DNA of 64,000 nucleotides from an uncultured Chlorobiota bacterium (lineage in GTDB: Bacteria; Bacteroidota; Bacteroidia; Bacteroidales; JAADGE01): positions 5,494-69,493 of the forward strand of contig CAMZKV010000037.1 of assembly GCA_947311445.1 (NCBI GenBank). Reading direction: 5' to 3'. Below the pieces are notes generated by a model. The model was not told where the DNA came from. It did not search any database and saw only the letters and a program-made list of their open reading frames with translations. The position numbers and the translations under genes are program-made. How positions within the stretch are numbered: position 1 is the stretch's first letter; each line of letters starts with the position of its first letter. Shown here piece by piece: positions 1-64,000 of this stretch.

Positions 1-107
1 ATTTCTTAGTGAGTTTCGGGAAATGACAAATCCTATAAAATTTGTCTGTATTTCAATTTTTTTGGCAAAGTTTTTGATTATGATAATTACAATAAAGAAT
101 TATAACA

Positions 108-656
108 ATGCACAAGCCATTAAATTTAAAAAATGAACTTGAAAAGATAACGGATAAACAAGAATTTTCCGGTTTTTTTTCTGTAATAAACGATAAAAAA
201 AAAAGAGGAGTATTGTTTATTCAAAATGGAAAACTTACAAATGCTTGCATCAGTAATGATTTTTATAAAAAAAAAGCCAGTGAGATTTTAGAGTGGAATA
301 CCAAAGATGTATTCTACAAAGAATGGAGTACAGATTTTGAAGTTAGTTTTAAATATATATATGAAGTACTCTGCTATGTTGAACTATTTTGTTTAAGTGT
401 TAGCTTGGATTTTGTTTTTAAAAATAAGCAAGTAAGAATTTTTTGTTCAGAAGGTTCAATTTCTAAGATTGAACCACAGCCTAACAATGTTTATACGTTC
501 TTTTATAATGTCCTTAACGAGAATAAAGGGAAATTTAAAATAAAAAAAATAAAACCACACATTAACAATCAGATTTTTTCTTTTACAGAAATTATTAATA
601 CAATAATAAAAACAAAAAAAAAAGTAACAATAAAACACCAATATCAAACAATATAG
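108..656 (+). CDS. Hypothetical protein with two tandem DUF4388/PATAN-like domains
   Basis: Two similar blocks (KRGVLFIQNGKLTNA...EILEW and KQVRIFCSEGSISKI...KGKFKI) resemble the beta-beta-beta-alpha DUF4388 pattern. Confidence 0.45.
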   Translation: MHKPLNLKNELEKITDKQEFSGFFSVINDKKKRGVLFIQNGKLTNACISNDFYKKKASEILEWNTKDVFYKEWSTDFEVSFKYIYEVLCYVELFCLSVSLDFVFKNKQVRIFCSEGSISKIEPQPNNVYTFFYNVLNENKGKFKIKKIKPHINNQIFSFTEIINTIIKTKKKVTIKHQYQTI

Positions 657-727
657 ATAAGAAAAACAATGAGATAAATATATTAAAGTTAAAAGAAAGA
701 AAAATAAACAATTTTAAAAACAAAGTT

Positions 728-1096
728 ATGGATGTAAAAAAATTAAACCAAGCAATTGAAGTATTGAAAGAAGATTTAAACGAAGCATTAATCTCGTCTG
801 ACATTTGGATTACAGGAACCGGACAGTCTATAGCAGCTTATAAAACTGAACCCAAGGCAACAGCTTTGTTTGAACAGGTTTCTGCTTATATGAAAAATGC
901 GTTAAAAGGTGCTGGGTTTCCCGGACTTAACAAGTATTATATGCTAGATTTAGAGGAAAATTCTATTATAATTGTTCTGCAATTTGAAAAATATCAATGG
1001 GGAATGCTTGTAAATGCTGAAAAAGTTCAATTAGGATTATTGCTAAATATTGCAATACCAAATGCAAGAAAAAACCTAAAAGCAGCAATAGAATAA
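728..1096 (+). CDS. Roadblock/LC7 (MglB-like) fold small protein
   Basis: 122 aa with helix, beta-hairpin (SDIWITGTGQS), helix (KATALFEQV), three strands (YYMLDL, IIIVLQF, WGMLV) and terminal LGLLLN..P helix, typical of Roadblock-like proteins. Confidence 0.5.
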   Translation: MDVKKLNQAIEVLKEDLNEALISSDIWITGTGQSIAAYKTEPKATALFEQVSAYMKNALKGAGFPGLNKYYMLDLEENSIIIVLQFEKYQWGMLVNAEKVQLGLLLNIAIPNARKNLKAAIE

Positions 1097-1143
1097 AAAA
1101 CTTATATGTTTAGTTTAAGGTTAAATCTGTTTTTGGCTTTTTT

Positions 1144-1180
1144 TAATCCGTATGACGATTTAAAGTCTTCATACGGATTA
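1144..1180. terminator. Hairpin, probable bidirectional terminator or REP-like element
   Basis: Perfect 12-bp stem taatccgtatga / tcatacggatta with a 13-nt loop, downstream of the roadblock-like gene. Confidence 0.55.
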
Positions 1181-1203
1181 TTGTTATGCCTATTATTTTT
1201 AAA

Positions 1204-1752
1204 TCAGTTTTTTCTCAATACTGTATCATCTCTTTTGATTGATATGGACAAATTAGAATATATATAACTAATTCTAGAGCTATACATATAAAATTTCTTA
1301 TTTGATTTTACTAAAGAGTCACATTTATGCATGAAAATATTTATATCGCATTTTAAAACATCTTTAAAAATATTCGCTACTTTATTATGCTGGTTTTTTA
1401 TCAAAGAAATAAAGCTGTCATAGTAACTTACTTTGTTTGAGAATAAAGATTAAATACATAAATTGTCAGTATAATTATTGAGATAGTCATTTTTTTTATC
1501 TTATTTGAATTTTTCTTTAATATAAAAGTTAAATAATTTATCAGGAGTACTATTATCTATCATTATTTAGGAATTTTAAAGCACTATCCAAATCTTCAAA
1601 ATGCTTAATTATATCAGTAACAATTTTTTATTTTTAAGTTCTTTATACAATTTATAAAATCCTTTTCGGTCAATAAACTTTTTTAGTACTATGTAAGAAA
1701 AAGTATCTTTAAGAGTTTTAGCATAATCTTCTTTTATTTGTTTTTTTTTCAT
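1204..1752 (-). pseudogene. Possible decayed, frameshifted ORF remnants next to the tRNA-Pro 3' end
   Basis: Protein-like segments join only across frameshifts: MKKKQIKEDYAKTLKDTF...FIDRKGFYKLYKELK...IIKHFEDLDSALKFLNNDR (1553-1752) and MTISIIILTIYVFNLYSQTK / SYYDSFISLIKNQH...VLRKN (1204-1490). Confidence 0.3.
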
Positions 1753-1839
1753 TAGTAATAAAGTTTGATTTTAATAATTTAACTAAAAAAGTACGAAATA
1801 AAAAAAAATAAAATGGAAAGTTGTGTGCAAATAGAAATG

Positions 1840-1869
1840 AAAAAGGTTTACAAATTAATGTAAACCTTT
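1840..1869 (-). terminator. Intrinsic terminator after tRNA-Pro
   Basis: Stem aaaggtttaca / tgtaaaccttt with a U-run on the minus strand. Confidence 0.65.
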
Positions 1870-1879
1870 GATTTTCAAG

Positions 1880-1954
1880 TCGGGGCGGCAGGATTCGAAC
1901 CTGCGACCCTCTGCTCCCAAAGCAGATGCGCTAACCGGGCTGCGCTACGCCCCG
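1880..1954 (-). tRNA. tRNA-Pro (TGG)
   Basis: Reverse complement CGGGGCG...TCTGC-TTTGGGA-GCAGA...GGTTCGAATCC...CGCCCCG-A folds as a cloverleaf with anticodon TGG. Confidence 0.97.
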
Positions 1955-2049
1955 AATGAATTTTTGCAATAAAACTAAACCCGTTTTTTTATTGCGAATG
2001 CAAAAGTAAAATAAAAATCTTAAAAAAAAACTTTTTCCTTTTTTAATTT

Positions 2050-2138
<89 letters not shown>

Positions 2139-2210
2139 TTAAAAGGGAGTGCAAATGTAAAATAATTATAAATTAAGACAAAAAAATAAGATAAAAAATG
2201 TTAAAAAAAA

Positions 2211-3473
2211 TTATTTTATTACAAAACGTGCAGTATGCCTACTTTTTTGGATTATTAAAACTTCTTTTTTATTTACCATTCTTTTAATAGACTCAGAATT
2301 GTAATGCCTAATTGTTATCAATGATAAGTTTTCATTAAATAAAACATTAAACATACTTTTTAATTTATTTATAAACTTAGGAATTTTAAACTTGTCATTT
2401 GTAACACAAACGGAGAAACTAATTGCTGAAGATTCCATTAAATTTACTTTTATAAGGTATTCTGAAAGCAATGAATATATCTTTACCAGATTATATTCTG
2501 TTATAAAAGAAAAATCTTTTGAAGAAATAGAAATTAATATTTGATTATCTTTAATTATGAAAATTGGAATATCTGGATAAAAGTTAGAATTAAATTTTGA
2601 AATATCAATAATTCTTGTTCCTTCTTCATTATCTTCATAAAAAGATTTAACTATTATTGGGATCTTTTTATTTTGAAGAGGCTTAATTGTTTTTGGGTGT
2701 AAAATTTTTGCACCATAGTATGCTTGCTCAACAGCTTCTTTATAAGACATCTCAGGAATCAGCTTACAATCAGCCATTTCAGAAGGGTCTGCATTATAAA
2801 TGCCATTAACTTCTTTCCAAAAAACAACTTCTTTAGCATTTACTGCAAAACCAACTATTGAAGCAGTAAAATCACTGCCTTCTCGCCCTAAGGTTGTAGC
2901 ATTACCATTTTTATCCGAAGAAATAAACCCCTGAGTTACACAAAAATTAAAATTACCTGAAATACAGTCTTTTTTTATATTTTTAATAGAAACTTCCCAA
3001 TTTACTTTTGCTTCTGTATGAACAGAATCTGTAATAATAACATTTCTTATATCGACATATCTACAGTTAAACTTTTGTTTTTTTAAAAATTCTGAAAGAA
3101 TAAATGAAGATAATAATTCTCCATAAGATACAATTTTGTCATATTCAAAATGATAATTATCGCTTAATCCTTTTTTAAAATAGTTCTCAATATTTTTAAA
3201 AACTTTTATAATTGAAATCTCAACATTTTTATTTTCAAATATTGAGTTTACTAAATTAAGATGAAAAGTTTTAATGTCATTAAAAACATTCCAATCAAAT
3301 TTATTTTCCGAAAAATAAATATTTAATAAGTTTTCAAATTTACTTGTAACTTTATAAAATGCAGAAAAAACAATAATTAATTTTTGATTTTCATATTTAT
3401 TCAATAAACTAACAAGTCTGAAAATATCATCCTTATTTCTTAAAATACCACCTCCAAATTTAAAAACTTTCAT
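2211..3473 (-). CDS. lysC: Aspartate kinase (monofunctional)
   Basis: KVFKFGG start, VSYGELLSS, TTLGREGSDFTA, PKILHPKTI-like motif, C-terminal ACT region. Confidence 0.9.
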   Translation of the reverse strand: MKVFKFGGGILRNKDDIFRLVSLLNKYENQKLIIVFSAFYKVTSKFENLLNIYFSENKFDWNVFNDIKTFHLNLVNSIFENKNVEISIIKVFKNIENYFKKGLSDNYHFEYDKIVSYGELLSSFILSEFLKKQKFNCRYVDIRNVIITDSVHTEAKVNWEVSIKNIKKDCISGNFNFCVTQGFISSDKNGNATTLGREGSDFTASIVGFAVNAKEVVFWKEVNGIYNADPSEMADCKLIPEMSYKEAVEQAYYGAKILHPKTIKPLQNKKIPIIVKSFYEDNEEGTRIIDISKFNSNFYPDIPIFIIKDNQILISISSKDFSFITEYNLVKIYSLLSEYLIKVNLMESSAISFSVCVTNDKFKIPKFINKLKSMFNVLFNENLSLITIRHYNSESIKRMVNKKEVLIIQKSRHTARFVIK

Positions 3474-3534
3474 TTTATATTATTTATATGTTGCCAAATA
3501 TCATAATTAATATCATAAATGAATAAAAAAAACT

Positions 3535-3542
3535 TATTTTTG
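3535..3542 (+). promoter_or_regulatory. Bacteroidota sigma-ABfr -7 element upstream of fbp
   Basis: TATTTTTG matches TAnnTTTG about 27 nt before the fbp ATG. Confidence 0.6.
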
Positions 3543-3569
3543 TGCAAATTTTAATAAAAATCTTAAATC

Positions 3570-4595
3570 ATGTCAGTTATAACATTAAATGAGTTTATTA
3601 TTGAAAGACAAGCTGATTTTCCCTATGCAAAAGGAGAATTAACAAGATTACTAACACATATAGGGGTTGCAGCTAAGGTTGTAAACAGAGAAGTTAATAA
3701 AGCAGGCTTGGTAGACATTTTAGGAGAAGCAGGCTCAGATAATATTCAAGGAGAGCAACAAAAAAAATTAGATGTTTACGCTGATGAAAAATTTATAAGT
3801 TCCCTTCGTTCAAGTGGAGAATGCTGTGGAATAGCATCAGAAGAAAACGAAAATGTTGTTGCATTTGATGATGAACTGGCAAAAAATGGGAAATACATTG
3901 TTACAATGGATCCTCTTGATGGTTCATCCAACATAGATGTAAATGTTTCAATAGGAACTATTTTCTCAATCTATAAGCGTATTTCTCCAATCGGGCATAA
4001 GGCAAAAATTGAAGATTTTATACAAGAAGGCACAAAACAACTTGCAGCCGGATATATAATTTATGGTTCATCAACCATGATGGTTTACACAACAGGAAGG
4101 GGAGTTAACGGTTTCACTTTAGACCCTTCAATAGGAGAGTTTTGTTTGTCGCATCCCGACATAAAAACACCTGTTTCTGGAAGCCTATATTCAATAAATG
4201 AAGGTAACTATATTAAATTTCCGGAAGGAGTAAAACAATATTTAAAATATTGCCAAGAAATTGATGAGCCCACTGGAAGACCATATACATCTAGATATAT
4301 TGGATCATTAGTTGCTGATTTTCATAGGAATTTATTAAAAGGTGGAATTTTTATTTATCCTAAATCTGCAGGATATCCTTCAGGAAAATTAAGACTTCTG
4401 TACGAATGTAACCCCATGGCAATGCTGGTTGAACAAGCAGGAGGAAAAGCTACTGACGGCAGAGGAAACAGAACAATGGATATAAAACCTAAGTCTCTTC
4501 ATCAAAGAGAACCTTTTTTTGTCGGTTCAAGAAATATGATAGACAAAGCTGAAAAATTTATGCTAAAATATGGTCATACAGAGCCTAAATTATAA
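3570..4595 (+). CDS. fbp: Class 1 fructose-1,6-bisphosphatase
   Basis: [50 protein letters not shown] motifs. Confidence 0.97.
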
Positions 4596-4883
4596 AGCAT
4601 TTAGCATTTTCAATATTGCATGAAATAGTTTTCCTATTAGTATATTGAAAAAAATAAATTCAATAATAAATATTGGCTTGTGGGGTAGGGTGCAACTATA
4701 TTTATAAATCCTTAAGAATGCTAAGTTTTTAGTTTTTCAATCCTCTAAAAATAAAATATAAAAAAATAAACCAATAATCTTATTTTAACGACTTTGTAAT
4801 CAATTATTCAATACGTACTATAAAAGTATTATATCATAAACAATTACTTACAAAAATAATAGAAGAATCAGCAACTTACAAAT

Positions 4884-5747
4884 ATGAAAACAATCTTAGT
4901 TACAGGAGCTAATGGACAACTTGGAAATGAAATTAAAAAAGCATCTAATAAATTTAGTTTTTTTAATTTTTTATTTACGGATGTAAATACTCTTAATATT
5001 GCTGATGAAAAAGAACTTGAAGACTTCTTTTCATTAAATAAAATTAATTTCATTATAAATTGTGCTGCATATACAAATGTTGATAAAGCAGAAACGGAAA
5101 AAGATAAAGCAGAAAAAATTAATATTTTTGCAGTAGAAAACCTTGCTAAACTCTCAAAAAGACATAAAGCTCATTTAATTCATATTTCAACTGATTATGT
5201 TTTTGATGGAAATAGAAAAACTCCATACATAGAAACTGACAAAACAAACCCCCAGTCTATATATGGAAAAACTAAATTAGGAGGTGAAAATTCAGCAAAA
5301 AAAGCATATAAATATATTATTATTAGAACTTCATGGCTATATTCATCATTTGGAGATAACTTTGTTAAAACAATGTTGCGTTTAGGAGTCGATAAAGAGG
5401 AAATAAATGTAGTTTCAGACCAAATTGGTTCACCAACTTATGCAAAAGATTTAGCATTGATAATTTTAAAAATAATTTCAAAAACAAACAAAGATACTAA
5501 TAACTTCATTGAAGGCATTTTTCATTTTTCAAATGAAGGCATATGTTCTTGGCAAGAATTTGCAGCAGAAATTATGCAACAAAAAAAGTTTAAATGTAAA
5601 GTTAATCCTATTTCTACATCAGAATACCCAACTCCTGCTAAACGTCCAAAATACAGTTTATTAAACAAAACAAAAATAAAAAAAACTTTTAATATTGAAA
5701 TAAGAAATTGGAAAAGTGCTTTATCAGAATGTCTATCCCTTTTTTAA
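4884..5747 (+). CDS. rfbD: dTDP-4-dehydrorhamnose reductase
   Basis: GANGQLG, NCAAYTNVDKAE, HISTDYVFDG, YGKTK, DQIGSPT, RP.YS motifs. Confidence 0.95.
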   Translation: MKTILVTGANGQLGNEIKKASNKFSFFNFLFTDVNTLNIADEKELEDFFSLNKINFIINCAAYTNVDKAETEKDKAEKINIFAVENLAKLSKRHKAHLIHISTDYVFDGNRKTPYIETDKTNPQSIYGKTKLGGENSAKKAYKYIIIRTSWLYSSFGDNFVKTMLRLGVDKEEINVVSDQIGSPTYAKDLALIILKIISKTNKDTNNFIEGIFHFSNEGICSWQEFAAEIMQQKKFKCKVNPISTSEYPTPAKRPKYSLLNKTKIKKTFNIEIRNWKSALSECLSLF

Positions 5748-5886
5748 AATTAAAAAAAATATAAAAATTCTGTTTTATACTATAGAACAAGTCAAAAAAT
5801 GTTTTATAATAGGTAAATATATAACGATACTAACATCTTTTTTATTTACTTTGTAGAATTATAAAAAATAAACTAAACTTATTAAA

Positions 5887-7509
5887 ATGGCAAAATTAGA
5901 TTTAAGCAAATACGGAATTAATGATGTACAAACAATATATCATAATATTTCATATGAAGAATTATTCAAACATGAAACAGACAGCAAGTTAGAAGGCTTT
6001 GAGAAAGGTTATTTAACTAATCTTGATGCAGTTACAGTTGATACAGGTATTTTTACAGGACGTTCTCCGAAAGATAAATATATTGTAGAAGAAGATGAAA
6101 ACAAAGCTAATATTTGGTGGCGAAATGACCATAGACCTGCATCTGACAATAAACCTATTTCACAAGAAATTTGGGAAGACCTAAAAGCAAATAGTATAAA
6201 ACAATTATCAGGAAAAAAATTATATGTCCAAGATGGCTATGCCGGGGCAAATGAAAATACAAGACTTAAAGTAAGATTTATTGTTGAAGTTGCATGGCAA
6301 GCACATTTTGTAAAAAATATGTTTATCAGACCAAGCGATGCCGAGCTTGAAAACTTTGAACCGGATTTTGTAGTATTTAACTCTTCAAAAACTTCAAACC
6401 CAAAATGGAAAGAACACGGATTAAATAGTGAAGTTTATGCAGCATTTAATTTAAAAGAAAAAATGGCTGTTATTGGAGGTAGTTGGTATGGTGGAGAAAT
6501 GAAAAAAGGCATTTTCTCTGTAATGAATTATTATTTACCACTTAAAGGAATTGCAGCAATGCACTGCTCTGCAAATGTAGGTAAAGATGGAGATACTGCT
6601 ATTTTCTTTGGTCTTTCAGGAACAGGAAAAACTACTTTATCAGCAGATCCGAACAGAGCCTTAATTGGTGATGATGAACACGGATGGGACGATGAAGGCG
6701 TTTTCAATTTTGAAGGTGGATGTTATGCAAAAACTATTGACTTAGACCCTGAAAAAGAACCTGATATTTACAATGCAATTAGAAGAGATGCTCTTCTTGA
6801 AAACGTTGGTTTTGATGAAAATGGGGTAATTGATTTTGCAGATACATCAAAAACAAAAAACACAAGAGTTTCATATCCAATATATCATATTGAAAATATT
6901 GTAAAACCTGTTTCAAAAGCAGGACATGCAAAAAAAGTTATTTTCCTTACTGCTGATGCTTTTGGAGTTTTACCCCCAGTATCAAAATTAACACCAGACC
7001 AAATAAGATACCATTTTATTAGTGGCTACACTGCAAAAGTTGCAGGAACAGAAAGAGGAATTACAGAACCTGTACCTTCATTCTCAGCTTGTTTTGGAGC
7101 AGCATTCTTATTATTAGACCCAATTAAATATGCTGATGAGTTAATAAGAAAAATGGAAATGAACGGAGCAACCGGATATCTTGTAAATACAGGTTGGATT
7201 GGTGGTGCTTATGGTACTGGTAAACGTATTGATCTTCCTTCAACAAGAAATATTATAAATGCTATTCTTGATGGTTCTATTGATGAAGGTGAATTTGAAA
7301 ATATTCCGGTATTCAATCTTGCAGTACCAAAATCTGTAAAAAATGTTGACAGTAATTTATTAAACCCAAGAAACCTTTGGAATGACCCAAAAGACTGGGA
7401 TGCTGCCTCATTAGATTTAGCACAAAGATTTATTGATAACTTTGAATTCTTTACCGATAATGATGCAGCTAAGAAATTAGTAGATACAGCAGGACCGAAG
7501 ATAGTTTAA
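5887..7509 (+). CDS. pckA: Phosphoenolpyruvate carboxykinase (ATP)
   Basis: [54 protein letters not shown]. Confidence 0.98.
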
Positions 7510-7566
7510 TTTTTTACAACATTAATTAAAACCTTTATAGGTTTATAAATTTCTTTTTATTTATTA

Positions 7567-7600
7567 ATCACAGCAAATACAATTTGCTGTGATTTTTTTT
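7567..7600 (+). terminator. Intrinsic terminator of pckA
   Basis: aatcacagcaaat / atttgctgtgatt stem followed by a T-run. Confidence 0.8.
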
Positions 7601-7712
7601 TAATTTTGCGCTAAATAAATTATAATTTGTTTATTAGAAGTTTTTAGAAAGATACAAAAACATAAAGTTAAGGAGCAATTATATATTTTCAAACAATTAT
7701 TTCAGAATTAAA

Positions 7713-8051
7713 ATGATATTAAAAAATTTATTAAACATTGAAGATTTTAAATCAGTATTAGAAGATGAAGACGGAGTTTTAGTTTATTTTTCCCACGAAC
7801 AATGTAATGTTTGTAAAGTCTTAAAACCAAAAATCCATGAAATGCTTGGCTCAGACTTTCCTAAAATAAAAATGGTTTATGCAGATACTGTTAAAGTTCC
7901 TGAGATTGCAGGTCAGAATAGTGTTTTTACAGTTCCTACAATTATTTGCTTTTTTGCAGGGAAAGAAACTATTAGGAAAAGTAGAAATATAGGTATCGAA
8001 GAATTAAAAAATATGATTTCAAGACCATATGAAATGGTTTTTGAGATTTAA
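7713..8051 (+). CDS. Thioredoxin family protein
   Basis: CNVC active site, FTVPT cis-Pro motif; TAATTTTG -7 element at 7601-7608. Confidence 0.85.
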   Translation: MILKNLLNIEDFKSVLEDEDGVLVYFSHEQCNVCKVLKPKIHEMLGSDFPKIKMVYADTVKVPEIAGQNSVFTVPTIICFFAGKETIRKSRNIGIEELKNMISRPYEMVFEI

Positions 8052-8075
8052 AATATTTGGTTAATAAAAAAGCAT

Positions 8076-9218
8076 ATGGAAAAACTCAATTTTGATAATA
8101 TCCGTTCATATAGAGATGATGAAGTTAATGATAAATTAAGAAAACTTGTAAAAGATAAAGAGTTTATTTATATTCTGAGAAAAATTTTTACAGATGAAAG
8201 AATTGCAAATTTAAGTGAAGAGCTTAATGAAGTAAATTCGGTTTACGATTTTCAATCAAAATATATTTCATATTATGTAAAAAGTCTATTAGACTTGTCA
8301 ATTTCTGAACTTTCAATTTCGGGAATTGAGAAACTAAAAAAAAATAAATCATACCTTTTCATTTCTAATCATAGAGATATTATAATTGATTCGGCTCTAA
8401 TTAATGAAATTTTATTGTCAAATGGGTTCTCAACTTCCGAAAATGCAATAGGAAATAATCTTCTGATATACAAATGGATAGAAACTCTTGTCAGACTAAA
8501 CAAATCTTTTATAGTTAGACGAGATTTGGTTGGAAGAGAAATGCTACAAGCTTCAATTAAATTATCAGCATATATAAGAGATGCAATAACAAACAGAAAT
8601 ACATCAGTTTGGATAGCACAAAGAGAAGGAAGAACAAAAGATGGCAATGATGTAACAGAAGAAGCTTTACTAAAAATGTTAAACCTTAGTGGAACAAATA
8701 ATTTTGAGAAAGATTTCTCAGAACTTAATATTATCCCAATCAGTATTTCATACGAAACAGAACCTACCATAGAATCTAAAATTGCATCAACATACTCAAA
8801 TATAAAAGGTCTTAATAATGAAAAAACAGTTGATGACGATTTAACTGACATGGGAAGAGGTTTGTATAGTGCAAAAGGAAAAGTAACTGTTGTTTTTGGA
8901 GATGAAATTAATAATAATATTAAAAAACTTGACAAAATAGCAAACAGGAATGAAAAGATTAAACTTCTTTCAAAAATTATAGACAATAGTATTTATTCTA
9001 ATTTCAAATTAACAAAAAACAATTATATTGCTTTTGATATTCTTACAAACTCAAAAAAATGTTTAAAAGAAAATAAATATCAAAAAGCAGATGAAACTAA
9101 ACTTAGATTCCAATGTCAAAAAACAATTAGTACAATTGAAGGAGAAAAAGAATTATTAGAAAACATATTTTATAGGATTTATGCAAATCCTTTAATAAAT
9201 AAAATCCAAATCCCTTAA
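8076..9218 (+). CDS. PlsC-like glycerol/lysophospholipid acyltransferase
   Basis: NHRDIIID (HX4D), SFIVRR, WIAQREGRTKDG motifs. Confidence 0.85.
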   Translation: MEKLNFDNIRSYRDDEVNDKLRKLVKDKEFIYILRKIFTDERIANLSEELNEVNSVYDFQSKYISYYVKSLLDLSISELSISGIEKLKKNKSYLFISNHRDIIIDSALINEILLSNGFSTSENAIGNNLLIYKWIETLVRLNKSFIVRRDLVGREMLQASIKLSAYIRDAITNRNTSVWIAQREGRTKDGNDVTEEALLKMLNLSGTNNFEKDFSELNIIPISISYETEPTIESKIASTYSNIKGLNNEKTVDDDLTDMGRGLYSAKGKVTVVFGDEINNNIKKLDKIANRNEKIKLLSKIIDNSIYSNFKLTKNNYIAFDILTNSKKCLKENKYQKADETKLRFQCQKTISTIEGEKELLENIFYRIYANPLINKIQIP

Positions 9219-9355
9219 TAACAGTTATTTACTTTCAATTAAAAACCTAAATTATTTCTGTCTTTTTTTTGAGAAGCAGTATGAATTAGGGTTTTTTATT
9301 TTTTTTTATTATCTTGCACTCTAACTATTTTACATAACTAACAAAACAAACTACT

Positions 9356-9793
9356 ATGAAATATTTAAAACTGATAATCCCAGTTTTTTTACTTTGCTCA
9401 TTTTCAATAATAAGCTGCTTATCAGTTGATAAAGCTCAAATTACTGCCGATGAGTTTTTTGAAGCCCTTAATAATGAAAATGAAGAAAAAATGGAAGCCT
9501 TACTTGACCCTATATCTGTAATTGATGCAGGTATTAAAGATGATTTTTACAATGTCTTTAATCAACATAAACAAGGATTTGGAAAAGTAATATCTCATAA
9601 AAGATATGGATTTCACACAAGTACTAATGATGGAGTTACAACAGTTGCTCTAAAGTTCAAATGCGAAACAGAAAAAGGCTCACGATTATACGAAAGCCTA
9701 AAATTTGTAAAAAGAGGGAATAATTATAAAATTTATGAATATCAATACAATATTAGCCAGTTAGAAATTGACAGAGAAGACAATACAAATTAG
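9356..9793 (+). CDS. Hypothetical lipoprotein or exported protein (possibly NTF2-like fold)
   Basis: N-terminal hydrophobic segment with LLCS..ISC; helices then strands ending in L.FVK...YKI. Confidence 0.5.
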   Translation: MKYLKLIIPVFLLCSFSIISCLSVDKAQITADEFFEALNNENEEKMEALLDPISVIDAGIKDDFYNVFNQHKQGFGKVISHKRYGFHTSTNDGVTTVALKFKCETEKGSRLYESLKFVKRGNNYKIYEYQYNISQLEIDREDNTN

Positions 9794-9975
9794 AATTTTA
9801 TAAAAATAAAATCGTTATTGATGTTTTTAATTTTAAATCAAAGTGTGATAAAAAAAATGAGTTTGCAAACTTAAACCAGCTAGTCTTTTTCTATTAACCT
9901 TATTATAAAAAAATAAAATGGAAAATTTTAATATTATTAAGAAAAATCAACAATAACTAAAAAAATATTTAAATT

Positions 9976-10791
9976 ATGAAAAAACTATTTTCAATACTCG
10001 TATTAATCCTTTTTGTAAGTATTATTAATGCCCAAGAAGATTCAAAAAAAACAAATTACTTTTATGATATGAAGTTTGGAGAGCAGTATAATGTGTTTAT
10101 ATCTGCAAAAAACATTGTATCTAAACACAATTACTTAAAATTAGCATTAGAAATTCAAAATAAAACAGATGACTATATTTTATTTAAAGAAGACAAGTGT
10201 AAATTTGTAATTGATGAAAATTCATATTTTCCAAAGAAAAAAAAGAAAAATACTATAATAAAACCAAATAAGAAAAAGACAATAACTATTGCTTCCAAAA
10301 ATGCTACTAACTATTTGGTTGAAACATTTGATTTTCATCCGTCTGGAATATATATCTTTACTGAAAAAGGAGAAATTACTAAAACAGAACCTTTTCATCT
10401 TCCTCCGAATAAAAACCAAATTGAAGCAGGTTCTTTTAAAATTAATATGTTAAAACTTAAGAAGGAAACAAGTGAAACAGCTGTAAAATTCAAATTTACT
10501 TATACAGGAGATAAAGTTGCTGTAATTAATACTGCAAATTGCGTTTTGCGTACAAAAGATGGGAAAGAATGGGCAACAGTTAAGTCAAAATCAAAACCCT
10601 ATATTTTGCAAAAAAATGAAAGTAAAAGTTTTACTCTAATTTTTAAGATCCCAGGCAAAACAACAGATATGCAATTTGCTGAAATGGATATTTTATGGAA
10701 AAATACTTTTAGCGAATCAGATATAAAAGAACTTAATTTTGATATTCAAAGAACAAATATTGATGATGTAAAAACAAAAGAAAAGAATTAA
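9976..10791 (+). CDS. Secreted hypothetical protein with two beta-sandwich-like halves
   Basis: Signal peptide MKKLFSILVLILFVSIINA-Q; two similar segments (LEIQNKTDDYIL...IIKPNKKKTITI and FKFTYTGDKVAV...ILQKNESKSFTL). Confidence 0.55.
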   Translation: MKKLFSILVLILFVSIINAQEDSKKTNYFYDMKFGEQYNVFISAKNIVSKHNYLKLALEIQNKTDDYILFKEDKCKFVIDENSYFPKKKKKNTIIKPNKKKTITIASKNATNYLVETFDFHPSGIYIFTEKGEITKTEPFHLPPNKNQIEAGSFKINMLKLKKETSETAVKFKFTYTGDKVAVINTANCVLRTKDGKEWATVKSKSKPYILQKNESKSFTLIFKIPGKTTDMQFAEMDILWKNTFSESDIKELNFDIQRTNIDDVKTKEKN

Positions 10792-10885
10792 TAACTTTCT
10801 CAACAAGCAAAACCAAATAAAAAAGATATTAAATTTGTTTTCTATATATTAATATGACAATAAAAAACTCTTCTAAACTAAAAAT

Positions 10886-12577
10886 ATGTCAATATTAAAT
10901 AAAATTACAGAAGTATTAAAACATTTTCATAAAAATGAAGAATCGGAGATTAACCAAAAATATATGTTTCTAAATTTTTCTTTAATTTTCTTCAGTTTCT
11001 TTTCATTAATATTTTCAGTATTGCATTTTTTCTTTTCAGAAAGAATTACAAGCTATGTTTTATTTGTATTTTCATTTTTATCTTTTTTATTATTCTTTTA
11101 TTTTAAAAAGAAAATAGATTCTAATAAATATTCTACACTTTCAATAATTATTATATTTTCTTTCTTTGTTTATATTCTAATTAGTGGAGTAGGGAACAGC
11201 ACAGGATTAGTTTTTGGGCTTACATTTCCAGTAATTTTAGCGTTTTCTTTCAACATTAAAAAGGCAAATCTTTTTTCAATTTTATTCTTACTTATTACCA
11301 TAGTAGTTTTTTATGTCCCTTCAAGTTTTTGGGCAGACTATTCAACTGAATTTAAATTTAGATATTTAAGTGCATTTATCACAATTTTTATTTTTATTCA
11401 ATATTATTTAAAAATTAAACAACAAGATATTTATAAAAAGGAAAAACAAATTTTAGAATTGGAACAAAAAATTAGAAAACAAAGCGTTCTATTATCTAAT
11501 TTATCATACAAATTAAGAACTCCATTAAATAATATTTCCGGTTTTATAAATTTAAAAAGCAACGAATTTGAAGAAAGTGACGTGGAAGATGTTGAGCTTT
11601 CTGTTAGTAATTTAATAGCAATAATTAATTCAATATCTAGTGATTTTAATAGTAACACATTACAAAAAAGAGAAAAGAAAATACATTTTAAATTTAACTC
11701 AGCAATAAAAAAAACTGCTTCCTTATTTTATACCGATAAATACAGAAACTTAAAAATAAATTTGCAACTTTCAGACACTCATAACAAAATTGTTTTTGGA
11801 GAGCGAATTATTTTAATTCAAATTATATTATCTTCAATAGATTTTTTTTATAACAATAATAATAATAATGGCATTCTTAAAATCAAGATTATTTCTGAAG
11901 ATTTAAAGAGCTCAACAGGCGAAAAAATTAAAATTAAAATAATTAGCAATTCAAATTACAATTTTAATAAACAACTTGAAAATAATTCAACTATTATAAC
12001 ACCTGAAAAAAATAACAAAGAATTAACAACGCTAAAAGAGTTAGTAAATACATTCTCAGGTAAATTGTTAATAGAAACAGAACCATCTAAATCTTCTTTT
12101 ATTTTTGATTTAAATTTCAACACAAAACTTGAAAAGATAGTAAAAACAAGTACTTTAGCATTGATTAATGAAGACATACAAACAACTAATCCAAAAATAA
12201 AACTAGAAAATGCCAACATACTTTTAGTTGAAGATGATGTTGATAATAGTAAAATAATGATTTTAAATTTAAAATCCCATGTAAATAAAATAATTCTTGC
12301 AGAAAATGGGAAAGAAGCATTAGAAAAATTTGCTAGTACTAAAATTGACTTAATATTAATGGATGTTAGAATGCCCTTAATGGATGGATTTAAAACTACC
12401 GAAAAAATTAGAGAAGCCGAAGCTGGAATTGGACGAAAAATACCAATTATTGCAGTAACTGCTAATGCATCATCCGAAGTAAAGAAAAAATGTTTAGACT
12501 CGGGAATGACTACATATATGACAAAACCCACAAATTACAAACTTCTTCTAAAAAAAATGAAAAAACTACTAGACTAA
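10886..12577 (+). CDS. Membrane-anchored hybrid sensor with degenerate histidine-kinase core and intact receiver domain
   Basis: About 5 N-terminal TM segments; H-box reads SYKLRTPLNN; no recognisable N/G boxes; receiver has VEDD, LILMDVRMP, AVTA and TKP. Confidence 0.8.
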   Translation: MSILNKITEVLKHFHKNEESEINQKYMFLNFSLIFFSFFSLIFSVLHFFFSERITSYVLFVFSFLSFLLFFYFKKKIDSNKYSTLSIIIIFSFFVYILISGVGNSTGLVFGLTFPVILAFSFNIKKANLFSILFLLITIVVFYVPSSFWADYSTEFKFRYLSAFITIFIFIQYYLKIKQQDIYKKEKQILELEQKIRKQSVLLSNLSYKLRTPLNNISGFINLKSNEFEESDVEDVELSVSNLIAIINSISSDFNSNTLQKREKKIHFKFNSAIKKTASLFYTDKYRNLKINLQLSDTHNKIVFGERIILIQIILSSIDFFYNNNNNNGILKIKIISEDLKSSTGEKIKIKIISNSNYNFNKQLENNSTIITPEKNNKELTTLKELVNTFSGKLLIETEPSKSSFIFDLNFNTKLEKIVKTSTLALINEDIQTTNPKIKLENANILLVEDDVDNSKIMILNLKSHVNKIILAENGKEALEKFASTKIDLILMDVRMPLMDGFKTTEKIREAEAGIGRKIPIIAVTANASSEVKKKCLDSGMTTYMTKPTNYKLLLKKMKKLLD

Positions 12578-12629
12578 AAATGTAAAATATATTTTTATCT
12601 AATTAAAAAATATTTTTTAAATTTTATAT

Positions 12630-14768
12630 ATGCGCAAGTTGTTATTTATCTTTCTGACTTTTAACATAGCAATTAATGGATATTCCCAAAGCAATCTACT
12701 AGATTCTTTATTAAAAGAATACAACTATGAAAAAAATGATTCTTCTAAAATTAGCAAACTAATTAATATTGGAACAATCTTTTTGAATACTAATCCGGAT
12801 TCTTCAGAATATTACTTTTCAAAAGCCGGAGAATTATGCAACTTAATGATTAAATCAGATAATCCTAAAACAAAAGAAGATGGGCTATTTTTATACTCAA
12901 AATCATTATTTAAAAAAGCATTATACAAATCTTTAATTAGCGATTATCTTAAAGCAGAAGAATTATTTTTAACAGTAATTAATAAATTAACAGAACTTAT
13001 TAATTCATCTAAAAACGAAACAATAATATCAAATTCTAAAATAATAGAAGCCAATTGTTTTGAAGGAATTGCTGATATTTATTATGAAAAAGGATATTAT
13101 ACAATTGCTTTAAAAAACTATATTGAAGCAACTAAAATTAAAGAAATTCTAATTAAAAATGGCATAGTGAAAGAAAGTGAATCGGCAGGACAATACTTTC
13201 ATCTTGGCATGGTTCATTTTGAATTGAAAAATTATAAACGTGCACTAAAAAACTACACAAAATGCCTTGAAATTTCAAAAAAATTTAATAATGAAACTGG
13301 TATAGCAAAGTCAAATAACAATATTGGACTAATATATTTGGAGTTAAACAAACCTAAGGTCGCAATTTCATATATAAACCAATCATTAAAGTATGCAAAA
13401 CATACAAATAATTTAATCTTAAAAGCTCAAGCATATGATGGACTAGCAGAGTGTTATATTTCTTTAAAAAACTTCAAACAAGCTGAACTAAATTTAGTTA
13501 AAGCAATAATAATTGCAAGAAAAGTTGGAAACAAACAAGGAGAAATATATATATTACTAGGATTAGCAAATTTATATCAAAAAACAAATAAATATTCAAA
13601 ATCAATTTTGTATTGTAAAAAAGCAATTGAAATTTCAAAAAATATTGGCTCTATTATTTTAGAAAAAAATGCTTATGAGCAAATGTTTGAAACTTATGAT
13701 TCTCAAAAGGACTATAAAAATGCTCTTTTTTATCATAAAAAATTCAAAGCATTACAAGATTCTATTTTCAGCAAAGAAAAAAATAAACAACTTGAAGAAG
13801 TTGAAGCAAAATTTATGGCAAATAAAAAACAAAAAGAAATTGACAGAAAAAACATTGAATTATTTAAAAAAGATGAACATTTAAAACGAAAAAAATTAGA
13901 AAATATCACATTTATTTTTCTAACATCAATTCTTTTAATTCTTATAACTATTATATTCATAAGTTTAAGAAACAGAAAGAAAAAAGGAATTCTTATAAGC
14001 GAACAAAATAAAAAAATAACGGACAGCATAAAGTATGCTAAAACAATCCAAAATGCTACGCTACCAACTTTTAAGTATTTAAAACAAATTTCAAAAGACT
14101 TCTTTATCTTTTACAAACCACTTCAAATTGTGAGTGGAGACTTTTATTGGGCTTTAAAAAAAGAAGACCTTACTGTTTTTGTTGTTGCTGATTGTACCGG
14201 ACATGGAGTGCCAGGTGCTTTTGTAAGTATGTTTGGAATATCGCTCTTAAATGAATTAATCTTGAAATCCGATTTAAAAACGCCCCATCTTATTTTAGAA
14301 GAAATGAGGTTTATTTTAAAAAAATCATTTAAACAAACTGGAAAATTTAAAGATCAAACAGATGGGATTGATATAGCCTTAGCAGTTATCAATAATATAA
14401 CTAATGAACTATATTTTGCCAGTGCAAATCAAACGGCATACCTAATGCGAAAAAGTGCAATAACTGAACTCATCGCAGTTAAAAATCCTGTTGGAATTTA
14501 CCCAAAAGAAGTTTTATTTAAAATGCAAACAATTAATTTAGAAAAAGACGACATAATATATCTGTTTACCGATGGTTATTCTGACCAATTTGGAGGAAAC
14601 TCTTTAAAACCAAAGAAATTTACAGAACAAAGATTTAAAAATTTACTGTCTGAAATTTATACTAAGCCAATGAAAGAACAAAAAGAAATATTAGAATTGA
14701 AATTTAATGAGTGGAAAAAAGGAAAGAAACAAATTGATGATGTTCTAATTTTTGGAATAAAATATTAA
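12630..14768 (+). CDS. TPR-repeat sensor / TM / SpoIIE (PP2C) protein phosphatase
   Basis: Signal peptide, multiple TPR-like helical repeats, one TM helix, then VSGDFYW, ADCTGHGVPGA, DGIDI, FTDGYSDQFGG, DDVLI. Confidence 0.9.
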   Translation: MRKLLFIFLTFNIAINGYSQSNLLDSLLKEYNYEKNDSSKISKLINIGTIFLNTNPDSSEYYFSKAGELCNLMIKSDNPKTKEDGLFLYSKSLFKKALYKSLISDYLKAEELFLTVINKLTELINSSKNETIISNSKIIEANCFEGIADIYYEKGYYTIALKNYIEATKIKEILIKNGIVKESESAGQYFHLGMVHFELKNYKRALKNYTKCLEISKKFNNETGIAKSNNNIGLIYLELNKPKVAISYINQSLKYAKHTNNLILKAQAYDGLAECYISLKNFKQAELNLVKAIIIARKVGNKQGEIYILLGLANLYQKTNKYSKSILYCKKAIEISKNIGSIILEKNAYEQMFETYDSQKDYKNALFYHKKFKALQDSIFSKEKNKQLEEVEAKFMANKKQKEIDRKNIELFKKDEHLKRKKLENITFIFLTSILLILITIIFISLRNRKKKGILISEQNKKITDSIKYAKTIQNATLPTFKYLKQISKDFFIFYKPLQIVSGDFYWALKKEDLTVFVVADCTGHGVPGAFVSMFGISLLNELILKSDLKTPHLILEEMRFILKKSFKQTGKFKDQTDGIDIALAVINNITNELYFASANQTAYLMRKSAITELIAVKNPVGIYPKEVLFKMQTINLEKDDIIYLFTDGYSDQFGGNSLKPKKFTEQRFKNLLSEIYTKPMKEQKEILELKFNEWKKGKKQIDDVLIFGIKY

Positions 14769-14923
14769 ACATAAAACCTAAAAAAAAATGAAACACCCAT
14801 GAATTTAACTATTAAATAGCATACAGACTACTTGCAAAAAAACAAGTGTTTCTATATGCAGAATAAAACAATTACAATAAATACAACTTATTTAAAATTA
14901 ATTAATTACAAAATATTAGACAC

Positions 14924-15796
14924 ATGAAATTTGAAATGAATAAAATTATTGTCAAAGCAAATAGCAAGATTAATATTGAAAGTTATGATACAAAATATGT
15001 TGGAGAATTTGACAAAGATTCTGCAAAAAAAGCTTTGAAAAAAAACACAAAAGAATTAAAAGAAATTCAAGAAATGTTCTATGCAGATGATACCCATTCT
15101 TTATTAATAATTCTTCAGGCATCAGATGCTGCCGGTAAAGATGGAGCAATAAGACACGTAATGGGAGGTATTAACCCGCAAGGATGCAGAGTTCATAGCT
15201 TTAAAGCCCCGTCCAAGAATGAACTAGAACACGATTTTATTTGGAGACATTACAAAGCTCTTCCTGAACGAGGAATGATAGAAATTTTCAACCGATCTCA
15301 TTATGAAAATGTTTTAGTAACAAAGGTTCATCCAGAATGGATACTTGGAGAAAATATCCCTTATATTAATTCAGTTGCTGATATTGATGAAAACTTTTGG
15401 GCAGACCGCTACAAAAGAATAAATGATTTTGAATATCATATACATAAAAGTGGAACACGAATTTTGAAATTCTTTTTAAATATCTCAAAAGAAGAACAAA
15501 AGAACAGGTTTCTAGCGAGATTAGATACTCCTAAAAAACAATGGAAATTTAGTACCGGAGATTTAAAAGAACGAAAATATTGGAAAGAATATCGTAAAGC
15601 TTTTGAAGATATGATTAATAATACCTCAACTGAATACGCGCCTTGGCATATTATTCCTGCCGACAATAAATGGTTCTCTAGAATAGCAATTGGTGAAATA
15701 ATTTACAAAACAATGAAAGATTTGAATTTAAAATATCCAAAGCCCGAAAATCAAGAATTACTTAATGAAGCCAGAAAACAACTAATGGACGAATAA
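14924..15796 (+). CDS. ppk2: Polyphosphate kinase 2 family protein (class III-like)
   Basis: LQASDAAGKDG Walker A, SFKAPS.EL.HDF.WR, IFNRSHYE, KFFLNISKEEQ..RF, APWHIIPADNKW. Confidence 0.9.
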   Translation: MKFEMNKIIVKANSKINIESYDTKYVGEFDKDSAKKALKKNTKELKEIQEMFYADDTHSLLIILQASDAAGKDGAIRHVMGGINPQGCRVHSFKAPSKNELEHDFIWRHYKALPERGMIEIFNRSHYENVLVTKVHPEWILGENIPYINSVADIDENFWADRYKRINDFEYHIHKSGTRILKFFLNISKEEQKNRFLARLDTPKKQWKFSTGDLKERKYWKEYRKAFEDMINNTSTEYAPWHIIPADNKWFSRIAIGEIIYKTMKDLNLKYPKPENQELLNEARKQLMDE

Positions 15797-15808
15797 TGAA
15801 ACTTTTAT

Positions 15809-15843
15809 AACCCTGTCAGTGTCTTTAAGACCTGACAGCGGTT
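15809..15843. repeat. REP-like GC-rich palindrome (CCTGTCAG...CTGACAGG type)
   Basis: aaccctgtcag-tgtctttaagac-ctgacagcggtt directly after the ppk2 stop. Confidence 0.55.
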
Positions 15844-15888
15844 TTAGTTTTATGTTTATCCAATATGCCTTTTTTATAAAAAAAATAC

Positions 15889-15916
15889 AAAAAAAAGAGC
15901 TATAAAAAATAGCTCT
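15889..15916 (-). terminator. Intrinsic terminator after tRNA-Arg
   Basis: agagctat / atagctct stem with a U-run on the minus strand. Confidence 0.7.
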
Positions 15917-15930
15917 AAATAATAATAAAG

Positions 15931-16002
15931 TACCCCCAACAAGAATCGAACTTGTATCTACAGTTTAGGAAACTGCTATTCTATCCGTTGAACTATGAGG
16001 GC
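15931..16002 (-). tRNA. tRNA-Arg (CCT)
   Basis: GCCCTCA...GCAGT-TTCCTAA-ACTGT...AGTTCGATTCT...TGGGGGT-A; TATTTTTG -7 element upstream. Confidence 0.95.
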
Positions 16003-16098
16003 TAAATTTATTCGCAAAAATAGAAAAAAAATCAATTTTTCCCACTTTAAGTTTTAGAATTTTGTTGGGAGCCTACAAACTACAAAAAAAATAGACTT

Positions 16099-16200
16099 AT
16101 ACTTCCTTTTGCATAGCACCACAACGGTTAACCTGAATTATTTACAGGTTTTCGTTATGAAAAATAAAAATACCATTAGAAGTCGGAAGCGTAGAAGTAT
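16099..16200 (-). ncRNA. ssrS: Candidate 6S-Flavo-type 6S RNA
   Basis: 102-nt rod: closing stem ATACTTC/GAAGTAT, large central bubble, inner stems CATAACG/CGTTGTG (G-U pair favours the minus strand) and AACCTG/CAGGTT, followed by a U-run. Confidence 0.6.
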
Positions 16201-16395
16201 TTTACTGAACAAATTGTAGCCCCAATTTTGAGCTAAATAAATTTTAAAATTTTTAATTATAGCAAGTAATTTAGCTTTGTAATAGTAAATTTGTGAATAA
16301 ATTAGGCTAAAGCAAAAAACTTAGAAAAGTGATATGTTTTGCACTAATTTGAGACCTAAAAAAATAGTGAAAAAGCTGTAACAACAATCAAACAC

Positions 16396-16623
16396 CTATA
16401 TTTTTTCAACTTTTATAATATTTACAGGACAAACATCAGCAGCTTCATTATTGCTTTCAAAATCATCATCTGAACTAATAGAAATATAAATTCCGTTCTT
16501 AACACTTGATTCCAAAAGTGTGCTTTTCCCATCTGTTTCATCCATAATCCAATTTGAAGGAGCAACTTCTACACAATAATTACAACCAATACATTTTATT
16601 CTTTGATGACTTATTCTTATCAT
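16396..16623 (-). CDS. Single-cluster ferredoxin
   Basis: CIGCNYC...CPV cysteine pattern in 75 aa. Confidence 0.85.
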   Translation of the reverse strand: MIRISHQRIKCIGCNYCVEVAPSNWIMDETDGKSTLLESSVKNGIYISISSDDDFESNNEAADVCPVNIIKVEKI

Positions 16624-16707
16624 AATTTATTTTAAAAGCACAATTTTATTAATTTTGATGATTATTAAAAAATAAATGTTTTTTTACTTTTTTATCTTAA
16701 AAAACCA

Positions 16708-19587
16708 ATGCAAATATTAAATAATAAATTACTGAATAAAAATAAAATAATTATTAGTTTAACTATTTCTGTATTTTTTGTTGTAGGCTGTGCACAAGTA
16801 GGTTCTTTATCGGGAGGAGAAAAAGACAAAGATCCTCCTGTTCTTTTAAAAAGCAAACCAAAAATGCAAGCCTTAAATTTTAATGATAATAAAATAGTAC
16901 TTTTTTTTGACGAATATATTGTTTTAGATAATTTAAACTCAAAATTTATTTCTTCGCCACCAATGAAAGAAAAACCAGAATTTAAATTAAAAGGCAAAAA
17001 ATTAATTATAAAACTAAAAGAAAAACTATTAGACACAACAACATATTCTTTCCGCTTTGGCGATGCAATTCAAGACAACAATGAAAAAAACCCTTTAAAA
17101 GATTTTGAATTTATATTCTCAACAGGAAATATAATTGATACAATGGAAATTTCAGGAAATTTAAAAGATGCTTTTACAGGAAAACCGGAAGAAGAAATGT
17201 TTGTTATGCTATACCGAGAATATAACGATTCAACTCCAATCAATAAAATTCCGTATTACATCACAAAAACCGATACTTCCGGAAATTTTTCCATAGATTA
17301 TATGAAGTATGGAAAGTACAAGGTATTTGCTCTCAAAGATTTGAATTTTGACTATAAATTTAGTTTGCCAAATGAAAAAATAGCATTTTTAGACAGCCTT
17401 ATTTCTCCGAAAGTTAAAACAAAAACAAAAATTGACAGTCTAAAAGCAGGAACAGTTATACACAGAAATAATAATGATAAAATTGGAGATACTCTTGTAA
17501 ATGATACAGTTATCATTTCGCAAGAAGTAATTTATCTTACAAATAATATAAATTTATTGAGTTTTGAAGAAGATAATGCAAAACAATATATTATTGACTC
17601 TAAACGAGAAATGAAAGGAAAATGTGAATTTGTTTTTAATAAAAAACCAGATTCTATTTCTATTTTTAGCATAGATTTTCCCTTAATAAAAAATAATTAT
17701 TTTGTTGAAAAATCAGACACAGGAAAATCTATTACTTATTGGCTAAAAGAAAAAGATATGTTTGAAAAAGATTCTTTAAAATTCTCTGTTTCATATTTAA
17801 ATAAAGACTCTCTTGAAAACATTGTAAAAGAAACAGATACACTAATTTTCTCGTATAATATTCTAAAAGATACAATTAAACATTATACTGAGTTTAATAA
17901 TTTAAAAACCGAGCAAGATTCTTTTCTAAATTACACTATTGAAACAAACACGCCTATTTATAAAATTGACAGCACAAAAATAAAACTATTTTCAATTCTA
18001 GATACTGCTGTTATAGACACAAAAAAACAAAAACTTTTAAACTATTACAGACCATCTCCGGACTCTTTATTTTTTTCTTTAAAAAGACCTTTTTTAAACG
18101 ACTTTTATGTTGAAGCTCTTAATTTTGATACTACAAAAAAATGGTATGATAAAGAATACTATAAAGACACTCTTTTAAAATGCAAAATAACTAATGAAAA
18201 CTTATATAAAAAAGACACATTAAAACTTGTATTGCACTACGATAATAATTTTTTCAAAAACCAAACCCAAAAATTTGCAGATACTATATCCATACCACTT
18301 TTAAAACAAGGAGTAATTTCAGTAAGAAGAGAATCTGCCGACACAATACAAATAACATTTAAAAAACACATTTCAGAAGATACAAAATTAATTATTAATA
18401 ATGATAATGATTGGTATGAAAGAATTAAATCTAAAAACAAGAGTACATTAAATCTTAAAATAACAAAACAAGCATTTTCCGACAAAGACACTCTTATTTT
18501 AACAATAAAAACAAAAGATTACGACAACACTTCCGGTAAAATGATTTTTTATGAATACTCAAAAAATGCAATTTTTAAATTTAACAAACAAAAAATTAAA
18601 AAAGCTACAAGGCCTGAAAGAAATAAATTATTTTTTGTCATGAACAAAGCATTAATAAATAATTTTGAATTAAAATCTTTAAGTTTTACATTAAATACAG
18701 AATGGTATGAAAAAGAAATTTGCAAAACAAAAGATACTGTTAAAATCACAATAACAGATAGATTTGTTTCTAATATGGATACTATTAAATTAGAACTTAA
18801 ATACAAAACAATAAATAGATTCAATAAAAATATTGAAGAAAAAGACACTATTACTCTTACATATAAAAAAACAAGAAAAAGAAGAGGAAGAAGATCTTCA
18901 AACCAAGCTACTTCCAAAAAAGAATCTAAAACAAAACAATTACAAAACGTAAGTATTGAAGTTCCAGTAAAATACAAAATATTAAAAGACACAATGTCTG
19001 AAAGAAAATATCAAATTAATTATCCATGGATATCAGGTCGAAAATATGTTTTAAAAATAGATTCAATAGCTTTTATAGATATATATGAAAATTATTCAAA
19101 AACACAAGAAACAAGTTTCAGTATAAGAGAAAAAGATTACTATAGTAAAATGAAATTTAATCTTTCAAATGTTTTGAACATAAGCAAAGCAAATTTCTTT
19201 TCAAAAACTAAGATAGACACAACTAACTTGGTTCAAGCAGACACTAGCAAAACCAATATAGCTTCTTCTGATACAATAAAACAAGAAAAATTTATTACAG
19301 ATTCAATTGCAAACAGTAAATTAGAAAAAGGACAGATAATTTTTGAATTATATAATGAAAATGAAGAATTAATAAAAACTAAATATACAAATTCAAATAT
19401 TATATTTTTTATTGATAATCTTGTACCGGGAAAATATAAAGTAAAATTAATTTATGATGAAAATAACAATAAAAAATGGGATACCGGTAATTACTTAAAA
19501 AACAAACAACCTGAAAGAGTAATTTTCTATTCAAAAGAAATAAATTTAAGCTCCGGCATAGAAACAACTTTTGATTGGGTTTTATAA
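16708..19587 (+). CDS. Ig-like (Big_5-type) domain lipoprotein with internal repeat expansion
   Basis: Lipobox VVGC followed by CAQVGSLSGGEKDKDPP, F.FDEY, TYSFRFGDAIQDNNE, and C-terminal PGKYKVKLIYDENNNKKWDTG...QPERV typical of this Bacteroidota family. Confidence 0.8.
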   Translation: MQILNNKLLNKNKIIISLTISVFFVVGCAQVGSLSGGEKDKDPPVLLKSKPKMQALNFNDNKIVLFFDEYIVLDNLNSKFISSPPMKEKPEFKLKGKKLIIKLKEKLLDTTTYSFRFGDAIQDNNEKNPLKDFEFIFSTGNIIDTMEISGNLKDAFTGKPEEEMFVMLYREYNDSTPINKIPYYITKTDTSGNFSIDYMKYGKYKVFALKDLNFDYKFSLPNEKIAFLDSLISPKVKTKTKIDSLKAGTVIHRNNNDKIGDTLVNDTVIISQEVIYLTNNINLLSFEEDNAKQYIIDSKREMKGKCEFVFNKKPDSISIFSIDFPLIKNNYFVEKSDTGKSITYWLKEKDMFEKDSLKFSVSYLNKDSLENIVKETDTLIFSYNILKDTIKHYTEFNNLKTEQDSFLNYTIETNTPIYKIDSTKIKLFSILDTAVIDTKKQKLLNYYRPSPDSLFFSLKRPFLNDFYVEALNFDTTKKWYDKEYYKDTLLKCKITNENLYKKDTLKLVLHYDNNFFKNQTQKFADTISIPLLKQGVISVRRESADTIQITFKKHISEDTKLIINNDNDWYERIKSKNKSTLNLKITKQAFSDKDTLILTIKTKDYDNTSGKMIFYEYSKNAIFKFNKQKIKKATRPERNKLFFVMNKALINNFELKSLSFTLNTEWYEKEICKTKDTVKITITDRFVSNMDTIKLELKYKTINRFNKNIEEKDTITLTYKKTRKRRGRRSSNQATSKKESKTKQLQNVSIEVPVKYKILKDTMSERKYQINYPWISGRKYVLKIDSIAFIDIYENYSKTQETSFSIREKDYYSKMKFNLSNVLNISKANFFSKTKIDTTNLVQADTSKTNIASSDTIKQEKFITDSIANSKLEKGQIIFELYNENEELIKTKYTNSNIIFFIDNLVPGKYKVKLIYDENNNKKWDTGNYLKNKQPERVIFYSKEINLSSGIETTFDWVL

Positions 19588-19664
19588 AAATATAATTTAC
19601 TGATTAAAATCTAATAAAAAAGCAAATAAAATAATTTTTTAAACAAACAGTTAAATACTTAACA

Positions 19665-21815
19665 ATGGCAAATCATAGAAATAAAAAACAAAAACATAAA
19701 AAACAAATTGCATACAACAGAAAAACATTACAAAACCATGTAATGAATATTTTCAGAGACAGACCAAAGCAATTTTTTAATTACAAACAACTAGCAAAAA
19801 AATTAAGAATATCAGACCTTAGAACAAAACAGCTTCTTAATGAGGTGCTTACAGACCTCGCAAAACACAATAAATTAGAAGAAGAAAGAAGAGGAAGCTA
19901 TAAATTTGTACCTACTACAAATACAATTACAGGAAGAGTACAATTAATTGCATCAGGCTCTGCATTTGTAATTTCCGACGAAACTGAAGAAGATATTTAC
20001 ATCCCACGAAAATACATGAGCGGAGCATTAAATGGAGATACAGTTTCTGTAACAATATGGGCAAGACGTAAAAAATTTAAACCCGAAGGTGAAATAACCG
20101 AAATACTTAAAAGAAACAAAACAAAATTTGCAGGAATAGTTAGCATTACAAAAGATGATATTGCATTCCTAGTTGTTACTGAAAAAAATATGCCCTACGA
20201 TATATTTATTCCAATGAAGAACTTAAATGGTGCAGAACATGGAAAAAAAGCTGTAGCTGAAATTACTCACTGGGAAGAACACCAAAAAAACCCAAGCGGA
20301 AAAATAATCGATATTCTTGGAGATCAAGGAGATAATGATGCAGAAATGCACGCAATTTTAACCGAATTTAATTTGCCATATAAATTCCCCGAACACCTAA
20401 ATATACTTGCAGAGAAAATCCCTGTTGAAATTACCGAAGAAGAAATAAGCAAGAGAAAAGATTTTAGGAAAATTACTACCTTTACAATTGACCCTCACGA
20501 TGCAAAAGATTTTGATGATGCACTATCATACCGAAAGCTAGAAAACGGTAATGTTGAAGTTGGAATTCACATTGCAGATGTTACACACTATGTGAAAGAA
20601 GGTAGCAAAATTGATAAAGAAGCATATGAAAGAGCAACATCAGTTTATCTTGTTGACAGAACAGTTCCTATGCTACCCGAAAAACTTTCAAATAACGTTT
20701 GCTCTCTAAGACCAAATGAAGAAAAACTTACATATTCAGCTGTTTTTGAGTTAGATACTGATGCAAATGTTAAAAAACAATGGTTCGGAAGAACTGTAAT
20801 ACTTTCCGACAGAAGATTTAATTATGAAGAAGCACAAGAAGTAATTGAAACAGGAAAAGGAGATTTGCATCAGGAAATACTAGAATTAGATAAACTAGCA
20901 AAAAAACTTAAAGATAAACGTTTTAAAAACGGATCAATTTCTTTTGAAAGAATTGAAGTTAGATTTCATCTAGACGAAAACGGCAAACCAACAGGTGTAT
21001 ATTTCAAAGAAGCAAAAGACTCAAACCATTTAATTGAAGAATTTATGTTGCTTGCAAACAGAAAAGTAGCTACATATGTAGGCAAAACTTTAAAAAAACC
21101 ATTTGTATATAGAGTCCATGATGAGCCGGATATGGAAAAATTACATTCATTTTCTCAATTTATAAAACAATTTGGATACGATTTAAAATTTAAAAACGAA
21201 GCAGAAGTTTCAAGTTCTTTAAACAAACTTTTATCCGAAGTTAAAGGAAAAAGCGAACAAAATATGATTGAACAACTTGCAGTACGTTCAATGGCAAAAG
21301 CAGAATATACTGCTGATAATGTCGGTCATTACGGATTAGCATTTGACTATTACTCACACTTCACTTCTCCCATACGTAGGTATCCTGACATGATGGTTCA
21401 CAGGCTTTTAACACAATACCTTAAAAAAGGCAAACCCGCAATGACGAATGTTCTGAATGAAAAATGCAAACACTCCTCAGACATGGAAAGAAGAGCTGCA
21501 ATGGCTGAAAGAGCTTCAATTAAATATAAACAAGCAGAATTTATGCATGATAAATTAGGATATGTTTTTGACGCTGTTATTTCGGGCGTTACCGAACGTG
21601 GCTTATATGTAGAAATTAACGAAAATAAAATAGAGGGAATGATTGCAATGCGAGATTTAGATGACGATTATTATATTTATGATGACAAAAACCATAATAT
21701 TACTGGTCAACGTAACAAAAAGGAATTTCAACTTGGAGACCCTATAAAAATTCAAGTTGTAAAAGTAAATATGCAAAACAGAACTCTGGATTTTTTACCT
21801 GCTGTTGATTTATAA
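19665..21815 (+). CDS. rnr: Ribonuclease R
   Basis: TFTIDPHDAKDFDDA, HIADV, SVYL..R.VPMLPE.LS, HFTSPIRRYPD, C-terminal S1 domain. Confidence 0.97.
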   Translation: MANHRNKKQKHKKQIAYNRKTLQNHVMNIFRDRPKQFFNYKQLAKKLRISDLRTKQLLNEVLTDLAKHNKLEEERRGSYKFVPTTNTITGRVQLIASGSAFVISDETEEDIYIPRKYMSGALNGDTVSVTIWARRKKFKPEGEITEILKRNKTKFAGIVSITKDDIAFLVVTEKNMPYDIFIPMKNLNGAEHGKKAVAEITHWEEHQKNPSGKIIDILGDQGDNDAEMHAILTEFNLPYKFPEHLNILAEKIPVEITEEEISKRKDFRKITTFTIDPHDAKDFDDALSYRKLENGNVEVGIHIADVTHYVKEGSKIDKEAYERATSVYLVDRTVPMLPEKLSNNVCSLRPNEEKLTYSAVFELDTDANVKKQWFGRTVILSDRRFNYEEAQEVIETGKGDLHQEILELDKLAKKLKDKRFKNGSISFERIEVRFHLDENGKPTGVYFKEAKDSNHLIEEFMLLANRKVATYVGKTLKKPFVYRVHDEPDMEKLHSFSQFIKQFGYDLKFKNEAEVSSSLNKLLSEVKGKSEQNMIEQLAVRSMAKAEYTADNVGHYGLAFDYYSHFTSPIRRYPDMMVHRLLTQYLKKGKPAMTNVLNEKCKHSSDMERRAAMAERASIKYKQAEFMHDKLGYVFDAVISGVTERGLYVEINENKIEGMIAMRDLDDDYYIYDDKNHNITGQRNKKEFQLGDPIKIQVVKVNMQNRTLDFLPAVDL

Positions 21816-21818
21816 AAC

Positions 21819-21864
21819 TTTCCCTGCTTCCTTCATTTGACATCAAATGAAGGAAGCAGGGAAA
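21819..21864. repeat. Near-perfect 46-nt palindrome between convergent genes (terminator or REP-like)
   Basis: tttccctgcttccttcatttga-ca-tcaaatgaaggaagcagggaaa: 22-bp perfect stem. Confidence 0.75.
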
Positions 21865-21917
21865 TCAACTTTACACACTTAAATGTATAATACTTTTTTT
21901 AAGTACAATACAAAGCT

Positions 21918-22319
21918 TTATTTTCTTATTTTAGAAACATCTTCTTCTTTTATTTCTTTATAATTATTCCCAAAAGATTTATTAATGTATGTTGCTAGTT
22001 TTGCAATTTCTTTATCTGACAATTCTTTTTTAAAAGAAGGCATTACTAGTCCTTTAGAACCATTTAAAATTATTGCAATGCTACATTCTTTTCCTTTTAA
22101 AGAAGGGAAAGAACCGTCAACCCCTTCTCCTTTTTCTTGATGACAAGCTAAACAATGTTTAGTATAAATTTCTTGTCCACTAAGACTTTTCACAGTAGTT
22201 TCTATATTTTTTGCAGTATTTCCCTTGTTATTTTCACAAGAAAAAAATGCAGATGAAATAAAAATTAAAAGAATTAAATAAAGTAACTTCATTTTGTTAT
22301 TTTTTAAATTTAAAACCAT
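21918..22319 (-). CDS. Monoheme cytochrome c lipoprotein
   Basis: Lipobox AFFSC, G..IY..HCLACHQ..G.G, distal MPSF methionine ligand. Confidence 0.85.
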   Translation of the reverse strand: MVLNLKNNKMKLLYLILLIFISSAFFSCENNKGNTAKNIETTVKSLSGQEIYTKHCLACHQEKGEGVDGSFPSLKGKECSIAIILNGSKGLVMPSFKKELSDKEIAKLATYINKSFGNNYKEIKEEDVSKIRK

Positions 22320-22390
22320 TTTTTGTCATGATAAAATCTGTGATAAAATCATTAATTCCAAACATTAAGTTATAAAGTCATTTCACATGA

Positions 22391-23143
22391 TTAGTGTTTC
22401 ATCTTGTTAATTAAACTGTTATGTCCTTTCTGTTTCATTTGTTGTTCAGTAGGAACTTTTAGTTTTTTATCCGGTGGACTAATAAACATAATTCCTAATC
22501 CCATTCCTCTTAAAATAAACAATATGCCAAGTATAACAATAGTTACAGGAATTAATTTTGCTAATTTAGTTCTTAATTTAGTGCTAATTTTATTTCCTAT
22601 TAAAGAAAGTGTAAGCATTATTGGAATTGTTCCTATTCCAAAAAGAAACATAAAACTTGTGCCATAAATTACACTTCCTGTGGCTATTGCTCCGGCTAAA
22701 GCTGCATAAACAGGACCACAAGGTAATAGTCCGTTTAATAATCCAATTACAAAAAGACTTGTATATGAACGTTTTCCAAAAAGCACAGCTAATCTTTTTC
22801 TTAAAGGACCAGTGTATTTGTATCCAAAACTTTCTACTGAGAATTTGCTTTTAAAAAAGAATGGGAATATAACGTATAATATCATAACAATTCCCATAAC
22901 AATTCCTACCCATTTTTGAAAACCTGCCATTGCAAAGCTTTGACCAAAAAAGCCAAAAATCATTCCCATAAGTGCATAAGTTATTGAACGACCTAAATTA
23001 TACAATATAGCACTTGAAACTTTTGAAAAGTTATTTGATTTTTTAAGAGGTAAAGAAATTGCAATAGGTCCGCACATTCCTATGCAATGAATTCCTGTTA
23101 CTAGCCCCAAGAGTAGGGCAGATCCAATTATTTGATAGTCCAT
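22391..23143 (-). CDS. TauE/SafE-like (DsbD_2) membrane protein of cbb3 clusters
   Basis: HCIGMCGP and GLLPCGPVY motifs; multiple TM helices; position in the cco cluster. Confidence 0.88.
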   Translation of the reverse strand: MDYQIIGSALLLGLVTGIHCIGMCGPIAISLPLKKSNNFSKVSSAILYNLGRSITYALMGMIFGFFGQSFAMAGFQKWVGIVMGIVMILYVIFPFFFKSKFSVESFGYKYTGPLRKRLAVLFGKRSYTSLFVIGLLNGLLPCGPVYAALAGAIATGSVIYGTSFMFLFGIGTIPIMLTLSLIGNKISTKLRTKLAKLIPVTIVILGILFILRGMGLGIMFISPPDKKLKVPTEQQMKQKGHNSLINKMKH

Positions 23144-23586
23144 TAAATTGAAAGTTTAAATTCTTGAAAATAATTAATGCTGTCCGAAGCCCAATCTATT
23201 TTAATATAATATCTTCCTTTTTGTATGTCTCCAATATTAATAATTTGTTTTCCTGAATTATCCGGTTTTATTGTAACAGTTTTGTCATGCCTATAACTTG
23301 TAACATAGTACAAAAGTATTTTACCTGAAATATTGTTACTTTTATCTTTTGGATAACTTATAATTATTTTATCATTTTCTTTTTTTAATGATATTTTTTC
23401 AGCAAGTTTATCAGCATTATTTATTTTTTCTAATTTGCTTGCATAAGCAATTTCTTCTGGAAAATAATCTTTTGATACTAAATTTATGTCTTGTGTAAGA
23501 CTAAATAAAATAAAGCTAACAAAAAAAGATACTCCTAAAATAATTGTTATTAATAGACCTGTGCCCCAAGTGAATTTTATTTTCAT
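23143..23586 (-). CDS. ccoH: FixH/CcoH family protein
   Basis: TWGTG..TM..LV.KDY..EE..Y motif; C-terminal KGRYYIKIDW. Confidence 0.85.
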   Translation of the reverse strand: MKIKFTWGTGLLITIILGVSFFVSFILFSLTQDINLVSKDYFPEEIAYASKLEKINNADKLAEKISLKKENDKIIISYPKDKSNNISGKILLYYVTSYRHDKTVTIKPDNSGKQIINIGDIQKGRYYIKIDWASDSINYFQEFKLSI

Positions 23587-23602
23587 TTTTTTAATTTTTA
23601 AC

Positions 23603-23680
23603 TATACCATAAATCCGCAGAATTTTTTATAAGATATTGAATCTTAAGATAATTAGCGTGGTTACGTATTTAAGGCTATA
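23603..23680. mobile_element. Miniature inverted-repeat (MITE-like) element, degenerate
   Basis: Left end tataccataaatccgcag; reverse complement of right end tatagccttaaatacgtaac, which matches the 25285 element end at 13 of 14 nt. Confidence 0.4.
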
Positions 23681-23721
23681 AATAAACTAGTAAATATCTA
23701 CAAAAGTAGTCAATTTTTTAA

Positions 23722-25122
23722 TTAATGTATGTCAGGACCCACAAAATTTGTTTGAGTTTCTTCTAAAAGCTTATCTCCCGAATATATATTAAATTTCAAA
23801 ATTAAATTTTTTGTTTTAATTTTCTCTTTGGGTATATAAACAATCATTTTTGGCTGTGTTTTCTGTCCGCTTTCAACATGTAAGTTATCTCCAAAAAACT
23901 TGAGCTCTCCTTCAATATTTGTTAGTTCAATTCTTAAATCCATAGTATTATGAGTTTTGTTAAGAATTCTAACATTATATATATTGCTTATTACAGTGTC
24001 TCCTTGAACGTTGTACATAAAGTTTTTATCTCTAAGAATATTTGTTTCAATATCTGGTCTTGTAAATAATAAAATAGATAAGAAAATTAATATTATTCCT
24101 AAAACAACTGAGTATGCAATATTTCTAGGAGTGAGTTTTAGTTTTTGACCATTTTTTATTCCTTCCTCAGAAGCAAATTTAATAAGTCCTTTTGGTTTTC
24201 CAATCTTTGTCATAGTTGCATTGCAAGCATCTATACATGCTGTACAGTTAACACATTCGAGTTGAGTTCCGTTTCTTATATCAATTCCTGTTGGGCAAAC
24301 GTTTACACATTGTTTACAATCAATGCAATCTCCATATTTATTATCCTCTCCTTTTTTTGCCACACCTTTTGGTTCTCCTCTAAAATAATCATAAGAAACT
24401 ATTATGGAGTTAGAGTCCAAAAGAACTCCTTGTAATCTCCCGTAGGGGCACATAATAGTACAAACTTGTTCTCTAAACCATGCGTATAAAAAATAAAAAA
24501 CAGATGTAAAAACAAGTAATGCAATAAATCCTTTTGTGTTTTCAGGAAAAGGATGTTTTACAAAATCAATTACAGTTTCCACTCCAAGAATAAATGATAA
24601 TAGTGCTAAAACACTAACAAAAGAAACTAACCAAAATATTGTGTGTTTTAAGATTCTTTTAAAAATTTTAGAAGCATTCCATTCTTGGGCTTTTAATTTT
24701 TTTTGTTGTGTAGGGTTTCCATCAATAAGCCATTCAATTCTTCTGAAAACAAGTTCAAGAAAAACTGTTTGCGGACATGCCCAACCACAAAAAAGCCTTC
24801 CGTAAACAACTGTAAACAAGACAATAAACAGTATTGCTGAAAGCATCATAAGGTAGAAAAGAAATGAATCTTGTGGCCAAAATATAACTCCAAATATTAT
24901 AAATTTTCTTTCAATTACATTAAACAGCATTAAAGGCTCTCCATTTATTTTAATAAACGGAACAATAAATAAAAATGTTAAAAGAAAATATCCAAAAAGC
25001 TGTCTGTAATTATATAGTTTTCCTTTTGGCTTTTTTGCATGTACCCAAATTCTTTTGCCATCTTCATCAATTGTGGCAAGTTTATCTCTATACGTTACTT
25101 CTTTATTTTCATCGAGTTTCAT
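23722..25122 (-). CDS. ccoG: Cytochrome c oxidase accessory protein CcoG
   Basis: GRLFCGWACPQTVF, REQVC..MCPYGRLQ, CIDCKQCVNVCPTGIDIR.G.QLECVNCTACIDAC. Confidence 0.96.
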   Translation of the reverse strand: MKLDENKEVTYRDKLATIDEDGKRIWVHAKKPKGKLYNYRQLFGYFLLTFLFIVPFIKINGEPLMLFNVIERKFIIFGVIFWPQDSFLFYLMMLSAILFIVLFTVVYGRLFCGWACPQTVFLELVFRRIEWLIDGNPTQQKKLKAQEWNASKIFKRILKHTIFWLVSFVSVLALLSFILGVETVIDFVKHPFPENTKGFIALLVFTSVFYFLYAWFREQVCTIMCPYGRLQGVLLDSNSIIVSYDYFRGEPKGVAKKGEDNKYGDCIDCKQCVNVCPTGIDIRNGTQLECVNCTACIDACNATMTKIGKPKGLIKFASEEGIKNGQKLKLTPRNIAYSVVLGIILIFLSILLFTRPDIETNILRDKNFMYNVQGDTVISNIYNVRILNKTHNTMDLRIELTNIEGELKFFGDNLHVESGQKTQPKMIVYIPKEKIKTKNLILKFNIYSGDKLLEETQTNFVGPDIH

Positions 25123-25135
25123 TATTTTGCATTTT

Positions 25136-25151
25136 AGTGATATGTGTCATA
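25136..25151. promoter_or_regulatory. Candidate Crp/Fnr-type site upstream of ccoG
   Basis: TGA-tatgtg-TCA (TGA-N6-TCA; minus strand TGAC-acat-ATCA) about 15 nt before the ccoG start. Confidence 0.35.
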
Positions 25152-25230
25152 TTTTATTGTGATTTTTTTCAAAAAACATTTGTTTAATATTAAAAAAACT
25201 ACAATCTAATAAATTAGTTGCAGTTTTATT

Positions 25231-25256
25231 ATAACCCACAATAAATCATGGGTTAT
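25231..25256. repeat. Degenerate copy of the 63087 palindrome
   Basis: ataaccca-caataaatca-tgggttat; right half aaatcatgggttat compared with aagtcgtgggttat at 63098. Confidence 0.5.
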
Positions 25257-25284
25257 GATATTTAGAAAAGAAAAAATATTAAAT

Positions 25285-25425
25285 ATAATACCTTAAATCC
25301 GTAAGTCGGGATGTGAATAAATTAATAAATAGTAAGTTAAAACAAATAACTTTTTACTCTTTTTAAACAATCAACACACTGACTATCAATAAATTATATG
25401 TAAACTCATGGAATTTAGGTAGTAT
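25285..25425. mobile_element. Miniature inverted-repeat (MITE-like) element, degenerate
   Basis: Terminal inverted repeats ataataccttaaatccgtaagt and atactacctaaattccatgagt (reverse complement) match at 17 of 22 nt. Confidence 0.45.
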
Positions 25426-25452
25426 AAAAACTTTTTATTTTTAAATTATTTT

Positions 25453-25992
25453 TTATAACTTTTTCAGTAAGAAACTAGACACTTTAAGTATATCTTCATC
25501 TCCAAGAGATTTGAATGATGTCATGCCTTTTTCCGTGCCATTTTTAACTACACCAAAAACTTTGCTTATATCTTTTCCGTATATCCATTCATTATCTTTT
25601 AAGTTTGGTCCTATACCTCCTTGTCCTTCTGCTCCATGACAAGCAACACAAGATTTTTTGTAAATTTCAGCACCTCTTACTAAGTCTTCTTCTGCTGTTA
25701 AAATATTAATAGTTTCAGTATCCATTGCAGTTACTTTATATTTTTGAGCTGCTTCTTCAATTTCGTGTTGGTAATCAGCCTCTTGAAGTCTTCCCATATC
25801 AAACCAATGAAACCAAGCTAAATACCAAACTGCCCATATTACAGTAAAATAGAAGAGCCACATGAGCCATGGTGGTGGTGGATTGTCTAATTCTTTAATT
25901 CCATCATAATCATGGTCAATCATTAATTTTTTATCAAATTTTTCGTTATATTCTTTGTAAACCTCTTTTGGGTCAATATTTTTGTTTTCCAT
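25453..25992 (-). CDS. ccoP: cbb3-type cytochrome c oxidase subunit III (monoheme, short)
   Basis: DHDYDGIKELDNPPPPW N-terminal FixP motif; one CVACH heme site. Confidence 0.93.
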   Translation of the reverse strand: MENKNIDPKEVYKEYNEKFDKKLMIDHDYDGIKELDNPPPPWLMWLFYFTVIWAVWYLAWFHWFDMGRLQEADYQHEIEEAAQKYKVTAMDTETINILTAEEDLVRGAEIYKKSCVACHGAEGQGGIGPNLKDNEWIYGKDISKVFGVVKNGTEKGMTSFKSLGDEDILKVSSFLLKKL

Positions 25993-26019
25993 TTTTGTTT
26001 TTTTTTAATGAAGTTAATT

Positions 26020-26217
26020 CTAATTAGAATGATTATTGTCAGTATCAGTTCCGTCATTAAGAGGCATAGCTTCCCATTCCTCAACATCTTTTTTCTTAAA
26101 AGTTATTACCACATAAACAATAAATAAAAAGACTATTGTAAAAAGCACAACTGATATTCTAGGCCATAAAGTTGCCCAATCATACTCACTCAAAAATTTA
26201 AATTTTTCTCCTAACAT
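26020..26217 (-). CDS. ccoQ: cbb3-type oxidase subunit CcoQ/FixQ-like
   Basis: Single TM helix followed by MPLND, between ccoNO and ccoP. Confidence 0.8.
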   Translation of the reverse strand: MLGEKFKFLSEYDWATLWPRISVVLFTIVFLFIVYVVITFKKKDVEEWEAMPLNDGTDTDNNHSN

Positions 26218-26268
26218 AATTAATGAAATTAAAGTATCAAGGCAATTTTTTGCCTTGATACAAGTTAA

Positions 26269-28773
26269 TTATTTTATTTCTTCTCCTTCTGGCTCTTTCC
26301 CATTTTCAGGATTTGTACCAATAAGTGAAGTTGTATATGCAGTAAGGTTTGCAATTTCACTTTCTGTAAATTTCTTAAATGGGGGCATTATTCCAGCACC
26401 ATTTAAAATTACATTTTTAATGTCATCGTTTGATGCTCCATGTAATGTAAAATTATCTCCTAAGTTTGATCCCATACCTCCTTCTCCTTTTTGTCCGTGG
26501 CAAGCTGCACAATCATTTGCAAAAATAGTTGCACCTGCTTCTAAGTTTATTTCTCCTGAGTTTGTTTGTTCAACTTTAGGTTCATTCGCTTTCTTTTCAG
26601 CAATTTTTGCTAAGGAAATATCTTTTCCAAGTTTGTGCATATATGCAATCATTGCAATTATTTCTTTATCCCATGTAACATCTTTGCCCATGTCTTGAAG
26701 CTCTTTTGCAATTCCTTCTGCTTGTGTTTTATATGCTTTTTCAACCTTGTTATAATCAACATCCCCATTTTTATTTACAAAATTATAATCTTTTTCAGCA
26801 CCATCATATGGAACACCAAGAGTTATCATAACTTCTATTTTTCTTTTTAAAGTGCTGTTATCAATAGTGTTATCAAAAAACCAAGGATATGCAGGCATAA
26901 TTGATTTTTCAAATGTTTTTTGTGGGTTTAAAAAATGTTCGTAGTGCCAAATAGCAGGTCTGAACATTGTTCCTCCTCTGTATCCTGCACGAGCTAAATC
27001 CGGACCTGTTCGTTTTGAACCCCATTGGTATGGATGGTCATATACAAATTCTCCTTGTTTTGAATATTCTCCGTAACGTTCTGTTTCAGAACGGAAAGGA
27101 CGAACAACTTGCGAGTGGCAAGTATAACATCCTTCTCTAACATAAATATCTCGTCCTTGTAATTCAAGAGGTGTGTATGGTTTTACTGCTTCAATTGTAG
27201 GAATATTTGATTTTACAGTTATCATAGGAATAATCTCAACTAAACCTCCAATAATAATTGCTATTAAAATCCAAACTGTAAAATGTACTGCTTTTCTTTC
27301 TACCCATCTGTGAGGAGTTTCTCCCGCTAACCTTGCTTTAGCAACTTTTTCTCTTGGAGCAGCATGAGCTTCTTCGTTATTAATAATATGACCTGATTTT
27401 ACTGTTTTAACAATATTGAATATCATCATAACAGCTCCGCCAAAATAAAACAGACCACCTAAAGTACGAGTAACATACATTGGCATAATTTGAGTTACTG
27501 TATCTAAGAAATCAGGATATGCTAAGAAACCTGTATCTGTAAACTCTTTCCACATTAAAGTTTGTGTAAATGCTGCCCAGTATAATGGTACTGAATATAA
27601 TAACATACCAAATGTTCCAATCCAGAAGTGCATGTTTGCAGATTTTTCTGAATGTAGTTTTGTATTAAATAGTCTTGGAATTAACCAATATAACATACCA
27701 AAGGTTAAGAAACCGTTCCAGCCCATTCCTCCAATATGAACGTGAGCAATTGTCCAGTCTGTAAAATGACTTAATGCATTAACTGTTTTAAGTGATAACA
27801 TTGGACCTTCAAAAGTTGACATCCCATAAGCAGTAACACCAACAACAAAGAATTTAAGAATTGCACTGTCTCTTACTCTGTCCCATGCACCTCTCAATGT
27901 GAGAAGTCCGTTCATCATACCACCCCAAGATGGAGCAAGTAGCATGATTGAGAAAACAACTCCAAGAGTTTGTGCCCAATCCGGTAATGCTTGATATAAT
28001 AAATGGTGAGGTCCTGCCCACATGTATATAAAAATTAATGACCAAAAGTGAACAATAGAAAGTCTGTATGAATAAACAGGACGATTTGCAGCTTTTGGCA
28101 AGAAATAATACATTATGCCTAAGAATGGTGTTGTTAAGAAAAATGCAACAGCATTATGTCCATACCACCATTGAACAACAGCATCTTGTACACCTGCATA
28201 AACAGTGTAGCTTTTAAAGAAACTTACAGGTATTTCAATTGAGTTACCAATGTGCAGTACTGCAACTGCTACAAAACTTGCTAAGAAAAACCAAATAGCA
28301 ACATAAATGTGTTGTACTCTTCTTTTTATGAGAGTTCCAATCATATTCCATCCGAATGCAACCCAAACAACAGCAATTAAGATGTCAATAGGCCATTCTA
28401 GTTCAGCATATTCTTTACTAGTTGTGAAACCAGCTAAAAGTGTTATAGCAGCTAAAAGAATAATTGTTTGCCAACCCCAAAAGTTAAGTTTACTTAGAAA
28501 GTCGCTAAACATTCTTGCTTTTAAAAGACGTTGCATAGAATAATATGCACCTGTAAAAATGGCATTACCTGTAAATGCAAAAATAATTGCATTTGTGTGA
28601 ACAGGACGAACTCTACCAAAAGTGGTAAAGGACAAACCAAAGTTCAAAGATGGAAATGCAATCTGTGCTGCGGCTAACAAACCGACCAGCATACCTACAA
28701 TTCCCCAAAAAAGAGTTGCATAAGCAAATAGCTTCACAATCTTATTGTCATAGTAGAATTTTTCTTGTGTCAT
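26269..28773 (-). CDS. ccoN: cbb3-type oxidase fused CcoN-CcoO with an additional C-terminal cytochrome c domain
   Basis: FGRVRPVHTN, WWYGHNAV, WAGPHHL, WTIAHVH (CcoN); EGCYTCHSQ, WGSKRTGPDL (CcoO); extra CAACH domain at 26497-26511. Confidence 0.96.
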   Translation of the reverse strand: MTQEKFYYDNKIVKLFAYATLFWGIVGMLVGLLAAAQIAFPSLNFGLSFTTFGRVRPVHTNAIIFAFTGNAIFTGAYYSMQRLLKARMFSDFLSKLNFWGWQTIILLAAITLLAGFTTSKEYAELEWPIDILIAVVWVAFGWNMIGTLIKRRVQHIYVAIWFFLASFVAVAVLHIGNSIEIPVSFFKSYTVYAGVQDAVVQWWYGHNAVAFFLTTPFLGIMYYFLPKAANRPVYSYRLSIVHFWSLIFIYMWAGPHHLLYQALPDWAQTLGVVFSIMLLAPSWGGMMNGLLTLRGAWDRVRDSAILKFFVVGVTAYGMSTFEGPMLSLKTVNALSHFTDWTIAHVHIGGMGWNGFLTFGMLYWLIPRLFNTKLHSEKSANMHFWIGTFGMLLYSVPLYWAAFTQTLMWKEFTDTGFLAYPDFLDTVTQIMPMYVTRTLGGLFYFGGAVMMIFNIVKTVKSGHIINNEEAHAAPREKVAKARLAGETPHRWVERKAVHFTVWILIAIIIGGLVEIIPMITVKSNIPTIEAVKPYTPLELQGRDIYVREGCYTCHSQVVRPFRSETERYGEYSKQGEFVYDHPYQWGSKRTGPDLARAGYRGGTMFRPAIWHYEHFLNPQKTFEKSIMPAYPWFFDNTIDNSTLKRKIEVMITLGVPYDGAEKDYNFVNKNGDVDYNKVEKAYKTQAEGIAKELQDMGKDVTWDKEIIAMIAYMHKLGKDISLAKIAEKKANEPKVEQTNSGEINLEAGATIFANDCAACHGQKGEGGMGSNLGDNFTLHGASNDDIKNVILNGAGIMPPFKKFTESEIANLTAYTTSLIGTNPENGKEPEGEEIK

Positions 28774-28807
28774 ACTAATTTAATTTAATTGGTTTTTAGA
28801 ATTTATA

Positions 28808-28984
28808 TTAATTTTTGTTGTTATCTTTTTTCTGTTCATCAATTTCAATATCGTCAAATAAAATTCTCATAGCCGGAGTTTCATTATCATCAAACTGACC
28901 ATTTTTTACTGACCAAATATATAATGTTAAAAAAATTAATGCAACTATTAAGCTGAGACCTATAAGAATAAATATTACAATCAT
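28808..28984 (-). CDS. ccoS: cbb3-type oxidase assembly protein CcoS (58 aa, absent from the ORF track)
   Basis: Manual translation MIVIFILIGLSLIVALIFLTLYIWSVKNGQFDDNETPAMRILFDDIEIDEQKKDNNKN; W...GQFDD..PA.RIL.DD is the CcoS signature. Confidence 0.93.
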   Translation of the reverse strand: MIVIFILIGLSLIVALIFLTLYIWSVKNGQFDDNETPAMRILFDDIEIDEQKKDNNKN

Positions 28985-29187
28985 ATATAGTTGTTTTGAA
29001 CATTCAAAAATAATAAATAATAAAATAATATTAAAATATATTTTTATCTCTTTTGTTCCGAAGAATTTAAATAATATCTAATTATGGAGTTATGCTTATG
29101 TTGTGGGTTTATATTACTGTCATATTATCTTATCTAATTTAGAAACATTTTAAATAGTGTTTTATAAAAATATATAAAAAGTTTGTT

Positions 29188-32100
29188 TTAAAACTTAGCA
29201 CCAATAACAATGATATCATCAATTTGTTCATAATTACTCATCCAGCGTTCAATTGTATCGTCAAGATGTTGTCTTTGTTCTTTCATTGACATATCTTGAA
29301 TGTTGAGCAAAGTTTTTTTAAACCTTCCAATCATGAATTTTTTATCTCTGGGACCTCCAAATTGATCAGGGTATCCGTCAGAGAATGTGTAGAGTGTATC
29401 TCCTTTTTGTAATTTAACTGTTTGGTTTTTAAATCTTTGATTTATGTCATCATAATTATATATACCAATAGGCATCCTGTCTGCTTCAACAATAATTATT
29501 TCACCATTTCTAACAATATATAATGGATTAAATGCACCTGCAAATTCAACAATCTTTTTCTCTTTGTTAATTTTGCATAGGGCAATGTCCATACCGTCTT
29601 TTGCTTCTTGTGCTTCTCCGGTTTGGTGCAATGCTTCAATAACTTTTGCTTTTAGTAAGTCTAATACGTCAGATGCTTTTAGTTCGTTTTGTGAAGTTCT
29701 AATTATATCGTTAAGGAAAGAAATTCCTAGCATACTCATAAATGCACCTGGAACACCATGTCCTGTGCAATCTGCTGCTGCATAATATGTTATATTATTT
29801 TTTTCGGCTGCCCAATAAAAGTCTCCACTTACAATATCTCTTGGTTTAAACAGAATAAAACTATCTGGCATAAGTCTGTCTAGCAATTTATCTGGTGGCA
29901 ATATTGCATGTTGAATTCTTTTAGCGTAAAGAATACTGTCTTCAATTTCTTTTTTTTGATTTGTAATTTCATCTCTTTGTTGTTCTGCTATATCTCTTTG
30001 AGACTTAATTTCTTCTTTTTGAGCTTCAAGTTCTGTGTTTTTTTCAGTTATTTCTATTGTTCTTTCTGCAACAGTTTTTTCTAGTTTTTCATTTTGTTTT
30101 TTTAGAATTCTCATTCTCCATTTTTGAATTAGCCAAAAAACAAAAATAATCAGCAGAATTACCGGCAAAACAAACCACCATTCTTTGTAAAAAGGTTTTT
30201 TTATTTCAAAATCTACGCTTTGATAATAGCTCCATATTCCATCTTTTCCTTTTGTTCTGTATTTAAAACTGTATTTTCCCGGCGGTAGAATAGGGTAGGT
30301 TGCGATGTTTTTATTTACTTTTGATGCAACATAGGTGTTTAATCCTTGCAGATAATAATCATATTCAACAGAGTTTTCGTCTTTAAATGACAATCCTGAG
30401 ATTTCAAAAATTATGTTGTTTTGAGTTGAGTTCAAAACTTTTGGCATATTTAGAAATCTTTTACCATTTATGAGTATAGATTCTATTCGACAAACCGGTG
30501 TGTATTTTTCAGTTTTTTTCTTTTTTATATCAAAAGTTGCAATTCCGTGATATGTTCCTATCCAAAGGGTGTTTCTTTTATCAAGATAAAGCCCGTCAAC
30601 TGATATTTCATTTCCAAGAAGTCCGTCTCTTGAATCTATTATAAATTCAATTTTATTGTTTGTTTTGTTGTAGTAATATACTCCTCTGTCTGTTCCAATC
30701 CATAGCATATTAGGATTTTCTGCACTTTCAATTGCTGTTACAAGACGATTGCTAAATTCTTCTTTGTTTACAAATTCTACTTTTTCATTTTGATATTTGG
30801 CAAGACCATTTTGTGTTCCTATCCATAAGAATTTTTCAAAACTGGCTGTTTTTTTATTTTGGACAGAATCAATGTGAAGAGCCCAAGTATGGTAGTTTAT
30901 TTCTTTGAATTTTTGGAAAGTTTCGTTCTTAAATATCACTAATCCAGTATTATTTGCTCCAATAATGTTGTTGTCAAATTCAATTATTTGGGAAATTAAT
31001 GAAGTTTCGGAATTTTCAATTTTTAAAATGTCAGATTTAAAATCTTTTAGATAATAAATTATTCCAGAATTTCCTGATAATAGAAACATTTCATTTTTAG
31101 AAGAAATAAAAATGTCATTTAGATGGAATAAGTCTGTTTTAAAAATTTTAGATTTTTTTTGGCGAAGTGTATTTTTATCAATAAGATAAATTCCTTTTGT
31201 ATCTGCAATAACAATATCATTTTCTTTGTTTTCTGAGATTACAAATGAATTGTTTTTTAATTTTAGTTTATCTGTAAAGTTTAAGAGACTACCTTTTATA
31301 TAGTGAATGCCAGTGCTCATTCCTACCCAAACTCTTCCTGAATTATCTTTAAAAACTGAATTTATAGTACTGTTTATATCTTTTGGGTATAGTGTTCTTA
31401 AACTTTTATTAGTTAATTTCTGAACTCCTCCTGAAAAACCAAACCATGTGTTTTCTTCATTGTCAACTATAAAAGAGTTTATCTTATGATTTAGAAGTCC
31501 TATGTTTTTATCGTAAATTATTGGTTTTTGTTTTAATGTTAATATTTGATAAATTTTGTAGTCGGATATGAGCCAAACAGAGCCATTTTTTGTTTGTTTT
31601 ATTTTATTAATTTGTGTGTGAATATTAAGTGTTTCATTTAAAGGAATTGCTCTATTGATACTATCTATCTTATTATCAGTATAATAAACTCCTGACTTTG
31701 AAGAAATCCAAAGTCTTTCATCTGTATCATATAGAGCAGATAGACAAAATTCATTGGTTATTTTTCGTACAGTTTTATTTTCTAAAATAAATAGACCTTC
31801 TCCGGATGCAATAATTATTTGATTAGTTTTTTTATTTATAGATATAGAGTTAATTTTTTTGGGTAAATTATTGATTTGCATATTCATACAAATTTCTTTT
31901 CCTTCCTCAGAGATAGTATATAATCCGTCATCTCCAAAAAATAGTACTCTATTTTTGTCAATACAAATTCCTTTAAAAGAGATATTTTTAAAATATGTTT
32001 TAATTTTTTCATTTTTTTTATTTAAAACTGATATTCCGTTTAGCCCTGCGAAGTATATTTTTCCGTCAATACCTTGATTAATACTAAAAACAGAATTTCC

Positions 32101-33894
32101 TGCTAATCCGTTTTTTGAATTATATATTTTCATTTTTCTGCCATTATATTTTGCGACACCTGAATATGTGCCAAACCAAATATAGCCTTCTGTGTCTTGA
32201 AAAATAGAAAGGACATCTTCTTGTGGTAATCCTTTATCTTTACCATAAAATACGAAAGGAAAATACCCTTCTTGGTATGTTTCGTGAAGGACTGTGAGGT
32301 AATTTTTGGCAGATTGCATACTCATACCTGCCTGATGTTTAAAATATTCATCAAAAATTCCATTTTTTCGAGCATATTCAAAGAATTCAAGTATCTTTTG
32401 TCGTAAAAGTGGCTGATTTTTTTTAATTGCCCAGCCCATTTTTTTTATTTCTCCAATAATAAATTTTGCTTCTAACTTTGGGTAATCTGCTAGTTTAAAA
32501 ACGGATATGTTTGAAATTGTATAGTCTGCTTTGCCGGAAATAACATCGCTAAAAAAATTATTACCGGTATTATGATAATAATTTGTGATATTATTTTGGT
32601 TTAAAGCATATTCATAAGATGAGCCTTTGGATGTTACTCCTCTTAAATTTTTTAAATCGTTAATTGAACTTATTTTTGTGTCTTTTCTTCCAATTACAAC
32701 TTTTGCATTAGGAAGAAAATCTAGAACATCTACTTTTTTTAGTCGCCATTCCAATGGGTCAATTAGATCGCATGCAACATCAAATTCATTAAACCATTTT
32801 GGGTTGTATGCACTGTCTTTTAGAATTTGTCCTTTTTCATTTTCCCAATATCGAGAAAATTTTTCTGTAAAAACAAATTCGGGTTTAAGTCCAAGATATT
32901 TTGCAAAACTTTCGGCAAGAAGATGATTAAATTGTTTTTTTCCGGTAGGATGATATACTAAATCTCTGTCTCTTAGAGCAATAATGATTTTTCCTGATTT
33001 CATTATTTCTTCAATATCTCTTGTTTTATCTCCTTTTTGAAGGCTTGAGAATGAATTTATAATTTCAAGGTAAGTAGAATAATCAATATCATATTTTTCT
33101 CTAAATAGTTCATCTAATTTTCCGTTTCCTCTGATAGTTTCAAAAAAGTTTTGAATTTCTTCTTTTATCTTATTATTTCCTTTTTTTACTGCCCATCCAA
33201 CATTTTGGGGTTTATTAACAGGGAATGTAAGTTTAAAATTATTATTATTTTTAAGATAAGATAATGCAAGAAAAGAAACTGTAATTAGACCATCAGCTTT
33301 GCCTTCTTCAAGAAGTTTTAGGGATTCGTCTTCTGATTTTGTTTTTATGTATTCAATTCCTCCTCCAATTTTTTTATTAATAAGAGAAATGTTTGTTTCG
33401 TATGTTGAATTTTCTAAAAATGCAATTTTTAAACCTTTAAGGTCTTTTTTGCTTTTAATTTTTTTAGAAACATTTTTTTTAGTTATTAAGATGTCACTTA
33501 TTTGAATAATTCCTGAATAGTCAAAAAATTTTTTTCGCCACTCAAGTTCGTAAATTGTTCCACAAATTATGTCTGCTTTTTGCAGAGCATCCGGTGTGTA
33601 GCTAATTTTTGGGTTTGTTTTATAATCATTTGGAATTTTTCCATCTTTTGAGAATACATCATCCCATTTTATTGTTGTTTCTTCAAATTTAACATCTAAA
33701 AATTTTGCAAATTCTTGTGCTGCTGTGTAGTTTACAGTGTTTTTCCAACTTTCTGTAAAAGCGATTGTTATTTTTCCTTCTTTTTTTATTTTCTTTACTG
33801 TTTGAGAATATATAAAGAATGGTATGATGAAAAATAGTATGAATAGTAATTGTTTTTTCATTTTATTAAATGATTCAGTATTTTTTGTAGTCAT
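29188..33894 (-). CDS. Sensor PP2C/SpoIIE phosphatase: two family-3 substrate-binding domains, beta-propeller, Y_Y_Y, TM, coiled coil, SpoIIE
   Basis: Two SBP-like repeats (G.I.IA, DL.GL, G.AD, GWA.KK); repeated D..G..W.G propeller blades; PPGKYSFKYR Y_Y_Y; PRDIVSGDFYW, ADCTGHGVPGA, DGMD, FSDGYPDQFGG, DD catalytic motifs; start may be the later MKKQLL. Confidence 0.88.
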   Translation of the reverse strand: MTTKNTESFNKMKKQLLFILFFIIPFFIYSQTVKKIKKEGKITIAFTESWKNTVNYTAAQEFAKFLDVKFEETTIKWDDVFSKDGKIPNDYKTNPKISYTPDALQKADIICGTIYELEWRKKFFDYSGIIQISDILITKKNVSKKIKSKKDLKGLKIAFLENSTYETNISLINKKIGGGIEYIKTKSEDESLKLLEEGKADGLITVSFLALSYLKNNNNFKLTFPVNKPQNVGWAVKKGNNKIKEEIQNFFETIRGNGKLDELFREKYDIDYSTYLEIINSFSSLQKGDKTRDIEEIMKSGKIIIALRDRDLVYHPTGKKQFNHLLAESFAKYLGLKPEFVFTEKFSRYWENEKGQILKDSAYNPKWFNEFDVACDLIDPLEWRLKKVDVLDFLPNAKVVIGRKDTKISSINDLKNLRGVTSKGSSYEYALNQNNITNYYHNTGNNFFSDVISGKADYTISNISVFKLADYPKLEAKFIIGEIKKMGWAIKKNQPLLRQKILEFFEYARKNGIFDEYFKHQAGMSMQSAKNYLTVLHETYQEGYFPFVFYGKDKGLPQEDVLSIFQDTEGYIWFGTYSGVAKYNGRKMKIYNSKNGLAGNSVFSINQGIDGKIYFAGLNGISVLNKKNEKIKTYFKNISFKGICIDKNRVLFFGDDGLYTISEEGKEICMNMQINNLPKKINSISINKKTNQIIIASGEGLFILENKTVRKITNEFCLSALYDTDERLWISSKSGVYYTDNKIDSINRAIPLNETLNIHTQINKIKQTKNGSVWLISDYKIYQILTLKQKPIIYDKNIGLLNHKINSFIVDNEENTWFGFSGGVQKLTNKSLRTLYPKDINSTINSVFKDNSGRVWVGMSTGIHYIKGSLLNFTDKLKLKNNSFVISENKENDIVIADTKGIYLIDKNTLRQKKSKIFKTDLFHLNDIFISSKNEMFLLSGNSGIIYYLKDFKSDILKIENSETSLISQIIEFDNNIIGANNTGLVIFKNETFQKFKEINYHTWALHIDSVQNKKTASFEKFLWIGTQNGLAKYQNEKVEFVNKEEFSNRLVTAIESAENPNMLWIGTDRGVYYYNKTNNKIEFIIDSRDGLLGNEISVDGLYLDKRNTLWIGTYHGIATFDIKKKKTEKYTPVCRIESILINGKRFLNMPKVLNSTQNNIIFEISGLSFKDENSVEYDYYLQGLNTYVASKVNKNIATYPILPPGKYSFKYRTKGKDGIWSYYQSVDFEIKKPFYKEWWFVLPVILLIIFVFWLIQKWRMRILKKQNEKLEKTVAERTIEITEKNTELEAQKEEIKSQRDIAEQQRDEITNQKKEIEDSILYAKRIQHAILPPDKLLDRLMPDSFILFKPRDIVSGDFYWAAEKNNITYYAAADCTGHGVPGAFMSMLGISFLNDIIRTSQNELKASDVLDLLKAKVIEALHQTGEAQEAKDGMDIALCKINKEKKIVEFAGAFNPLYIVRNGEIIIVEADRMPIGIYNYDDINQRFKNQTVKLQKGDTLYTFSDGYPDQFGGPRDKKFMIGRFKKTLLNIQDMSMKEQRQHLDDTIERWMSNYEQIDDIIVIGAKF

Positions 33895-33905
33895 AAAATA
33901 ACATA

Positions 33906-33932
33906 AAAAAGTATCATTTAATGATACTTTTT
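33906..33932 (-). terminator. Terminator-like hairpin between xseB and the phosphatase gene
   Basis: aaaaagtatcat-tta-atgatacttttt perfect stem with a U-run on the minus strand. Confidence 0.6.
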
Positions 33933-34131
33933 AGGAGTTATTTTCTTCAAATATTTTTTCAATTTGTTTTTCTGTATTCAATAGTTTTAATTTGCATTTT
34001 TCCAAAAGTTCAGAAACTCTTTTTACTTTCCCGGATAATTGGTCAATTTCTACATTATTATTTTCAATATCTTCTAGAATAGTTTCTATTTCTAAAATTG
34101 CATCATTATATGAAATTTCTTTCTTTGCCAT
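33931..34131 (-). CDS. xseB: Exodeoxyribonuclease VII small subunit
   Basis: MAKKEISYNDAILEIETIL..IE....IDQLS.KVKR..ELL..CK.KL..TE..IEKI matches the XseB pattern. Confidence 0.88.
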   Translation of the reverse strand: MAKKEISYNDAILEIETILEDIENNNVEIDQLSGKVKRVSELLEKCKLKLLNTEKQIEKIFEENNS

Positions 34132-34135
34132 TTTA

Positions 34136-34525
34136 TTAGTCTTCAAAAGGAATCATTTCAATTTCTAATCCTGTGTCTAACATATAATCTTCAATGTCTT
34201 CTTCCATATCAATATCATCTTCGTCATAGTACCAATTTATTAATACTTCTCCTCCGTCTTCTTCATAATCTTTAATTATATTAAGTAAATCTAGGATGCT
34301 TCTAGAAGTACTTGTGTTAAAGTATGTTAGTTTTATTTCAAATGTTAAAGGATTTTTCACTTCTGTTGTAAATTCTTCAAGCCATTGAATAAGTGGATCG
34401 TAAAATTCAATTGTATCTTCGAGAAAAGATTCGCCTTCTAATAAGCAATATCCTGTTTCTGAATTAAAATCAACAGTTGGTATAAAAAAATTAGTGTGTG
34501 AACCTTCTATATGTATATTTTCCAT
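34136..34525 (-). CDS. SiaC family (DUF1987) regulatory phosphoprotein
   Basis: TP.VDF...G...GES..E....FY.P...WL, L.YFNTSTSR, INWYYDEDD.DM.E motifs. Confidence 0.88.
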   Translation of the reverse strand: MENIHIEGSHTNFFIPTVDFNSETGYCLLEGESFLEDTIEFYDPLIQWLEEFTTEVKNPLTFEIKLTYFNTSTSRSILDLLNIIKDYEEDGGEVLINWYYDEDDIDMEEDIEDYMLDTGLEIEMIPFED

Positions 34526-34538
34526 TATTTTATTTTTT

Positions 34539-35081
34539 TTATTTATCAACTTTTACTGAGATAGAAAAATAGGATGTTTTTTCATCAATTGGGTTTATTT
34601 CCAGGTCTAGAGGATTGCCGGATGTGAGAGCCACAGTTATTAAACCAATATTTGGACTATGGTTTTCGTCTTTGTTTTCTCGTCTGACGCTTCTTTTGTA
34701 TTCTCTCAATTCTGAATGGTCAAGTTCGTTAATGTTTTTGCTATTTTCCAAAACAGGAATTAGATGTTCATTTTTTATGGGATTTCCTGTAACTAAAATA
34801 AAATTTTTAACAGTTTCTTTAAGGATTATTGTTCCTGCTCCAACTTCTTTACCGTTTTTAAGTTTTATTTTCTCCGAAGAATATTTTGAAATATTTTCAG
34901 CAAGTTCAAAAAATATCTTAAATAATTTTTTTGTTGCTTTTTCTGAAAGAGTGTTTACAACTCCTATATAATCACCAAGATATGTAATTATCTTTCCGTC
35001 AACAGGACCTTTGTATGATATCCTAATTTCTTCTGAAAATAGGCTTTGTCCTAAACTTAGTTTTTTGTTAATTGTTGCCAT
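34539..35081 (-). CDS. SiaB family (DUF6272) protein kinase, paralog 2
   Basis: SYKGP, F.IFFELAENI.KYS, TGNPI, L...Y, NIGLI.VAL.SGNPL; its ATG directly follows the stop of paralog 1. Confidence 0.82.
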   Translation of the reverse strand: MATINKKLSLGQSLFSEEIRISYKGPVDGKIITYLGDYIGVVNTLSEKATKKLFKIFFELAENISKYSSEKIKLKNGKEVGAGTIILKETVKNFILVTGNPIKNEHLIPVLENSKNINELDHSELREYKRSVRRENKDENHSPNIGLITVALTSGNPLDLEINPIDEKTSYFSISVKVDK

Positions 35082-35082
35082 C

Positions 35083-35622
35083 TTATGCTTCTTTATTAAT
35101 TTTAACTGCAATAATATAGAATGATTTTTCTTTTTCAATTTCAATAAAAGAAACATTCAAAGGATTTCTAGAAAGCAGTGCTGCCTGAACCAGTCCAATG
35201 TTTCCCGTTCCTCTTTCTCCTTGCGGAAGTTTTCTGAGCTCTCTTTTGAATGTTCTTAACCCGTCTCTGTCATACGAATTTATTTTGTCGCATTTATCTT
35301 TTAGGATTATTTCATGTTTTTTGTCTATTGGGTTTCCTAAAATAAAATTATAATGATCATCATTATTTTGAATAATGAAAGTTCCAACACCGGAACTTTC
35401 TCCTTTTTTAGTTTGTTCTTGTTCGTTGGAATAGTATGAAACATTTTGTGCAAGTTCAATAAATACTTTAAATATTGTTTTGTTTAATTTCTTATCTGCA
35501 GATATAGAATGTTCAATGTTTTTTCCAAACATTGATAATACCTGACCATCAAACGGACCGGTGTATGACATAACAATATTTTTTCCGGTTAATCGTGTAA
35601 AAACACTTTTAGTAGCACTCAT
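35083..35622 (-). CDS. SiaB family (DUF6272) protein kinase, paralog 1
   Basis: SYTGPF, FKVFIELAQNV.YYS, GN.I, IN......LR, GNIGLV.AALLSRNPL. Confidence 0.82.
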   Translation of the reverse strand: MSATKSVFTRLTGKNIVMSYTGPFDGQVLSMFGKNIEHSISADKKLNKTIFKVFIELAQNVSYYSNEQEQTKKGESSGVGTFIIQNNDDHYNFILGNPIDKKHEIILKDKCDKINSYDRDGLRTFKRELRKLPQGERGTGNIGLVQAALLSRNPLNVSFIEIEKEKSFYIIAVKINKEA

Positions 35623-35664
35623 ATAATCTTATTTTTAGATGTGATTATACTATTTTTAAAAAAA

Positions 35665-35672
35665 CAAATATA
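35665..35672 (-). promoter_or_regulatory. -7 element of the siaB-siaB-siaC-xseB unit
   Basis: TATATTTG on the minus strand about 42 nt upstream of the first ATG. Confidence 0.55.
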
Positions 35673-35911
35673 TATAAAATCTTATACTACACAAAATATG
35701 ATATTTTTTATATACTCAAATACAAATTTTATTAATCTCATTTTATGTATTAAAACTTACACTTAAAAGGGGGGAAAGATGTAATTTATGAGCTGACGAG
35801 CAAAACAGTTCATTTTTTTGGACGAATTAATTTATGGACTAATGGGCAAAACTTGTTGGTTTATTATTTTTTATATAATAATTATTAAAATGTATTATGA
35901 AAAAGTGAATT

Positions 35912-35941
35912 AAAAAAAAAGCCGACAAGTAATTGTCGGCT
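35912..35941 (-). terminator. Intrinsic terminator ending the rhodanese/porin cluster
   Basis: agccgacaa / ttgtcggct stem with an 8-9 nt U-run on the minus strand. Confidence 0.85.
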
Positions 35942-35973
35942 CTGGGATTAACTAAAAATTAGAAAACGAAAAA

Positions 35974-36807
35974 TTATTTTTCAACTTTACCAGTTTTTAC
36001 CCATTCGTTTAATGCTCCATCGTAAACTTTTACATTAGGATATCCAAGAATTGATTTTAATACTAAAAATATAACTCCTGCTCTAACACTTGTTTTGCAA
36101 TAAAGAATTATTTTTTTATTTGAAGTTATTCCTGCGGATTTAAATGCACTTGCTAATTCTGTTTTTGATTTAAATTCCCCTTTCGAGTTTAAAACTTTTT
36201 TAAAATGAAAATTAACTGCTCCGGGAATATGACCCCCTAAACTTTTTTCAGTTTCTCCTTTAAATTCATCAGCCGGACGAACATCTACAAGTAGATAATT
36301 TCCGGATTTTACGTCTTTTAATTTTGCAATATAAGCAAATTTAACACTAGGTGTAAATGTTGTTTTTGATAAAGTTGTAGGAGATGATGAAAATGGTTTT
36401 CTTGCAGCAAACCATGCTTTGTAACCTCCGTTAAGCATTTTTACATTTTTAACACCTAAATATTTAAGTACCCAATACATTCTTCCAGCGTATTTGCCTG
36501 AACCATTATCATACACAACAATTGGTTTTGTGTTGCTTACACCTTTACTTCCAAGTATTGTAGCAATAGCAGAAGATGCTTTTAATTTGCCTTCGGAAGA
36601 CGAATTTAATTCTTTATAATGAATATTAATTGCACCTTTAATATGTGCTTTTGCATATTTCTTTGCTTTTCCTGCATAAATTACAATACATTCTTTCTTT
36701 TTAATCTTTGCTGCCAAATCTTTTGCTGATATAAAATCTTGTGCTTTAATATTCATACTTGAAAGAACAAATATAAATACCATAATTATTGAACTTAATT
36801 TTTTCAT
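35974..36807 (-). CDS. Exported tandem-domain sulfurtransferase (rhodanese, SseA/TST-like)
   Basis: Signal peptide ending in IKA-Q; HIKGA, VVYD.G...AGR.YW.L...G...V..LNGG..AW, DVR...EF.G...GHIPGA, active loop YCKTSVRA, YDGA..EW. Confidence 0.92.
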   Translation of the reverse strand: MKKLSSIIMVFIFVLSSMNIKAQDFISAKDLAAKIKKKECIVIYAGKAKKYAKAHIKGAINIHYKELNSSSEGKLKASSAIATILGSKGVSNTKPIVVYDNGSGKYAGRMYWVLKYLGVKNVKMLNGGYKAWFAARKPFSSSPTTLSKTTFTPSVKFAYIAKLKDVKSGNYLLVDVRPADEFKGETEKSLGGHIPGAVNFHFKKVLNSKGEFKSKTELASAFKSAGITSNKKIILYCKTSVRAGVIFLVLKSILGYPNVKVYDGALNEWVKTGKVEK

Positions 36808-36825
36808 TTTTTTTTTTTAGTATTT

Positions 36826-37920
36826 TTAGAATTTAATTTGAACTTGCATTAAAAACGCATCGTTAGCTACTTCCACATAATTATCTCCAACTCCTAATTC
36901 GCTGTTCATTAAGTAATTAAGTTGAAGCCTTGTATTGTCGTTGAAGAAATAGTTTACTCCTATTGTTATTGTTGATAATTTATCAATTACAGTATTCTCG
37001 ATTTTGTTTTCTGTATCAGGATCAAAAAATTCATATTTAACAATAGGCTGTAAATTAAAATTTGTCATATACATTGCTTGTACAAATGCTCCACCTCTTT
37101 TTTCTCCCATCAAAACAGGATCAGCACCACAACCTCCTCCAGAAGCACCAATGCCTCCTTGGTCTGCAATGTATTCTGCTTGAACTGTAAAATCTTTATA
37201 TTTGAATTCAAGTTCCCCTGCATAGCTTGTTCTATTAATAGTATCTTTGTCTGGAAAACCATATCTAAAACTTCCTCCAACTCTCAAAAAATCTAGAGGT
37301 TTTAATGTAACACGACCAATAACATCTTTTTTTCTATTATTATCGCCGTGTGTATTTGTAAGAGAGCCTATTCCGTTTCCGTTCATAAGAGCAATTGCAT
37401 ATTTTATAAGAGTTTTATTGTCGCCTCCAAGTAACATAATTCCCATATCCCTTTGTGGCGAAACTATTTGGTCTGAAACATTTGCTCTGTTTATTGTATG
37501 CAATCCGTTGCAAGGTGTATTTATTTCCATTCCAAAAGGTTGCTTAAAAGAACCCATGGAAACTTTAGCCCATTTGTACCTTGTATATGAAACAAAGGCA
37601 TCTAACAAATATGGGTATCCTCCGCCAACAAAAGCACTATTTTCGAGAACTACATAATATTTAAAATCATAAGGAATATTACCTTTTACTCCGAGCCTAG
37701 CTCTTTTAAATTTAAAAGTATTTGTATTTTCATTTAAATCAGGAGTATTTTTATCATCATTAAAATGAAATTCATATTGAGGTTGTATAAATCCAAATAA
37801 TTTTGGCTTTCCGCTGTCATCTGTTCCTTCATCTCCATCATCATCGCAACCTTGAGCAAATGCGACTGAATAAATTAAAATAAAAAATAATGACATTAAA
37901 ATAACTGTTAGTTTTTTCAT
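36826..37920 (-). CDS. Phosphate-selective porin O/P-like outer membrane beta-barrel
   Basis: Signal peptide (start MKKLTV), FGFIQPQY, FKFKRARLG..G, LLDAF, G.FKQPFG.E, terminal QVQIKF aromatic residue. Confidence 0.82.
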   Translation of the reverse strand: MKKLTVILMSLFFILIYSVAFAQGCDDDGDEGTDDSGKPKLFGFIQPQYEFHFNDDKNTPDLNENTNTFKFKRARLGVKGNIPYDFKYYVVLENSAFVGGGYPYLLDAFVSYTRYKWAKVSMGSFKQPFGMEINTPCNGLHTINRANVSDQIVSPQRDMGIMLLGGDNKTLIKYAIALMNGNGIGSLTNTHGDNNRKKDVIGRVTLKPLDFLRVGGSFRYGFPDKDTINRTSYAGELEFKYKDFTVQAEYIADQGGIGASGGGCGADPVLMGEKRGGAFVQAMYMTNFNLQPIVKYEFFDPDTENKIENTVIDKLSTITIGVNYFFNDNTRLQLNYLMNSELGVGDNYVEVANDAFLMQVQIKF

Positions 37921-37941
37921 TTTTTTTTTATGAAGTTTAAC

Positions 37942-37972
37942 AAAAAAAGCCTTGAAGATATACAAGGCTTTT
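37942..37972 (-). terminator. Internal terminator-like hairpin between the rhodanese lipoprotein and porin genes
   Basis: aaaagccttg / caaggctttt stem flanked by A/T runs on both sides. Confidence 0.7.
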
Positions 37973-37987
37973 ATTTCTAAAATTTTT

Positions 37988-39004
37988 TTATTTTGTAACT
38001 AAAGGATAATCTTTTGGATTTGCTGTAACTCCCCATTGGTTAGGTCCTGTCCAGAAACTACTTGAATTAAATAAACCATTCAATCCAAATTTTAAACTGT
38101 ATGCATTGTAACCAAGAACTCTTAAATAAGCAGTTAATACACCAGAAGTTTGTCCTGTATAGCAATAAGTTATAACATCTTTGCTTGCATCTAAATTTTT
38201 ATATTCTTTATTTTCCAAAGTTAAAGGATTGATTCTATATGCACCTTTTATATGTCCGTAGCCTGCATAATCTGTACCTGAGAAGTAATTATTTATACAA
38301 TAATTATCAGGAGTGTCAATAATATCACTTGCAGATTTACCCTTAAATCCAGCTTTAAGAACTTTGTTAATTCTGTCGTCAAGTAGGGCTTTTCCTGTTA
38401 ATGAAGAACTTATTTCAGGATCACTAAATGTAACGGGTGCAGTTGCATCTGTTGTCCAATTATTATGCCCGTCAGCTACATCTCCAATATTTGGAGTCCA
38501 TTTATCAAGTGTTGAATTCCAACCGCTCATTCCCCATTTTAATGCTTGTGTATTTCTGTATCCCGCTAATCTTAATAATGCAGTTGTAAAGCATGCAACC
38601 TGACCTGTGTAACAAACAACAAGAATTGGTTTATCTCCTGCATTTGCAGCTTCTGTTAAAGCTCCTGTTAAATCTCCATCATCAGTAGGAGCTGTATTAA
38701 TTGCTCCGTCAACATGACCTGCTGCATAATCAGCAGCACTTCTAATATCAATAATATGATATTTTGCTAAGAAAGCATCAACTTCATCTGATGTTGCGGG
38801 TGCCGGTACAACAAATTTAATATCAGTTTCGCCATGATATTTAATAATACTAGGTAAATCTAAATTGTTACTTTTCATATAATCCGTAAGAACTTTAAAA
38901 GCTGGATCTGCGTTTGGTTCAATAGGTTTAGTATCTTTACAGCTTGTAAATAATACTGTCGGCACTAAAAATAATGCAATAAAATAAATTGTTAATTTTT
39001 TCAT
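37988..39004 (-). CDS. Lipoprotein with two rhodanese domains
   Basis: Lipobox LFTSC; IIDIRS..DY..GHVDGA and GHIKGA; both domains keep CYTGQ active loops; LKWGM.GW and LKFGLNG. Confidence 0.88.
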   Translation of the reverse strand: MKKLTIYFIALFLVPTVLFTSCKDTKPIEPNADPAFKVLTDYMKSNNLDLPSIIKYHGETDIKFVVPAPATSDEVDAFLAKYHIIDIRSAADYAAGHVDGAINTAPTDDGDLTGALTEAANAGDKPILVVCYTGQVACFTTALLRLAGYRNTQALKWGMSGWNSTLDKWTPNIGDVADGHNNWTTDATAPVTFSDPEISSSLTGKALLDDRINKVLKAGFKGKSASDIIDTPDNYCINNYFSGTDYAGYGHIKGAYRINPLTLENKEYKNLDASKDVITYCYTGQTSGVLTAYLRVLGYNAYSLKFGLNGLFNSSSFWTGPNQWGVTANPKDYPLVTK

Positions 39005-39071
39005 TTTTTTTAATTTTTAAAATATGTATCTTAATTTGTTTAAAATTTTATTATTTATTATTTGAGCTATT

Positions 39072-39650
39072 TTAACATCCACCGTCATCTTCTTCTGCTC
39101 CTTCTGGCTCGAAACCCTCAGCTTGTACAGGAATTTCTATATTGTCTGGATATGCTTTTTTAATTGCATTATATCCTCCTACCAGACTTTTTACATTTGT
39201 ATAACCCATTGTCATAAGTGTTAATGTGGCTAAAGCACTCCTTTTACCACTTTTGCAATTAAGAATTATTAATTCATCTTTTTTTGGTGTGTAAATCATT
39301 GCATCTTCCCAAAAACTGTCTTTTTGAATTCTAAATTCAAGAACTCCTCTGGGGATATTAAGTGCATTTTTAATATGCCCTTTGTTAAAATCTTTTTCTG
39401 CTCTTAAATCTATCAGAACAAATGTTTCTTCTCCGTCAACTTTTGCCTTAAATTCATCAGGTGTAATTTCAGAAATTTTTGTTTTTGCGTCTGCAATCAT
39501 GTCATCAACAGTATTAAATTCGGCTGTTGCTTTGGGCATTACGTCGGTCTTTGTATCATTTTTTCCTTCATTTTGACTTTCTTTTGTTTCGTTGCAACTA
39601 ACTGCAAATAAGAAAATTAATAATACTAATACTAAATTTACTTTTTTCAT
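39072..39650 (-). CDS. Single-domain rhodanese lipoprotein with acidic GGC C-terminus
   Basis: Lipobox FAVSC; IDLR...F..GHI..A.NIPRG.LEF, NCKSGKRS active loop, L.GG; ends EEDDGGC. Confidence 0.88.
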   Translation of the reverse strand: MKKVNLVLVLLIFLFAVSCNETKESQNEGKNDTKTDVMPKATAEFNTVDDMIADAKTKISEITPDEFKAKVDGEETFVLIDLRAEKDFNKGHIKNALNIPRGVLEFRIQKDSFWEDAMIYTPKKDELIILNCKSGKRSALATLTLMTMGYTNVKSLVGGYNAIKKAYPDNIEIPVQAEGFEPEGAEEDDGGC

Positions 39651-39794
39651 AACTTTTTTACTTTTTTTAATTAACAAATTGAATAAAAATTTTTCGTTTT
39701 TTGATAGTGCAAATATCCAGACTTTTCACAAGGCAGCAAAGGAATTAGACGTGAAACAAAATATAAAAAAAACTATAAAATTTCATAACAAAAA

Positions 39795-39808
39795 TTGATG
39801 TATATCAT
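39795..39808. promoter_or_regulatory. FNR-like box in the divergent rhodanese / crp-fnr promoter region
   Basis: TTGAT-gtat-ATCAT, one mismatch from TTGAT-N4-ATCAA; TATATTTG -7 element at 39828-39835. Confidence 0.55.
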
Positions 39809-39856
39809 GTTTTTTATTGAAATGTGTTATATTTGTAATATTTATGAATTTAATAT

Positions 39857-40552
39857 ATGGAAAAGAATAATGTCCAATCTAGTTGTACAGTAGCAGATTA
39901 CAAGTGTAAGTGCTTTGATGTATTAAAACCTTCTGAAATTGAACTTATAAAAAATAATGAAGTTTATGTAACTTATAAACGTGGGGAAACTATTTGTAAG
40001 CAAGGAACTTTTGCTTCGCATATTGTTATTATGGAAGAAGGTTTAGCAAAAGTTTCTATTGAGGATTGTAATAAATCTTTAATATTAAAAATTATTCCCG
40101 AAGGAAATATGATTGGTTTAACTGCACTCTCACAGACTAATAATACATTTCAATATTCTGCAAGTGCCTATGTTGATTCAAAAGCAAGACTCATAGATAT
40201 TAAAATCTTTAAGAAAATTGTTAAGCAAAATTCTGACTTTTCATTTGAATTGTTAAATCTACTTGCATCCAATAGTGTACAGATATATGGTCGTTTCTTT
40301 TGTCTAACAAATAAGCAATCATACGGTAAGTTAGCAGATATTATTTTGTGTCTTTCTAATAGGGTATATAAAAAACGAGAGTTTGAGCTATTATTAAGCA
40401 GAAAAGATTTGGCTGAATTGTCTGATATGTCAACGGAGAACGTTATTCGAATGTTAAAAAAGTTTAAAGAAGATGGTTTAATTGAGATGAAAGGAAAACA
40501 ATTTAAAATTATAGATTATAAAAATTTAGTAAAAATAAGTGAAATTGGATAA
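39857..40552 (+). CDS. Crp/Fnr family transcriptional regulator
   Basis: cNMP-like barrel (YKRGETICKQG, G.AKV, G..IG), C-terminal HTH (LSRKDLAEL..MSTENVIR.L..F...G.I); N-terminal Cys cluster. Confidence 0.93.
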   Translation: MEKNNVQSSCTVADYKCKCFDVLKPSEIELIKNNEVYVTYKRGETICKQGTFASHIVIMEEGLAKVSIEDCNKSLILKIIPEGNMIGLTALSQTNNTFQYSASAYVDSKARLIDIKIFKKIVKQNSDFSFELLNLLASNSVQIYGRFFCLTNKQSYGKLADIILCLSNRVYKKREFELLLSRKDLAELSDMSTENVIRMLKKFKEDGLIEMKGKQFKIIDYKNLVKISEIG

Positions 40553-40587
40553 AATATATCAAATCCTAATCAATTATTTATTTTAGA

Positions 40588-40618
40588 GCAAATACTTTAA
40601 GAGTATTTGTTTTTTTTT
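40588..40618 (+). terminator. Intrinsic terminator of the crp/fnr gene
   Basis: gcaaatact / agtatttgt stem with a T8 run. Confidence 0.7.
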
Positions 40619-40700
40619 GCTTTTTCTGAAACATCATGGTTACAAGGTAAATTTGTTTACTTATGGGTTAACTCGTTTTTTTAGAAGAAATTAGTTTATG

Positions 40701-40728
40701 AGATGGGGATATTCCCATCTTTTTTTTT
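40701..40728 (+). terminator. Second strong terminator with no ORF directly upstream
   Basis: agatggg-gatatt-cccatct followed by T8. Confidence 0.7.
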
Positions 40729-40930
40729 GGCTAGCTTTTGCGTTTGTTTTTAATTTATAATGATAGTAGCATAGTTATTTTAAATAATTTGCAGATAAAT
40801 ATGCAATAAATTGATAATAAACATTGTTTTATATCATATATTTTAAATATTTATTGTATATTTGATTATTATTTTAAATAGAGTAACTAAGCTATTTAAT
40901 TTATAGACACAAATTTAAAAAATATTGGCT

Positions 40931-42448
40931 ATGAAAACAACTATAAATAGTCTTTATGAAAAAAAAGACGATTGCATAAAATTAATTATTGAAAATTCAG
41001 AAGATATTATTTCAATTCATGATTTTGAAGGAACATATTTATTTTTTTTGGGAAGGCATAAATTTAATTATTTATCTGATGAAATAATTGGAAAAAAACC
41101 TTCTGATTTTTATGAACAAGATATTGCAGATAGAATTGTAAATAATATAAAAGATGCATATATAACTGGTGAAAAGAATATATTTGAAACTAAACTTTTA
41201 TTAAATAATGAATTTATTTGTTTTCAAATTAAAACTTTTCCTATAAAAGAAAACAATAAAATTGTTTCAGTTATGAAAATTTGTAAAGATATAACTGAAA
41301 AGGTAAAGAATAAACAAGATATATTAAAACAAAAAGAATTTCTGAATAATATTTTAAATTCAATAACTCATCCATTATACGTAATAGATGTTGAGACATA
41401 TAATATTGTTCTTGCAAACAAAGCAACTAATTTTAATGGATTTTCTGAGTTTAAAACTTGCTACTCATTATCTCATAATTTTAATAAGCCATGTAACGAA
41501 GCGGGTTATTCATGTCCAGTAGAAATTATAAAAAAAACAAAAGAATCTTGCATTACTGAACATATTCATTTTGATAAGAATAAAGAAAAAAAGGTTTTTG
41601 AAGTTCATGGGTTTCCTGTTTTTGATGAAAATAATAAGCTAATTCAAGTTATAGAATATAATATTGATATATCTGAAAAGAAAAAGCTAGAAGAATTATT
41701 ACTTATTGAAAAGGAAAAGGCAAATGAAAGTAATAGGTTAAAAACTGCTTTTCTTACAAATATGTCGCATGAAATTAGAACACCAATGAATGCAATTCTT
41801 GGCTTTGGAGAATTAATGAAAAATGAAAAACTTGAAGTTGAAAAAAGAAATAAATTTATTGGCATTATTAATAATTCAGGAAATTATCTTTTAGAATTAA
41901 TTGATGATATTATCGATATTTCTAAAATTGATGCAAAACAATTAGAAATTGTTGAATCAGAGGTTAACATTATTTCATTAGTTAATTAAATTTATATGTC
42001 TTTTATTTCTGAGCTTCATAATAATAAAAATAAATCGCTTATTGTAAATTGTGAAATTAAGAAGGGAGATGATTTAATACTAATTGACAGACAACGTTTA
42101 AGGCAGATTTTGACAAATTTGATTAGTAATGCTATTAAATTTACTGAAAAAGGTATAATTGAAATTAAATACTCGATTATACAGGAAAAAGAAATTTTGT
42201 TTGAAATTAAAGACAATGGAATTGGTATATCAAAAAAAGATATTCAATATATATTTGAAAGATTTAGGCAAGCCAATAATAAAACTAAAAAAGTTTATGG
42301 AGGCACAGGTTTAGGTTTAGCAATTTCAAAAGGTTTTGTTGAGTTAATGGGAGGTAAAATATCGGTAGAGTCAATAGAAGGGAAAGGTTCAATTTTTAGT
42401 TTTACTATTCCATATAATCAGGTCAAATTAGTTAATAATAAGTACTAA
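40931..42448 (+). pseudogene. PAS-PAS histidine kinase interrupted by one in-frame TAA (split into 40931-41989 and 41996-42448)
   Basis: gtt aat TAA att tat ATG: both ORFs are in frame; upstream part has two PAS-like domains and MSHEIRTPMN, downstream part has QIL.NL..NA.KF, DNGIGI, FERF, GGTGLGL. Confidence 0.85.
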
Positions 42449-42460
42449 CATATGGCTGTA

Positions 42461-43852
42461 TTACTTACTATTATCTTTCAAATATTGAACAATAATATTC
42501 GGAGAATTTATACTTTCAGCATATTGTTGTATTGATAAGTTTTTATATTTAATTTTAAAATTTGCTCCATTTTCTTTTAGTAGTTTAATCATTGGAAGAT
42601 TATGTCTTTTAATTGCTATGGATAAACAAGTTTCTCCATATTTATTTTTGTAATTTAAGTTTGCATCTTCGTTAATGAGTGTTTGGGCAGATATATAATG
42701 GTCATAATCAACAGCATACATTAAAGGTGTTTTATTAAAATATCCTTTGTATTCTTTATTAGCTCCAGCATCAAGTAATAATTTAATAATAATATCATTG
42801 TCCGTATTAACTGCAGATATCAGTGCAGAACGCTTTGTCCAGTCTTTTTCGTTTACGTTTGCTCCTTTTTGAATGTAATATTCTAAAATGTCTTTTTTCT
42901 GACTTTTAATTACTGCAAATAAAGGAGTGTTATTAACATTTGCTTCTTTAATTTTGTAAAAGATGTCAATTCCATAAGTTTCTAATTTTTTTATAGTTTT
43001 TAAATCTGAATATTTTATAGCATTAAAAATTAAAGGTTTATTATCAGGAAATTTTCCTTTAGCAGTATTATTTAAACCAGCTTCTAAAAGAAAATTTAAA
43101 GTTTGTTCATTATTAAAAATTGTTCTAAAGTTTAATTCTGCGTTGTTAATATTAGGCTTTAAAAGTAAAATTCTTTTTAAATCAGCTTCATTTTCTAATG
43201 CAAAATTAATATTGATGGTTTTAGTGCTTGTTCCGAGATTAACCATTTTTTCAATAAGTTCTATATCTTTACATTCTGATAAGTTAGCGTTTTTAATATT
43301 ACATTTGTTTTCTACAAGAAGATTAATCATATTTAAATTTTCGTTTTTTAAGGCAATATCAATAGGGAAGATTTTGTTTCTTGAAGGTGTATTGACATCT
43401 GCTCCCAAACTAATCATTTTATTAACAATTTTTAGGTTTCTTGTATTAACCGCTTCTATAAATGGAGTAGAGTTGTTAGAATAGGTTCTATATTTCTTTT
43501 TATAAAAACTTTTCACAATAGGAATATAAGTTCCGAGCTTTCTTACAGAGTATTTATATTCTACAACGGCATTTGGGTTTGCTCCTCTATCAATTAGCAC
43601 ATTGATATTTGCTAATATTTTTTCTTCTGAATATAAATTATTATCAACAAGCAAATTAAAAAGTGCTAAATCTAATGAATCGTTAGAAATAACAATTTTT
43701 GAGAAATCTATTTCATCATTTGGAAAAACATTATTCTTTTCAGAAATACTTCCTACCAAAGTTTGTGAACAGGAACTCTTCTCAGGATTTTTAATGCAGG
43801 AGGCAAAAATTATTGAACTAAATAAAATAAATAGGATTAAAATATATCTCAT
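42461..43852 (-). CDS. Ankyrin-repeat lipoprotein
   Basis: Lipobox IFASC; repeated TP(L/F)..A...N..I...L...GA.VN motifs. Confidence 0.85.
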   Translation of the reverse strand: MRYILILFILFSSIIFASCIKNPEKSSCSQTLVGSISEKNNVFPNDEIDFSKIVISNDSLDLALFNLLVDNNLYSEEKILANINVLIDRGANPNAVVEYKYSVRKLGTYIPIVKSFYKKKYRTYSNNSTPFIEAVNTRNLKIVNKMISLGADVNTPSRNKIFPIDIALKNENLNMINLLVENKCNIKNANLSECKDIELIEKMVNLGTSTKTININFALENEADLKRILLLKPNINNAELNFRTIFNNEQTLNFLLEAGLNNTAKGKFPDNKPLIFNAIKYSDLKTIKKLETYGIDIFYKIKEANVNNTPLFAVIKSQKKDILEYYIQKGANVNEKDWTKRSALISAVNTDNDIIIKLLLDAGANKEYKGYFNKTPLMYAVDYDHYISAQTLINEDANLNYKNKYGETCLSIAIKRHNLPMIKLLKENGANFKIKYKNLSIQQYAESINSPNIIVQYLKDNSK

Positions 43853-45243
43853 ATTTTTCGTTTTAAAAAAATTCCTTTAATATCTGATGAAATAAATTCT
43901 TTATTTTTTATACATACTTTACCTGCTTTTATAACAATTTCGGGTTTTCCATTAATTATTGTTCCTTCATAAATATTCAAATCGCAATTTGAATGATGAT
44001 ATTTAGAACTTATTATTTCATTAATTTTAGAGTTCCAGATTACTAAATCTGTATCTGAACCAACAGTAATTTCACCTTTTTTAGGATATAATCCAAAAAT
44101 TTTTGCAGTATTTGTTGAAGTTAATTTTACAAAGTCATTTAGCGAAATTTTATTTTTTCTAACTCCATATGTATATAGTAAAGATAAACGGTGCTCAACT
44201 CCTCCTGCTCCATTTGGTATTTTTCTAAAATCATTTTCTCCAAGTTTTTTTTGAGAAAGATTAAAAGGACAATGGTCTGTGCCAACAGTTTGTATATTTT
44301 CAGTTTTAAGAGCTTTCCATAAAGCAAAATTATCTTTTTCTTTTCTTAAAACCGGACTGAAAACATATTTTGATGTTTCATTAAATTCTCCAAATAATTT
44401 ATCGTCAGTTAGTAAAAGGTATTGAGGACAAGTTTCTGCCAATATTTTAATTCCTTTTTTTTGAGCGTTTCTTATATGTTCTAGACTTTCTTTTGTGGAA
44501 ACATGAACAATATAAACAGTGCAATTTGTTTGTTCAGAAAAATTAATAATTTTTTTTACAGCATCAGATTCAGTGTAGTTTGGTCTTGAAACAGCATGAT
44601 ATTTGGGACTTAAATTTCCATTTTTCGCACTATTATTTCTTAATTTATCAATTTCATCTCCTAATTCAGCATGCACTGTAATAATGCCTTTTGATTTGGC
44701 AACAATTTTCATAATTTTTAATAAAACATCATCTTTCAGTCCTATATTGTATGCCATGTAAACTTTAAATGAATTTATTCCTGACTTTGTGATTTCACAT
44801 ATTTCATTTTCAATATTTTCATGAAAATCAATTGGTGAAACGTGGAAACTATAATCTGTTAATGAGTTACTTGCTTCATTTTTTCTCTCAGAAAGAGCAT
44901 TAACAAGATTCTGTCCTTTTTTGGGTGTAACAAAATCTAAAATTGTAGTTGTTCCTCCAAAAAGTGCTGCTTTGCTACCGGTGTAAAAATTGTCAGAAGA
45001 AAAACCTGCAGGAGTTGGAAGTTGCATATGTACATGAGGGTCAATTCCTCCGGGAAAAATATATTTTCCTTTTGCATCAATTATAGTTTCATTACCTTTA
45101 GCTTCTATTTTTTGCGAAATTTCTGTAATTATACCATTTTCTGATAATATATCAGATTTAAAAATCTTATCAGAAGTAACAATAATTCCATTAATGATTA
45201 AAGTTTTTTCAATCTTTTTAACTTCTTTGTTACTTGTGTACAT
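43849..45243 (-). CDS. hydA: Dihydropyrimidinase / D-hydantoinase
   Basis: PGGIDPHVH, AA..GGTTT, SFKVYMAY (carbamylated Lys), VHAE, VHVS, AETCPQYL, TDHCPF, IPNG..GVE. Confidence 0.93.
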   Translation of the reverse strand: MYTSNKEVKKIEKTLIINGIIVTSDKIFKSDILSENGIITEISQKIEAKGNETIIDAKGKYIFPGGIDPHVHMQLPTPAGFSSDNFYTGSKAALFGGTTTILDFVTPKKGQNLVNALSERKNEASNSLTDYSFHVSPIDFHENIENEICEITKSGINSFKVYMAYNIGLKDDVLLKIMKIVAKSKGIITVHAELGDEIDKLRNNSAKNGNLSPKYHAVSRPNYTESDAVKKIINFSEQTNCTVYIVHVSTKESLEHIRNAQKKGIKILAETCPQYLLLTDDKLFGEFNETSKYVFSPVLRKEKDNFALWKALKTENIQTVGTDHCPFNLSQKKLGENDFRKIPNGAGGVEHRLSLLYTYGVRKNKISLNDFVKLTSTNTAKIFGLYPKKGEITVGSDTDLVIWNSKINEIISSKYHHSNCDLNIYEGTIINGKPEIVIKAGKVCIKNKEFISSDIKGIFLKRKI

Positions 45244-45272
45244 TATTTGGCAGTAATTCAAAATTTTTAATT

Positions 45273-45893
45273 TTATTGAATAATATTCATAACAAAAAGT
45301 CCGTCATTATCTTTTTTAAATCCAACTTTCTTCAAGTATTTTATATGATCAAAAGTTTGTGGAACAACAATAATTTTTTCTATACCATTTTCAATAAAAT
45401 CGTTTTTTAATCTATGGTATATGAATTTTGCGTTTTTATAGTCTCTATATTCAGGAACAACAAAGTCTAGACCAACACTTAAAGTTTTACTGTCTTTTTT
45501 ATGAGCTAAAAAAATACCGGCAACAGCCATATTTCTTAAAACAAAAAAACTTACAGTATTTAGTTCAGGTTTATATTTGAAACCGGGAAAAAATTTTTGA
45601 ATTCCTTTATCATGAAATTTTAAAAAATTCAATAAATATTTGTTACCACTTCTAATCTCAAGAGTTGTGAATAACTCTTTTTTATTGTATATTCTATACA
45701 GGTAATATATGTCTGTTAAAATTATAAATACATTTAAAATAACTATTGGAATTGAGTTAAATAATAAACCATAAATTAAAAAAGAAATTGCTCCTACTAA
45801 ATTAACCCAGCGGAATTTCACTATTGAGCTCATTGTCATTGAAATTGCAATAATTACAGAAGCTGCATATCCTATTATTTGTATGTAATCCAT
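45273..45893 (-). CDS. YgjV-like membrane protein with C-terminal GNAT-like domain
   Basis: Three N-terminal TM helices (IGY.AS......M......R..N..G...F..YG); C-terminal LDFVVPEYRD and YLKKVGF. Confidence 0.6.
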   Translation of the reverse strand: MDYIQIIGYAASVIIAISMTMSSIVKFRWVNLVGAISFLIYGLLFNSIPIVILNVFIILTDIYYLYRIYNKKELFTTLEIRSGNKYLLNFLKFHDKGIQKFFPGFKYKPELNTVSFFVLRNMAVAGIFLAHKKDSKTLSVGLDFVVPEYRDYKNAKFIYHRLKNDFIENGIEKIIVVPQTFDHIKYLKKVGFKKDNDGLFVMNIIQ

Positions 45894-46004
45894 TATTATA
45901 TTATTTAAGTAAATTTTTATTAGTTTAAGTGTGTATTTATTATTTAAAATTTTAGTATTCAGGCACAAAGGTATTTAAATTTACATCATTATAAAATCAT
46001 TTTT

Positions 46005-46532
46005 CTAACAATATTTTTGAAGTTTCCTGTAATATTTTTTTATATCTCCATTTAGTCTGAATACACCTTTTGATAAATTAAATTCAATTGAAGCTAATAA
46101 TTCCGGTTTTAAATCAGAAAATTTTTCTGAAATATTAAAAAGTAAAGTTAAACAATTAAATTTTACTGCAACCTTTTCATTTGAAAGCATATATGAGAAA
46201 CAGGTTTCAATTAATTTTGTGAGATTATCTTCGGACAAATATTTAACATATTTTGATAATACAAAGGCATAGCTTCTTTTTAATCCGTCGTTTTTAAATT
46301 CAGGAAAAAGATTTGCAATTTTATTAACATATGGAACAAATAAATTTGGGTATTTTAAAATACTCAATCCAATAACTCTTGCCGCACGCCAATTTTCGGG
46401 AGATTTTTCTTCCAAACTTAACATAAGTACTTCTTTAAAATAAAGTTGCTTGTTTCCAATTGCTTCGCATGCTATATCTGCGGTAGCTCGTAAACTATCT
46501 GTTTTTATAATGTTTTTGAAGTCTGGTTTCAA
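46005..46532 (-). CDS. Hypothetical HEAT/ARM-like helical protein
   Basis: All-alpha pattern, WRAA.V, DG.KR, EKVAVK...L..L; TTG start. Confidence 0.55.
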   Translation of the reverse strand: MKPDFKNIIKTDSLRATADIACEAIGNKQLYFKEVLMLSLEEKSPENWRAARVIGLSILKYPNLFVPYVNKIANLFPEFKNDGLKRSYAFVLSKYVKYLSEDNLTKLIETCFSYMLSNEKVAVKFNCLTLLFNISEKFSDLKPELLASIEFNLSKGVFRLNGDIKKYYRKLQKYC

Positions 46533-46665
46533 AACTTTATTGAATATTTTTAAGATTGCTCTTTGTTAAAATTTAAAACATTGTTGTCCGAAAAAGATAT
46601 TAAAACTGGTAAAAAAACCTTTCAAATAGGAATACTAAGAATTTCTAACTTGTTTTATTGTTTTG

Positions 46666-47448
46666 TCAAAACCTTATAATAAAATCTTCTTTTGATAACT
46701 CTTTTTTAAAAAAGACTATTCCACAAAAGAATAAATCAATTGTTAAACTTACATCCTTATTTTTTTTTATTTCTTCCCATGCCTCATTCATACCTTTTGA
46801 CCAATTTATATCATCAAACCAAAAAATAGTATTATTATGTTTTTTACTTAAACACTGATTAAAATAATTAATAGTAGCATTTTTTTGGTGATTGCCATCA
46901 AAATATACAAAATCTAATTTTTCTAAGTTTTTTAGCAATTCAGGTAATTCTGTATTAATATTTCCTATTTTTTGCTGAATGTTTTTAATTTTTAATTCTT
47001 TAAAGTTTTTAGAGGCTTTTTTTGCTGTTTCAGGGCAACCTTCTATTGTGTATATTTTTGCCTTACTGTTTGGCATTGCCAAATATAAAGATCCAATTCC
47101 AAGAGATGTTCCAAGTTCTAAAATTGTTTTGGGTTTAAAATATTCTATTAATCGGAATAACAATTCTCCAAATTTTTCATTAATTGCTGAATATTTAGTA
47201 ATATCTTTTACTTTTCTGTAAGCTGAACTCATTTTTTTTGAACCTGCACCAAAATCTTTCACATTTATTCTTTCTGTTGAATCTAGTAGATCATATCTCA
47301 AATTTGCAATATCATCTAGAGCATAATAATTTGAATCTTCTGATATTACATTTCTTACTAAATTATACAAAAAAGGGGAGTGGATTCCATATCCATTCTT
47401 GTGTTTTGCTGTAAGCTTATATTTTATGTATTTTAATTGTTGATACAT
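46666..47448 (-). CDS. Class I SAM-dependent methyltransferase (O-methyltransferase-like)
   Basis: GIHSPF, ILELGTSLG, TIEGC, D.VYFDGNH, FDDI.WS..M..AW. Confidence 0.88.
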   Translation of the reverse strand: MYQQLKYIKYKLTAKHKNGYGIHSPFLYNLVRNVISEDSNYYALDDIANLRYDLLDSTERINVKDFGAGSKKMSSAYRKVKDITKYSAINEKFGELLFRLIEYFKPKTILELGTSLGIGSLYLAMPNSKAKIYTIEGCPETAKKASKNFKELKIKNIQQKIGNINTELPELLKNLEKLDFVYFDGNHQKNATINYFNQCLSKKHNNTIFWFDDINWSKGMNEAWEEIKKNKDVSLTIDLFFCGIVFFKKELSKEDFIIRF

Positions 47449-47526
47449 TTTATTCAGAATATTAGTACTAAATTGCTATAAAACTATAATTTAGTACAAG
47501 ATTTGTTTTTTTTAATGCAAATTTAT

Positions 47527-47563
47527 AAAAAAAAGAAACCGAAAAGATAATTTCTTTTCGGTT
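47527..47563 (-). terminator. Intrinsic terminator
   Basis: aaaccgaaaaga / tcttttcggttt stem with a U-run on the minus strand. Confidence 0.7.
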
Positions 47564-47589
47564 TTATTTTACAAAATGTTGTATTGTTT

Positions 47590-47946
47590 TTATGCCTGTT
47601 GTGCTTCTTTTGCGGCAGGTCCTTGGTATTGTGCATCTCCAAATCCAAGCATTGGAATAAAGATAAATCCTAAGAAAAGCATTCCTAAGGTATAACCTAC
47701 ATCCTTTCCAAAACTTTTTGAAAGTAAGTTAATCGTCCAAATACCCCAAATCATACCAACATAAGGTATCATCATTAAGAAAAACCACCACCAAGGTTTC
47801 CCAACTATCTCTAGCATCACAATAGTACTATATATTGGCACTAATGCTGCCCAACCTGGTTTTCCTGCTTTAACAAAAATTTTCCACATTGATGCAAACA
47901 TAAAAATTACTAATGCTAATACTAAAATTATAACAACAATTTCCAT
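47590..47946 (-). CDS. DUF5684 family membrane protein
   Basis: WKIF.KAG.PGWA.LVPIY, G.PWWW, L.KSFGK..G motifs. Confidence 0.85.
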   Translation of the reverse strand: MEIVVIILVLALVIFMFASMWKIFVKAGKPGWAALVPIYSTIVMLEIVGKPWWWFFLMMIPYVGMIWGIWTINLLSKSFGKDVGYTLGMLFLGFIFIPMLGFGDAQYQGPAAKEAQQA

Positions 47947-48048
47947 AATAAGTTTTTTTTAATTTTTGCTTACTCTATACAGTTTTCAGCATACCTGTAA
48001 AAAAAGCAGAAATAAATCTGCTTTTAATATTTTAAAAAAGAGTGTTTA

Positions 48049-48408
48049 TTATGCTTCAACTGCTTTAGCACCCCAATTGTTATCTTCTTCAACTCCGTCT
48101 TTTATCCAGAAAATAATTAAAATAATTATTCCGATAAAAGGAATTAAAGCTAATAGTTGTAACCAACCGCTTTTGCCTATATCGTGTAATCTTCTTGCTC
48201 CAATTGCTAAACTTGGAATCATAACAGCTAGCCCAAATATGCCGCTAAAAATCTTCATTCCAATAATATTATCAATAATTGATAATACAATGTTAATTAC
48301 AATTGAGAACAAGATAAACATCCAAAAATCTTTTTTTGCAGTTCTGCCTTTAAAATCAGCATACTGACCTTTTAAAACGTCTAAAAAATACTTGTTAAAA
48401 ATTTCCAT
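48049..48408 (-). CDS. DUF805 family membrane protein
   Basis: YADFKGR...K.FW.F, P.LA.GARRLHDIGKSGW, D....N.WG. Confidence 0.9.
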   Translation of the reverse strand: MEIFNKYFLDVLKGQYADFKGRTAKKDFWMFILFSIVINIVLSIIDNIIGMKIFSGIFGLAVMIPSLAIGARRLHDIGKSGWLQLLALIPFIGIIILIIFWIKDGVEEDNNWGAKAVEA

Positions 48409-48587
48409 AAAATAATTTTTTTTATAATTTATTTACCTACTCTTTTGTATTCAGTTTTCGGTATCCCTGAATATTGGTCAAATATATAAACAGTTTTTAT
48501 ATATTTCAAATTATTTTTTTAAATATAAGATATTTAGTGTGTTTAATTGCAATTTTAAACAATAAAATTCGTTGTTTATTAATCTGT

Positions 48588-49868
48588 TTATTTCGCTCCT
48601 ACAACAATTTCAATCATTGTATTTTCATTAAGATACTTTTTAGCTGTATTCATTATAATTTCAGGTGTTATTTCTTTCACAGTTTCAAAAAATCTTTTAT
48701 AATAATCTAAATTCATATCATATAAAATAACTGTTCTTAAAGTTTCTGAGACAGCAAATGCACCATCAAACATTCTCGAAAAGTTTCCAATTAAATAATT
48801 TTTTACTCTATTTAATTCTTCTGATGACATCAAAGTTGTTCTTAATATTTTTAATTCTTTGTAAATCTCAACAATGGCTTTTTTATATACATCTTTCCCC
48901 GATTCCGCAGAAATTTGAAACACTCCTGCTTCAATCATAGAAGTAGTACTTGCATAAATGCCGTATGTATATCCTTTGTCTTCACGAATATTTGTCATTA
49001 ATCTTGAACCAAAATATCCTCCTAAGATAATGGATGTTATGTTCAAATTAAAATAATCATGATGAGTTCTATTTATTGTTTTCTTACCTATGCGAATAGA
49101 AGATTGAACAGTGTTTTCAATACTTATAAACTTTCTTGTTTTTTTTATCGGAATTTTTGGAAATATAATTTCCTTATTTTTTAGTTTTTTTACTTTTGTT
49201 TTTCCAAAAAAATCATTTAATAAACTAATATGATCTTCGTTTATTTTACCTGCAAGAATTATTGTTAAATTTTCAGACTTAAATTTTTTATTGTAAAATT
49301 TTTTTACTTTTTCTGAAGTAATATCTTTGAATTCTTTTTCCGTTATATTAATACCGTAGGAATGATTTTTACCAAATATTGTTTCATAAAAAACTTCATG
49401 CGAAACTGCATTAGTTTTTTGCCTCTCAATTAAGTATGTTTGATACTTGTTTTGTAGATAAAGTTCAATTTCACTTTCCGGAAATGTTGCATTGTAGAAT
49501 ACATCTGCAACAATAGATATTGTTTCTTTCAAATATTTATTTAATGTGTAAAGAGTAATTTTTGAAAAGTGCATTCCTGCTTTTAATTCTAAAAATGCTC
49601 CATAAAAATCAAGTTTTTCTGCAATTTGTTCGGCTGTTTTATTTTTAGTCCCTACATCTGCAAGTACAATTGCGGCATCAGCAATTAAAGGGTTTTTGTT
49701 GTACACTTTACCTGCTTTAATTATAAAATCAATTTTAACAACTTCTTGTTCTCCTCCATTAATTAAATAATATGGTATTCCATTTGAAAGTTCTTGTTTT
49801 TCAATATTTATAATATCTAACTTTTCTGCAGTTTTAAATTTAGGTTTTGCTTTTATTTGCTTTGTCAT
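48588..49868 (-). CDS. M16 family peptidase, probably the non-catalytic subunit
   Basis: LSNG, GT....A..IAE.LDFYGA, ILGGYFGSRLM.NIRE.KGYTYGI; no HXXEH motif. Confidence 0.85.
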   Translation of the reverse strand: MTKQIKAKPKFKTAEKLDIINIEKQELSNGIPYYLINGGEQEVVKIDFIIKAGKVYNKNPLIADAAIVLADVGTKNKTAEQIAEKLDFYGAFLELKAGMHFSKITLYTLNKYLKETISIVADVFYNATFPESEIELYLQNKYQTYLIERQKTNAVSHEVFYETIFGKNHSYGINITEKEFKDITSEKVKKFYNKKFKSENLTIILAGKINEDHISLLNDFFGKTKVKKLKNKEIIFPKIPIKKTRKFISIENTVQSSIRIGKKTINRTHHDYFNLNITSIILGGYFGSRLMTNIREDKGYTYGIYASTTSMIEAGVFQISAESGKDVYKKAIVEIYKELKILRTTLMSSEELNRVKNYLIGNFSRMFDGAFAVSETLRTVILYDMNLDYYKRFFETVKEITPEIIMNTAKKYLNENTMIEIVVGAK

Positions 49869-49914
49869 TTTGAATTTATTTTATTGATTATTAAAGTTTT
49901 ATAATACATAATAA

Positions 49915-51486
49915 TTACAGCTCTTTGTTTTGTATAAAACTCATTGCTCGCTCACTTATTGCCGTAATACTCAATGCAGGATTTACACCAGGATTAGCTG
50001 AAATCATTGAACCATCGCAAACATACATGTTTTCATAGCCAAAAACTTTATTGTTTTTATCAATTACGCCGTTTTCAATATCTTTTCCCATTACGGCACC
50101 GCCCAAAATATGTGCAGTTGAGGGTATTCCTGTAAGAGTTTCCGTAAACATAACTGTTGGTTTTCCGTTTATTATTTTACCATATTTATGTGCAACTTCA
50201 TGTGCTTCGGGAATAAATGCAGTTGGGTTTTTACCTTTTTCAATTTTTGTTCCTGTTCTAAGAAATTTCTTTCTTAATTTTAAAGTGCTGTCAAGATATT
50301 GCATAAATAAAATAACAGATGTTTGTTTTCCAAAATTTGGAGCAAAGAAAATTTTAAGCCACATTAAAGGTGCCGTAAACGGAATAATAAATAACTTAAA
50401 AATTCTTAAAAAGAAATTCTTTTCACTTACCATTGGCATTACTAAAACTCGCCAAAAACCTGAACCTTTGCCATATCTTACAGGTTCAATATTGCTGTTC
50501 TCATCCACTTCAATTATTGAGCCTATTGCAATTCCGTCCGACATATTTTTGTTTTTATCAGAACTTACGGTAAGTATTAATGCTTCATTATTTGTTCTTA
50601 TGTTATCTCCAATTTTTTTACTTAAATTTGGTAAATTTTTCTTTTTTTGTTTCAACAAAAGCGGAACCGTACCAAGCACACCGCCTGATAAAACTATTCC
50701 TTTTGCTTTAACAGTTTGTTTCTTTTTTAATAATTTAGTAGATTGCTTAAAAATAACTTCATAAGCTGTTGTTCCGGTCTTTCCGTCAAGCGGAATTATA
50801 TCTGTTACTTCTTGTTCTGCAATAATTTCAGCACCAAGTTGTTGTGCAAGGTGTAAATAGTTTTTATCCAAAGTGTTTTTTGCATTATGGCGGCAACCTG
50901 TCATGCAACTTCCACATTGAATGCATCCTGTTCTTGTTGGTCCTTTGCCGTTAAAATATGGGTCATCAACCGTAAGATCATTTTCTCCAAAATAAATAGC
51001 AACTTTTACAGTTTTAAATTTATCTTCTTTTCCAATTTCCTTTGCAAGTTGTTTAAATGCCAAATCACTCTCTCCGAAATATGTATTTTCAGTTGCTCCG
51101 AGCATTTTCCATGCAGTTTCGTAATGAGGTGCAAGTTCTTTTTCCCAGTCAGCAAGTTTTGCCCACGAGCCATGATTAAAAAACGGTGTTTTAGGTTTTG
51201 GTAAAGTGTTGGCATACACCAATGAACCACCACCAACGCCAACACCACTCATTGCAGAAATATGCCTTAAAAAACTTATTTTTTGAATGCCAAATAAACC
51301 AAACTTTGGTAGCCATAACCATTTTCGTAAGTTCCAATTTGTTTTTGGGAAATCATTATCTTTAAACCATTTGCCTTTTTCTATAACAAGAACTTTATAA
51401 CCCTTTTCGGAAAGCCGCAATGCCGAAACCGCTCCGCCAAAACCGGAACCTATTATTATGTAGTCGTATTCTTTTTTTAATTTCAT
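49915..51486 (-). CDS. GMC oxidoreductase, cholesterol oxidase (ChoD)-like
   Basis: IIGSGFGG.V.A.RL.EKG..V.V.EKG, GVGGGSL.YAN, C..CG.CM.GC...AKNTL..NYL, TAHILGG, DGS...N.GVNP.L.I. Confidence 0.88.
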   Translation of the reverse strand: MKLKKEYDYIIIGSGFGGAVSALRLSEKGYKVLVIEKGKWFKDNDFPKTNWNLRKWLWLPKFGLFGIQKISFLRHISAMSGVGVGGGSLVYANTLPKPKTPFFNHGSWAKLADWEKELAPHYETAWKMLGATENTYFGESDLAFKQLAKEIGKEDKFKTVKVAIYFGENDLTVDDPYFNGKGPTRTGCIQCGSCMTGCRHNAKNTLDKNYLHLAQQLGAEIIAEQEVTDIIPLDGKTGTTAYEVIFKQSTKLLKKKQTVKAKGIVLSGGVLGTVPLLLKQKKKNLPNLSKKIGDNIRTNNEALILTVSSDKNKNMSDGIAIGSIIEVDENSNIEPVRYGKGSGFWRVLVMPMVSEKNFFLRIFKLFIIPFTAPLMWLKIFFAPNFGKQTSVILFMQYLDSTLKLRKKFLRTGTKIEKGKNPTAFIPEAHEVAHKYGKIINGKPTVMFTETLTGIPSTAHILGGAVMGKDIENGVIDKNNKVFGYENMYVCDGSMISANPGVNPALSITAISERAMSFIQNKEL

Positions 51487-51585
51487 ACTTTATTCTATGT
51501 AAAAATGTTTCGCACCATTGCTGCTGAAATTTAATTTAAAAATCTTTCAAATTTAATATATTTGTTGAAATTTAAGAAATGTAAG

Positions 51586-52461
51586 ATGAACGAAAAAATA
51601 ATGTTAGCAATAATTCTGCTTTTTATAGTGATTATAATAATCTATATAAAAAAGAAAAATGCATGGAAAATCCCAAAAGGTGAATTTTCCAAAAAATGGC
51701 GAGTAATTCTTTCTGAAAAAATAATTTTTTATAATAATTTGAATGATGAAGAAAAAAAACAATTTGAATTTAAAGTCCAAGAATTTTTATTGAATTGCAA
51801 AATTACGGGAATAAAGACGAAAGTTGAAGATGTTGACCGAATTTTAATTGCTGCAAGTGCAATAATTCCAATTTTTGAATTTCCTGAATGGCGTTATTTG
51901 AATATTGATGAAGTTTTACTTTATCCGAAATCTTTTAATATGGATTTTGGCGTAAATAATGAAAGCACTGTTCTTGGCATGGTCGGTTCAGGTGTTATGG
52001 AGGGCAAAATGATTTTATCTAAACAAAGTTTAATTAACGGTTTCCAAAACGAAACAGATAAAAAAAATACCGCAATTCATGAATTTGTGCATTTAATTGA
52101 TAAATCTGACGGAGCAATTGATGGTCTGCCAAAACTTCTTCTTGAAAAACAATATACAATTCCTTGGATAGATTTAATAAAGCAAAAAATAGATGAGATT
52201 TATAAAGGGAAGTCTGATATAAATCCTTATGGAGCAACAAGTAAGGCAGAGTTTTTCTCTGTAATAAGCGAATATTTTTTTGAACGGCCTGAACTTCTGA
52301 AAAAGAAACACCCAAAACTTTATAAACTTTTAGAACAAATTTTTAAGACCGACGGAATAAGCCGTTTTAAAATAAAAAAACGAAAAATAACCGGCAGAAA
52401 TTCACCTTGCCCTTGCGGAAGCGGCAAGAAATATAAGCATTGTTGCGGGGAAAATATATAA
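51586..52461 (+). CDS. MtfA / peptidase M90-like zinc protein with C-terminal SEC-C motif
   Basis: N-terminal TM, IAASA.IP, V..YP..F, N..IHEFVH..D, YGAT..AEFF.V.SE.FFE.P; tail GRNSPCPCGSGKKYKHCC; TATATTTG -7 element at 51557-51564. Confidence 0.88.
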   Translation: MNEKIMLAIILLFIVIIIIYIKKKNAWKIPKGEFSKKWRVILSEKIIFYNNLNDEEKKQFEFKVQEFLLNCKITGIKTKVEDVDRILIAASAIIPIFEFPEWRYLNIDEVLLYPKSFNMDFGVNNESTVLGMVGSGVMEGKMILSKQSLINGFQNETDKKNTAIHEFVHLIDKSDGAIDGLPKLLLEKQYTIPWIDLIKQKIDEIYKGKSDINPYGATSKAEFFSVISEYFFERPELLKKKHPKLYKLLEQIFKTDGISRFKIKKRKITGRNSPCPCGSGKKYKHCCGENI

Positions 52462-52526
52462 ATGTAATAAGCTGTAAAGTTATTTAATCAGCTAAGATTT
52501 TTGCTGTTTTACTATATTGGCAAAAA

Positions 52527-52565
52527 TACCGATAATTGCAATATATCGGTAATTTAACCGATATT
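52527..52565. promoter_or_regulatory. Candidate operator upstream of xdhA
   Basis: taccgata-attgcaat-a-tatcggta palindrome plus a third accgata half-site; TATATTTG -7 element at 52598-52605. Confidence 0.45.
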
Positions 52566-52691
52566 TACAGAAAATACTTTTTTTTATTGATATTTTTTAT
52601 ATTTGTAAAAATAATGATTATTTAATTCAACATATCAGCAGATATAGGAGTACAACTTATTTAAAAAGTTTATATAAAAAAGCAAAGAATC

Positions 52692-54050
52692 ATGATACAA
52701 TTCATTTTAAACAACAAATTAATAAAAACCGAAAAAAAAGCAAGTTCAATTTTGCTAGATTTTATAAGATACGACCAACACCTTAAAGGAACAAAATCCG
52801 GTTGCAGAGAAGGTGATTGCGGTGCATGTACAGTTCTTGTAGGAACTCTTGAAAACGGTATTGTAAATTATAAAAGTATGGCATCTTGCCTTACGCCGCT
52901 TGGGAATGTGGCAGGAAAACATGTTGTAACTGTTGAAGGAATTAACGGAAAAGATTTAACCCCTATTCAGAAAGCATTACATGAACATTCAGGAACTCAA
53001 TGTGGTTTTTGCACACCGGGTTTTGTAGTTTCTTTAACAGCACACGCAATGTCAAAAAAAGAAAATACAAATGAAGCTGCAAAGCTCTCAATTTCAGGAA
53101 ATATTTGCAGATGTACAGGCTACAAATCAATTGAAAAATCCGTTGATGATATCGTTGATGATTTGAAAGAAAAACCAAAAACGGCATCCTTAAATTGGAT
53201 GATTGAACATAATTATTTACCAAAATATTTTAAGGACATTTCAAAACGACTATCTGAAATAAAAACTGAGAAACAAAAAGGTAAAAAAATAATAGGAGGA
53301 GGAACAGATTTATATGTGCAAAATCCAGATGAAACCTCTGACACAGAAGCAAGTTTTTATTTAAATAAAAATGAATATAAAGAAATATCAGAAAACAATG
53401 AAATTATAACAGTAGGAGCATCAGTTACAGCTAATGAAATTATGTATTCGAAAATTTTTAATAAACATTTTCCAAAAATAAAAGATTGGTTTAAACTAAT
53501 ATCATCTGAACAAATAAGAAATGTAGGAACTGTTGCAGGAAACTTTGTAAATGCCTCACCAATAGGAGATTTAACTATTTTTTTCTTAGCACTAAATGCA
53601 GAATTGAATTTAAAAAATTCCAAAGGAAAAGTAAGAAAAATTGCTTTAAAAAACTTCTATAAAGGATACAAAACAATAGATTTACAAAAAGATGAGATTA
53701 TTGAAAGTTTAAATTTCAATATACCTAAAAGCAATTTTAAATTTAACTTTGAAAAAGTGTCAAAAAGAACATTCTTAGATATTGCAACTGTAAATACTGC
53801 TCTTTCATATACATTAGCAAAAAATGTAATTGAAGATATTCATATTTCGGGTGGTGGTTTGGCTGCAATTCCAAAATATTTTGATAAAACACGAAATTTT
53901 TTGAAAGGAAAAGAACTAAATATGTCAAATCTGAATGATGCAAGCGAAATCCTAATTTCAGAAGTAAGTCCCATAAGTGATATAAGAGGAAGTAAAGAAT
54001 ATAAGAGTTTGTTGCTGAAACAATTGTTCTTTGCTCATTTTGAAATCTGA
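52692..54050 (+). CDS. xdhA: Xanthine dehydrogenase small subunit (2x[2Fe-2S] plus FAD)
   Basis: GTKSGCREGDCGACTV, QCGFCTPG, GNICRCTGY, GGGTDL, QIRNVGTVAGN..NASPIGD, FEKVSKR..LDIA. Confidence 0.92.
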   Translation: MIQFILNNKLIKTEKKASSILLDFIRYDQHLKGTKSGCREGDCGACTVLVGTLENGIVNYKSMASCLTPLGNVAGKHVVTVEGINGKDLTPIQKALHEHSGTQCGFCTPGFVVSLTAHAMSKKENTNEAAKLSISGNICRCTGYKSIEKSVDDIVDDLKEKPKTASLNWMIEHNYLPKYFKDISKRLSEIKTEKQKGKKIIGGGTDLYVQNPDETSDTEASFYLNKNEYKEISENNEIITVGASVTANEIMYSKIFNKHFPKIKDWFKLISSEQIRNVGTVAGNFVNASPIGDLTIFFLALNAELNLKNSKGKVRKIALKNFYKGYKTIDLQKDEIIESLNFNIPKSNFKFNFEKVSKRTFLDIATVNTALSYTLAKNVIEDIHISGGGLAAIPKYFDKTRNFLKGKELNMSNLNDASEILISEVSPISDIRGSKEYKSLLLKQLFFAHFEI

Positions 54051-54203
54051 AACTAAGATTTTTTAAAGGAATACTTTTTAAATTATTCATTATTTTTTTT
54101 TAGTTCTTAAAATTTAAGTGCAAAAAACTAATTCTAATTAGATGTCTTAAACACATCCAGATAATCAAATAATTAGTATTAAAATCTAACAAAGCAACAT
54201 AAA

Positions 54204-56756
54204 ATGATAAGATTCAAACTAAATAACCAACAAATAACGTACAAAGGAAACAAAGATAAAACATTACTCGATTTCATAAGAAAAGATAAAGGATTAACCT
54301 CTGTGAAAGATGGTTGCTCCGGACAATCTGCCTGCGGTGCATGTACTGTTGAAGTAAATGGTAAAGCTGTATTATCCTGCGTAACAAAACTAGGCAAATT
54401 ACAAGATGCTGAAGTTTTTACTCCGGAAGGATTTCCTGAATATGTGAAAGATACCATAGCAAAAGCCCTTGTAAACGAAGGTGGTGTGCAATGCGGTTTT
54501 TGCACTCCCGGATTTTTAAGTAGAACAAAAGTTCTTTTACAAGATAATTCGCAACCTTCAGTTGCCGAAATAAGAAAAGCAATAAAATCACACATTTGCA
54601 GATGTACCGGATATAAAAAAATTGAAAAAGGAATTTTAACAGCCGCAAATGCAATAAAAGAAAATAAAACATTAGAAATCAGAAAAACTTCCGGCAAAAT
54701 AGGACAATCGCAACCAAAATACGGAGCATATGAAACTGCAATAGGAGAAAGGAAATTTGTAGATGATATGAACTTTGAAGGAATGTTGCATGGAGCATTA
54801 AAATTTAGCAATTTTCCCAAAGCAAAAGTTTTGAAAATAGATACTAAAAAAGCTGAACAAATTACTGGAGTACATAAAATTGTAACTGCGAAAGATATTC
54901 CTGGCAAAAAAATAATAGGTCTAATTTATCAGGATTGGTCGGTTATGATTGATGAAGGAAAAACTACACATTACATTGGTGATGTAATTGCTGGAGTAAT
55001 TGCAGATACCGATAAAATTGCTCGACAAGCAGTTGATTTAATAGAAATTAAATACGAAATTTTAAAACCCGAAACTGATGTTTTTGATGCCATAAACGGA
55101 GAAAGAGTTCACCCCGAAAAGCCTAATAACTTTAATACAACACAATTTACTATTGGAGATGCTGATAAAGCAATTAAGAATTCAAAATACACTTCAAAAG
55201 GAACCTACCAAACCCAAAGAATAGAACACGGTTTTCTTGAAAAAGAAGCGGCAATTGCACTACCATACAAAAATGGAGGTATTCATCTCTACAGCCAATC
55301 ACAAGGAGTTTATGAAGATCAAAGACAAGTTGCAGACATTCTAGGATTACCAATTGAAAAAGTAAGAGTTACACTCATTCCAAATGGAGGAGGTTTTGGT
55401 GGAAAGGAAGATATAAGCATACAAGGACACACGTCACTTTTTGCTTTTTTAATACAAAAACCTGTAAAAATATCTTTAACTAGAGAAGAATCAATTAGAT
55501 TACACCCAAAAAGACATCCTGTTTTTATGGATATTGAACTTGGAGCAGATGAAAACGGAAAACTAACAGGAATAAAATTGAGAGCAGTAGGAGATACAGG
55601 TGCCTACGCATCAGTTGGCACAAAAGTGCTTGAAAGAGTTGCTGGACACGCAACAGGTGGGTATTTTGTTCCAAATGTTGATGTGGAAGCAAAAACAGTT
55701 TACACAAATAACATTCCATGTGGAGCAATGCGTGGTTTTGGTGCAAACCAAGTTGCTTTTGCTCTTGAATCTTGTATTGACGATATTTGTGAGAAAGCAA
55801 AATTTGACCGTTGGCAATTTCGTTGGGACAACGCTTTAACTGATGGACTCAGAACATCAACAGGGCAAAAAGTAACCGGTGTAGGTATTCGAAAATCATT
55901 GGAAGCAATAAAAGAAGATTTTTATAATGCTAAATATGCAGGTTTAGCAACAGCAATTAAAAACTCTGGTGTAGGAAACGGTATGATTGACGAATCTAAA
56001 GTTACAATTGATATAGTATCAGAAAATTACGTTATTCTACAGCACGGTTGGACAGAAATGGGACAAGGAGTGCATAATATGGCTTTGCAAACCCTTTGCC
56101 AAGAAACAGGTATTTCTCCTGATATAATTAAAGTTATTGTTGATACAGATGCAAATATTAAAACAGGAATGACAACTTCGTCAAGGGGAACAGCATTAGT
56201 TGGACTTGCAACTATAAATGCATCAAAGACTTTGGTTGAAGATTTGAAAACTAAAACTTTAAAAGAACTATCTGGCAAACAATACAGAGGACAATTTGTA
56301 TGCGATTGGACAACTAAGCCAGGCGATGACGTTGAAGAGCCTATAATTCATTATTCTTACGGTTATGCTGCACAATTATGCATATTAAATGATGAAGGTA
56401 AAGTTGAAAAAATTGTTGCTGCTCACGATGCAGGAAAAATTATGAACCAAATGCTTTTTGAAGGACAAATTGAAGGCGGAGTTCACATGGGATTAGGCTA
56501 TGCCTTAACAGAAGACTTACCAATGAAAGACGGCTTTCTCGTTCACGATAAATACAGAAAACTTGGAATATTAAAAGCTCATGAAACTCCTGAAATAATA
56601 GTAAAAGGCGTTGAAGTTAAAGACCCCATAGGACCGTACGGAGCAAAGGGTATTGGTGAAATTGGTTTAGTGCCAACCGCAGGTGCTGTTGCTAATGCCT
56701 TGTATCAATTTGATAAAATTAGACGGTTTAAATTACCTTTGTTTCCAAGAAAATGA
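54204..56756 (+). CDS. xdh: Selenium-dependent-type xanthine dehydrogenase / molybdenum hydroxylase (fused [2Fe-2S] and Mo domains)
   Basis: SVKDGCS.Q.ACGACT, QCGFCTPG, ICRCTGY; GGGFGGKED, HPKRHP, MRGFG.NQ, KNSGVGNG..D, TT.SR.T, YGAKG.GE; about 850 aa architecture. Confidence 0.85.
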   Translation: MIRFKLNNQQITYKGNKDKTLLDFIRKDKGLTSVKDGCSGQSACGACTVEVNGKAVLSCVTKLGKLQDAEVFTPEGFPEYVKDTIAKALVNEGGVQCGFCTPGFLSRTKVLLQDNSQPSVAEIRKAIKSHICRCTGYKKIEKGILTAANAIKENKTLEIRKTSGKIGQSQPKYGAYETAIGERKFVDDMNFEGMLHGALKFSNFPKAKVLKIDTKKAEQITGVHKIVTAKDIPGKKIIGLIYQDWSVMIDEGKTTHYIGDVIAGVIADTDKIARQAVDLIEIKYEILKPETDVFDAINGERVHPEKPNNFNTTQFTIGDADKAIKNSKYTSKGTYQTQRIEHGFLEKEAAIALPYKNGGIHLYSQSQGVYEDQRQVADILGLPIEKVRVTLIPNGGGFGGKEDISIQGHTSLFAFLIQKPVKISLTREESIRLHPKRHPVFMDIELGADENGKLTGIKLRAVGDTGAYASVGTKVLERVAGHATGGYFVPNVDVEAKTVYTNNIPCGAMRGFGANQVAFALESCIDDICEKAKFDRWQFRWDNALTDGLRTSTGQKVTGVGIRKSLEAIKEDFYNAKYAGLATAIKNSGVGNGMIDESKVTIDIVSENYVILQHGWTEMGQGVHNMALQTLCQETGISPDIIKVIVDTDANIKTGMTTSSRGTALVGLATINASKTLVEDLKTKTLKELSGKQYRGQFVCDWTTKPGDDVEEPIIHYSYGYAAQLCILNDEGKVEKIVAAHDAGKIMNQMLFEGQIEGGVHMGLGYALTEDLPMKDGFLVHDKYRKLGILKAHETPEIIVKGVEVKDPIGPYGAKGIGEIGLVPTAGAVANALYQFDKIRRFKLPLFPRK

Positions 56757-56769
56757 AAAAAATAAAAAT

Positions 56770-57516
56770 ATGTTTATTAAATACTTAAAATTACAGCAGA
56801 TCTTTCTGTTTTTTTTGTTTTTATTTTTTTTCTTATCATGCACTAATAATAATTGTCTAAAAAGCAAAGGAGAAATAAAATCTGAAACAAGATTGCTTAA
56901 TTCTTTCAAAAAAATAGAAATAAACGATTTGTTTAATATTTATTTAGTGAATGATAGTATCGAAAAAATTGACATTGAAACAAATAAAAATATTTTAAGT
57001 AATGTCTTAACTGATGTAGAAGATTCAGTATTAGTATTAAATAATACAACAAAATGTAGATTTCTAAAAGAAAATAATAAATTTCCAAATTTAATAATCC
57101 ATATTAAATATTTAAATTTTATTGAAATTAATGAAGCCTGTAATATATATACTATTGATACTTTAAAAATTAACAGATTTTTAATTAGAAATAAAGGTAA
57201 TATAGGGTTTGCTGATTTGAATATTGAAACAAATCATTTCTTTTTTGAATTATGGGAAACATCAACCGGAAAATATTATATTAGAGGAAAAACAACTTAT
57301 TTTACAACTACATCTTATGGAAATTCTTATATATTTGCAGATAATTTTTTTTCAAAATACACATCTGTAAAATCTAATTCTACCGGAGATTATTATTTAA
57401 ATTGCACAAAAAAAATTGTAGGAGAAATTAAAAGTAGCGGAGATGTTTTCTTATTGGGAAACCCTAATACTATTAATATAAATGAAGAATCATCAGGAAA
57501 ACTAATATTAAAATGA
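56770..57516 (+). CDS. Head GIN domain (DUF2807) lipoprotein
   Basis: Lipobox FFLSC; G....E.R....F..I, L.L.N...C..L, G.....G.P beta-helix repeats. Confidence 0.8.
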   Translation: MFIKYLKLQQIFLFFLFLFFFLSCTNNNCLKSKGEIKSETRLLNSFKKIEINDLFNIYLVNDSIEKIDIETNKNILSNVLTDVEDSVLVLNNTTKCRFLKENNKFPNLIIHIKYLNFIEINEACNIYTIDTLKINRFLIRNKGNIGFADLNIETNHFFFELWETSTGKYYIRGKTTYFTTTSYGNSYIFADNFFSKYTSVKSNSTGDYYLNCTKKIVGEIKSSGDVFLLGNPNTININEESSGKLILK

Positions 57517-58607
57517 ATTTTCAACAAAAATTTAAAAATATAATTCTCATAAGCATAATTTTTATGTTTTTCATTAAAGAATCATTTTCACAATATAAAA
57601 ATGATGTAAATTATTCTTTACAAATTAATTATGGTCCGGTTATTCCACATCATAAATCAATAAATTATCTTATTAAAGGGTTTTCAAAATCAACTGAATT
57701 TAGATTAGGATTCCAAACAAATGGGAATAAAAAATGGCATATAACCCATAAATTTCCTAACATTGGTTTCTTATATAAATTTTCAGCTTTTGGAAATCCT
57801 GATGTTCTTGGAAATGCTCATTCGTTAGGAGGATTTATTAATAAAAATCTTATAAAACTAAATAAATTTGAACTAAATTTTGATTTTGCTTTTGGTTTTG
57901 CATTTTTAAATAAACCTTTTAATATAGAAAATAATTATACTAACTTTATAATTGGTTCACACTTTAATTCTAATCCTCATCTTTTATTAGATTTTAAATT
58001 TAAAATACATCAAAATTATAAATTAAAAACAGGCTTTGGAATAACACACTTTTCTAATGGAGCAGAAAAACAACCAAATTTAGGAATTAATTTATTAACT
58101 CTTTATGGAGCAATATTATTTCAAAAAACACATTCAAAAAGAGCAAGTTTAGATTATTTTAAAGAAAAATTTACAAAAACAAATCAACTAACTGCATATT
58201 TCTCTAATGGATGGAAAGAATATAAACCTCCATGGGATAAAATATTTTTAGTATCCGTTTTAACCCTAACCGGCGAAAGACAATTTACAGAAAAAAGTAG
58301 GGCAGGTATTGGTATAGATCTTTTTTATGATGAATCAGAAACAAATAAAAATAAAAGATTAAAGGAAAAATTTACTAACAAAGTTTTTACAGGAATTTTC
58401 ATTTCATACGATTTTATTTATGGTAAAATGGCATTTACAATTCAATCTGGCTTTCACCCTACACTTCCAACAACAAATTATTATAAAATTTATCAAAGAT
58501 ATGGACTGAAATATTATTTAAATAAACATATAGCTCTAAAACTCACAATGAAAGCTCGTTTTGGAATGGCACAATTTATTGAATATGGACTAGGATATAG
58601 ATTTTGA
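57513..58607 (+). CDS. Acyloxyacyl hydrolase family (PagL-like) outer membrane beta-barrel
   Basis: W...Y/H..P..G, GN...LG, N..IGSH.N, THFSNG...PNLG.N, YQR.G..YY, A.FIE.G.GYRF C-terminus; commonly adjacent to GIN-domain genes. Confidence 0.75.
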   Translation: MNFQQKFKNIILISIIFMFFIKESFSQYKNDVNYSLQINYGPVIPHHKSINYLIKGFSKSTEFRLGFQTNGNKKWHITHKFPNIGFLYKFSAFGNPDVLGNAHSLGGFINKNLIKLNKFELNFDFAFGFAFLNKPFNIENNYTNFIIGSHFNSNPHLLLDFKFKIHQNYKLKTGFGITHFSNGAEKQPNLGINLLTLYGAILFQKTHSKRASLDYFKEKFTKTNQLTAYFSNGWKEYKPPWDKIFLVSVLTLTGERQFTEKSRAGIGIDLFYDESETNKNKRLKEKFTNKVFTGIFISYDFIYGKMAFTIQSGFHPTLPTTNYYKIYQRYGLKYYLNKHIALKLTMKARFGMAQFIEYGLGYRF

Positions 58608-58611
58608 AATT

Positions 58612-59583
58612 ATGATAAAATTATTTAATATAATCATTCTGCTTTTTGCAATCTCTGCTGTAAATTGCCAGAATATTGACAAAAAATCATCAACAGAAAA
58701 CAAAACCATGAAATATAACAAATTAACAAAAGAAGAACAATATGTAATTCTTAATAAAGGAACTGAAAGACCACATACCGGAAAATATGATAACTTTTTT
58801 AAAGAAGGAACATATAATTGTAAGCAATGCGGAGCAGCACTTTATAAATCAGACTCTAAATTTGAAGGACATTGTGGTTGGCCATCTTTCGATGATGAAA
58901 TTGAAGGGGCAGTAAAACGAATTCCGGATGCAGATGGGAGAAGAACAGAAATCGTTTGTGCAAATTGCGGAGGCCATCTTGGTCATGTTTTTTTAGGTGA
59001 AGGATTTACTGACAAGAATACACGACATTGTGTAAACTCTATTTCTCTTTCGTTTGAAAATGCAAATTCTCCAAATTTCAAAAATTTGAAAAAGTTTCAA
59101 GAAAATGAAACTGCAATTTTTGCATCTGGCTGTTTCTGGGGTACAGAACATTGGATGAAAAAACAAAAGGGTGTAATATCTACAACCGTTGGCTATATTG
59201 GAGGAACAGTTCGAAATCCTACTTACGAACAAGTATGCAGCAAAACAACAGGGCACGCAGAAGCCGTAAAAGTTGTTTTTAACCCTAATGAAATAAGTTT
59301 TGAACAACTTGCCAAAATTTTCTTTGAAACTCACGACCCCACACAAATTGATAGACAAGGACCGGATATAGGAAATCAATATCGTTCTGAAATATTTTAT
59401 ACAAATGATAAGCAAAAAGAAATTTCAATAAAACTAATTAAAATTTTAGAAGAAAAAGGTTTTAAAGTATCCACAAAACTAACAGAAGCACCAAAATTTT
59501 GGCAAGCGGAAAAATATCATCAAGATTACTATGAAAATAATGGAGCAACTCCATATTGTCATTTCTATACTAAAAGATTTTAA
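58612..59583 (+). CDS. msrAB: Bifunctional methionine sulfoxide reductase MsrB-MsrA with signal peptide
   Basis: GTERP..G.Y, CKQC, KF...CGWPSF, RTEI.CANC.GHLGHVF, RHCVNS; then GCFWG, GY.GG, GHAE, HDPTQ..RQG.D.G.QYRS, AE.YHQ.YY. Confidence 0.95.
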   Translation: MIKLFNIIILLFAISAVNCQNIDKKSSTENKTMKYNKLTKEEQYVILNKGTERPHTGKYDNFFKEGTYNCKQCGAALYKSDSKFEGHCGWPSFDDEIEGAVKRIPDADGRRTEIVCANCGGHLGHVFLGEGFTDKNTRHCVNSISLSFENANSPNFKNLKKFQENETAIFASGCFWGTEHWMKKQKGVISTTVGYIGGTVRNPTYEQVCSKTTGHAEAVKVVFNPNEISFEQLAKIFFETHDPTQIDRQGPDIGNQYRSEIFYTNDKQKEISIKLIKILEEKGFKVSTKLTEAPKFWQAEKYHQDYYENNGATPYCHFYTKRF

Positions 59584-59600
59584 ACTTTAACATTGCAAAC

Positions 59601-60878
59601 ATGATTTTACTTAAAAATGCAACATACATAGATTGGAAATCATTAGAATTTAGACAAACTGATATTCTTGTTGAAGAAGGAATTAACGGAAAGATTTCAT
59701 TTAAAGACCATGCAGATTATGAAAATTCACAGGGTCTGAATGAAGAAATTATTGATTGTGCAGGGAAAATTGTTACAAAGTCATTCGCAGTTGGTCATCA
59801 CCATGTATATTCTGCACTTGCAAGAGGAATGAATGCCCCAAAAAAAACACCTGAAAATTTCTATGAAATTCTAAAATATATTTGGTGGAATTTAGACAAA
59901 TCACTCGACAAAGAAATGATTGAAGCAAGTGCATTATCAACTGCAATTGCTTGTGCAAAAAATGGTTCTACATTTGCAATTGACCATCATGCTTCGCCAA
60001 ATTTTATTGAAGGCTCATTAGATATTATTGCAAATGCTTTCGATAGAGTAGGAGTGAGTAGGCTTTTATGCTATGAAATTACAGACCGCGATGGTAAAAA
60101 AAAGGCAGAACAAGGACTCTCAGAAACCGAGAACTATCTCAAAAATAATCAAGCACTTATTGGATTACACGCATCTTTTACCGTAGGTAATGAAAGTATG
60201 AAAAAAGCCGCAGATTTAATGCTCAAATACAATTCAGGTTTTCATATTCACGTTGCCGAAGACCGCTATGACCAAGACCATTCCTTAATAAATTATGGAA
60301 AAAGAGTAATTGAACGTTTAAATGATTATGATGTTTTGAGTTCATCAAAAACAATACTAGGACATTGCTTGCATCTTTCTGAAAATGAGAAAGATATTAT
60401 TATAAATTCTAATGCGTACATAGTTCAAAATACAGAAAGTAATTTAAATAATAATGTAGGATATTTTAATGCAAAAAATTTAGGCAACAACCTTATGTTT
60501 GGAACTGACGGAATGCACAGCGATATGTTACGCTCAGCACAACAAGCATTTTTTGTTGGACAAGGATTTGATACAATAGATTATCCTGGAGTTTATGAAC
60601 GTTTCAGAAATGTACATAATTATATTTCAAAAAATAATTTTTTAGGTGACGGAGAAAATAATCTTGTAATTTTGGATTATAAATCTCCAACACCAATTAA
60701 TAAAGACAATTTTCTAGGGCATTTCGTTTTTGGTTTTAATTCAAATGATATCCAACACGTAATTTCAGACGGAAAACTGATTGTAAAAGATAAAATAATT
60801 CAGAACATAAACGAAAAAGATGTTATGGTATTTGCTCAGGAACAGGCAGTTAGACTTTGGGAACGAATGTCAAAATAA
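59601..60878 (+). CDS. ssnA: SsnA-like amidohydrolase of selenium-dependent molybdenum hydroxylase systems
   Basis: H.H.YSALARG, F..IL...WW.LDK.LD, IDHHASP, GLHASFT, HIHVAE, HC.H, N..SN.NN.VG, GTDG. Confidence 0.85.
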   Translation: MILLKNATYIDWKSLEFRQTDILVEEGINGKISFKDHADYENSQGLNEEIIDCAGKIVTKSFAVGHHHVYSALARGMNAPKKTPENFYEILKYIWWNLDKSLDKEMIEASALSTAIACAKNGSTFAIDHHASPNFIEGSLDIIANAFDRVGVSRLLCYEITDRDGKKKAEQGLSETENYLKNNQALIGLHASFTVGNESMKKAADLMLKYNSGFHIHVAEDRYDQDHSLINYGKRVIERLNDYDVLSSSKTILGHCLHLSENEKDIIINSNAYIVQNTESNLNNNVGYFNAKNLGNNLMFGTDGMHSDMLRSAQQAFFVGQGFDTIDYPGVYERFRNVHNYISKNNFLGDGENNLVILDYKSPTPINKDNFLGHFVFGFNSNDIQHVISDGKLIVKDKIIQNINEKDVMVFAQEQAVRLWERMSK

Positions 60879-60886
60879 AAAAACAA

Positions 60887-61897
60887 ATGAAACTTTCAAC
60901 AAGAATAAAGGCTTTCTCAAAACTTGGAGAAGCAATAACAAAAAATAAAGAAAAATTAAAATTAGGAAAACAAAATTCTTGGTTTACAAAAGATAATATT
61001 GATTTTGCATTAACAGAAATAAGCCAATCTTTAAGAAAAGAAAATATAGAAAAATGGCTTGGAAATTATCCTGAATTTCACAAAAAATCATCACAAAAAA
61101 AAATAGGAGTAATTACTGCAGGAAATATTCCCTTGGTTGGCTTTCATGATTTTATTTCTGTGCTTATCTCCGGAAATATTTTTGTAGGAAAACTGTCATC
61201 AAAAGACGATGTTTTACTACCAAAAGTAATTGATATATTAATTGAAATTGAGCCGGAATTTAAAAATTATATTAGCTTGTCGGAAAAAAAACTAACTGAT
61301 TTTGAAGCAGTAATAGCAACCGGAAGTAATAATTCTGCAAGATATTTTGAATATTATTTTGGAAAATATCCGCATATTATAAGAAAAAACAGAAATTCTG
61401 TTGCAGTTTTAAACGGAAATGAAACAGATGAAAAATTACAACTTTTAGCAGATGATATATTTTTATATTTTGGTTTAGGATGCAGAAGCGTTTCAAAATT
61501 ATTCTTACCTGATAATTACAACTTAGATAATATTTTTAGAAACTCTTTAAAACACAAAGAAATTATACATCATAATAAATATGCAAATAATTACGATTAT
61601 AACAGAGCAATTTATTTAATGAATTTAACACAGTTTAAAGACAACGGAATTATGCTTATGAAAGAAGACATTAATTTGGCTTCTCCAATTTCAGTTGTTT
61701 ATTACGAAAATTATTCAAAAATAGAAACAGTTATAGAAAGACTTCATATTGAGGATGATAAAATACAATGTGTTGTTTCTGACAATGCAGATTTAAAACA
61801 TACAATTCCTTTTGGAACTAGCCAAAAACCACAACTTTGGGATTATGCAGATAATGTTGATACAGTAGAATTTTTGCTAAATTTACAATATAAATAA
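60887..61897 (+). CDS. Acyl-CoA reductase (LuxC-like, Bacteroidota type)
   Basis: AGNIPLVGFHD, K.SS.D, VIATGSNNSARYFEYYF.KYPHIIRKNR.S, YFGLGCRSVSK. Confidence 0.9.
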   Translation: MKLSTRIKAFSKLGEAITKNKEKLKLGKQNSWFTKDNIDFALTEISQSLRKENIEKWLGNYPEFHKKSSQKKIGVITAGNIPLVGFHDFISVLISGNIFVGKLSSKDDVLLPKVIDILIEIEPEFKNYISLSEKKLTDFEAVIATGSNNSARYFEYYFGKYPHIIRKNRNSVAVLNGNETDEKLQLLADDIFLYFGLGCRSVSKLFLPDNYNLDNIFRNSLKHKEIIHHNKYANNYDYNRAIYLMNLTQFKDNGIMLMKEDINLASPISVVYYENYSKIETVIERLHIEDDKIQCVVSDNADLKHTIPFGTSQKPQLWDYADNVDTVEFLLNLQYK

Positions 61898-61940
61898 AAA
61901 CTGTGCTTACAAACTGTAATTTTTATTAAAAAAAATGATT

Positions 61941-61977
61941 AAAAAAAAGACTCCGTTTTATGCGAAGCCTTTTTTTT
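61941..61977. terminator. Bidirectional terminator between convergent genes
   Basis: Minus strand ggcttcg / cggagtc stem (two G-U pairs) flanked by A8 and T runs. Confidence 0.65.
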
Positions 61978-61981
61978 AATA

Positions 61982-62164
61982 TTAACCTGCAACTAAATTT
62001 TCAGCACCATCAATCATTCCAACTAATTTTTGAGGATCATGAATAAGAACCGGCATATGTTGAGGGCAAATTCTTAATTCTTGTCCTTTATATTTCATTA
62101 AAATTAAAGGAGTTTCATTTTCATCTTTTTTACATACAAGACATGTATTTGTTTTATTTTCCAT
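61982..62164 (-). CDS. Small hypothetical protein with a CxxC...CxxH motif (60 aa)
   Basis: MENKTNTCLVC...ICPQHMP.LIH.P; own TATATTTG -7 element (62192-62199) and terminator. Confidence 0.7.
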   Translation of the reverse strand: MENKTNTCLVCKKDENETPLILMKYKGQELRICPQHMPVLIHDPQKLVGMIDGAENLVAG

Positions 62165-62294
62165 TTTTATATATTTTAAGTTTAAAAGATGCAAATATAT
62201 TTTATTTAACTTACTGCTGAAAATATTTTCAACTTTTATTAAAAAACATATTTATAATTGATTAAATTTTTATTCTTTTGAAAAAAAAAGCAAA

Positions 62295-63065
62295 ATGCAA
62301 AAGATTATTAAATTCTTATTAAAATATATCCCTCGTCCATTATTAATAAAACTTAGTCTTATTTTAAATAAACCAATAAGTCTTTTTTACAGAGGAAACG
62401 AGGTAGAATGCACAATTTGTAAAAAAACATTTAAAAAATTTATGCCCTATGGATATGGAAGTGCAAACAAATCTAATAGGCTGTGTCCTAATTGTTTATC
62501 CTTAGAAAGGCATAGACTGTTATGGCTATATCTTCATGAAAAAACCAATTTTTTTACAAAAAAACTTGATGTTCTTCATATGGCACCGGAACAACCCTTT
62601 ATAAAACGTTTTAAGAAATTAGAAAATATTAACTATACAACCGCAGATTTATTTTCGCCAATCGCTGATGTAAAAACTGACATCAGAAACATGAGTTTTA
62701 GAGATAATAGCTATGATGTTTTTATCTGCAACCATGTTATGGAGCATATTGACCAAGAGCAAAAAGCATTAAAAGAAGTTATAAGAATTTTAAAACCCGG
62801 TGGTTGGGCAATTTTGCAAGTACCCATAGATTATTCTCTTGAAAAAACCTATGAAGATAGTTCAATAAACAATCCAAAAGACAGAGAAAAACACTTTGGA
62901 CAATATGACCATGTTAGGCAATACGGTTTGGATTATCCTGAAAGATTAAAAAAAGCAGGATTTAAAGTTATTGAAGATGATTTTGTAAAAACTTTTTCAG
63001 AAAGCGAAATTGAGAAATATAGATTTGATGAAAATGAAATTATTTATTTTTGTTTGAATGAATAA
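62295..63065 (+). CDS. Class I SAM-dependent methyltransferase with Zn-ribbon
   Basis: CTIC...CPNC.SLERHRL, VLH.APE, D...M.F...S.D...CNHV.EH, HFGQ.DHVR.YG. Confidence 0.88.
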   Translation: MQKIIKFLLKYIPRPLLIKLSLILNKPISLFYRGNEVECTICKKTFKKFMPYGYGSANKSNRLCPNCLSLERHRLLWLYLHEKTNFFTKKLDVLHMAPEQPFIKRFKKLENINYTTADLFSPIADVKTDIRNMSFRDNSYDVFICNHVMEHIDQEQKALKEVIRILKPGGWAILQVPIDYSLEKTYEDSSINNPKDREKHFGQYDHVRQYGLDYPERLKKAGFKVIEDDFVKTFSESEIEKYRFDENEIIYFCLNE

Positions 63066-63086
63066 TATTTATAATAGGATGAAAAC

Positions 63087-63108
63087 ACCCACGACTTAAG
63101 TCGTGGGT
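63087..63108. repeat. Perfect 22-bp palindrome of IS200/IS605-end or REP-like type
   Basis: acccacgacttaagtcgtgggt between convergent genes. Confidence 0.65.
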
Positions 63109-63154
63109 TATATATAACACATTAAAATAAAAATATCAACGAAATATAAAAAAA

Positions 63155-63865
63155 CTAACTAATATTAGTAAAACAAGCCTGAACATCATCATCTTCTTCA
63201 ATTTTATCAATCAAGATTTCAATTTCTTCAAGTTGTTCTTCTGAAAAATCAACTGGTGATGTAGGTATTCTTTGCAAAGCAGCTTTTGTAATTTCAATGC
63301 CTTTTTCTTCAACAGCTTTTGTTAGACTCCCAAAATCAGTATAATCTGCATAAATATAAACTGTTCCATCATTAATATCAATTTCTTCTAAACCTGCATC
63401 AATTAATTCAAGTTCAAGTTCTTCAATATCAATTTCATCAGTTTCTTTAAACTCTATAACAGCTTTCCTGGAAAATAAAAATTCTAATGAACCAGAAGGT
63501 ACTAAACCGTTTCCATATTTATTAAAATAATATTTAATATTTGCAACAGTTCTTGTTGTATTATCAGTTGCACATTCAACAAAAACCAATACTCCATGAG
63601 GTCCTTTGCCTTCATAATTTACTTCTGAAAAATCAGTTGCATCTTTTCCTGTCGCTCTTTTTATCGCTGCCGAAATATTATCTTTCGGCATATTTTGAGC
63701 CTTGGCATTTTGAATTGCTGTACGTAATTTTGCATTCATTTCAGGATCATCACCTCCTTCTTTTGCAGCAATAGTAATTGCTTTTGCAAGTTTTGGAAAT
63801 ATTCTGGACATTTTATCCCAGCGTTTCATTTTTGCAGCTTTTCTATATTCAAATGCTCTTCCCAT
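63155..63865 (-). CDS. yebC: YebC/PmpR family DNA-binding regulator
   Basis: [47 protein letters not shown]; TACTTTTG -7 element at 63889-63896. Confidence 0.95.
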
Positions 63866-64000
63866 ATTTTCTTTTTTTTAGTATTACGCAAAAGTAGAAA
63901 AAATCTTATAAAACTTAAATTAGGATTAATATTTTTTTATATTGCGATTGTTTAAAAAATGTAAAAACGGATTTATGCAAGAAAAGAAACCTCAAAATAA

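Follow-up and report, generated by a model that had tools for sequence, protein, structure and literature searches.

Fused CcoN-CcoO proteins of Bacteroidota carry one c-type haem, yet the cbb3 oxidase gene described here codes for a second haem c domain. The high-affinity cbb3 oxidases set the lowest oxygen level for bacterial respiration, and their entry side, made up of CcoO and CcoP, varies among lineages and determines which donors can be used. The initial annotation interpreted the extra stretch at the end of this gene as a third, CcoP-derived haem c domain of the oxidase, which raises the questions of whether the domain belongs to the enzyme, where it came from and what it may contribute. 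We conclude that the domain is a genuine part of the oxidase polypeptide, and we assign a probability of roughly 0.7 to the whole explanation, in which a working cbb3 core bears a tail that derives from ccoP and acts as an added electron-entry or relay haem.

The oxidase gene encodes a triple fusion

The fused gene lies in a window of 64,000 nucleotides, the whole stretch of DNA analyzed, and is composed as follows:

26269..28773, (-) strand: whole fused gene ccoN-ccoO-cytochrome c; single ORF, 834 aa plus stop codon
27358..28773, (-) strand: CcoN part (residues 1-472), catalytic, with haem b and haem b3-CuB; TIGR00780, ligands, Foldseek
26608..27312, (-) strand: CcoO part (residues 488-722), TM anchor and monohaem c domain; PF02433 (1.2e-87), TIGR00781
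26545..26607, (-) strand: flexible, polar linker (approximately residues 723-743); AF2 pLDDT and comparison with relatives
26320..26544, (-) strand: extra class I cytochrome c domain (residues 744-818); PF13442 (6.2e-15), CcoP-like alignment
26272..26319, (-) strand: C-terminal cap motif GTNPENGKEPEGEEIK (residues 819-834); motif survey

The reading frame stays open for 115 aa past IAYMHKLGKDI (residues 709-719) without a single stop codon. Pfam places COX1 (residues 11-441, 4e-116), FixO (488-719, 1e-87) and Cytochrome_CBB3 (744-813, 6e-15) in this one ORF. CcoN, CcoO and cytochrome c are truly joined in a triple fusion, in agreement with the initial annotation.

The CcoN part scores 649.8 bits against the TIGR00780 equivalog (cut-off 583.15), and the CcoO part 227.2 bits against TIGR00781 (cut-off 200.65) and 293 bits, also above the cut-off, against PF02433. 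In an alignment of 54 sequences, CcoN residues H59, H206, Y250, H256, H257, E322, H344, and H346 are invariant; this set comprises the residues that bind haem b, haem b3, and CuB as well as the cross-linked Tyr and the Glu of the active site, and we take it to correspond to the P. stutzeri residues with the numbering offset by one. The haem site of CcoO, CYTCH (residues 549-553), is equally well preserved, with C549, C552, H553, and M626-P627 invariant. Foldseek superimposes the CcoN fold on 9g6b_A, 8smr_E, and 3mk7_A with target-normalised TM scores of 0.93-0.95 and an rmsd of 1.6-2.0 Å, at 54-57% identity to Pseudomonas CcoN chains. Invariant ligands, scores above the CcoN and CcoO equivalog cut-offs, and a TM score of 0.94 to solved CcoN thus indicate that the oxidase is intact.

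The fused CcoNO model NF011053 (1209 bits, cut-off 1080) pairs residues 1-730 with its positions 3-714 of 716 and stops there, leaving the tail outside. Domain and core are joined by a linker of ~22 residues (21-29 aa in relatives, with varying length and sequence), and residues 719-739 have pLDDT values below 50 in the full-length, single-chain AF2 model (pLDDT 76, pTM 0.75). The tail itself reaches 55.7 bits against PF13442 (cut-off 27). Modelled alone (pLDDT 89), it adopts a class I cytochrome c fold with three main helices and thus combines the CxxCH, distal Met, and helical fold of class I c-type cytochromes. Its haem site, CAACH, comprises residues 755-759 (nt 26497-26511), and the axial Met796 is located within GIMPPF (nt 26377-26394). 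Across 53 aligned sequences the two Cys and the His are invariant and the Met is at least 90% conserved. The cap motif is modelled with a pLDDT of ~94 and forms a β-bridge between residues 831-832 and 775-776. The tail possesses neither a FixP_N anchor nor a signal peptide of its own; because the C-terminus of CcoO is on the periplasmic side, the tail is expected to be periplasmic, exported as part of CcoO.

The fusion is embedded in a cbb3 gene cluster:

28808..28984, (-) strand: ccoS (cbb3 maturation), first gene of the cluster; PF03597 FixS 5.6e-21, TIGR00847 53 bits (cut-off 28)
26234..26261, (-) strand: 12-bp hairpin followed by a T-run, 8 nt past the fusion stop; pattern scan only
26020..26217, (-) strand: 65-aa single-TM ORF at the CcoQ position; position and hydrophobic segment only
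25453..25992, (-) strand: ccoP, 179 aa, monohaem; PF14715 FixP_N 2.3e-18 and PF13442 7.5e-13, one CxxCH
23722..25122, (-) strand: ccoG; Fer4_18 and FixG_C
23143..23586, (-) strand: ccoH; PF05751 FixH 2.8e-13
22391..23143, (-) strand: DsbD_2-family membrane protein; PF13386 1.7e-51
21918..22319, (-) strand: 133-aa lipoprotein-type monohaem cytochrome c, last cluster gene; PF13442 3.1e-13, lipobox-like N-terminus
21820-21863: 20-bp terminator hairpin after the 133-aa cytochrome gene; terminator scan

Lying between ccoNO-c and ccoQ/P, the 12-bp hairpin may possibly act in attenuation or stabilise the mRNA. No Pfam or NCBIfam profile matches the 65-aa ORF significantly; in a related locus (L139), FixQ sits at the CcoQ position. 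The 133-aa lipoprotein cytochrome is a candidate electron donor. CcoP is monohaem in every Bacteroidota locus examined, in line with the initial annotation, so these enzymes are predicted to possess three c-haems on two polypeptides. Two of the haem c domains belong to the fusion, which bears out the altered subunit layout proposed at the outset.

The tail is a copy of the CcoP haem domain

BLASTP bears out the resemblance to CcoP noted initially: the tail and the 179-aa CcoP of the window share 34% identity along a 76-residue alignment that contains one gap (E 5e-14). In a sequence comparison with solved structures, the tail matches CcoP chains best (3mk7_C, E 4.5e-14), and does so at both haem domains. 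The fold is not CcoP-specific, since Foldseek ranks cytochromes cL and c6 (probability 1.0) ahead of CcoP chains. The tails align without gaps to 25 CcoP domains, including the G(T/S)NPxNxKxP(Q/E)G ending, and carry the CcoP-type GxGPNLxDxxWxxG loop; in locus L001 tail and CcoP also have the upstream segment LTDEASLAxG in common. In a phylogenetic tree, the tails and Bacteroidota CcoP domains make up one clade (support 99/97) that leaves CcoP domains 1 and 2 of Pseudomonas and Rhodobacter outside, and a second tree repeats this clade with a support of 96. Against the CcoP equivalog TIGR00782 (cut-off 179.95) the tail region scores 50.2 bits and the window's monohaem CcoP 84.2, both below the cut-off.

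Another cytochrome c, such as the 133-aa lipoprotein of the same operon, could in principle have supplied the domain. Its BLASTP match to the tail (37% identity, E 2e-12) comes near that of CcoP, and the preference of Foldseek for generic class I cytochromes fits such a source. However, the alignment takes 11 gaps, the 133-aa protein lacks the GxGPNLxDxxWxxG loop, and in the tree it forms a long branch of 4.9 substitutions rather than a sister group; the loop, the gapless ending, and the L001 segment all tie the tail to CcoP. We consider this origin very improbable. Alignments and trees support the view that the extra domain is a paralogue, a duplicate of the haem domain of Bacteroidota monohaem CcoP that includes the cap motif.

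The cap motif also bears on how the tail has been maintained. The GTNPENGKEPEGE ending, attributed initially to Bacteroidota CcoP, is indeed the C-terminal signature of this subunit: of 95 short-form loci, 79 match a loose version of the pattern, and most of the other 16 show a close variant on visual inspection. The window's CcoP ends in FLLKKL and lacks the motif. Among long forms with a readable CcoP (one locus has none), the motif is present on both tail and CcoP in 10, on CcoP only in 10, on the tail only in 10, and on neither in 0. In genus g1 it has gone from CcoP and is retained on the tail, as if the tail were able to stand in for CcoP; the loop Trp of these tails is replaced (NFTLHG). 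Conserved haem ligands and a cap motif kept on tail, CcoP, or both suggest that the tail is under selection.

The fusion is common in one clade and repeatedly lost

The same open frame occurs in 29 related genomes from at least 14 genera, among them that of the isolate Maribellus sp. CM-23 and one assembled as a single contig of 5.1 Mb. Within the order, 17 of the 59 cbb3-bearing genomes sampled carry the fusion, as do none of the ~150 matches listed from the rest of the phylum, and many database proteins have the same Pfam domain set. These figures come from genome scans: a word-based search with the tail alone found two fusion clusters and under-reports homologues, and the best 150 matches to residues 650-834 in a representative search, mostly multi-domain multihaem cytochromes, were uninformative on distribution. 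With CcoO plus tail as the query, the matches were mostly fusion fragments on short contigs and one real split form (P0185/L139; ccoN of 468 aa, ccoO-c of 356 aa), the nearest look-alike in the lineage. The fusion is thus not a one-off; it is common in its lineage yet uncharacterised.

A lost stop codon or frameshift that merged ccoNO with a separate gene can practically be discounted, even though the window belongs to a metagenome-assembled genome: no evidence for such an artefact was found, the frame is open in all 29 genomes including the single-contig genome and the isolate, assembled contigs from two independent runs read identically across the junction, which is also spanned without gaps by a contig that another study obtained from a relative with ~92% identity, and a stand-alone tail could not get to the periplasm because it has no signal peptide or anchor.

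In the tree of CcoNO cores, a single clade of 40 rows (SH-aLRT 98) holds all 29 long forms. Short forms are nested among them (8 to 11 rows), which indicates repeated loss of a domain that the enzyme can do without. Both forms coexist in families f23, f26, f32, and f147 and in genus g154, and at least 6 to 8 gain/loss events have to be placed inside this one clade. An AU test does not reject monophyletic tails (p = 0.30), which leaves a single origin compatible with the data. The haem-domain tree (103 columns) implies 3 to 6 changes, of which well-supported branches force one; as it is poorly resolved, the domain may also have been duplicated several times independently. Long and short forms side by side, even in one genus, offer a natural series for studying what a third c-haem contributes to cbb3.

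A proposed haem for electron entry or relay

Most likely, the tail supplies one more haem through which electrons enter the oxidase or are relayed within it. In the reading we favour, the 3' part of ccoP (haem domain, the segment preceding it, and cap motif) was duplicated in the ancestor of a single Bacteroidales-type clade, and the disordered linker of ~22 residues joined the duplicate to the end of ccoNO. Having reached the periplasm as part of CcoO, the tail would bind haem covalently at CAACH, axially coordinated by His759 and Met796, and would form, with the separate monohaem CcoP, a complex with three c-haems on two polypeptides. The tail haem would take electrons from membrane-bound cytochromes c, for which the 133-aa lipoprotein and a 294-aa cytochrome belonging to an NrfC-NrfD module are the candidates, and pass them via the haem of CcoP and/or CcoO to haem b and on to b3-CuB. 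Ordinary Bacteroidota cbb3 oxidases function with two c-haems only, which counts against a need for a third. An entry role is also opposed by precedent, as the only characterised extra haem domain of a cbb3 oxidase, in Neisseria CcoP, leads electrons off the oxidase (PMC2924362).

The main rival is a Neisseria-like exit branch, in which the tail would take electrons from the CcoP/CcoO haems or from a shared donor and hand them to other periplasmic enzymes of this microaerophilic or anaerobic bacterium; a dihaem cytochrome c peroxidase, an octahaem cytochrome, and the Nap system are among the potential acceptors. As in Neisseria, the fusion has a flexible linker and a domain that was gained as a module and lost again, here repeatedly, and the genome encodes the peroxidase, NapB, and the octahaem cytochrome, each of which requires a c-type donor. 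However, the window shows no linkage between the fusion and a reductase gene, and the tail copies the oxidase's own CcoP domain, not a soluble carrier like Neisseria c5. Retention of the cap motif further suggests that the tail substitutes for CcoP. Clade II NosZ is rejected as an exit partner because it is found in 0 of 29 long-form genomes. Taken with these observations, an exit branch appears unlikely, although it deserves to be kept in mind.

The tail could also be a dispensable leftover, a duplicated domain that is tolerated, adds little, and persists mostly by descent. The many gain/loss events in one clade and the coexistence of both forms in families and in genus g154 are what this would predict. 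Yet in the 29 genomes CxxCH never varies and the axial Met is at least 90% conserved, although tail identity drops to ~21-35%; the tail is free of stop codons and frameshifts, and in genus g1 it keeps the C-terminal motif after its loss from CcoP. A leftover thus seems improbable.

Of the 29 long-form genomes, 27 lack the ActD subunit of ACIII and most lack cytochrome b. By genome, the presence of ACIII differs between long forms (2/29) and the comparison group (21/42; Fisher p = 1e-4; 0.012 by genus). A link between tail and ACIII absence was rejected, since the association vanishes in phylogenetically independent pairs (median p = 0.5); ACIII absence tracks the clade, not the tail.

The clade largely lacks both ACIII and bc1, and an NrfC-NrfD-cytochrome c module is present instead. 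It consists of an NrfC-like FeS protein, an NrfD-like quinol-binding membrane protein, and the membrane-anchored 294-aa cytochrome c. The neighbourhood of a 12-haem cytochrome contains housekeeping genes and no quinol dehydrogenase. One tentative, rather doubtful extension of the entry model is that the oxidase of this clade operates with no canonical complex III, that the module oxidises menaquinol in its place, and that the tail is the module's dedicated docking and acceptor site, giving a self-contained quinol-to-oxygen chain. Such a chain, possibly a supercomplex, would be undescribed in microaerophilic or anaerobic Bacteroidota, and the module may account for how a cytochrome c oxidase is fed in such organisms.

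Comparison with known systems

Literature searches yielded no mention of monohaem CcoP, dihaem CcoO, or the fusion; Ducluzeau et al. 2008 was outside their coverage. The suggestion that the architecture is undescribed holds insofar as we found no paper describing it, and needs qualifying in that it is common (17 of the 59 genomes above), its CcoO-cytochrome c half has a family model, NF011054, and a tethered extra haem is characterised in Neisseria (PMC2924362). The fusion is accordingly an undescribed but common variant whose chemistry and domains are all known. Because such proteins go by no more than 'cbb3-type subunit I' or 'I/II' in databases, haem and subunit counts and donor inferences drawn from genomes are incomplete. 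By copying a CcoP domain onto CcoO, a mostly uncultured, low-GC Bacteroidales-type clade appears to have rebuilt a three-haem entry side.

The ordinary Bacteroidota layout, a CcoNO protein (NF011053/PRK14485) with a separate monohaem CcoP, is closest. CcoP is monohaem here too, the operon follows the same order (ccoS-ccoNO-ccoQ-ccoP-ccoG-ccoH-DsbD_2-cytochrome c), and the fusion is 61-68% identical to ordinary CcoNO proteins of 707-775 aa, from which it differs by 104-115 additional C-terminal residues and a second CxxCH. NF011054 (PRK14486, putative bifunctional CcoO/cytochrome c) shares the order of CcoO followed by cytochrome c and aligns with fusion residues 491-816 (model positions 5-289 of 294). 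At 240 bits against a cut-off of 447, however, the fusion is not a member; that family comprises stand-alone CcoO-c proteins of ~294 aa without CcoN, whereas the fusion includes CcoN.

In proteobacterial enzymes, whose CcoP is dihaem (TIGR00782; chain C of P. stutzeri 3MK7/5DJQ), the complex totals three c-haems, the number predicted for the fusion with its CcoP. Here, in contrast, the second domain is on CcoO and lacks a FixP_N anchor, and as a recent duplicate of Bacteroidota CcoP it is orthologous to neither domain 1 nor domain 2 of proteobacterial CcoP. The tri-haem CcoP of Neisseria gonorrhoeae and commensals acquired its third domain by modular gene fusion, on a flexible low-complexity linker; the domain comes from cytochrome c5 and supports nitrite reduction by NirK, and N. 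meningitidis lost it through a stop codon (PMC2924362). Both systems tether an extra monohaem c domain to a cbb3 subunit, but the tail described here resides on CcoO and stems from CcoP itself, making the fusion an analogue and not a member of the Neisseria type. A cytochrome c domain is also covalently tied to the oxidase in caa3-type enzymes (Thermus 2YEV), and tethered cytochromes, natural or engineered (cy; CcoP-cy fusion 6XKX), follow the same principle; oxidase family, subunit, and domain origin differ from those of the fusion.

The CcoN-CcoO fusion carries a third, CcoP-type haem domain

The fused ccoN-ccoO gene of the window continues into an extra class I cytochrome c domain within a single reading frame. 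The gene and the cco cluster (cbb3 oxidase operon) around it comprise the following features:

26269-28773, minus strand: ccoN-ccoO-cytochrome c fusion, a single 834-aa ORF
Fusion residues 11-441: COX1 (Pfam, 4e-116)
Fusion residues 488-719: FixO (Pfam, 1e-87)
Fusion residues 744-813: Cytochrome_CBB3 (Pfam, 6e-15)
CcoQ-position ORF: 65 aa, single TM helix, assigned by its position in the cco cluster
CcoP, gene end at 25453-25470: 179 aa, monohaem, FixP_N plus one haem domain
21918-22319, minus strand: 133-aa lipoprotein-like monohaem cytochrome c, last gene of the cluster
21820-21863, minus strand: strong terminator hairpin, perfect over 20 bp, closing the cluster

Residues 1-730 fall into the fused CcoNO family NF011053 (NCBIfam, 1209 bits; cut-off 1080), and the fusion passes the cut-offs of both the ccoN and the ccoO equivalogs. 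IAYMHKLGKDI at 709-719 is followed by 115 more in-frame residues, which we call the tail: a polar linker, the haem-binding CAACH (755-759), GIMPPF, whose Met796 is the presumed axial ligand of the tail haem, and the ending GTNPENGKEPEGEEIK (819-834). The coordinates and strings given in the initial annotation, which had proposed a CcoN-O-P' triple fusion, were correct when checked against the ORF. The cluster is of the standard Bacteroidota type, in the order ccoS, fusion, CcoQ-position ORF, CcoP, ccoG, ccoH, a DsbD_2 protein and the 133-aa cytochrome c, a likely dedicated electron donor.

A pattern scan alone found a 12-bp GC-containing hairpin with a T-run at 26234-26261 (minus strand), 8 nt past the fusion stop codon and ahead of the CcoQ-like ORF; it could serve inside the operon as an attenuator or a transcript stabiliser. 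Metatranscriptome contigs of sequencing run X7, 90-99% identical, match 26030-26199, 26691-27000 and 27049-27400, that is, parts of the CcoQ-like ORF and of the CcoO region, with the tail outside the covered parts; the cluster is thus apparently transcribed by a close relative.

The fusion is not an artefact. All cbb3-bearing relatives found in the genus and the family read through the tail in an open frame free of stops, and the frame is likewise open in two further families of the order. Positions 26000-26940 are identical between contigs assembled from two sequencing runs, and in a ~92%-identical relative from a different study one contig spans 26278-27027 gap-free. The topology of CcoO puts a C-terminal extension in the periplasm, the site of c-type haem attachment. 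The tail sequence itself lacks a signal peptide and an anchor, so its only route to the periplasm is to be exported together with CcoO.

The oxidase part is complete: in CcoN, every ligand of haem and CuB is invariant among 54 sequences, as are the cross-link Tyr and the Glu; the fusion model matches solved CcoN with a TM score of 0.94. In a 53-sequence alignment the Cys, Cys and His of the tail haem site are invariant and the Met is conserved in at least 90%, and identity to the window's tail goes down to about 21-35% in other families. The linker, predicted to be disordered (pLDDT < 50, residues 719-739), is variable in sequence and measures 21-29 residues among relatives.

Long forms are spread across the order

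Among the best 80 genome loci for the fusion protein, a second CxxCH lies in the ORF at two, a 'Sphingobacteriia' MAG and Maribellus sp. CM-23; ordinary CcoNO of 707-775 aa is encoded at the remaining 78. An even draw of 401 genomes across the window's order contained 59 with cbb3, and 17 of these 59, from at least 12 families, carry the long form (CcoNO with the tail: 813-857 aa, a match running through the tail, zero stops). In a sample of 401 genomes from the whole phylum, 257 with cbb3, none of the ~150 matches listed besides the window itself reaches into the tail. Adding family members gave a long-form set of 29 genomes. CcoP has exactly one CxxCH in all loci examined, whether long or short, so that long-form enzymes have three c-haems versus two in ordinary Bacteroidota; both the monohaem CcoP and the count of three had been anticipated from the sequence. 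The source databases name these proteins only 'cytochrome-c oxidase, cbb3-type subunit I', 'subunit II' or 'subunit I/II'.

The tail derives from CcoP and has probably been lost repeatedly

The initial annotation took the extra domain for a duplicated CcoP haem domain, and similarity searches, alignment and phylogeny all bear this out. By BLASTP, the tail matches the window's own CcoP with 34% identity over 76 residues and one gap (E 5e-14); its six best matches among all PDB sequences are CcoP chains, and both haem domains of P. stutzeri CcoP match it. From the helix before CxxCH to the end, including the ending G(T/S)NPxNxKxP(Q/E)G, tails and Bacteroidota CcoP haem domains align gap-free (53 sequences). 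At locus L001, tail and CcoP have in common an LTDEASLAxG segment ahead of the haem domain, which identifies the duplicated piece as the 3' part of ccoP. Maximum-likelihood haem-domain trees unite the tails with the Bacteroidota CcoP domains in a single clade and leave domains 1 and 2 of Pseudomonas and Rhodobacter CcoP outside it (support 99/97 and 96 in two trees), which argues for a duplication within Bacteroidota and against the tail being domain 2 inherited from an ancestral dihaem CcoP. With E 2e-12, the 133-aa cytochrome c of the operon matches the tail nearly as well as CcoP does, but 11 gaps and the missing GxGPNLxDxxWxxG loop speak against it as the source. The confident tail-only model (pLDDT 89) is closer to generic class I cytochromes (cL, c6) than to CcoP chains; the predicted fold holds no CcoP-specific information.

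A CcoN-CcoO core tree (720 columns, tail left out) places 29/29 long forms inside one 40-row clade (SH-aLRT 98), with eleven short forms (ordinary CcoNO) nested among them. At least 8 changes of state are needed, 6 of them forced by well-supported branches, and short and long forms occur side by side in four families (f23, f26, f32, f147) and one genus (g154). Monophyly of all tails is not rejected by an AU test (p = 0.30) on a short haem-domain tree that resolves the number of duplications poorly. One gain followed by several losses is the most economical history because a domain is much more readily truncated by a stop codon than acquired anew. At L139:2608-5071, on a 646-kb contig, a 468-aa ccoN ORF has a 14-nt overlap with a distinct 356-aa ccoO-c ORF; this is either a split form of the fusion architecture or an assembly frameshift.

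Nearly all Bacteroidota and Ignavibacteriota loci examined have a CcoP that ends in the G(T/S)NPxNxKxP(Q/E)G motif, in agreement with the initial annotation, which had named the ending of the tail as that of Bacteroidota CcoP. In the tail-only model the motif (pLDDT ~94) is predicted to fold back on the domain; DSSP marks beta-bridges at 831-832 and at 775-776, in a CcoP-specific loop, and on our reading of the DSSP string the two would pair. Among long-form genomes the motif ends both tail and CcoP in 10, CcoP only in 10, tail only in 10 and neither in 0; at one more long-form locus CcoP is unreadable. All 10 tail-only cases belong to genus g1, where CcoP ends FLLKKL or similar: the motif has been lost from CcoP and kept on the tail (window 26272-26319 and 25453-25470; loci L081-L122). 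That it is never missing from both suggests that at least one domain of the complex has to bear the motif, and that this can be the tail; few independent events underlie the pattern.

Most long-form genomes lack a canonical complex III

In most long-form genomes, no canonical complex III accompanies the cytochrome c oxidase. The window's genome (94% complete, 28.8% GC, from an epibiont metagenome) yielded neither ActD, the marker of alternative complex III (ACIII), nor cytochrome b. ActD (PF11821) scores above cut-off in 2/29 long-form versus 21/42 short-form genomes, and cytochrome b (PF00033) is absent or weakly matched in most of the 29. ActD is also missing from most short forms that branch within the long-form clade, and independent contrasts between tail and ActD absence are not significant; ActD absence is therefore a trait of the CcoNO clade rather than of the tail. 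Outside the window lies a candidate for a minimal quinol:cytochrome c oxidoreductase that would take the place of ACIII:

Contig C103 of the window's genome, reverse-complement 45110-48384: NrfC-NrfD-cytochrome c module of three genes
NrfC-like 4Fe-4S protein, 319 aa, Tat-exported (Tat signal)
NrfD-family membrane protein, 451 aa
Membrane-anchored monohaem PF13442 cytochrome c, 294 aa

Among cbb3-bearing genomes of the order, 45/48 ActD-negative versus 5/23 ActD-positive ones encode the 294-aa cytochrome in a full-length homologue, which often adjoins the cco cluster. The module also occurs at L139:1-2398, immediately upstream of ccoS-ccoN-ccoO-c.

Genome G021 has a strong cytochrome b match (228 bits; C123:10187-10744) broken by 8 TGA codons, which looks like TGA=Trp DNA (mitochondrial or a code-4 contaminant) binned into the MAG. 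Three long-form genomes encode 913-914 aa ORFs with a weak cytochrome b-like segment of 45-53 bits (G144:C89, G263:C4, G388:C1). Contig C43 of the window's genome (reverse-complement 8882-11305) encodes a stand-alone 807-aa cytochrome with 12 CxxCH, MtrC/MtrF-like domains and a C-terminal TM helix; its neighbours, named by eye, we take to be a dihydrolipoyl dehydrogenase-like gene and, in a 1178-aa ORF, pyruvate:ferredoxin oxidoreductase.

Discussion

The cbb3 operon is otherwise complete, and its CcoO bears at the C-terminus the tail, a periplasm-facing monohaem domain of the CcoP type. We infer that the tail binds haem and participates in electron transfer. A donor cytochrome c would hand electrons to the tail haem, which would pass them on to the haem of CcoP and/or CcoO, and from there they would reach haem b and the b3-CuB site. 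We favour such an entry or relay role because the tail was copied from the entry domain of the oxidase itself, because it would restore the proteobacterial count of three c-haems, and because the motif pattern suggests that it can substitute for CcoP. The main rival, by analogy with Neisseria, has the tail divert electrons to another periplasmic reductase. The genome does encode a cytochrome c peroxidase, NapB and an octahaem cytochrome, which would need such a donor, but clade II NosZ is absent from 29/29 long-form genomes and the window holds no reductase gene linked to the fusion. Its repeated loss shows that the tail is not essential and at best helpful.

A full-text literature search, with a 2008 cco gene cluster survey outside its scope, returned no description of a CcoN-CcoO-cytochrome c fusion, which is apparently undescribed so far. 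By score the fusion is a member of the fused CcoNO family, but its extension lies outside the family model. NF011054 (CcoO/cytochrome c) has the same two-domain order, yet the fusion reaches 240 bits against a cut-off of 447 and is a non-member. Dihaem CcoP contains a homologous domain, in a different subunit from that of the fusion, and is not orthologous. The tri-haem CcoP of Neisseria would be a functional analogue of different origin, and its third haem domain has the same history as that favoured for the long-form tail, gained by fusion and then lost through a stop codon (PMC2924362). The fusion is thus a real, lineage-wide variant of a well-known enzyme, assembled from known parts and with a function that we infer.

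Follow-up and report, generated by a model that had tools for sequence, protein, structure and literature searches.

A widespread Bacteroidales receptor phosphatase combines tandem Venus-flytrap domains, a propeller/Y_Y_Y module and a SiaA-like PP2C domain

In a 64,000-nucleotide stretch of DNA from an uncultured Chlorobiota bacterium (hereafter the window), a single gene codes for a membrane-bound receptor phosphatase of type I, whose periplasmic ectodomain is about 1200 aa long. This sensor phosphatase recombines familiar building blocks and does not represent a novel type of system. Pfam matches SBP_bac_3, Reg_prop, Y_Y_Y and SpoIIE on one intact open reading frame (ORF), whose stop codon lies at 29188-29190. 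Because the homologues are 1557 aa long and in view of the sequence MKKQLLFILFF..., the true start is probably Met12. A hydropathy scan of the ORF finds only two hydrophobic segments, aa 15-34 (signal peptide) and aa 1234-1262 (transmembrane, TM). The gene is organized as follows, with substrate-binding protein (SBP) domains also called Venus-flytrap (VFT) domains:

29188..33894, minus strand: whole sensor phosphatase ORF, 1568 aa, the first 11 codons probably untranslated
33805..33861, minus strand: probable start Met12 (at 33861, giving a 1557-aa protein) and signal peptide, aa 12-30 (MKKQLLFILFFIIPFFIYS), from hydropathy and homologue lengths, with a predicted cleavage site
33040..33804, minus strand: SBP/VFT domain 1, aa 31-285, SBP_bac_3 above the Pfam cut-off, AlphaFold2 and Foldseek
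32260..33039, minus strand: SBP/VFT domain 2, aa 286-545, paralogue of domain 1 with a C-terminal helical linker and the FPFVFYG junction
30505..32256, minus strand: HTCS-type double beta-propeller (Reg_prop repeats), aa 547-1130, from Pfam, model and Foldseek
30199..30495, minus strand: membrane-proximal Y_Y_Y / Ig-like beta-sandwich, aa 1134-1232, from Pfam, model and Foldseek
30109..30180, minus strand: single transmembrane helix, aa 1239-1262, from the hydropathy scan
29890..30108, minus strand: charged helical linker, aa 1263-1335, aligning to the helices before the SiaA PP2C core and probably a coiled coil
29191..29889, minus strand: PP2C (SpoIIE-family) phosphatase domain, aa 1336-1568, with all metal-binding motifs

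An earlier note, made from the sequence, had already called the signal peptide, the propeller/Y_Y_Y module, the TM helix and an intact PP2C domain, and every one of these calls is borne out by Pfam, the models and hydropathy. Its boundaries for two SBP-like domains (~30-280 and 290-525) fit the models within a few residues, and both N-terminal repeats do model as SBP folds (AlphaFold2, Foldseek). Domain 1 matches SBP_bac_3 (PF00497) at 31.8-34.8 bits, with a cut-off of 26.4; domain 2 alone scores 21.6 bits, under that cut-off, and aligns to domain 1 with 27% identity over 266 columns (E = 9e-20). In the AlphaFold2 model of aa 31-556 (pLDDT 87.3, pTM 0.62), both copies adopt the bilobed alpha/beta SBP (type II periplasmic-binding) fold. 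The best Foldseek matches of the tandem are themselves tandem domains, with GlnPQ (6h30) at 1e-23, and BvgS (4q0c, E = 1.4e-19), EvgS (9ilw, E = 5e-17) and CdgH are also matched, while single SBPs match the model with TM 0.65-0.79. In the whole genome, SBP_bac_3 is found in no protein except the sensor phosphatase, so its SBP domains serve the sensor exclusively and do not belong to a transporter.

Tandem family-3 SBP folds likewise occur in the periplasmic portions of BvgS (4Q0C, PMC4352136), EvgS (9ILW), CdgH (5GZS, PMC5431781) and GlnPQ (SBD1-SBD2, 6H30), all of them signalling or transport proteins. In BvgS, EvgS and CdgH, however, the second VFT joins the TM helix directly, whereas the tandem described here is membrane-distal and must signal via the propeller: the propeller and Y_Y_Y domain, about 690 aa, separate SBP domain 2 from the TM helix. 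The output of the BvgS family is a histidine kinase, that of the sensor phosphatase a PP2C.

The model of the whole ectodomain (aa 31-1228) has a pLDDT of 85.0 and a pTM of 0.72, which exceeds the pTM of the SBP tandem alone. Its C-terminal ~700 aa match the whole periplasmic domain of the HTCS sensor BT4663 (4a2m, E = 4.5e-39, TM 0.75 over ~745 residues). Like our protein, the HTCS sensors BT4663 (4A2L/4A2M), BT3049 (3V9F) and BT4673 (3OTT/3VA6) carry a double propeller and a Y_Y_Y domain directly before a single TM helix. They differ in having HisKA-HATPase-receiver-AraC inside the cell, where the sensor phosphatase has PP2C; after its TM helix, Pfam matches SpoIIE alone, with no HisKA, HATPase_c, receiver or AraC-type HTH. 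They also lack the 520-aa SBP tandem that precedes the propeller here, and differ in genomic setting, since SusC/SusD or other PUL genes were looked for near the sensor phosphatase gene and none was found. From its fold likeness to BT4663, the propeller might sense glycans.

The same backbone of propeller, Y_Y_Y, TM helix, linker and PP2C is found in the Reg_prop/Y_Y_Y-SpoIIE sensor phosphatases of Bacteroidota. The host genome encodes four clear paralogues of this type and a fifth probable one (1060-1190 aa, without the SBP tandem), and the sensor phosphatase corresponds to their backbone plus ~520 N-terminal residues. The same ectodomain also occurs joined to a class III cyclase, in the relative P0122 (36% identity over 1259 aa), and so behaves like a portable module for signal input.

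The architecture, which the earlier note had taken to be unusual, proved widespread; the design is real and conserved. It spans at least 189 sequence clusters and is present in the genomes of at least 106 species of uncultured Bacteroidales, which include vent epibionts as well as bacteria of the rumen and the horse gut. Of 401 genomes sampled from the order, 33 have it, and all 33 are MAGs. The family is single-copy per genome. A literature search found no paper characterising the architecture. The helical linker (aa 1263-1335) is the most conserved segment of the family, and the junction between SBP domain 2 and the propeller (FPFVFYG) is nearly invariant among homologues.

The closest match of the PP2C domain is SiaA of Pseudomonas (6k4e; C-terminal part of NF038263). 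The metal-binding motifs GDFY, DCTGHG, GMD, SDGYPDQFGG and DDI are all present, and at least 95% of the 118 homologues compared have them unchanged; the two catalytic domains align over 280 aa (E = 8e-31), including all of these motifs. The SiaA equivalog model NF038263 scores 175.5 bits against a cut-off of 700 and is matched at positions 376-656 only. In the SiaABCD partner-switch of Pseudomonas aeruginosa (6K4E; NF038263; PMC7647112, PMC8457831), SiaA is likewise a membrane-anchored PP2C with a helical linker. As with SiaA, the sensor phosphatase gene adjoins genes of the SiaB kinase and SiaC families and the acceptor Thr is kept. In contrast to SiaA, the ectodomain is wholly different (~1200 aa) and there are two SiaB genes. 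Unlike siaABCD, the host genome has neither SiaD nor any GGDEF gene, and xseB and a terminator-like hairpin lie between the phosphatase gene and siaC.

This setting of a SiaA-like PP2C beside SiaB, SiaB, SiaC and xseB is the most informative context of the gene and was absent from the earlier note:

33905..33933, minus strand: AT-rich hairpin and T-run, intrinsic-terminator-like, overlapping the xseB stop, 11 nt upstream of the annotated ATG
33931..34131, minus strand: xseB, exonuclease VII small subunit, 66 aa, a conserved neighbour of the phosphatase gene
34136..34549, minus strand: SiaC-family phosphoprotein, PF09345 (DUF1987), probable start MENIHIEG at 34525
34539..35156, minus strand: SiaB-family kinase 2 (DUF6272), probable start MATINKK at 35081
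35083..35622, minus strand: SiaB-family kinase 1 (DUF6272), from a profile match

Both SiaB-family genes pass the NF038262 cut-off of 85, with 119.5 and 131.9 bits. The SiaC-family protein matches PF09345 at 2e-37 and falls under the SiaC equivalog cut-off (83 vs 150 bits); its sequence keeps the Thr equivalent to SiaC T68, within YFNTS. Members of the clade at 65% identity or more share the order SiaB-SiaB-SiaC-xseB-phosphatase, and the clade at 55-59% identity has the order SiaB-SiaC-SiaB-SiaC-TPR-PP2C-phosphatase-xseB. In the clades at 40-52% identity, roughly half of the family, Sia genes are absent within 9 kb. Co-transcription of the phosphatase gene with the Sia genes is doubtful, because the hairpin that separates xseB from the phosphatase gene resembles a terminator and is conserved in close relatives. 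Genome-wide, we counted 24 PP2C genes, 13 SiaC, 11 SiaB domains, one STAS and no GGDEF match (genome 93.75% complete). Accordingly, SiaC-type proteins are the main available substrates.

For the SBP domains, the HMM and BLAST alignments indicate that the Arg that holds the carboxylate in family-3 SBPs is kept (R120 in domain 1, R384 in domain 2) and that the Asp that holds the alpha-amino group, present in amino-acid binders such as CdgH PBPb-I, is replaced by V206 in domain 1 and S461/N462 in domain 2. Because this Asp is missing from both domains, a canonical polar-amino-acid ligand is unlikely for either, and the ligands are probably anionic small molecules other than standard alpha-amino acids. 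For this set of domains, the multi-input receptor with a Ser/Thr phosphatase output proposed in the earlier note is the natural reading; its two specific inputs, small molecule and glycan, are putative. The missing Asp would also suit a tandem that is a structural or dimerisation scaffold with no ligand of its own, as the BvgS VFT domains largely are in the default state, leaving the propeller alone to sense; the periplasmic conformation of BvgS itself fixes its default kinase-on state (PMC4352136), and the membrane-distal SBP domains could not act directly on the TM helix. We nevertheless consider such a scaffold unlikely: the EWR-motif Arg and a loop rich in Ser/Thr, both at predicted ligand-binding positions, are invariant or nearly so family-wide, median identity is higher in the SBP domains (0.57) than in the propeller (0.45), and the relatives P0122 and P0264 have four SBP domains, which fits sensing arrays better. 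The best NCBIfam match of the SBP region is to the MltF model (E = 1.4e-22, two stretches), and MltF structures are among the sequence and fold matches, as if the domains bound peptidoglycan-derived peptides and the protein reported cell-wall turnover or envelope damage instead of nutrients. That is quite improbable, given that PDB profile searches favour amino-acid SBPs (1.4e-19 vs ~1e-8 for MltF), that the protein has no lytic transglycosylase domain and that the match covers only the generic SBP part of the MltF model.

Adjacency to the SiaC gene could be inherited synteny, with the enzyme feeding other PP2C/SiaC members or the single STAS in trans. The hairpin upstream of the gene, the clades in which Sia genes are missing nearby and the equally syntenic xseB, which has no obvious functional link, are consistent with this, and with 24 PP2C genes for 13 SiaC and one STAS the genome must use many-to-few wiring. 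On the other hand, Sia genes stay next to the phosphatase gene in two distinct gene orders across ~55-98% identity, the PP2C domain is SiaA-like, and the adjacent SiaC keeps its acceptor Thr. Overall, we regard action solely in trans as rather unlikely.

The explanation that we favour as a whole, and hold to be fairly probable, is a type I receptor in which the SBP tandem and the propeller/Y_Y_Y module act through the TM helix and linker on a SiaA-type PP2C that targets SiaC. Two classes of ligand-binding module stand in series, a membrane-distal Venus-flytrap pair followed by the HTCS propeller and the membrane-proximal Y_Y_Y, with the rigid, highly conserved junction coupling the SBP tandem to the double propeller. 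By analogy with BT4663, BvgS and the SiaA PP2C, the receptor may be a dimer, in which filled SBP clefts, an occupied propeller or both would alter the geometry of the propeller/Y_Y_Y dimer; this change would shift the TM helices and linker and so set PP2C activity. The phosphatase would then strip the phosphate placed by SiaB-family kinases on the conserved Thr of SiaC, most likely the protein whose gene lies two genes upstream. In its unphosphorylated form, SiaC would engage an output partner; given the lack of GGDEF genes in the genome, this partner cannot be a diguanylate cyclase. One can also imagine, with little confidence, that the ectodomain is a coincidence or logic detector, in which flytraps docked rigidly on the propeller dimer gate or bias a scissor-type closure. 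Phosphatase activity would then depend on a small anionic metabolite combined with a second ligand, glycan or other, and would feed a c-di-GMP-independent SiaB/SiaC network of Bacteroidales; the input module itself also serves a class III nucleotidyl cyclase elsewhere.

Sensor phosphatases are numerous in Bacteroidales, and a single-copy, broadly conserved family offers a practical entry point to them. Its practical assets are the probable kinase and substrate genes that adjoin the phosphatase in two clades and the two soluble SBP domains. The identity of the ligand and of the SiaC partner would reveal the targets of SiaB/SiaC switches in organisms without c-di-GMP signalling, and the same knowledge would show how two stacked classes of extracellular sensor are integrated across one TM helix.

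The ORF at 29188..33894 on the minus strand is unbroken over 1568 aa. Because its close homologues are 1557 aa long and Met12 is followed by a typical signal peptide, MKKQLLFILFFIIPFFIYS, translation of the sensor phosphatase probably starts at Met12 (33861). The only two hydrophobic segments are this signal peptide and a transmembrane (TM) helix at aa 1234-1262, so that about 1200 aa are predicted to be periplasmic and about 300 aa (aa 1263-1568) cytoplasmic. Pfam recognizes SBP_bac_3, Reg_prop, Y_Y_Y and SpoIIE in the protein. Among the two N-terminal family-3 flytrap domains, SBP1 (aa 31-285) exceeds the Pfam cut-off for SBP_bac_3 and SBP2 (aa 286-545) alone falls below it (21.6 vs 26.4 bits); at 27% identity to SBP1 (E = 9e-20), SBP2 is, judged by alignment, clearly its homologue. 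A sigma-70 promoter scan, which does not model Bacteroidota promoters, found 45 candidates compared to 46.1 expected from shuffles.

We modelled aa 31-556 with AlphaFold2 using 15 family sequences as input. The model (mean pLDDT 87.3) consists of two bilobed alpha/beta domains, connected by a short linker of low confidence and followed by helices. When compared to the PDB with Foldseek, tandem-SBD proteins rank at the top: the SBD1-SBD2 tandem of GlnPQ (6h30, 1e-23), the periplasmic domain of BvgS (4q0c, 1e-19), EvgS (9ilw) and CdgH (5gzs). Single amino-acid-binding proteins come below them (TM ~0.7). For the entire ectodomain (aa 31-1228), a model from 25 sequences reached a pLDDT of 85.0 and a pTM of 0.72. 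Its all-beta part matches BT3049 and the complete periplasmic domain of BT4663 (4a2m/4a2l; E = 4.5e-39, TM 0.71-0.75, ~745 residues), a heparin-sensing hybrid two-component system. The earlier note was thus correct in describing two substrate-binding domains stacked on a propeller/Y_Y_Y ectodomain, a TM helix and a PP2C output. Since the N-terminal repeats do model as SBP folds, the objection that they might not falls away.

With the N-terminal 545 aa as query, at least 189 clusters were retrieved. Among the 120 clusters listed, every non-truncated member carries SBP_bac_3, Reg_prop and SpoIIE within 1503-1651 aa, and all but two carry Y_Y_Y. Relatives are encoded by at least 106 species-representative genomes, every one a metagenome-assembled genome labelled Bacteroidales or Bacteroidota (some are mislabelled Chlorobi), from habitats that include vents, sulfidic caves, rumen and horse gut. 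When the order is sampled evenly, the family occurs in 33 out of 401 genomes and 20 out of 236 genera, as a single copy every time. Based on an exhaustive search of representatives, the family proper forms about 14 clusters at 50% identity. The SBP-propeller-PP2C architecture is conserved and real.

More distant cousins combine the same parts differently. For example, the metagenomic protein P0122 (2072 aa, 36% identity over 1259 aa) has four SBP domains and the same propeller/Y_Y_Y module with a class III adenylate/guanylate cyclase output, not PP2C. Other cousins are a four-SBP SpoIIE protein that lacks a propeller, SBP-PAS-histidine kinases and tandem SBPs that stand alone. All the parts are known, and both tandem SBP sensor modules and propeller-PP2C proteins are established in their own right; in the literature, we did not find the combination of SBP, propeller and PP2C described or characterized. 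Literature searches on Reg_prop/Y_Y_Y with SpoIIE, and on SiaC/DUF1987/DUF6272 in Bacteroidota, returned nothing relevant; the 'SiaC' of PMC11885536 is an unrelated sialidase. The sole name for the family in public records is 'transporter substrate-binding domain-containing protein'.

The PP2C domain matches P. aeruginosa SiaA in its crystal structure (6k4e; E = 8e-31), and the whole protein scores far under the SiaA equivalog cut-off. The motifs GDFY, DCTGHG, GMD, SDGYPDQFGG and DDI are all present, and at least 95% of the 118 homologues compared keep them unchanged. That the protein has this architecture and a catalytically competent PP2C domain can be taken as shown or strongly implied. Four genes lie upstream on the same strand: two SiaB-family kinases, both exceeding the NF038262 cut-off, a SiaC-family protein (PF09345, 2e-37) and xseB. 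In an alignment, the Thr in the YFNTS motif of the SiaC-family protein corresponds to T68, the phospho-acceptor of SiaC, found in the peptide LLYLNTSSIK (PMC7647112). Two features separate this SiaC-family gene from the sensor phosphatase:

33931-34131, minus strand, xseB, 66 aa, starting 4 nt past the siaC stop
33905-33933, minus strand, terminator-like AT-rich hairpin with T-run, overlapping the xseB stop, immediately ahead of the phosphatase start

The hairpin is kept, with a variable loop, in relatives at 80% identity or more. Because of this conserved hairpin, the sensor phosphatase may be transcribed separately from the Sia genes.

The neighbourhood depends on the clade, as defined by percent identity to the sensor phosphatase of the window.

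Gene order around the sensor phosphatase by clade
65% identity or more: SiaB-SiaB-SiaC-xseB-phosphatase
55-59%: SiaB-SiaC-SiaB-SiaC-TPR-PP2C-phosphatase-xseB, with a SiaB-SiaB-SiaC fusion gene on the opposite strand
40-52%: no Sia genes within 9 kb

Loci of the 55-59% clade have two SiaB-SiaC pairs, then a TPR-SpoIIE phosphatase of about 775 aa and, immediately downstream of it, the SBP-propeller phosphatase (L009, L011, L041, L050, L052, L053 and L090, about 5400-8800), so that one Sia cluster contains two different sensor phosphatases. In part of the 40-43% clade, a conserved START/Aha1-like gene of about 125 aa replaces the Sia genes directly upstream of the sensor gene (L079, L082, L085-L087, L089 and L091, about 8400-8860).

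In two distinct gene orders, xseB thus adjoins the sensor phosphatase. We found no XseA in the source assembly (2.75 Mb, 93.75% complete, of epibiont / hydrothermal-vent metagenome origin), as would be the case if xseB were an orphan that the Sia module had taken up. We reject this reading: XseA occurs, unlinked, in 8/8 relatives including the same genus, so an assembly gap is likelier than a true orphan.

Pocket residues of the SBP domains were read from sequence only, by profile alignment to AncQR, an arginine/glutamine binder, and by alignment of SBP1 with SBP2. Each domain retains the carboxylate-binding Arg (R120 in SBP1, R384 in SBP2), inside an EWR motif that is invariant across the family, as well as a loop rich in Ser/Thr (NSTYE and KGSSYE, respectively). 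In place of the Asp that contacts the alpha-ammonium group, SBP1 has V206 and SBP2 has S461/N462. We infer that the ligand would be anionic and other than a standard alpha-amino acid. A muropeptide-type ligand is a minority possibility, suggested by the top NCBIfam match of the SBP region, the SBP-like regulatory part of MltF. A redox- or sulfur-sensing role through the free cysteines C111 and C375, at equivalent positions in each SBP and with rhodaneses encoded nearby, was dropped because C111 varies in the wider alignment and the rhodanese neighbourhood is not kept in related loci.

Unlike in BvgS, EvgS and CdgH, the flytrap tandem of the sensor phosphatase is membrane-distal, and any signal from it must therefore go via the propeller module. 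Across the family, median identity is 0.57 for the SBP domains, 0.45 for the propeller and highest, 0.63, for the linker helix. The junction between SBP2 and propeller, GxFPFVFYG...GLPQED..S..QD, is nearly invariant, which speaks for a rigid connection between the two classes of sensor. By analogy with BT4663, BvgS (PMC4352136), CdgH (PMC5431781) and SiaABC (PMC7647112, PMC8457831), the receptor would be a dimer in which bound ligand alters the propeller/Y_Y_Y geometry, and the adjacent SiaC-type protein would be the substrate of the phosphatase.

Genome-wide, the source organism encodes 13 SiaC-family genes, 24 SpoIIE/PP2C genes, 11 SiaB-type domains, one STAS protein, two class III cyclases and 0 GGDEF. 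This is a large partner-switch network without c-di-GMP output. SBP_bac_3 is found in the sensor phosphatase only. Four further phosphatases (1064-1157 aa) share its backbone of Reg_prop, Y_Y_Y, TM and PP2C and lack the SBP tandem, and a fifth candidate (1188 aa) has only a weak Reg_prop match; the sensor phosphatase thus corresponds to this common backbone with about 520 residues added at the N-terminus.

Other arrangements of these genes were also observed. A second SpoIIE/PP2C gene of the window encodes 712 aa (12621-14765, plus strand; C37:18114-20258). Elsewhere in the source genome (G000:C88:8113-9477, plus strand), and also in L009 (16436-17962, minus strand), L011, L041, L050, L052 and L090, two SiaB-type domains and one SiaC domain are fused in a single ORF of about 508-516 aa, placing kinase, kinase and substrate within one chain. 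At G000:C23:22878-25513 (minus strand), an ORF of 387 aa that encodes two SiaB-type domains is followed by four SiaC-family genes in tandem. The sensor phosphatase offers a tractable way into this c-di-GMP-independent SiaB/SiaC network of Bacteroidales.

Follow-up and report, generated by a model that had tools for sequence, protein, structure and literature searches.

The window, that is, the whole stretch of DNA analysed (64 000 nucleotides), comes from an uncultured vent-associated Bacteroidales bacterium whose assembly measures 2.75 Mb and is 93.75% complete. The stretch was recovered in sequencing runs of DNA only, from epibiont and hydrothermal-vent metagenomes, and in no RNA runs. Between positions 29188 and 35672, five genes lie on the minus strand in the order siaB1, siaB2, siaC, xseB and a gene for a sensor PP2C phosphatase. 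This co-oriented set had been predicted from the letters of the DNA; all five genes were found at that span and scored above the cut-offs of their family HMMs. Public gene calls agreed on the lengths of the first four products (179, 180, 129 and 66 aa).

A strong terminator (35918..35943, minus strand; 11-bp stem with 5 G-C pairs, T-run) is predicted from sequence for the upstream rhodanese gene and sets the 5′ limit of the unit. An Rfam scan of 28700-36100 returned two sub-threshold matches only, both at this terminator. The flanking genes (a rhodanese/porin block upstream, ccoS/ccoNO downstream) were considered as outputs and rejected, being unconserved even inside the genus.

Bacteroidetes promoters have the consensus TAnnTTTG at −7 and TTTG at −33. 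A promoter of this type was predicted upstream of siaB1 (35665..35695, minus strand), with TTTG at 35695..35692 as the −33 element and TATATTTG at 35672..35665 as the −7 box. The box ends 42 nt before the siaB1 ATG and the TTTG lies 19 nt upstream of the box. The −7 sequence TA(A/T)ATTTGTTTTTT was invariant across five aligned sequences of the genus. The claim of a promoter is kept in this form, as a predicted, genus-conserved Bacteroidetes-type element; it drew no support from sigma-70 sites, which a scan found no more often than by chance (43 against 43.9 expected).

Two SiaB-family kinases and a single SiaC

Genes siaB1 (35083..35622, minus strand) and siaB2 (34539..35081, minus strand) encode predicted Ser/Thr kinases of the SiaB family (DUF6272, GHKL-like) of 179 and 180 aa. 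The 1-nt spacing reported between them was confirmed: the siaB1 TAA occupies 35085-35083 and the siaB2 ATG starts at 35081, with a single g (35082) in between. SiaB1 scored 109 bits with PF19788 (cut-off 26.6, E 1.8e-31) and 131.9 bits with NF038262 (cut-off 85), and was aligned by sequence with Pseudomonas aeruginosa SiaB (6KKO_A, E 3.5e-10). SiaB2 scored 101 bits (E 4.7e-29) and 120 bits with the same models and cut-offs. Its AF2 model (pLDDT 84.4) had 6KKO_A as top match (TM 0.74/0.79, E 5e-9), followed by SpoIIAB, RsbW and other anti-sigma kinases. SiaB2 also showed a distant DUF6272-like kinship (E 8e-4) with the cyanobacterial slr1658/slr1659-type regulators (NF047703); its score of 18.9 against a cut-off of 100 excludes it from that type.

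The next gene, siaC (34136..34525, minus strand), encodes a SiaC/DUF1987 phosphoprotein of 129 aa (PF09345, 128.2 bits, cut-off 24.5, E 1.7e-37). The HMM searches proposed with the original prediction therefore exceeded the cut-offs of DUF6272 (PF19788), NF038262 and PF09345 alike. In the alignment with 6KKO_C and 6K4F, Thr71 of the YFNTS motif (codon 34315..34313), the predicted phosphorylation site, stands opposite Thr68 of P. aeruginosa YLNT68S. Thr or Ser occupied this position in 72/72 SiaC sequences examined, in agreement with the conserved threonine claimed. A SiaC orthologue was present in 23 of the 24 genomes of the family.

The kinases had been called duplicated, which is misleading. 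At about 35% identity, they are no recent duplicates: in the tree, SiaB1 and SiaB2 sit in separate old clades (B1 and B2, respectively). In the siaB-siaC-siaB-siaC loci of other families, a B1-type kinase comes first and a B2-type kinase second. The SiaC of the family studied here is found among the ‘after-B2’ SiaCs; no member of the family falls in the ‘after-B1’ clade. The likeliest origin of the present order is thus that two adjoining siaB-siaC modules lost their first siaC. Remoter SiaB2 homologues in the Cytophagales were found as bare siaB genes or siaB-siaC pairs, with no informative neighbour.

The canonical form of the glycine box is GxGLGL. The difference noted between the two kinases in this box is real: SiaB1 reads GTGNIGL and SiaB2 HSPNIGL. 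Both depart from the canonical form, so the kinase activity of SiaB1 and SiaB2 is assumed. Throughout the B1/B2 superclade, [NH]-I-G-L is found where P. aeruginosa SiaB (GAGLGL) has G-L-G-L. The SPNIGL form of SiaB2 is limited to this genus, which rules out SiaB2 as a clade-wide pseudokinase. The N-box is IELAQN (E56/N60) in SiaB1 and FELAEN (E59/N63) in SiaB2 and is kept in all orthologues; E61 of P. aeruginosa SiaB is the predicted catalytic residue (PMC7647112).

The PNIGL/GNIGL difference had been noted together with the idea of a possibly heterodimeric kinase. SiaB1 and SiaB2 might then form an obligate heterodimer in which SiaB2, its glycine box eroded, would be the regulatory or pseudo-kinase half, serving one SiaC. 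SiaB works as a dimer (PMC7647112, PMC7278518), the siaB1-siaB2 spacing is conserved at 1-5 nt, which suggests coupled translation, and SPNIGL stands in place of GxGNIGL throughout the genus. The same genome also encodes SiaB-SiaB fusions (contigs C23 and C4) and a SiaB-SiaB-SiaC fusion (C88) whose second-half G-boxes are eroded and which show the same 2:1 gene stoichiometry; the fused proteins, however, fall in a different SiaB superclade. Against an obligate pairing, other genomes combine SiaC with a B1-type kinase alone or with a B2-type kinase alone, and one genome of the same family (G016) keeps a B1-type kinase only, beside the same SiaC. SiaB2 of other genera retains the Gly-containing GNA(H/N)IGL, and the N-box Glu/Asn pair is intact in both kinases. 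An obligate heterodimer is not indicated by these data and is considered rather unlikely; each kinase is probably homodimeric, like P. aeruginosa SiaB.

XseB and the sensor phosphatase

The xseB gene (33931..34131, minus strand) encodes an exonuclease VII small subunit of 66 aa and starts 4 nt past the siaC stop. Its product scored 37.2 bits with PF02609 (cut-off 24) and 36.5 bits with TIGR01280 (cut-off 35, a small margin). The gene is single-copy in the genome, as in each relative examined. It directly follows siaC in five genera of the family (g1, g2, g5, g6 and g8); in other families it adjoins xseA. No xseA was found in the bacterium's own 93.75%-complete assembly, and 14/14 genomes of the same genus have it, on other contigs. 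An orphan XseB that would have taken a new function in the absence of XseA was therefore rejected, since xseA is missing from this one incomplete assembly only.

XseB could nevertheless be a working part of the system. In P. aeruginosa, SiaC binds coiled-coil helices in SiaD (PMC8457831), and a SiaC able to clamp such helical stalks might likewise sequester the helical XseB and so gate the assembly of exonuclease VII. The gene has stood 2-10 nt past siaC since the ancestor of the family, and the XseB Pfam scores here (34-42 bits) fall below those of most other families in the order (33-57 bits). The nearest SiaB-SiaC-SiaC loci in other families adjoin ssb, another ssDNA gene. Weighed against this, the protein comes from the only xseB of each genome, xseA is kept by all 14 relatives in the genus, and the loss of xseB from the cluster coincides exactly with that of xseA (in G016, both genes are gone). 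One genome (G020) has xseB and siaC on different contigs, orthologous Sia modules of other families do without xseB, and XseB itself is devoid of a SiaD-like docking motif. Such a role is considered highly improbable. The gene is probably a housekeeping passenger of the operon: it would encode the ordinary small subunit of the cell's exonuclease VII, having entered the operon in the ancestor of the family, and would be co-transcribed.

The whole proteome was also searched with a regular expression for the SiaD stalk docking site (residues from PMC8457831), which returned no convincing target, and none in the operon. The only suggestive match was KRLSSEMQAL, in the PP2C phosphatase of a different Sia locus (contig C18).

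The last gene (29188..33894, minus strand) encodes a giant sensor PP2C phosphatase of 1568 aa with the Pfam domains SBP_bac_3, Reg_prop, Y_Y_Y and SpoIIE. A start at ATG 33861 (MKKQLL..., 1557 aa) is more likely than the start at ATG 33894 that gives 1568 aa. The protein consists of a signal peptide, an ectodomain of ~1200 aa, one TM helix (about 1238-1259), a coiled coil of about 70 aa and the PP2C domain; no HAMP domain was reported in domain searches. Its N-terminal part holds two amino-acid-binding-protein-like domains, seen as an internal repeat (30-280/291-543) and matching GlnH-type binding proteins. The Reg_prop propeller and Y_Y_Y part (about 545-1235) matched structures of Bacteroides hybrid two-component sensors (HTCS; 3V9F, 4A2L/4A2M, 3VA6, 3OTT; E down to 5.5e-28), with which it shares this ectodomain. 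HTCS end in a histidine kinase, a receiver and an AraC domain, whereas the Bacteroidales protein ends in PP2C and adds the two GlnH-like solute-binding domains in front.

The PP2C domain was aligned end to end with SiaA (6K4E, E 9.2e-31), its best match among solved structures, and residues 1279-1567 matched the SiaA model NF038263 (175.5 bits); the domain matched SpoIIE too. The PP2C motifs are kept (SGDFY 1356, DCTGHG 1375, SDGYPDQ 1505 and DDIIVIG 1559). SiaA itself differs in having two TM helices and a HAMP domain in place of the ~1200-aa periplasmic ectodomain, single TM helix and coiled coil found here.

An AT-rich hairpin, AAAGTATCAT-TAA-ATGATACTTT followed by a T-run (33901..33933, minus strand), overlaps the xseB stop. 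Its stem (AAAGTATCA...TGATACTTT, with variable loops) is kept in every xseB-bearing locus of the genus, with fold energies of −11.6 to −22.4 kcal/mol. It was missed by a consensus terminator scan because the stem has just 2 G-C pairs. From its sequence it is predicted to act, before the phosphatase gene, as a terminator or attenuator. Being weak, it would probably reduce expression of the phosphatase relative to the kinases and SiaC.

The same hairpin, conserved in the genus, could be read as the end of a separate siaB1-siaB2-siaC-xseB transcription unit, the phosphatase being merely downstream and not cognate. The genome holds 24 PP2C genes, and the giant PP2C is missing at that position in L043 and in genus g5. 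In the genus of L043, its place is taken by IS-like genes and by a REC-PP2C accompanied by a histidine kinase; the pairing with the giant phosphatase is thus not universal. The distance from xseB to the likely PP2C start is, however, only about 70 nt, which leaves no room for a separate promoter. The order siaB1-siaB2-siaC-xseB is found in 5/8 genera of the family with varying flanks. In three of them, the genus itself (g1), g6 and g8, the giant PP2C follows the cluster, at 44-85% identity and despite changes in the flanks. PP2C genes also adjoin the closest, orthologous siaB-siaC loci of other families. Linkage of the phosphatase to siaBC, which the original prediction made a point to be checked in other genomes, therefore holds across the entire genus, in a further two genera of its family and in several families besides. 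Together with the SiaA-like catalytic domain, this makes a non-cognate phosphatase quite improbable.

A probable Sia-type switch in a cyclase-free lineage

The locus resembles SiaABCD of P. aeruginosa (PA0172-PA0169; PDB 6K4E, 6KKO, 6K4F, 7E6G) in its SiaB-family kinase fold and family HMM, in a SiaC/DUF1987 phosphoprotein with the same phospho-threonine motif, in a PP2C catalytic domain nearest SiaA among solved structures, and in forming one co-oriented cluster. The identification as a Sia-type partner switch is upheld by these components. In contrast to the one SiaB of P. aeruginosa, two kinases from different old clades are present, and the gene order (kinase-kinase-SiaC-xseB-phosphatase) is another. 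Scores with the NCBIfam equivalog models were far below the cut-offs (NF038264, 60.7 and 57.3 against 225; NF038265, 83.4 against 150; NF038263, 175.5 against 700 and over residues 1279-1567 only), so that the proteins are not orthologues of P. aeruginosa SiaB, SiaC and SiaA.

The main difference is SiaD. No GGDEF domain was found in the window or in the 2.75-Mb assembly (93.75% complete), and 40 relatives searched yielded a single 26-bit fragment among them all. The absence of a SiaD cyclase, which had been noted for the window, thus extends to the genome, and the switch cannot act through c-di-GMP in a lineage without cyclases.

In P. aeruginosa, the SiaB dimer binds SiaC 2:2 and lets go once Thr68 is phosphorylated; SiaA reverses the reaction (PMC7647112, PMC7278518). 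The unit is considered likely to be a c-di-GMP-independent switch of this type, in which the phosphorylation state of a single SiaC depends on the kinases together with one sensor phosphatase. The ~1200-residue ectodomain would read a periplasmic signal, which would pass via the TM helix and the coiled coil and switch the PP2C domain. The latter would strip phosphate from Thr71 of SiaC, and SiaB1 and SiaB2 would rephosphorylate it; two kinases and one sensor phosphatase would in this way converge on one SiaC. Unphosphorylated SiaC would then bind and control a target encoded elsewhere, other than a diguanylate cyclase. The genome encodes 13 SiaC paralogues, 11 SiaB domains, 24 PP2C genes and one STAS protein, the last away from the Sia locus. 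Cross-talk is possible with so many PP2C genes and SiaC paralogues.

The logic of a PP2C phosphatase, a small phosphoprotein and a GHKL kinase is shared with the Bacillus switches SpoIIE-SpoIIAA-SpoIIAB and RsbU-RsbV-RsbW. Unlike in these, the phosphoprotein is DUF1987/SiaC and not a canonical STAS protein, and there is no linked sigma factor. By analogy with SpoIIAB and RsbW, the kinases themselves might be the outputs: each SiaB would hold its own target and let it go once captured by unphosphorylated SiaC. Both the two or three kinases per SiaC in the family and the missing output gene would thereby be accounted for, a conserved one being absent in cis from the loci examined. The next-best matches of the SiaB2 model are anti-sigma kinases, and unphosphorylated SiaC grips SiaB tightly (PMC7647112). 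On the other hand, no sigma factor or other conserved partner was found beside any locus examined, and the P. aeruginosa output is bound by SiaC and not by SiaB (PMC8457831). Kinases acting as outputs are accordingly judged quite unlikely. A broader version is also unlikely. In it, SiaB/SiaC would be a general Ser/Thr hub of c-di-GMP-free Bacteroidales, with each SiaC as the meeting point of many sensor PP2Cs and of two or three kinases, the SpoIIAB-like kinases holding their targets until unphosphorylated SiaC captures the kinase; if true, the output of such a partner switch would be read out at its kinases. In a lesser variant, the switch would gate ssDNA metabolism through XseB.

The claim of an undescribed system holds for the output and not for the parts: an 88%-identical orthologue already carries the NCBI name ‘SiaB family protein kinase’. 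To our knowledge, the only role that experiments have given SiaABC is control of a diguanylate cyclase in Pseudomonas. Here the same switch has long been kept in a cyclase-free lineage, and SiaC (DUF1987) must therefore have other targets. The tally of 13 SiaC, 11 SiaB domains and 24 PP2C genes against one STAS protein suggests that the Sia type is the main currency of Ser/Thr partner switching in this bacterium. The collapse of two modules into a two-kinase, one-substrate unit would offer a clear way to test if different inputs are integrated by paralogous SiaB kinases. The target, once found, would open a signalling pathway apparently unstudied in the Bacteroidales, which count important bacteria of the gut and the environment among their members.

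Genes and proteins of the Sia cluster

Five genes lie on the minus strand of the window, co-oriented as originally predicted and each with a family HMM match: siaB1 (35622..35083, 179 aa; PF19788, 109 bits; NF038262, 131.9 bits, cut-off 85), siaB2 (35081..34539, 180 aa; PF19788, 101 bits; NF038262, 120 bits, same cut-off), siaC (34525..34136, 129 aa; PF09345, 128 bits), xseB (34131..33931, 66 aa; PF02609, 37.2 bits; TIGR01280, 36.5 bits, cut-off 35) and a sensor PP2C gene (33894..29188, 1568 aa; SBP_bac_3, Reg_prop, Y_Y_Y and SpoIIE). The HMM searches thus bear out the SiaB/SiaC assignment. A SiaB2 orthologue with 88% identity is named 'SiaB family protein kinase [Bacteroidales bacterium]' by NCBI. 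Public gene calls agree for siaB1, siaB2, siaC and xseB. The spacer of 1 nt between the siaB1 stop and siaB2 was exact, and translation of the two genes is probably coupled; siaC starts 13 nt downstream of siaB2 and xseB 4 nt downstream of siaC. On its upstream side the unit is bounded by a strong terminator (35943..35918, minus strand), which belongs to the preceding rhodanese gene. A generic sigma-70 promoter scan of the region performed no better than chance. A Bacteroidetes-type −7 box, TATATTTG (35672..35665), preceded by TTTG 19 nt further upstream, does not vary among five genus members, and the promoter proposed ahead of siaB1 is therefore plausible.

SiaB1 and SiaB2 were aligned with Pseudomonas aeruginosa SiaB (6KKO_A) at E values of 3.5e-10 and 1.6e-6, respectively. 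The AlphaFold2 model of SiaB2 (pLDDT 84) had 6KKO_A as its top structural match (TM 0.74/0.79), followed by the anti-sigma kinases SpoIIAB and RsbW. The N-box Glu and Asn are kept in both proteins; this Glu is the counterpart of the predicted catalytic E61 of P. aeruginosa SiaB (PMC7647112). SiaC was aligned with 6KKO_C/6K4F, which places YFNT71S on YLNT68S. The Thr71 column holds Thr or Ser in 72/72 collected SiaC sequences, as expected of the conserved threonine noted at the outset. The C-terminal 290 residues of the sensor PP2C match the SiaA model NF038263 (175 bits). The catalytic domain can be aligned over its full length with 6K4E, the structure of the SiaA PP2C (E 9.2e-31), and keeps SGDFY, DCTGHG, SDGYPDQ and DDI. 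An N-terminal signal sequence is followed by an ectodomain with two GlnH-like solute-binding domains, which form an internal repeat, and behind them a propeller/Y_Y_Y module like that of the Bacteroides hybrid two-component sensors 3V9F and 4A2L. A single transmembrane helix (residues ~1238–1259) precedes a coiled coil of ~70 residues. The parts are recognised families already named by NCBI; the SiaB, SiaC and SiaA-like proteins all score far under the P. aeruginosa equivalog cut-offs. The window also holds a split histidine kinase (40931-42448, plus strand), in which a 352-aa PAS-PAS-HisKA protein and a separate 150-aa HATPase_c protein are 6 nt apart.

Conservation of the locus and origin of the two kinases

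A SiaC orthologue was found in 23 of the 24 genomes of the family. The order siaB1-siaB2-siaC-xseB is kept in five genera, namely g1 (that of the window), g2, g5, g6 and g8, with a third siaB upstream in g2. The giant PP2C gene directly follows the cluster in g1, g6 and g8. At its place in the g5 locus (L043:9190-10616), IS-like HTH genes directly follow xseB, and genes for a histidine kinase, a receiver and a REC-PP2C come after these. The order that was sampled comprises >140 families. The closest loci in other families have the orders PP2C-B-C-C, B-C-B-C-PP2C-PP2C, B-C-B-C-C, PP2C-B-B-C-C, B-C-C and B-C-PP2C (B, siaB; C, siaC), so a phosphatase is linked to siaBC both in the family and beyond it. 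Because the flanking genes (rhodanese/porin block, cbb3 oxidase genes) vary even inside the genus, the cluster, judged by gene order, behaves as a self-contained unit. The runs found to contain the stretch were DNA runs of epibiont and hydrothermal-vent metagenomes, none of them RNA.

To call the kinases duplicated is misleading: SiaB1 and SiaB2 share only ~35% identity and, in a tree built from 69 SiaB sequences by maximum likelihood, fall into two separate clades (B1 and B2), each including sequences of other families. Where loci read B-C-B-C, a B1-type kinase comes first and a B2-type kinase second. The SiaC tree agrees with the SiaB tree. The SiaCs of the family, including that of the window, group with those that follow B2-type kinases (support 94/88), and this family contributes no sequence to the clade of SiaCs after B1-type kinases (support 94/88). 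Their identity is 70% to the second SiaC of B-C-B-C loci versus 52–61% to the first. The simplest history would be a deletion of the first siaC from a pair of neighbouring siaB-siaC modules, leaving two kinases and one substrate.

The PNIGL/GNIGL difference between the kinases is real but is no hallmark of a clade: SPNIGL is conserved in SiaB2 within g1 only, and in the other genera SiaB2 reads GNA(H/N)IGL and SiaB1 reads G(G/T)GNIGL. Each clade is found alone with SiaC in other genomes, and in the family member G016 the sole kinase beside a b-type SiaC (one following B2-type kinases) is B1-type. These comparisons count against the heterodimeric kinase suggested originally, if taken as obligate, and favour a convergence of several kinases on a single SiaC. 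SiaB1 and SiaB2 may still form a facultative heterodimer, since P. aeruginosa SiaB dimerises and forms a 2:2 complex with SiaC (PMC7647112, PMC7278518), siaB1 and siaB2 are probably coupled in translation and the genome encodes fused SiaB-SiaB and SiaB-SiaB-SiaC proteins, although these fusions belong to another SiaB superclade.

xseB and the downstream hairpin

The genome has a single xseB, and xseA was not found in its assembly (93.75% complete). An assembly gap is the most likely cause, because xseA is present in 14/14 genomes of the genus (G001–G014), on other contigs. In several other families xseB adjoins xseA; in the family of the window it is placed after siaC. Since G016 lacks both xse genes, its SiaB-SiaC cluster being without xseB, and another genome (G020) carries xseB on a contig other than that of siaC, xseB is read as a passenger gene whose retention tracks ExoVII rather than the switch. 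After the nearest SiaB-SiaC-SiaC modules in other Bacteroidales families (L051:6192-7503, L052:7868-9188 and L048) come a gene for a DUF481 outer-membrane protein and ssb. The presence of ssb there and of xseB here, both ssDNA genes, is probably a coincidence of housekeeping synteny.

An AT-rich hairpin plus T-run directly follows the xseB stop. Its stem is conserved in all genus loci having xseB and its loops are variable. Because the likely PP2C start (MKKQLL, 33861) is only ~70 nt past this stop, the hairpin is best read as a putative attenuator, which would hold the phosphatase level under those of the kinases and SiaC.

Sia repertoire of the genome and output of the switch

No SiaD-type cyclase was found: GGDEF had no match in the 2.75-Mb assembly, and the search of 40 relatives from 24 genera, in which control genomes responded, gave one 26-bit fragment only. 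This excludes c-di-GMP synthesis as the output. The genome totals 13 SiaC paralogues, 11 DUF6272/SiaB domains, 24 SpoIIE-type PP2C genes and one STAS protein, so the Sia type seems to be the main Ser/Thr partner-switch format of this organism.

Other Sia loci were recorded in the same assembly. Contig C88 (7969-9516; L006) encodes a 515-aa SiaB-SiaB-SiaC fusion with an eroded G-box (ENPGLGL) in its second kinase half; the next gene (9535-11523) encodes pentapeptide repeats and a K+-channel-like pore (TIGYGD), a possible cis target. On C23 (22818-25642; L005, L008), four SiaC paralogues in tandem come after a 361-aa SiaB-SiaB fusion in which both G-boxes are intact. A 390-aa SiaB-SiaB fusion on C4 (36470-37642) has no adjacent SiaC; its second half is a clear pseudo-kinase, in which neither the Glu of the N-box (VKALRN) nor the glycine box (KKPDLNL) is kept. 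C18 (4952-10886; L002) carries a PP2C-SiaB-SiaC module and, after it, genes for an ABC-type exporter of 1084 aa and for two small exported proteins; the PP2C of the module contains KRLSSEMQAL, similar to the SiaD stalk core. On C93 (4863-13773), two tandem siaC genes precede five small hemerythrin-like genes (called by eye from the motif W..F..G...ID..H) and a PP2C gene; a second PP2C gene is divergently oriented.

The stalk of P. aeruginosa SiaD, a coiled coil, is clamped by SiaC, whose Thr68 inserts between the helices (PMC8457831). A regex of this site, built from the residues in PMC8457831, gave no convincing match in the whole proteome, and no output candidate emerged from the gene neighbourhoods of siaB/siaC loci. 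The proposed switch has as its basis the family and fold of the kinases, the SiaC phospho-site, the PP2C motifs shared with SiaA, gene linkage and the absence of GGDEF. A periplasmic ligand would act on the ectodomain and switch the PP2C, which would dephosphorylate SiaC~P at Thr71; SiaB1 and SiaB2 would re-phosphorylate this residue, and unphosphorylated SiaC would bind a target encoded elsewhere. The system differs from SiaABCD of P. aeruginosa in that SiaD, the defining partner there, is absent here. A literature search for Sia-type systems in Bacteroidota found no publication; an eLife paper is limited to the remark that DUF1987 occurs widely and that it may modulate proteins encoded next to it.

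Follow-up and report, generated by a model that had tools for sequence, protein, structure and literature searches.

What is the function of four genes that encode three exported rhodaneses and a porin and that face a Crp/Fnr-type regulator? The genes lie within a 64-kb stretch of DNA (the window), in which rhdA, rhdB, a Porin_O_P porin gene and rhdC are co-oriented on the minus strand and all have export signals. The source sample is an epibiont metagenome, which counts in favour of a sulfur reading. An initial annotation of the window described four exported genes with a strong terminator at their end and, opposite them across an FNR-like box, a Crp/Fnr gene, and every one of these elements was found in the sequence. 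Its interpretation is upheld in part. The sulfur relay, the clustering of the genes, the link to YeeE and the likeness to ExtH and ExtI stand, but the supply of selenium to Xdh does not. The initial annotation had passed over the partner genes on another contig (psrABC and a split yeeE), as well as the cysteine arms and the published idea of a porin paired with a rhodanese (PMC2885270, PMC5877670).

Organization of the module

The features of the locus are as follows.

39857..40552, plus strand: Crp/Fnr-family regulator, 231 aa (PF00027 and PF13545)
39795..39808, no strand assigned: FNR/CRP-type palindrome, TTGATgtatATCAT
39072..39650, minus strand: rhdA, lipoprotein with one rhodanese domain (PF00581, 1.9e-18)
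37988..39004, minus strand: rhdB, 338-aa lipoprotein with two rhodanese domains (PF00581, 1.4e-27)
37945..37972, minus strand: hairpin of 10 pairs with an 8-nt loop, then a T-run, in the rhdB-porin spacer
36826..37920, minus strand: porin, 364 aa (Porin_O_P, PF07396, 6.7e-18)
35974..36807, minus strand: rhdC, 277-aa soluble periplasmic tandem rhodanese (PF00581, 3.9e-37)
35918..35943, minus strand: intrinsic terminator with an 11-bp stem and a T9 run

The TTG starts given by the ORF finder for rhdA (39072-39677) and the porin (36826-37965) are probably wrong. The likely true start of rhdA is the ATG at 39650, which gives a protein of 192 aa and matches the database gene call, and that of the porin is the ATG at 37920. 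No cytochrome genes were found beside the module in the 64-kb window.

The exported rhodaneses

All three rhodaneses are predicted to be catalytically competent, as a rhodanese domain with its active-site Cys occurs once in rhdA, twice in rhdB and once in rhdC. The RhdA protein has the lipobox AVSC and the active-site loop CKSGKR. RhdB has the lipobox FTSC and an intact CYTGQ loop in each of its two domains, and both catalytic Cys residues are kept in 27/27 homologs. RhdC has a signal-peptidase-I type signal (IKA/QDF) and a tandem architecture, in which an inactive N-terminal domain that lacks the catalytic Cys is followed by an active-type C-terminal domain with CKTSVR; this Cys is kept in 13/13 homologs. 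The best NCBIfam match of RhdC is 3-mercaptopyruvate sulfurtransferase (SseA type, NF008557, 123.6 bits, cut-off 250), and the second best is ExtH (NF040901, 75.6 bits, cut-off 200), which matches over the rhodanese core only. The initial description of a single-domain lipoprotein, a double-rhodanese lipoprotein and a periplasmic tandem protein with these loops is confirmed.

The tail of RhdA consists of about 22 disordered residues that end in EEDDGGC-COOH. In the AlphaFold2 model the tail has a pLDDT of 40-69, and the rhodanese domain is above 90. The GGC is invariant across an alignment of 14 rhdA-type sequences (A2). Among 11 rhdA locus homologs the tail Cys is present in 10, as GGC, GGCGG or GCGG, and the catalytic Cys in only 7; the tail Cys is the more strongly conserved of the two. 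All of the psr-linked pseudo-rhodaneses (24/24) end in EGGC. A GGC or GGCGG end is the signature of the SoxY swinging arm (PMC11237559), and the rhdA-type tails have the same kind of flexible C-terminal arm with a GGC(GG) cysteine. Rhodanese is the sole Pfam domain found in RhdA, with no SoxY fold, SoxZ partner or sox cluster, and no sox genes were seen in any related locus.

The porin

Membership of the porin in the Porin_O_P family is clear, with a score of 65.5 bits against PF07396 (Pfam gathering cut-off 20.9). ExtI (NF040900) is the only NCBIfam model that it matched, at 60.5 bits with a cut-off of 150, and the other porins of its three-Cys subfamily score 43-52 bits against that model. 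Both the porin and RhdC thus fall short of the ExtI and ExtH equivalog cut-offs. The AlphaFold2 model of the porin is a 16-strand barrel with a mean pLDDT of 67 and an N-terminal arm below 50, and its Foldseek matches include OmpC, OmpF, OprP and OprO (E about 1e-11 to 1e-12). The signal was assigned as SPI-type and not as a lipobox because Q or L directly precedes the Cys in some homologs.

The porin has three Cys residues, C25 in a QGC-acidic arm at the mature N-terminus, C137 in loop 3 (NTPC) and C264 in loop 6 (GGGCG), and all three are found in 29/29 homologs. This pattern is limited to the top-scoring subfamily and separates it from generic Porin_O_P proteins. The N-terminal arm is predicted to be periplasmic and disordered. 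C137 and C264 could form a mere structural disulfide; both loops are modeled with low confidence. About ten Arg or Lys residues are invariant in the porin alignment (A1), and the many conserved basic residues suggest that the porin is anion-selective.

Regulator and transcription signals

The regulator gene is divergent from the module, and its product belongs to the Crp/Fnr family by its cNMP-binding-like domain (PF00027, 2.2e-11) and Crp-type helix-turn-helix (PF13545, 4.5e-13). It scores 39 bits against the NCBIfam Fnr model, for which the cut-off is 228. Cys 10, 19 and 47 and the Cys of an ILCLS motif (about 164) are common to most or all of seven aligned orthologs, in a spacing unlike that of E. 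coli FNR. FNR proper, the oxygen-sensing [4Fe-4S] type, is marked by a cluster of N-terminal cysteines and a single central Cys. Homologs of the regulator adjoin the module in eight other loci. Seven have 48-61% identity (L012, L013, L053, L054, L057, L061 and L062), and one is more distant (L056, 31% identity).

The box TTGATgtatATCAT (TTGAT-N4-ATCAT) is located 48 nt 5' of the crp ATG and 144 nt 5' of the rhdA ATG, and its centre falls about 41 nt before the start predicted from the TATATTTG -7 element at 39828-39835. The window is AT-rich and has 13 sites with at most one mismatch to the box, against 11.5 expected. The box alone is therefore not above chance in the window; what makes it significant is that it is conserved between orthologous intergenic regions. 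Counting the window, 5/6 close (48-61%) intergenic regions have a box with at most one mismatch next to crp, L054 being the exception; the L056 region has only a two-mismatch site that is far from crp. A (T/G)TGAT-N4-ATCA(A/T) box also occurs 9-35 nt before psrA in 7/10 relatives, and G004 has a weaker copy with three mismatches before psrA.

The operon is closed by the terminator at 35943-35918, with 5 G-C pairs in its stem and a 4-nt loop. Between the rhdB stop and the porin ATG is a spacer of 67 nt, and the hairpin that it contains may act as an attenuator within the operon or may stabilise the RNA.

Conservation and partner genes

The clustering of rhodaneses with the porin, which the initial annotation made a condition of its proposal, is strongly conserved in other genomes. 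The rhdB gene is directly upstream of the porin gene in 32/32 informative loci from Bacteroidales, Flavobacteriales and Krumholzibacteriota, and rhdC is directly downstream of it in 19 loci. The genes of 12 Lutibacter-type Flavobacteriales loci, that of L. maritimus DSM 24450 among them, lie on one strand in the order psrA-psrB-psrC-yeeE1-yeeE2-rhd1-rhd2-rhd3-rhdB-porin, read as far as each contig reaches. Two Cys-tailed pseudo-rhodaneses and then a double rhodanese stand before the rhdB-porin pair at the tail of this string. The four genes are a conserved outer-envelope module of anaerobic Bacteroidota, made up of a predicted anion porin and three exported rhodaneses, with cysteine-tipped flexible arms.

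Which enzymes or transporters are found with the module? Contig C39 of the window's genome carries psrABC-yeeE1-yeeE2 together with genes for three proteins, rhodaneses or rhodanese-like, that end in EEGGC. Its PsrA has the Tat motif RRDFIK, matches Thermus PsrA (PDB 2VPW) at 2e-186 and scores 499 bits against PhsA (NF012032, cut-off 694), and PsrB and PsrC match the TtrB/NrfC and NrfD families. The cluster is predicted to encode the parts of a PsrABC/PhsABC enzyme, that is, a Tat-exported Mo-bisPGD subunit, a 4Fe-4S subunit and an NrfD-type membrane anchor. PsrA, PhsA and SrrA are one lineage, in which sequence does not reveal the substrate (PMC7331816, PMC13047784). The psrA gene is present in 7/11 module-bearing relatives versus 19/50 relatives without the module (p = 0.11), and the link between the module and psrA is not obligatory. 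Neither psrA nor an octaheme cytochrome is present in G008 and G014, which have the two closest porin homologs. These points weigh against the sulfur reading given below, as does the report that Lutibacter profundi is not stimulated by thiosulfate (PMC5219744).

The neighbourhood link with YeeE/YedE, which had been put forward as a check on the proposal, is borne out. YeeE-family genes are present in 11/11 module-bearing relatives versus 25/50 others (one-sided Fisher p = 0.0014, a test that ignores phylogeny). A full-length yeeE is directly upstream of rhdA in L055, L056, L057, L027, L058 and L059, and in L055, L056, L027 and L058 YeeE is accompanied by DsrE-like, MvhD and HdrA/Qmo-like genes beside the module. 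TusA was called in L058, and in L059 ArsR-TusA-YeeE is present on the upstream side of the module only. L013 has an octaheme tetrathionate-reductase-family cytochrome (TIGR04315, 583 bits, cut-off 375) and a cytochrome b beside the module, and judged by Pfam family the genes of L061 are in the same order.

The initial annotation also suggested that the module could supply labile Se to an Xdh encoded 15 kb away. No selD above the family cut-off was found in the window's genome (best 65.6 bits, cut-off 125) or in any of 15 genomes of the same genus, and no xdh gene was found in any related locus (flanks to about 8 kb each side). Since selD is absent from both the genome and the genus, the idea fails. 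Among the relatives, selD is found in 6/11 with the module and 11/50 without it (p = 0.04, uncorrected).

Proposed function

We think it probable that the four genes are the outer-envelope front end of a system that handles sulfur compounds. The gene content, export signals, synteny, invariant cysteines, predicted fold and disorder, and co-occurrence were observed directly. Most likely, the module would capture polysulfide or thiosulfate-type sulfur and hand it on to a polysulfide reductase or a sulfur importer whose genes lie elsewhere. The porin, with its 16 strands and invariant Arg/Lys residues, would let anionic sulfane-sulfur species such as polysulfide, thiosulfate or tetrathionate cross the outer membrane. 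The lipoproteins RhdA and RhdB would accept the sulfur as protein persulfides, RhdB contributing two active sites and RhdA a rhodanese domain with a floppy GGC-tipped tail, and the soluble tandem protein RhdC may carry the sulfur across the periplasm. In the window's genome the likely acceptor would be the polysulfide/thiosulfate reductase encoded by psrABC on C39. The Crp/Fnr-type regulator would be dedicated to the module and control it via the conserved TTGAT-N4-ATCA(A/T) box. A relay that moves sulfane-sulfur or chalcogen anions from the outer membrane to the periplasm, as initially proposed, is the best reading. What we infer in this proposal is which substrate is handled, which way the sulfur flows, what the cysteines do and what the regulator senses.

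The destination of the sulfur could also be the cytoplasm. The module may feed thiosulfate or sulfane sulfur to a YeeE-type importer for assimilation or for TusA/DsrE/Hdr-like metabolism, with the Psr linkage being secondary. YeeE is the sole partner found in all 11 module-bearing relatives, full-length yeeE adjoins rhdA in six loci that have TusA, DsrE-like and Qmo/Hdr-like genes around the module, and G008 and G014 have the module without either reductase. However, the Lutibacter module is physically continuous with psrABC, the module follows a periplasmic octaheme reductase in L013 and L061, and the only yeeE in the window's genome is split and lies inside the psr cluster. We regard this alternative as rather unlikely. 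A selenium role is more doubtful still. Here the module would serve selenite or tellurite uptake and reduction of the ExtH/ExtI type, or deliver to an SrrABC-like selenite reductase as its front end, and perselenides of the rhodaneses would be the carriers. ExtI is the porin's sole NCBIfam match and ExtH is second for RhdC, and the analogy drawn with them in the initial annotation is apt, but neither score comes near its cut-off. Geobacter that has lost ExtI reduces less selenite and tellurite (PMC5877670), and the selenite reductase SrrA is within the PsrA lineage (PMC7331816); the Geobacter ext-linked enzyme, however, is now shown to be a polysulfide reductase on which S0 respiration depends, and selenite is reduced in vitro (PMC13510729). 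For the full-length YeeE of L056 the best-scoring model is that of the YedE/FdhT selenium type, below its cut-off, and selD is somewhat enriched with the module, but it is missing from the window's genome and genus. The neighbours are sulfur-cycle genes (octaheme tetrathionate-reductase family, TusA, DsrE, Qmo/Hdr-like), and the GGC arms are of the SoxY type.

It is very improbable that the porin is an ordinary Pho-regulated phosphate/pyrophosphate porin among unrelated periplasmic rhodaneses. The Pfam name and the OprP and OprO matches point that way, but rhodaneses flank the porin in every informative locus across three orders or phyla, the invariant cysteines set its subfamily apart, the regulator is Crp/Fnr-type and not PhoB, and ExtI, the nearest studied relative, is unresponsive to phosphate (PMC5877670).

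Comparison with known systems

[quoted passage not shown] The identity to the porin is about 16-17% in structural alignment. OprP and OprO are phosphate and pyrophosphate porins, OprP having a phosphate-binding arginine ladder and lysine cluster, and neither is known to have a rhodanese context, conserved cysteines or a Crp-type regulator. SoxY (SoxYZ) is also an exported sulfur-metabolism protein with a glycine-flanked Cys that ends a flexible C-terminal peptide (PMC11237559). In the module the arm is on a rhodanese fold, the context is reductive or uptake and not Sox oxidation, and, unlike SoxY, there is a mirror-image arm at the porin N-terminus.

Sud of Wolinella succinogenes is a periplasmic rhodanese-type protein that is thought to bind polysulfide sulfur on a Cys and deliver it to PsrA (PMC2885270). 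This is the role proposed here for RhdA, RhdB and RhdC, and the likeness is one of role. Sud is a single soluble protein and is not known to have a porin partner, lipid anchor or terminal-cysteine tail.

In Deferribacter desulfuricans, DEFDS_0667 (Porin_O_P) and DEFDS_0668 (a rhodanese lipoprotein) are beside psr/phs (DEFDS_0670-72), and a polysulfide-specific porin and a periplasmic polysulfide binder were proposed (Takaki et al. 2010, PMC2885270). Compared by description, the concept of a porin, a rhodanese lipoprotein and a Psr/Phs molybdoenzyme is the same. That organism belongs to another phylum, one rhodanese is described there versus three here, and cysteine arms are unmentioned.

Geobacter sulfurreducens ExtH, ExtI and ExtKL likewise pair a rhodanese lipoprotein and a Porin_O_P-like porin with a periplasmic polysulfide reductase (PMC5877670, PMC13510729). 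ExtKL (= MccSep), whose gene lies beside extHI, is indispensable to S0 respiration, and how polysulfide crosses the outer membrane is still described as unclear (PMC13510729). The Geobacter reductase is a multihaem selenoprotein, whereas the partner here would be the PsrABC molybdoenzyme and, in other genomes, an octaheme cytochrome or YeeE. The extHIJKLMNOPQS-type cluster includes multihaem cytochromes, and only the rhodanese neighbour is shared with it; the module is without ext cytochromes or a bc complex, its rhodaneses number three, and its porin has three invariant Cys residues. The general concept of a Porin_O_P porin and rhodanese lipoprotein for polysulfide respiration is known, having been proposed for Deferribacter and studied in Geobacter. 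The rhdA-type rhodaneses with GGC or GGCGG tails and the three-Cys porin with its N-terminal arm are new relative to the literature searched.

Organization of the module

The genes rhdA, rhdB, the porin gene and rhdC form a head-to-tail array on the minus strand of the window, and a Crp/Fnr-family gene (crp) faces them from the plus strand. The gene block, its terminator, the divergent regulator and the FNR-like box are as the initial annotation described them, except for two start codons.

Features of the module and its regulator (window positions)
39857-40552, plus strand: Crp/Fnr-family gene, divergent from the module
39795-39808: TTGATgtatATCAT palindrome, 48 nt from the crp ATG
39072-39650 (from the ATG start), minus strand: rhdA, lipoprotein with lipobox AVSC; single rhodanese domain with loop CKSGKR
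37988-39004, minus strand: rhdB, lipoprotein with lipobox FTSC; two rhodanese domains with CYTGQ in both
37972-37945, minus strand: second hairpin with T-run, between rhdB and the porin gene
36826-37920, minus strand: porin, Porin_O_P (PF07396, E 6.7e-18)
35974-36807, minus strand: rhdC, signal-peptidase-I substrate; tandem rhodanese domains, cysteine kept in the second only (CKTSVR)
35943-35918, minus strand: terminator hairpin, 11-bp stem and T9 run, end of the module unit

Downstream of the module terminator (34136-35622) are two DUF6272 genes and a SiaC-family gene, which are partner-switching components and are not conserved beside the module in other genomes. On the other side, next to crp, a PAS-HisKA-HATPase histidine kinase is encoded in two ORFs (40925-42448). 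The break is a single in-frame TAA (41987-41989) with an ATG 6 nt further on, which points to a pseudogene or, alternatively, to a kinase that is truly made in two parts.

Conservation and carriers

Conservation was assessed in 18 close loci from a porin scan (one genome per species), ten further loci from a search of 60 relatives of the window's genome, and four metagenome loci added via representatives of the same porin subfamily. An rhdB-type double rhodanese is encoded immediately 5' of the porin in 32 of 32 informative loci, rhdC lies immediately 3' of the porin in 19 loci, and the upstream position is the usual one for the rhdA-type gene. A homolog of the window's Crp/Fnr gene adjoins the module in 8 other loci, seven with 48-61% identity and one with 31%. 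The 12 Flavobacteriales loci on long enough contigs have a different Crp-family gene 3' of the porin. The module is carried by Bacteroidales-type MAGs, by Lutibacter and Gelidibacter (Flavobacteriales) and by Krumholzibacteriota, with a patchy distribution (11/61 relatives). We regard the module as genuine and conserved, and as suggestive of a mechanism. The sequencing runs that contain its sequence are all DNA runs, and RNA-seq support was not found.

Variation has been observed among close relatives. The genome G004 has a psr cluster with a PsrA that is 98% identical to that of the window's genome, and no porin module is detectable in its assembly, which is 94% complete; this reflects either variation between close strains or an assembly gap. 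The locus of the closest porin homolog (L050, G008:C4) has neither the crp gene nor rhdA. A small gene lies upstream on the same strand (12077-12481 of that locus) and is MerR-like by the look of its N-terminal sequence alone, which suggests regulator swapping.

Cysteine tails of the rhodaneses

The C-terminus of RhdA is an acidic tail with EEDDGGC as its last residues. In 10 of 11 loci the rhdA-type protein ends in GGC, GGCGG or GCGG, whereas the catalytic rhodanese Cys is found in just 7 of the 11. Among 12 further lipoprotein homologs from a large protein collection, 11 end with an acidic run and GGC and one with GGCG; the tail is absent from cytoplasmic relatives. In an alignment of 14 rhdA-type proteins the G-G-C does not vary. 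In the structure model of RhdA the rhodanese core has pLDDT >90 and the final ~22 residues have pLDDT 40-69, which indicates that the modelled tail is floppy. Rhd1 and Rhd2, membrane-anchored proteins encoded in the psr clusters (strings of polysulfide/thiosulfate-reductase-type genes), have the catalytic Cys in 0/24 sequences and the EGGC end in 24/24.

Porin cysteines and fold

The porin model is a 16-strand barrel with OmpC, OmpF, OprP and OprO as structural neighbours. The mature chain starts with Q-G-C (C25) after a signal-peptidase-I site, followed by an acidic Gly-/Ser-rich stretch that is disordered in the model (residues 10-35, pLDDT <50). Because of the barrel topology this stretch must be periplasmic, and the N-terminal arm is a mirror image of the rhodanese C-terminal tails. 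Two further cysteines, C137 in the long loop 3 (NTPC) and C264 in loop 6 (GGGCG), are invariant in 29/29 sequences; both loops are modelled with low confidence. When 1.84 billion representative proteins were searched with a profile, 199 clusters were found at E <=1e-30, and the three-cysteine pattern is restricted to the ~45 best-scoring of these. More distant Porin_O_P proteins are without the arm, and their loop-3 site is most often Ser.

Other readings of these cysteines were considered. The porin is not a lipoprotein with QGC as the lipobox, as the -1 residue in homologs is Q or L (AQC, SQC, AQLC). Selenocysteine in the porin homolog of the related genome G005 was also ruled out, since the in-frame TGA is 5' of the ATG.

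Back-ends attached to the module

All companions of the module are sulfur-cycle genes. In 12 Lutibacter-type Flavobacteriales loci, including that of the cultured L. maritimus DSM 24450, rhdB-porin is the tail of a same-strand string with the order psrA-psrB-psrC-yeeE1-yeeE2-rhd1-rhd2-rhd3-rhdB-porin, as far as the contigs extend. The first eight genes of this string are found on a separate contig, C39, of the window's own genome (L009, 3-7509). There, PsrA has a Tat motif and matches the Thermus thermophilus polysulfide reductase (PDB 2VPW, 2e-186), PsrB and PsrC fall, as expected, into iron-sulfur and NrfD families, and YeeE is split into two half-size proteins that both match the sulfur-transport family. 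The three rhodaneses or rhodanese-like proteins encoded after yeeE2 each have a KEEEGGC end; two are membrane-anchored and without the catalytic Cys, and the third, a lipoprotein with two rhodanese domains, is a paralog of RhdB.

Elsewhere the neighbours are different. At locus L013 the genes ahead of the module encode a tetrathionate-reductase-family octaheme cytochrome (TIGR04315, 583 vs 375-bit cut-off) and a cytochrome b, and L061 has the same gene order as judged by Pfam family. In four loci (L055, L056, L027 and L058) the module is embedded among YeeE, DsrE-like, MvhD and HdrA/Qmo-like genes, to which L058 adds a TusA call, and in L059 only ArsR-TusA-YeeE genes are located 5' of the module. 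The front end is thus paired with three back-ends, namely PsrABC, the octaheme reductase, and YeeE with cytoplasmic sulfur-trafficking genes.

The link to YeeE proposed in the initial annotation holds, as the YeeE family is present in 11/11 module-bearing relatives vs 25/50 other relatives (one-sided Fisher p = 0.0014, no phylogeny correction). Strict co-occurrence with psrA was not borne out. The gene is present in 7/11 module-bearing vs 19/50 other relatives (one-sided Fisher p = 0.11, no phylogeny correction), so that the link to Psr is common, and in some genomes physical, without being obligatory.

An octaheme tetrathionate-reductase-family cytochrome gene also adjoins psrA on three contigs of relatives (G005:C21, G049:C22 and G046:C65). 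The gap is 0.4-1.2 kb in G005 and G049, where the genes are divergent, and ~2 kb in G046; in G049 it contains a perfect TTGATATATATCAA box. These gene pairs are a small sulfur-respiration island.

Regulation

For the palindrome between crp and rhdA the window shows no enrichment (13 sites observed vs 11.5 expected). The box was rejected as a stand-alone signal and counts through its conservation only. The box, with at most one mismatch, is present near crp in 5 of the 6 close (48-61% identity) orthologous intergenic regions examined, window included, which is far beyond chance as ~0.04 are expected per 200 nt. In the window a TATATTTG element at 39828-39835, taken as a -7 element on the Bacteroidota consensus TAnnTTTG, predicts a start ~41 nt 3' of the box centre, a spacing that would suit activation of the crp promoter itself. 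A related box, (T/G)TGAT-N4-ATCA(A/T), is located 9-35 nt 5' of the psrA start in 7 of 10 relatives, with a weaker copy with three mismatches in G004, and this suggests a single regulon. Cysteines at positions 10, 19, 47 and ~164 are common to the orthologs of the regulator.

Another FNR-like box, TTCATTATCATCAA, occurs at 28880-28893, ~107-120 nt 5' of ccoNO, a fused cbb3 oxidase gene (26269-28773, minus strand). This high-affinity oxidase could belong to the same or a related Crp/Fnr regulon.

Proposed roles of the module

The initial annotation read the block as an envelope relay, and we judge this to be right. What the data show are the components, their export, their conservation and their gene neighbours; for the sulfur itself we infer the following path. 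The porin would be the entry route for anionic sulfane-sulfur species. The lipoproteins RhdB and RhdA, which probably dock near its periplasmic mouth, would accept sulfur as persulfides, and RhdC would serve as the periplasmic sulfur shuttle. Delivery to PsrA or to the YeeE channel would then fall to the Cys-tipped arms, among them the arms on the membrane-anchored pseudo-rhodaneses that the psr cluster encodes.

It is also conceivable, though we think it unlikely, that the porin is not a passive anion channel but a thiol-active conduit whose three invariant cysteines pass sulfane sulfur covalently. Thiol-polysulfide exchange would then take place at the cysteines of loop 3, loop 6 and the periplasmic QGC arm, and would carry sulfur from the cell surface, by way of the pore, to the GGC-tipped rhodanese arms, as a bucket brigade of protein-bound sulfur that links the outer membrane with the reductase or the YeeE channel. 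If true, this would be an outer-membrane transport mechanism without described precedent.

Selenite may be an alternative substrate, as the PsrA/PhsA/SrrA lineage includes a selenite reductase (PMC7331816). The enzyme encoded beside extHI in Geobacter has since proved to be a polysulfide reductase that is essential for S0 respiration; it reduces selenite in vitro (PMC13510729). ExtI is the sole NCBIfam model matched by the porin (60.5 vs 150-bit cut-off), and ExtH is the second-best match of RhdC after 3-mercaptopyruvate sulfurtransferase (75.6 vs 200-bit cut-off). These scores are well under the cut-offs, and the module is thus not a member of the ExtI/ExtH families; among the non-Cys Porin_O_P neighbours, 0 are ExtI equivalogs at cut-off. 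The initial annotation was wrong to link the module through selenium to the Xdh encoded 15 kb away. Such a supply is unsupported and was rejected, as no selD is above the family cut-off in the own genome (best 65.6 vs 125 bits) or in the 15 genomes of the genus (own and 14 others, G000-G014), and no xdh is found in the flanks of related loci (up to ~8 kb per side). The absence of selD throughout the genus also casts doubt on a selenium-dependent reading of the xdh-like genes at 52692-56756.

Comparison with known systems

How polysulfide or elemental-sulfur-derived species pass the outer membrane to periplasmic reductases is an acknowledged gap, stated explicitly for Geobacter in PMC13510729. 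The module is a defined, conserved and genetically tractable candidate for this question, with at least one cultured carrier, Lutibacter maritimus DSM 24450, and with defined residues to mutate, namely the three cysteines of the porin and those that end the rhodanese tails. One front end with three back-ends suggests a portable sulfur-acquisition cassette of anaerobic Bacteroidota and related phyla, which matters for how much these abundant heterotrophs contribute to the sulfur cycle of sediments, vents and host surfaces.

The classical example of a polysulfide carrier in the periplasm is Sud, from Wolinella. The initial annotation, which saw a candidate undescribed system here, made too much of the novelty of the concept, since a Porin_O_P porin with a rhodanese lipoprotein was proposed for polysulfide respiration in 2010 from the Deferribacter desulfuricans genome (PMC2885270), and work on ExtH and ExtI exists for Geobacter (PMC5877670). 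The literature searched held nothing on a Bacteroidota porin-rhodanese module or on rhodaneses with GGC or GGCGG tails. Four features appear to be new, in that no paper describing them was found. These are the arrangement with three rhodaneses in Bacteroidota and their relatives, a porin subfamily whose three cysteines are invariant and include one on a terminal arm, rhodanese folds that bear SoxY-like tails, and a single front end that serves back-ends of three kinds. In the swinging-arm sulfur carrier SoxY, the functional signature is a GGC that tips a flexible C-terminal peptide (PMC11237559). The C-terminal ends of the rhdA-type and Rhd1/Rhd2 proteins resemble this signature, but here they are carried by rhodanese folds.
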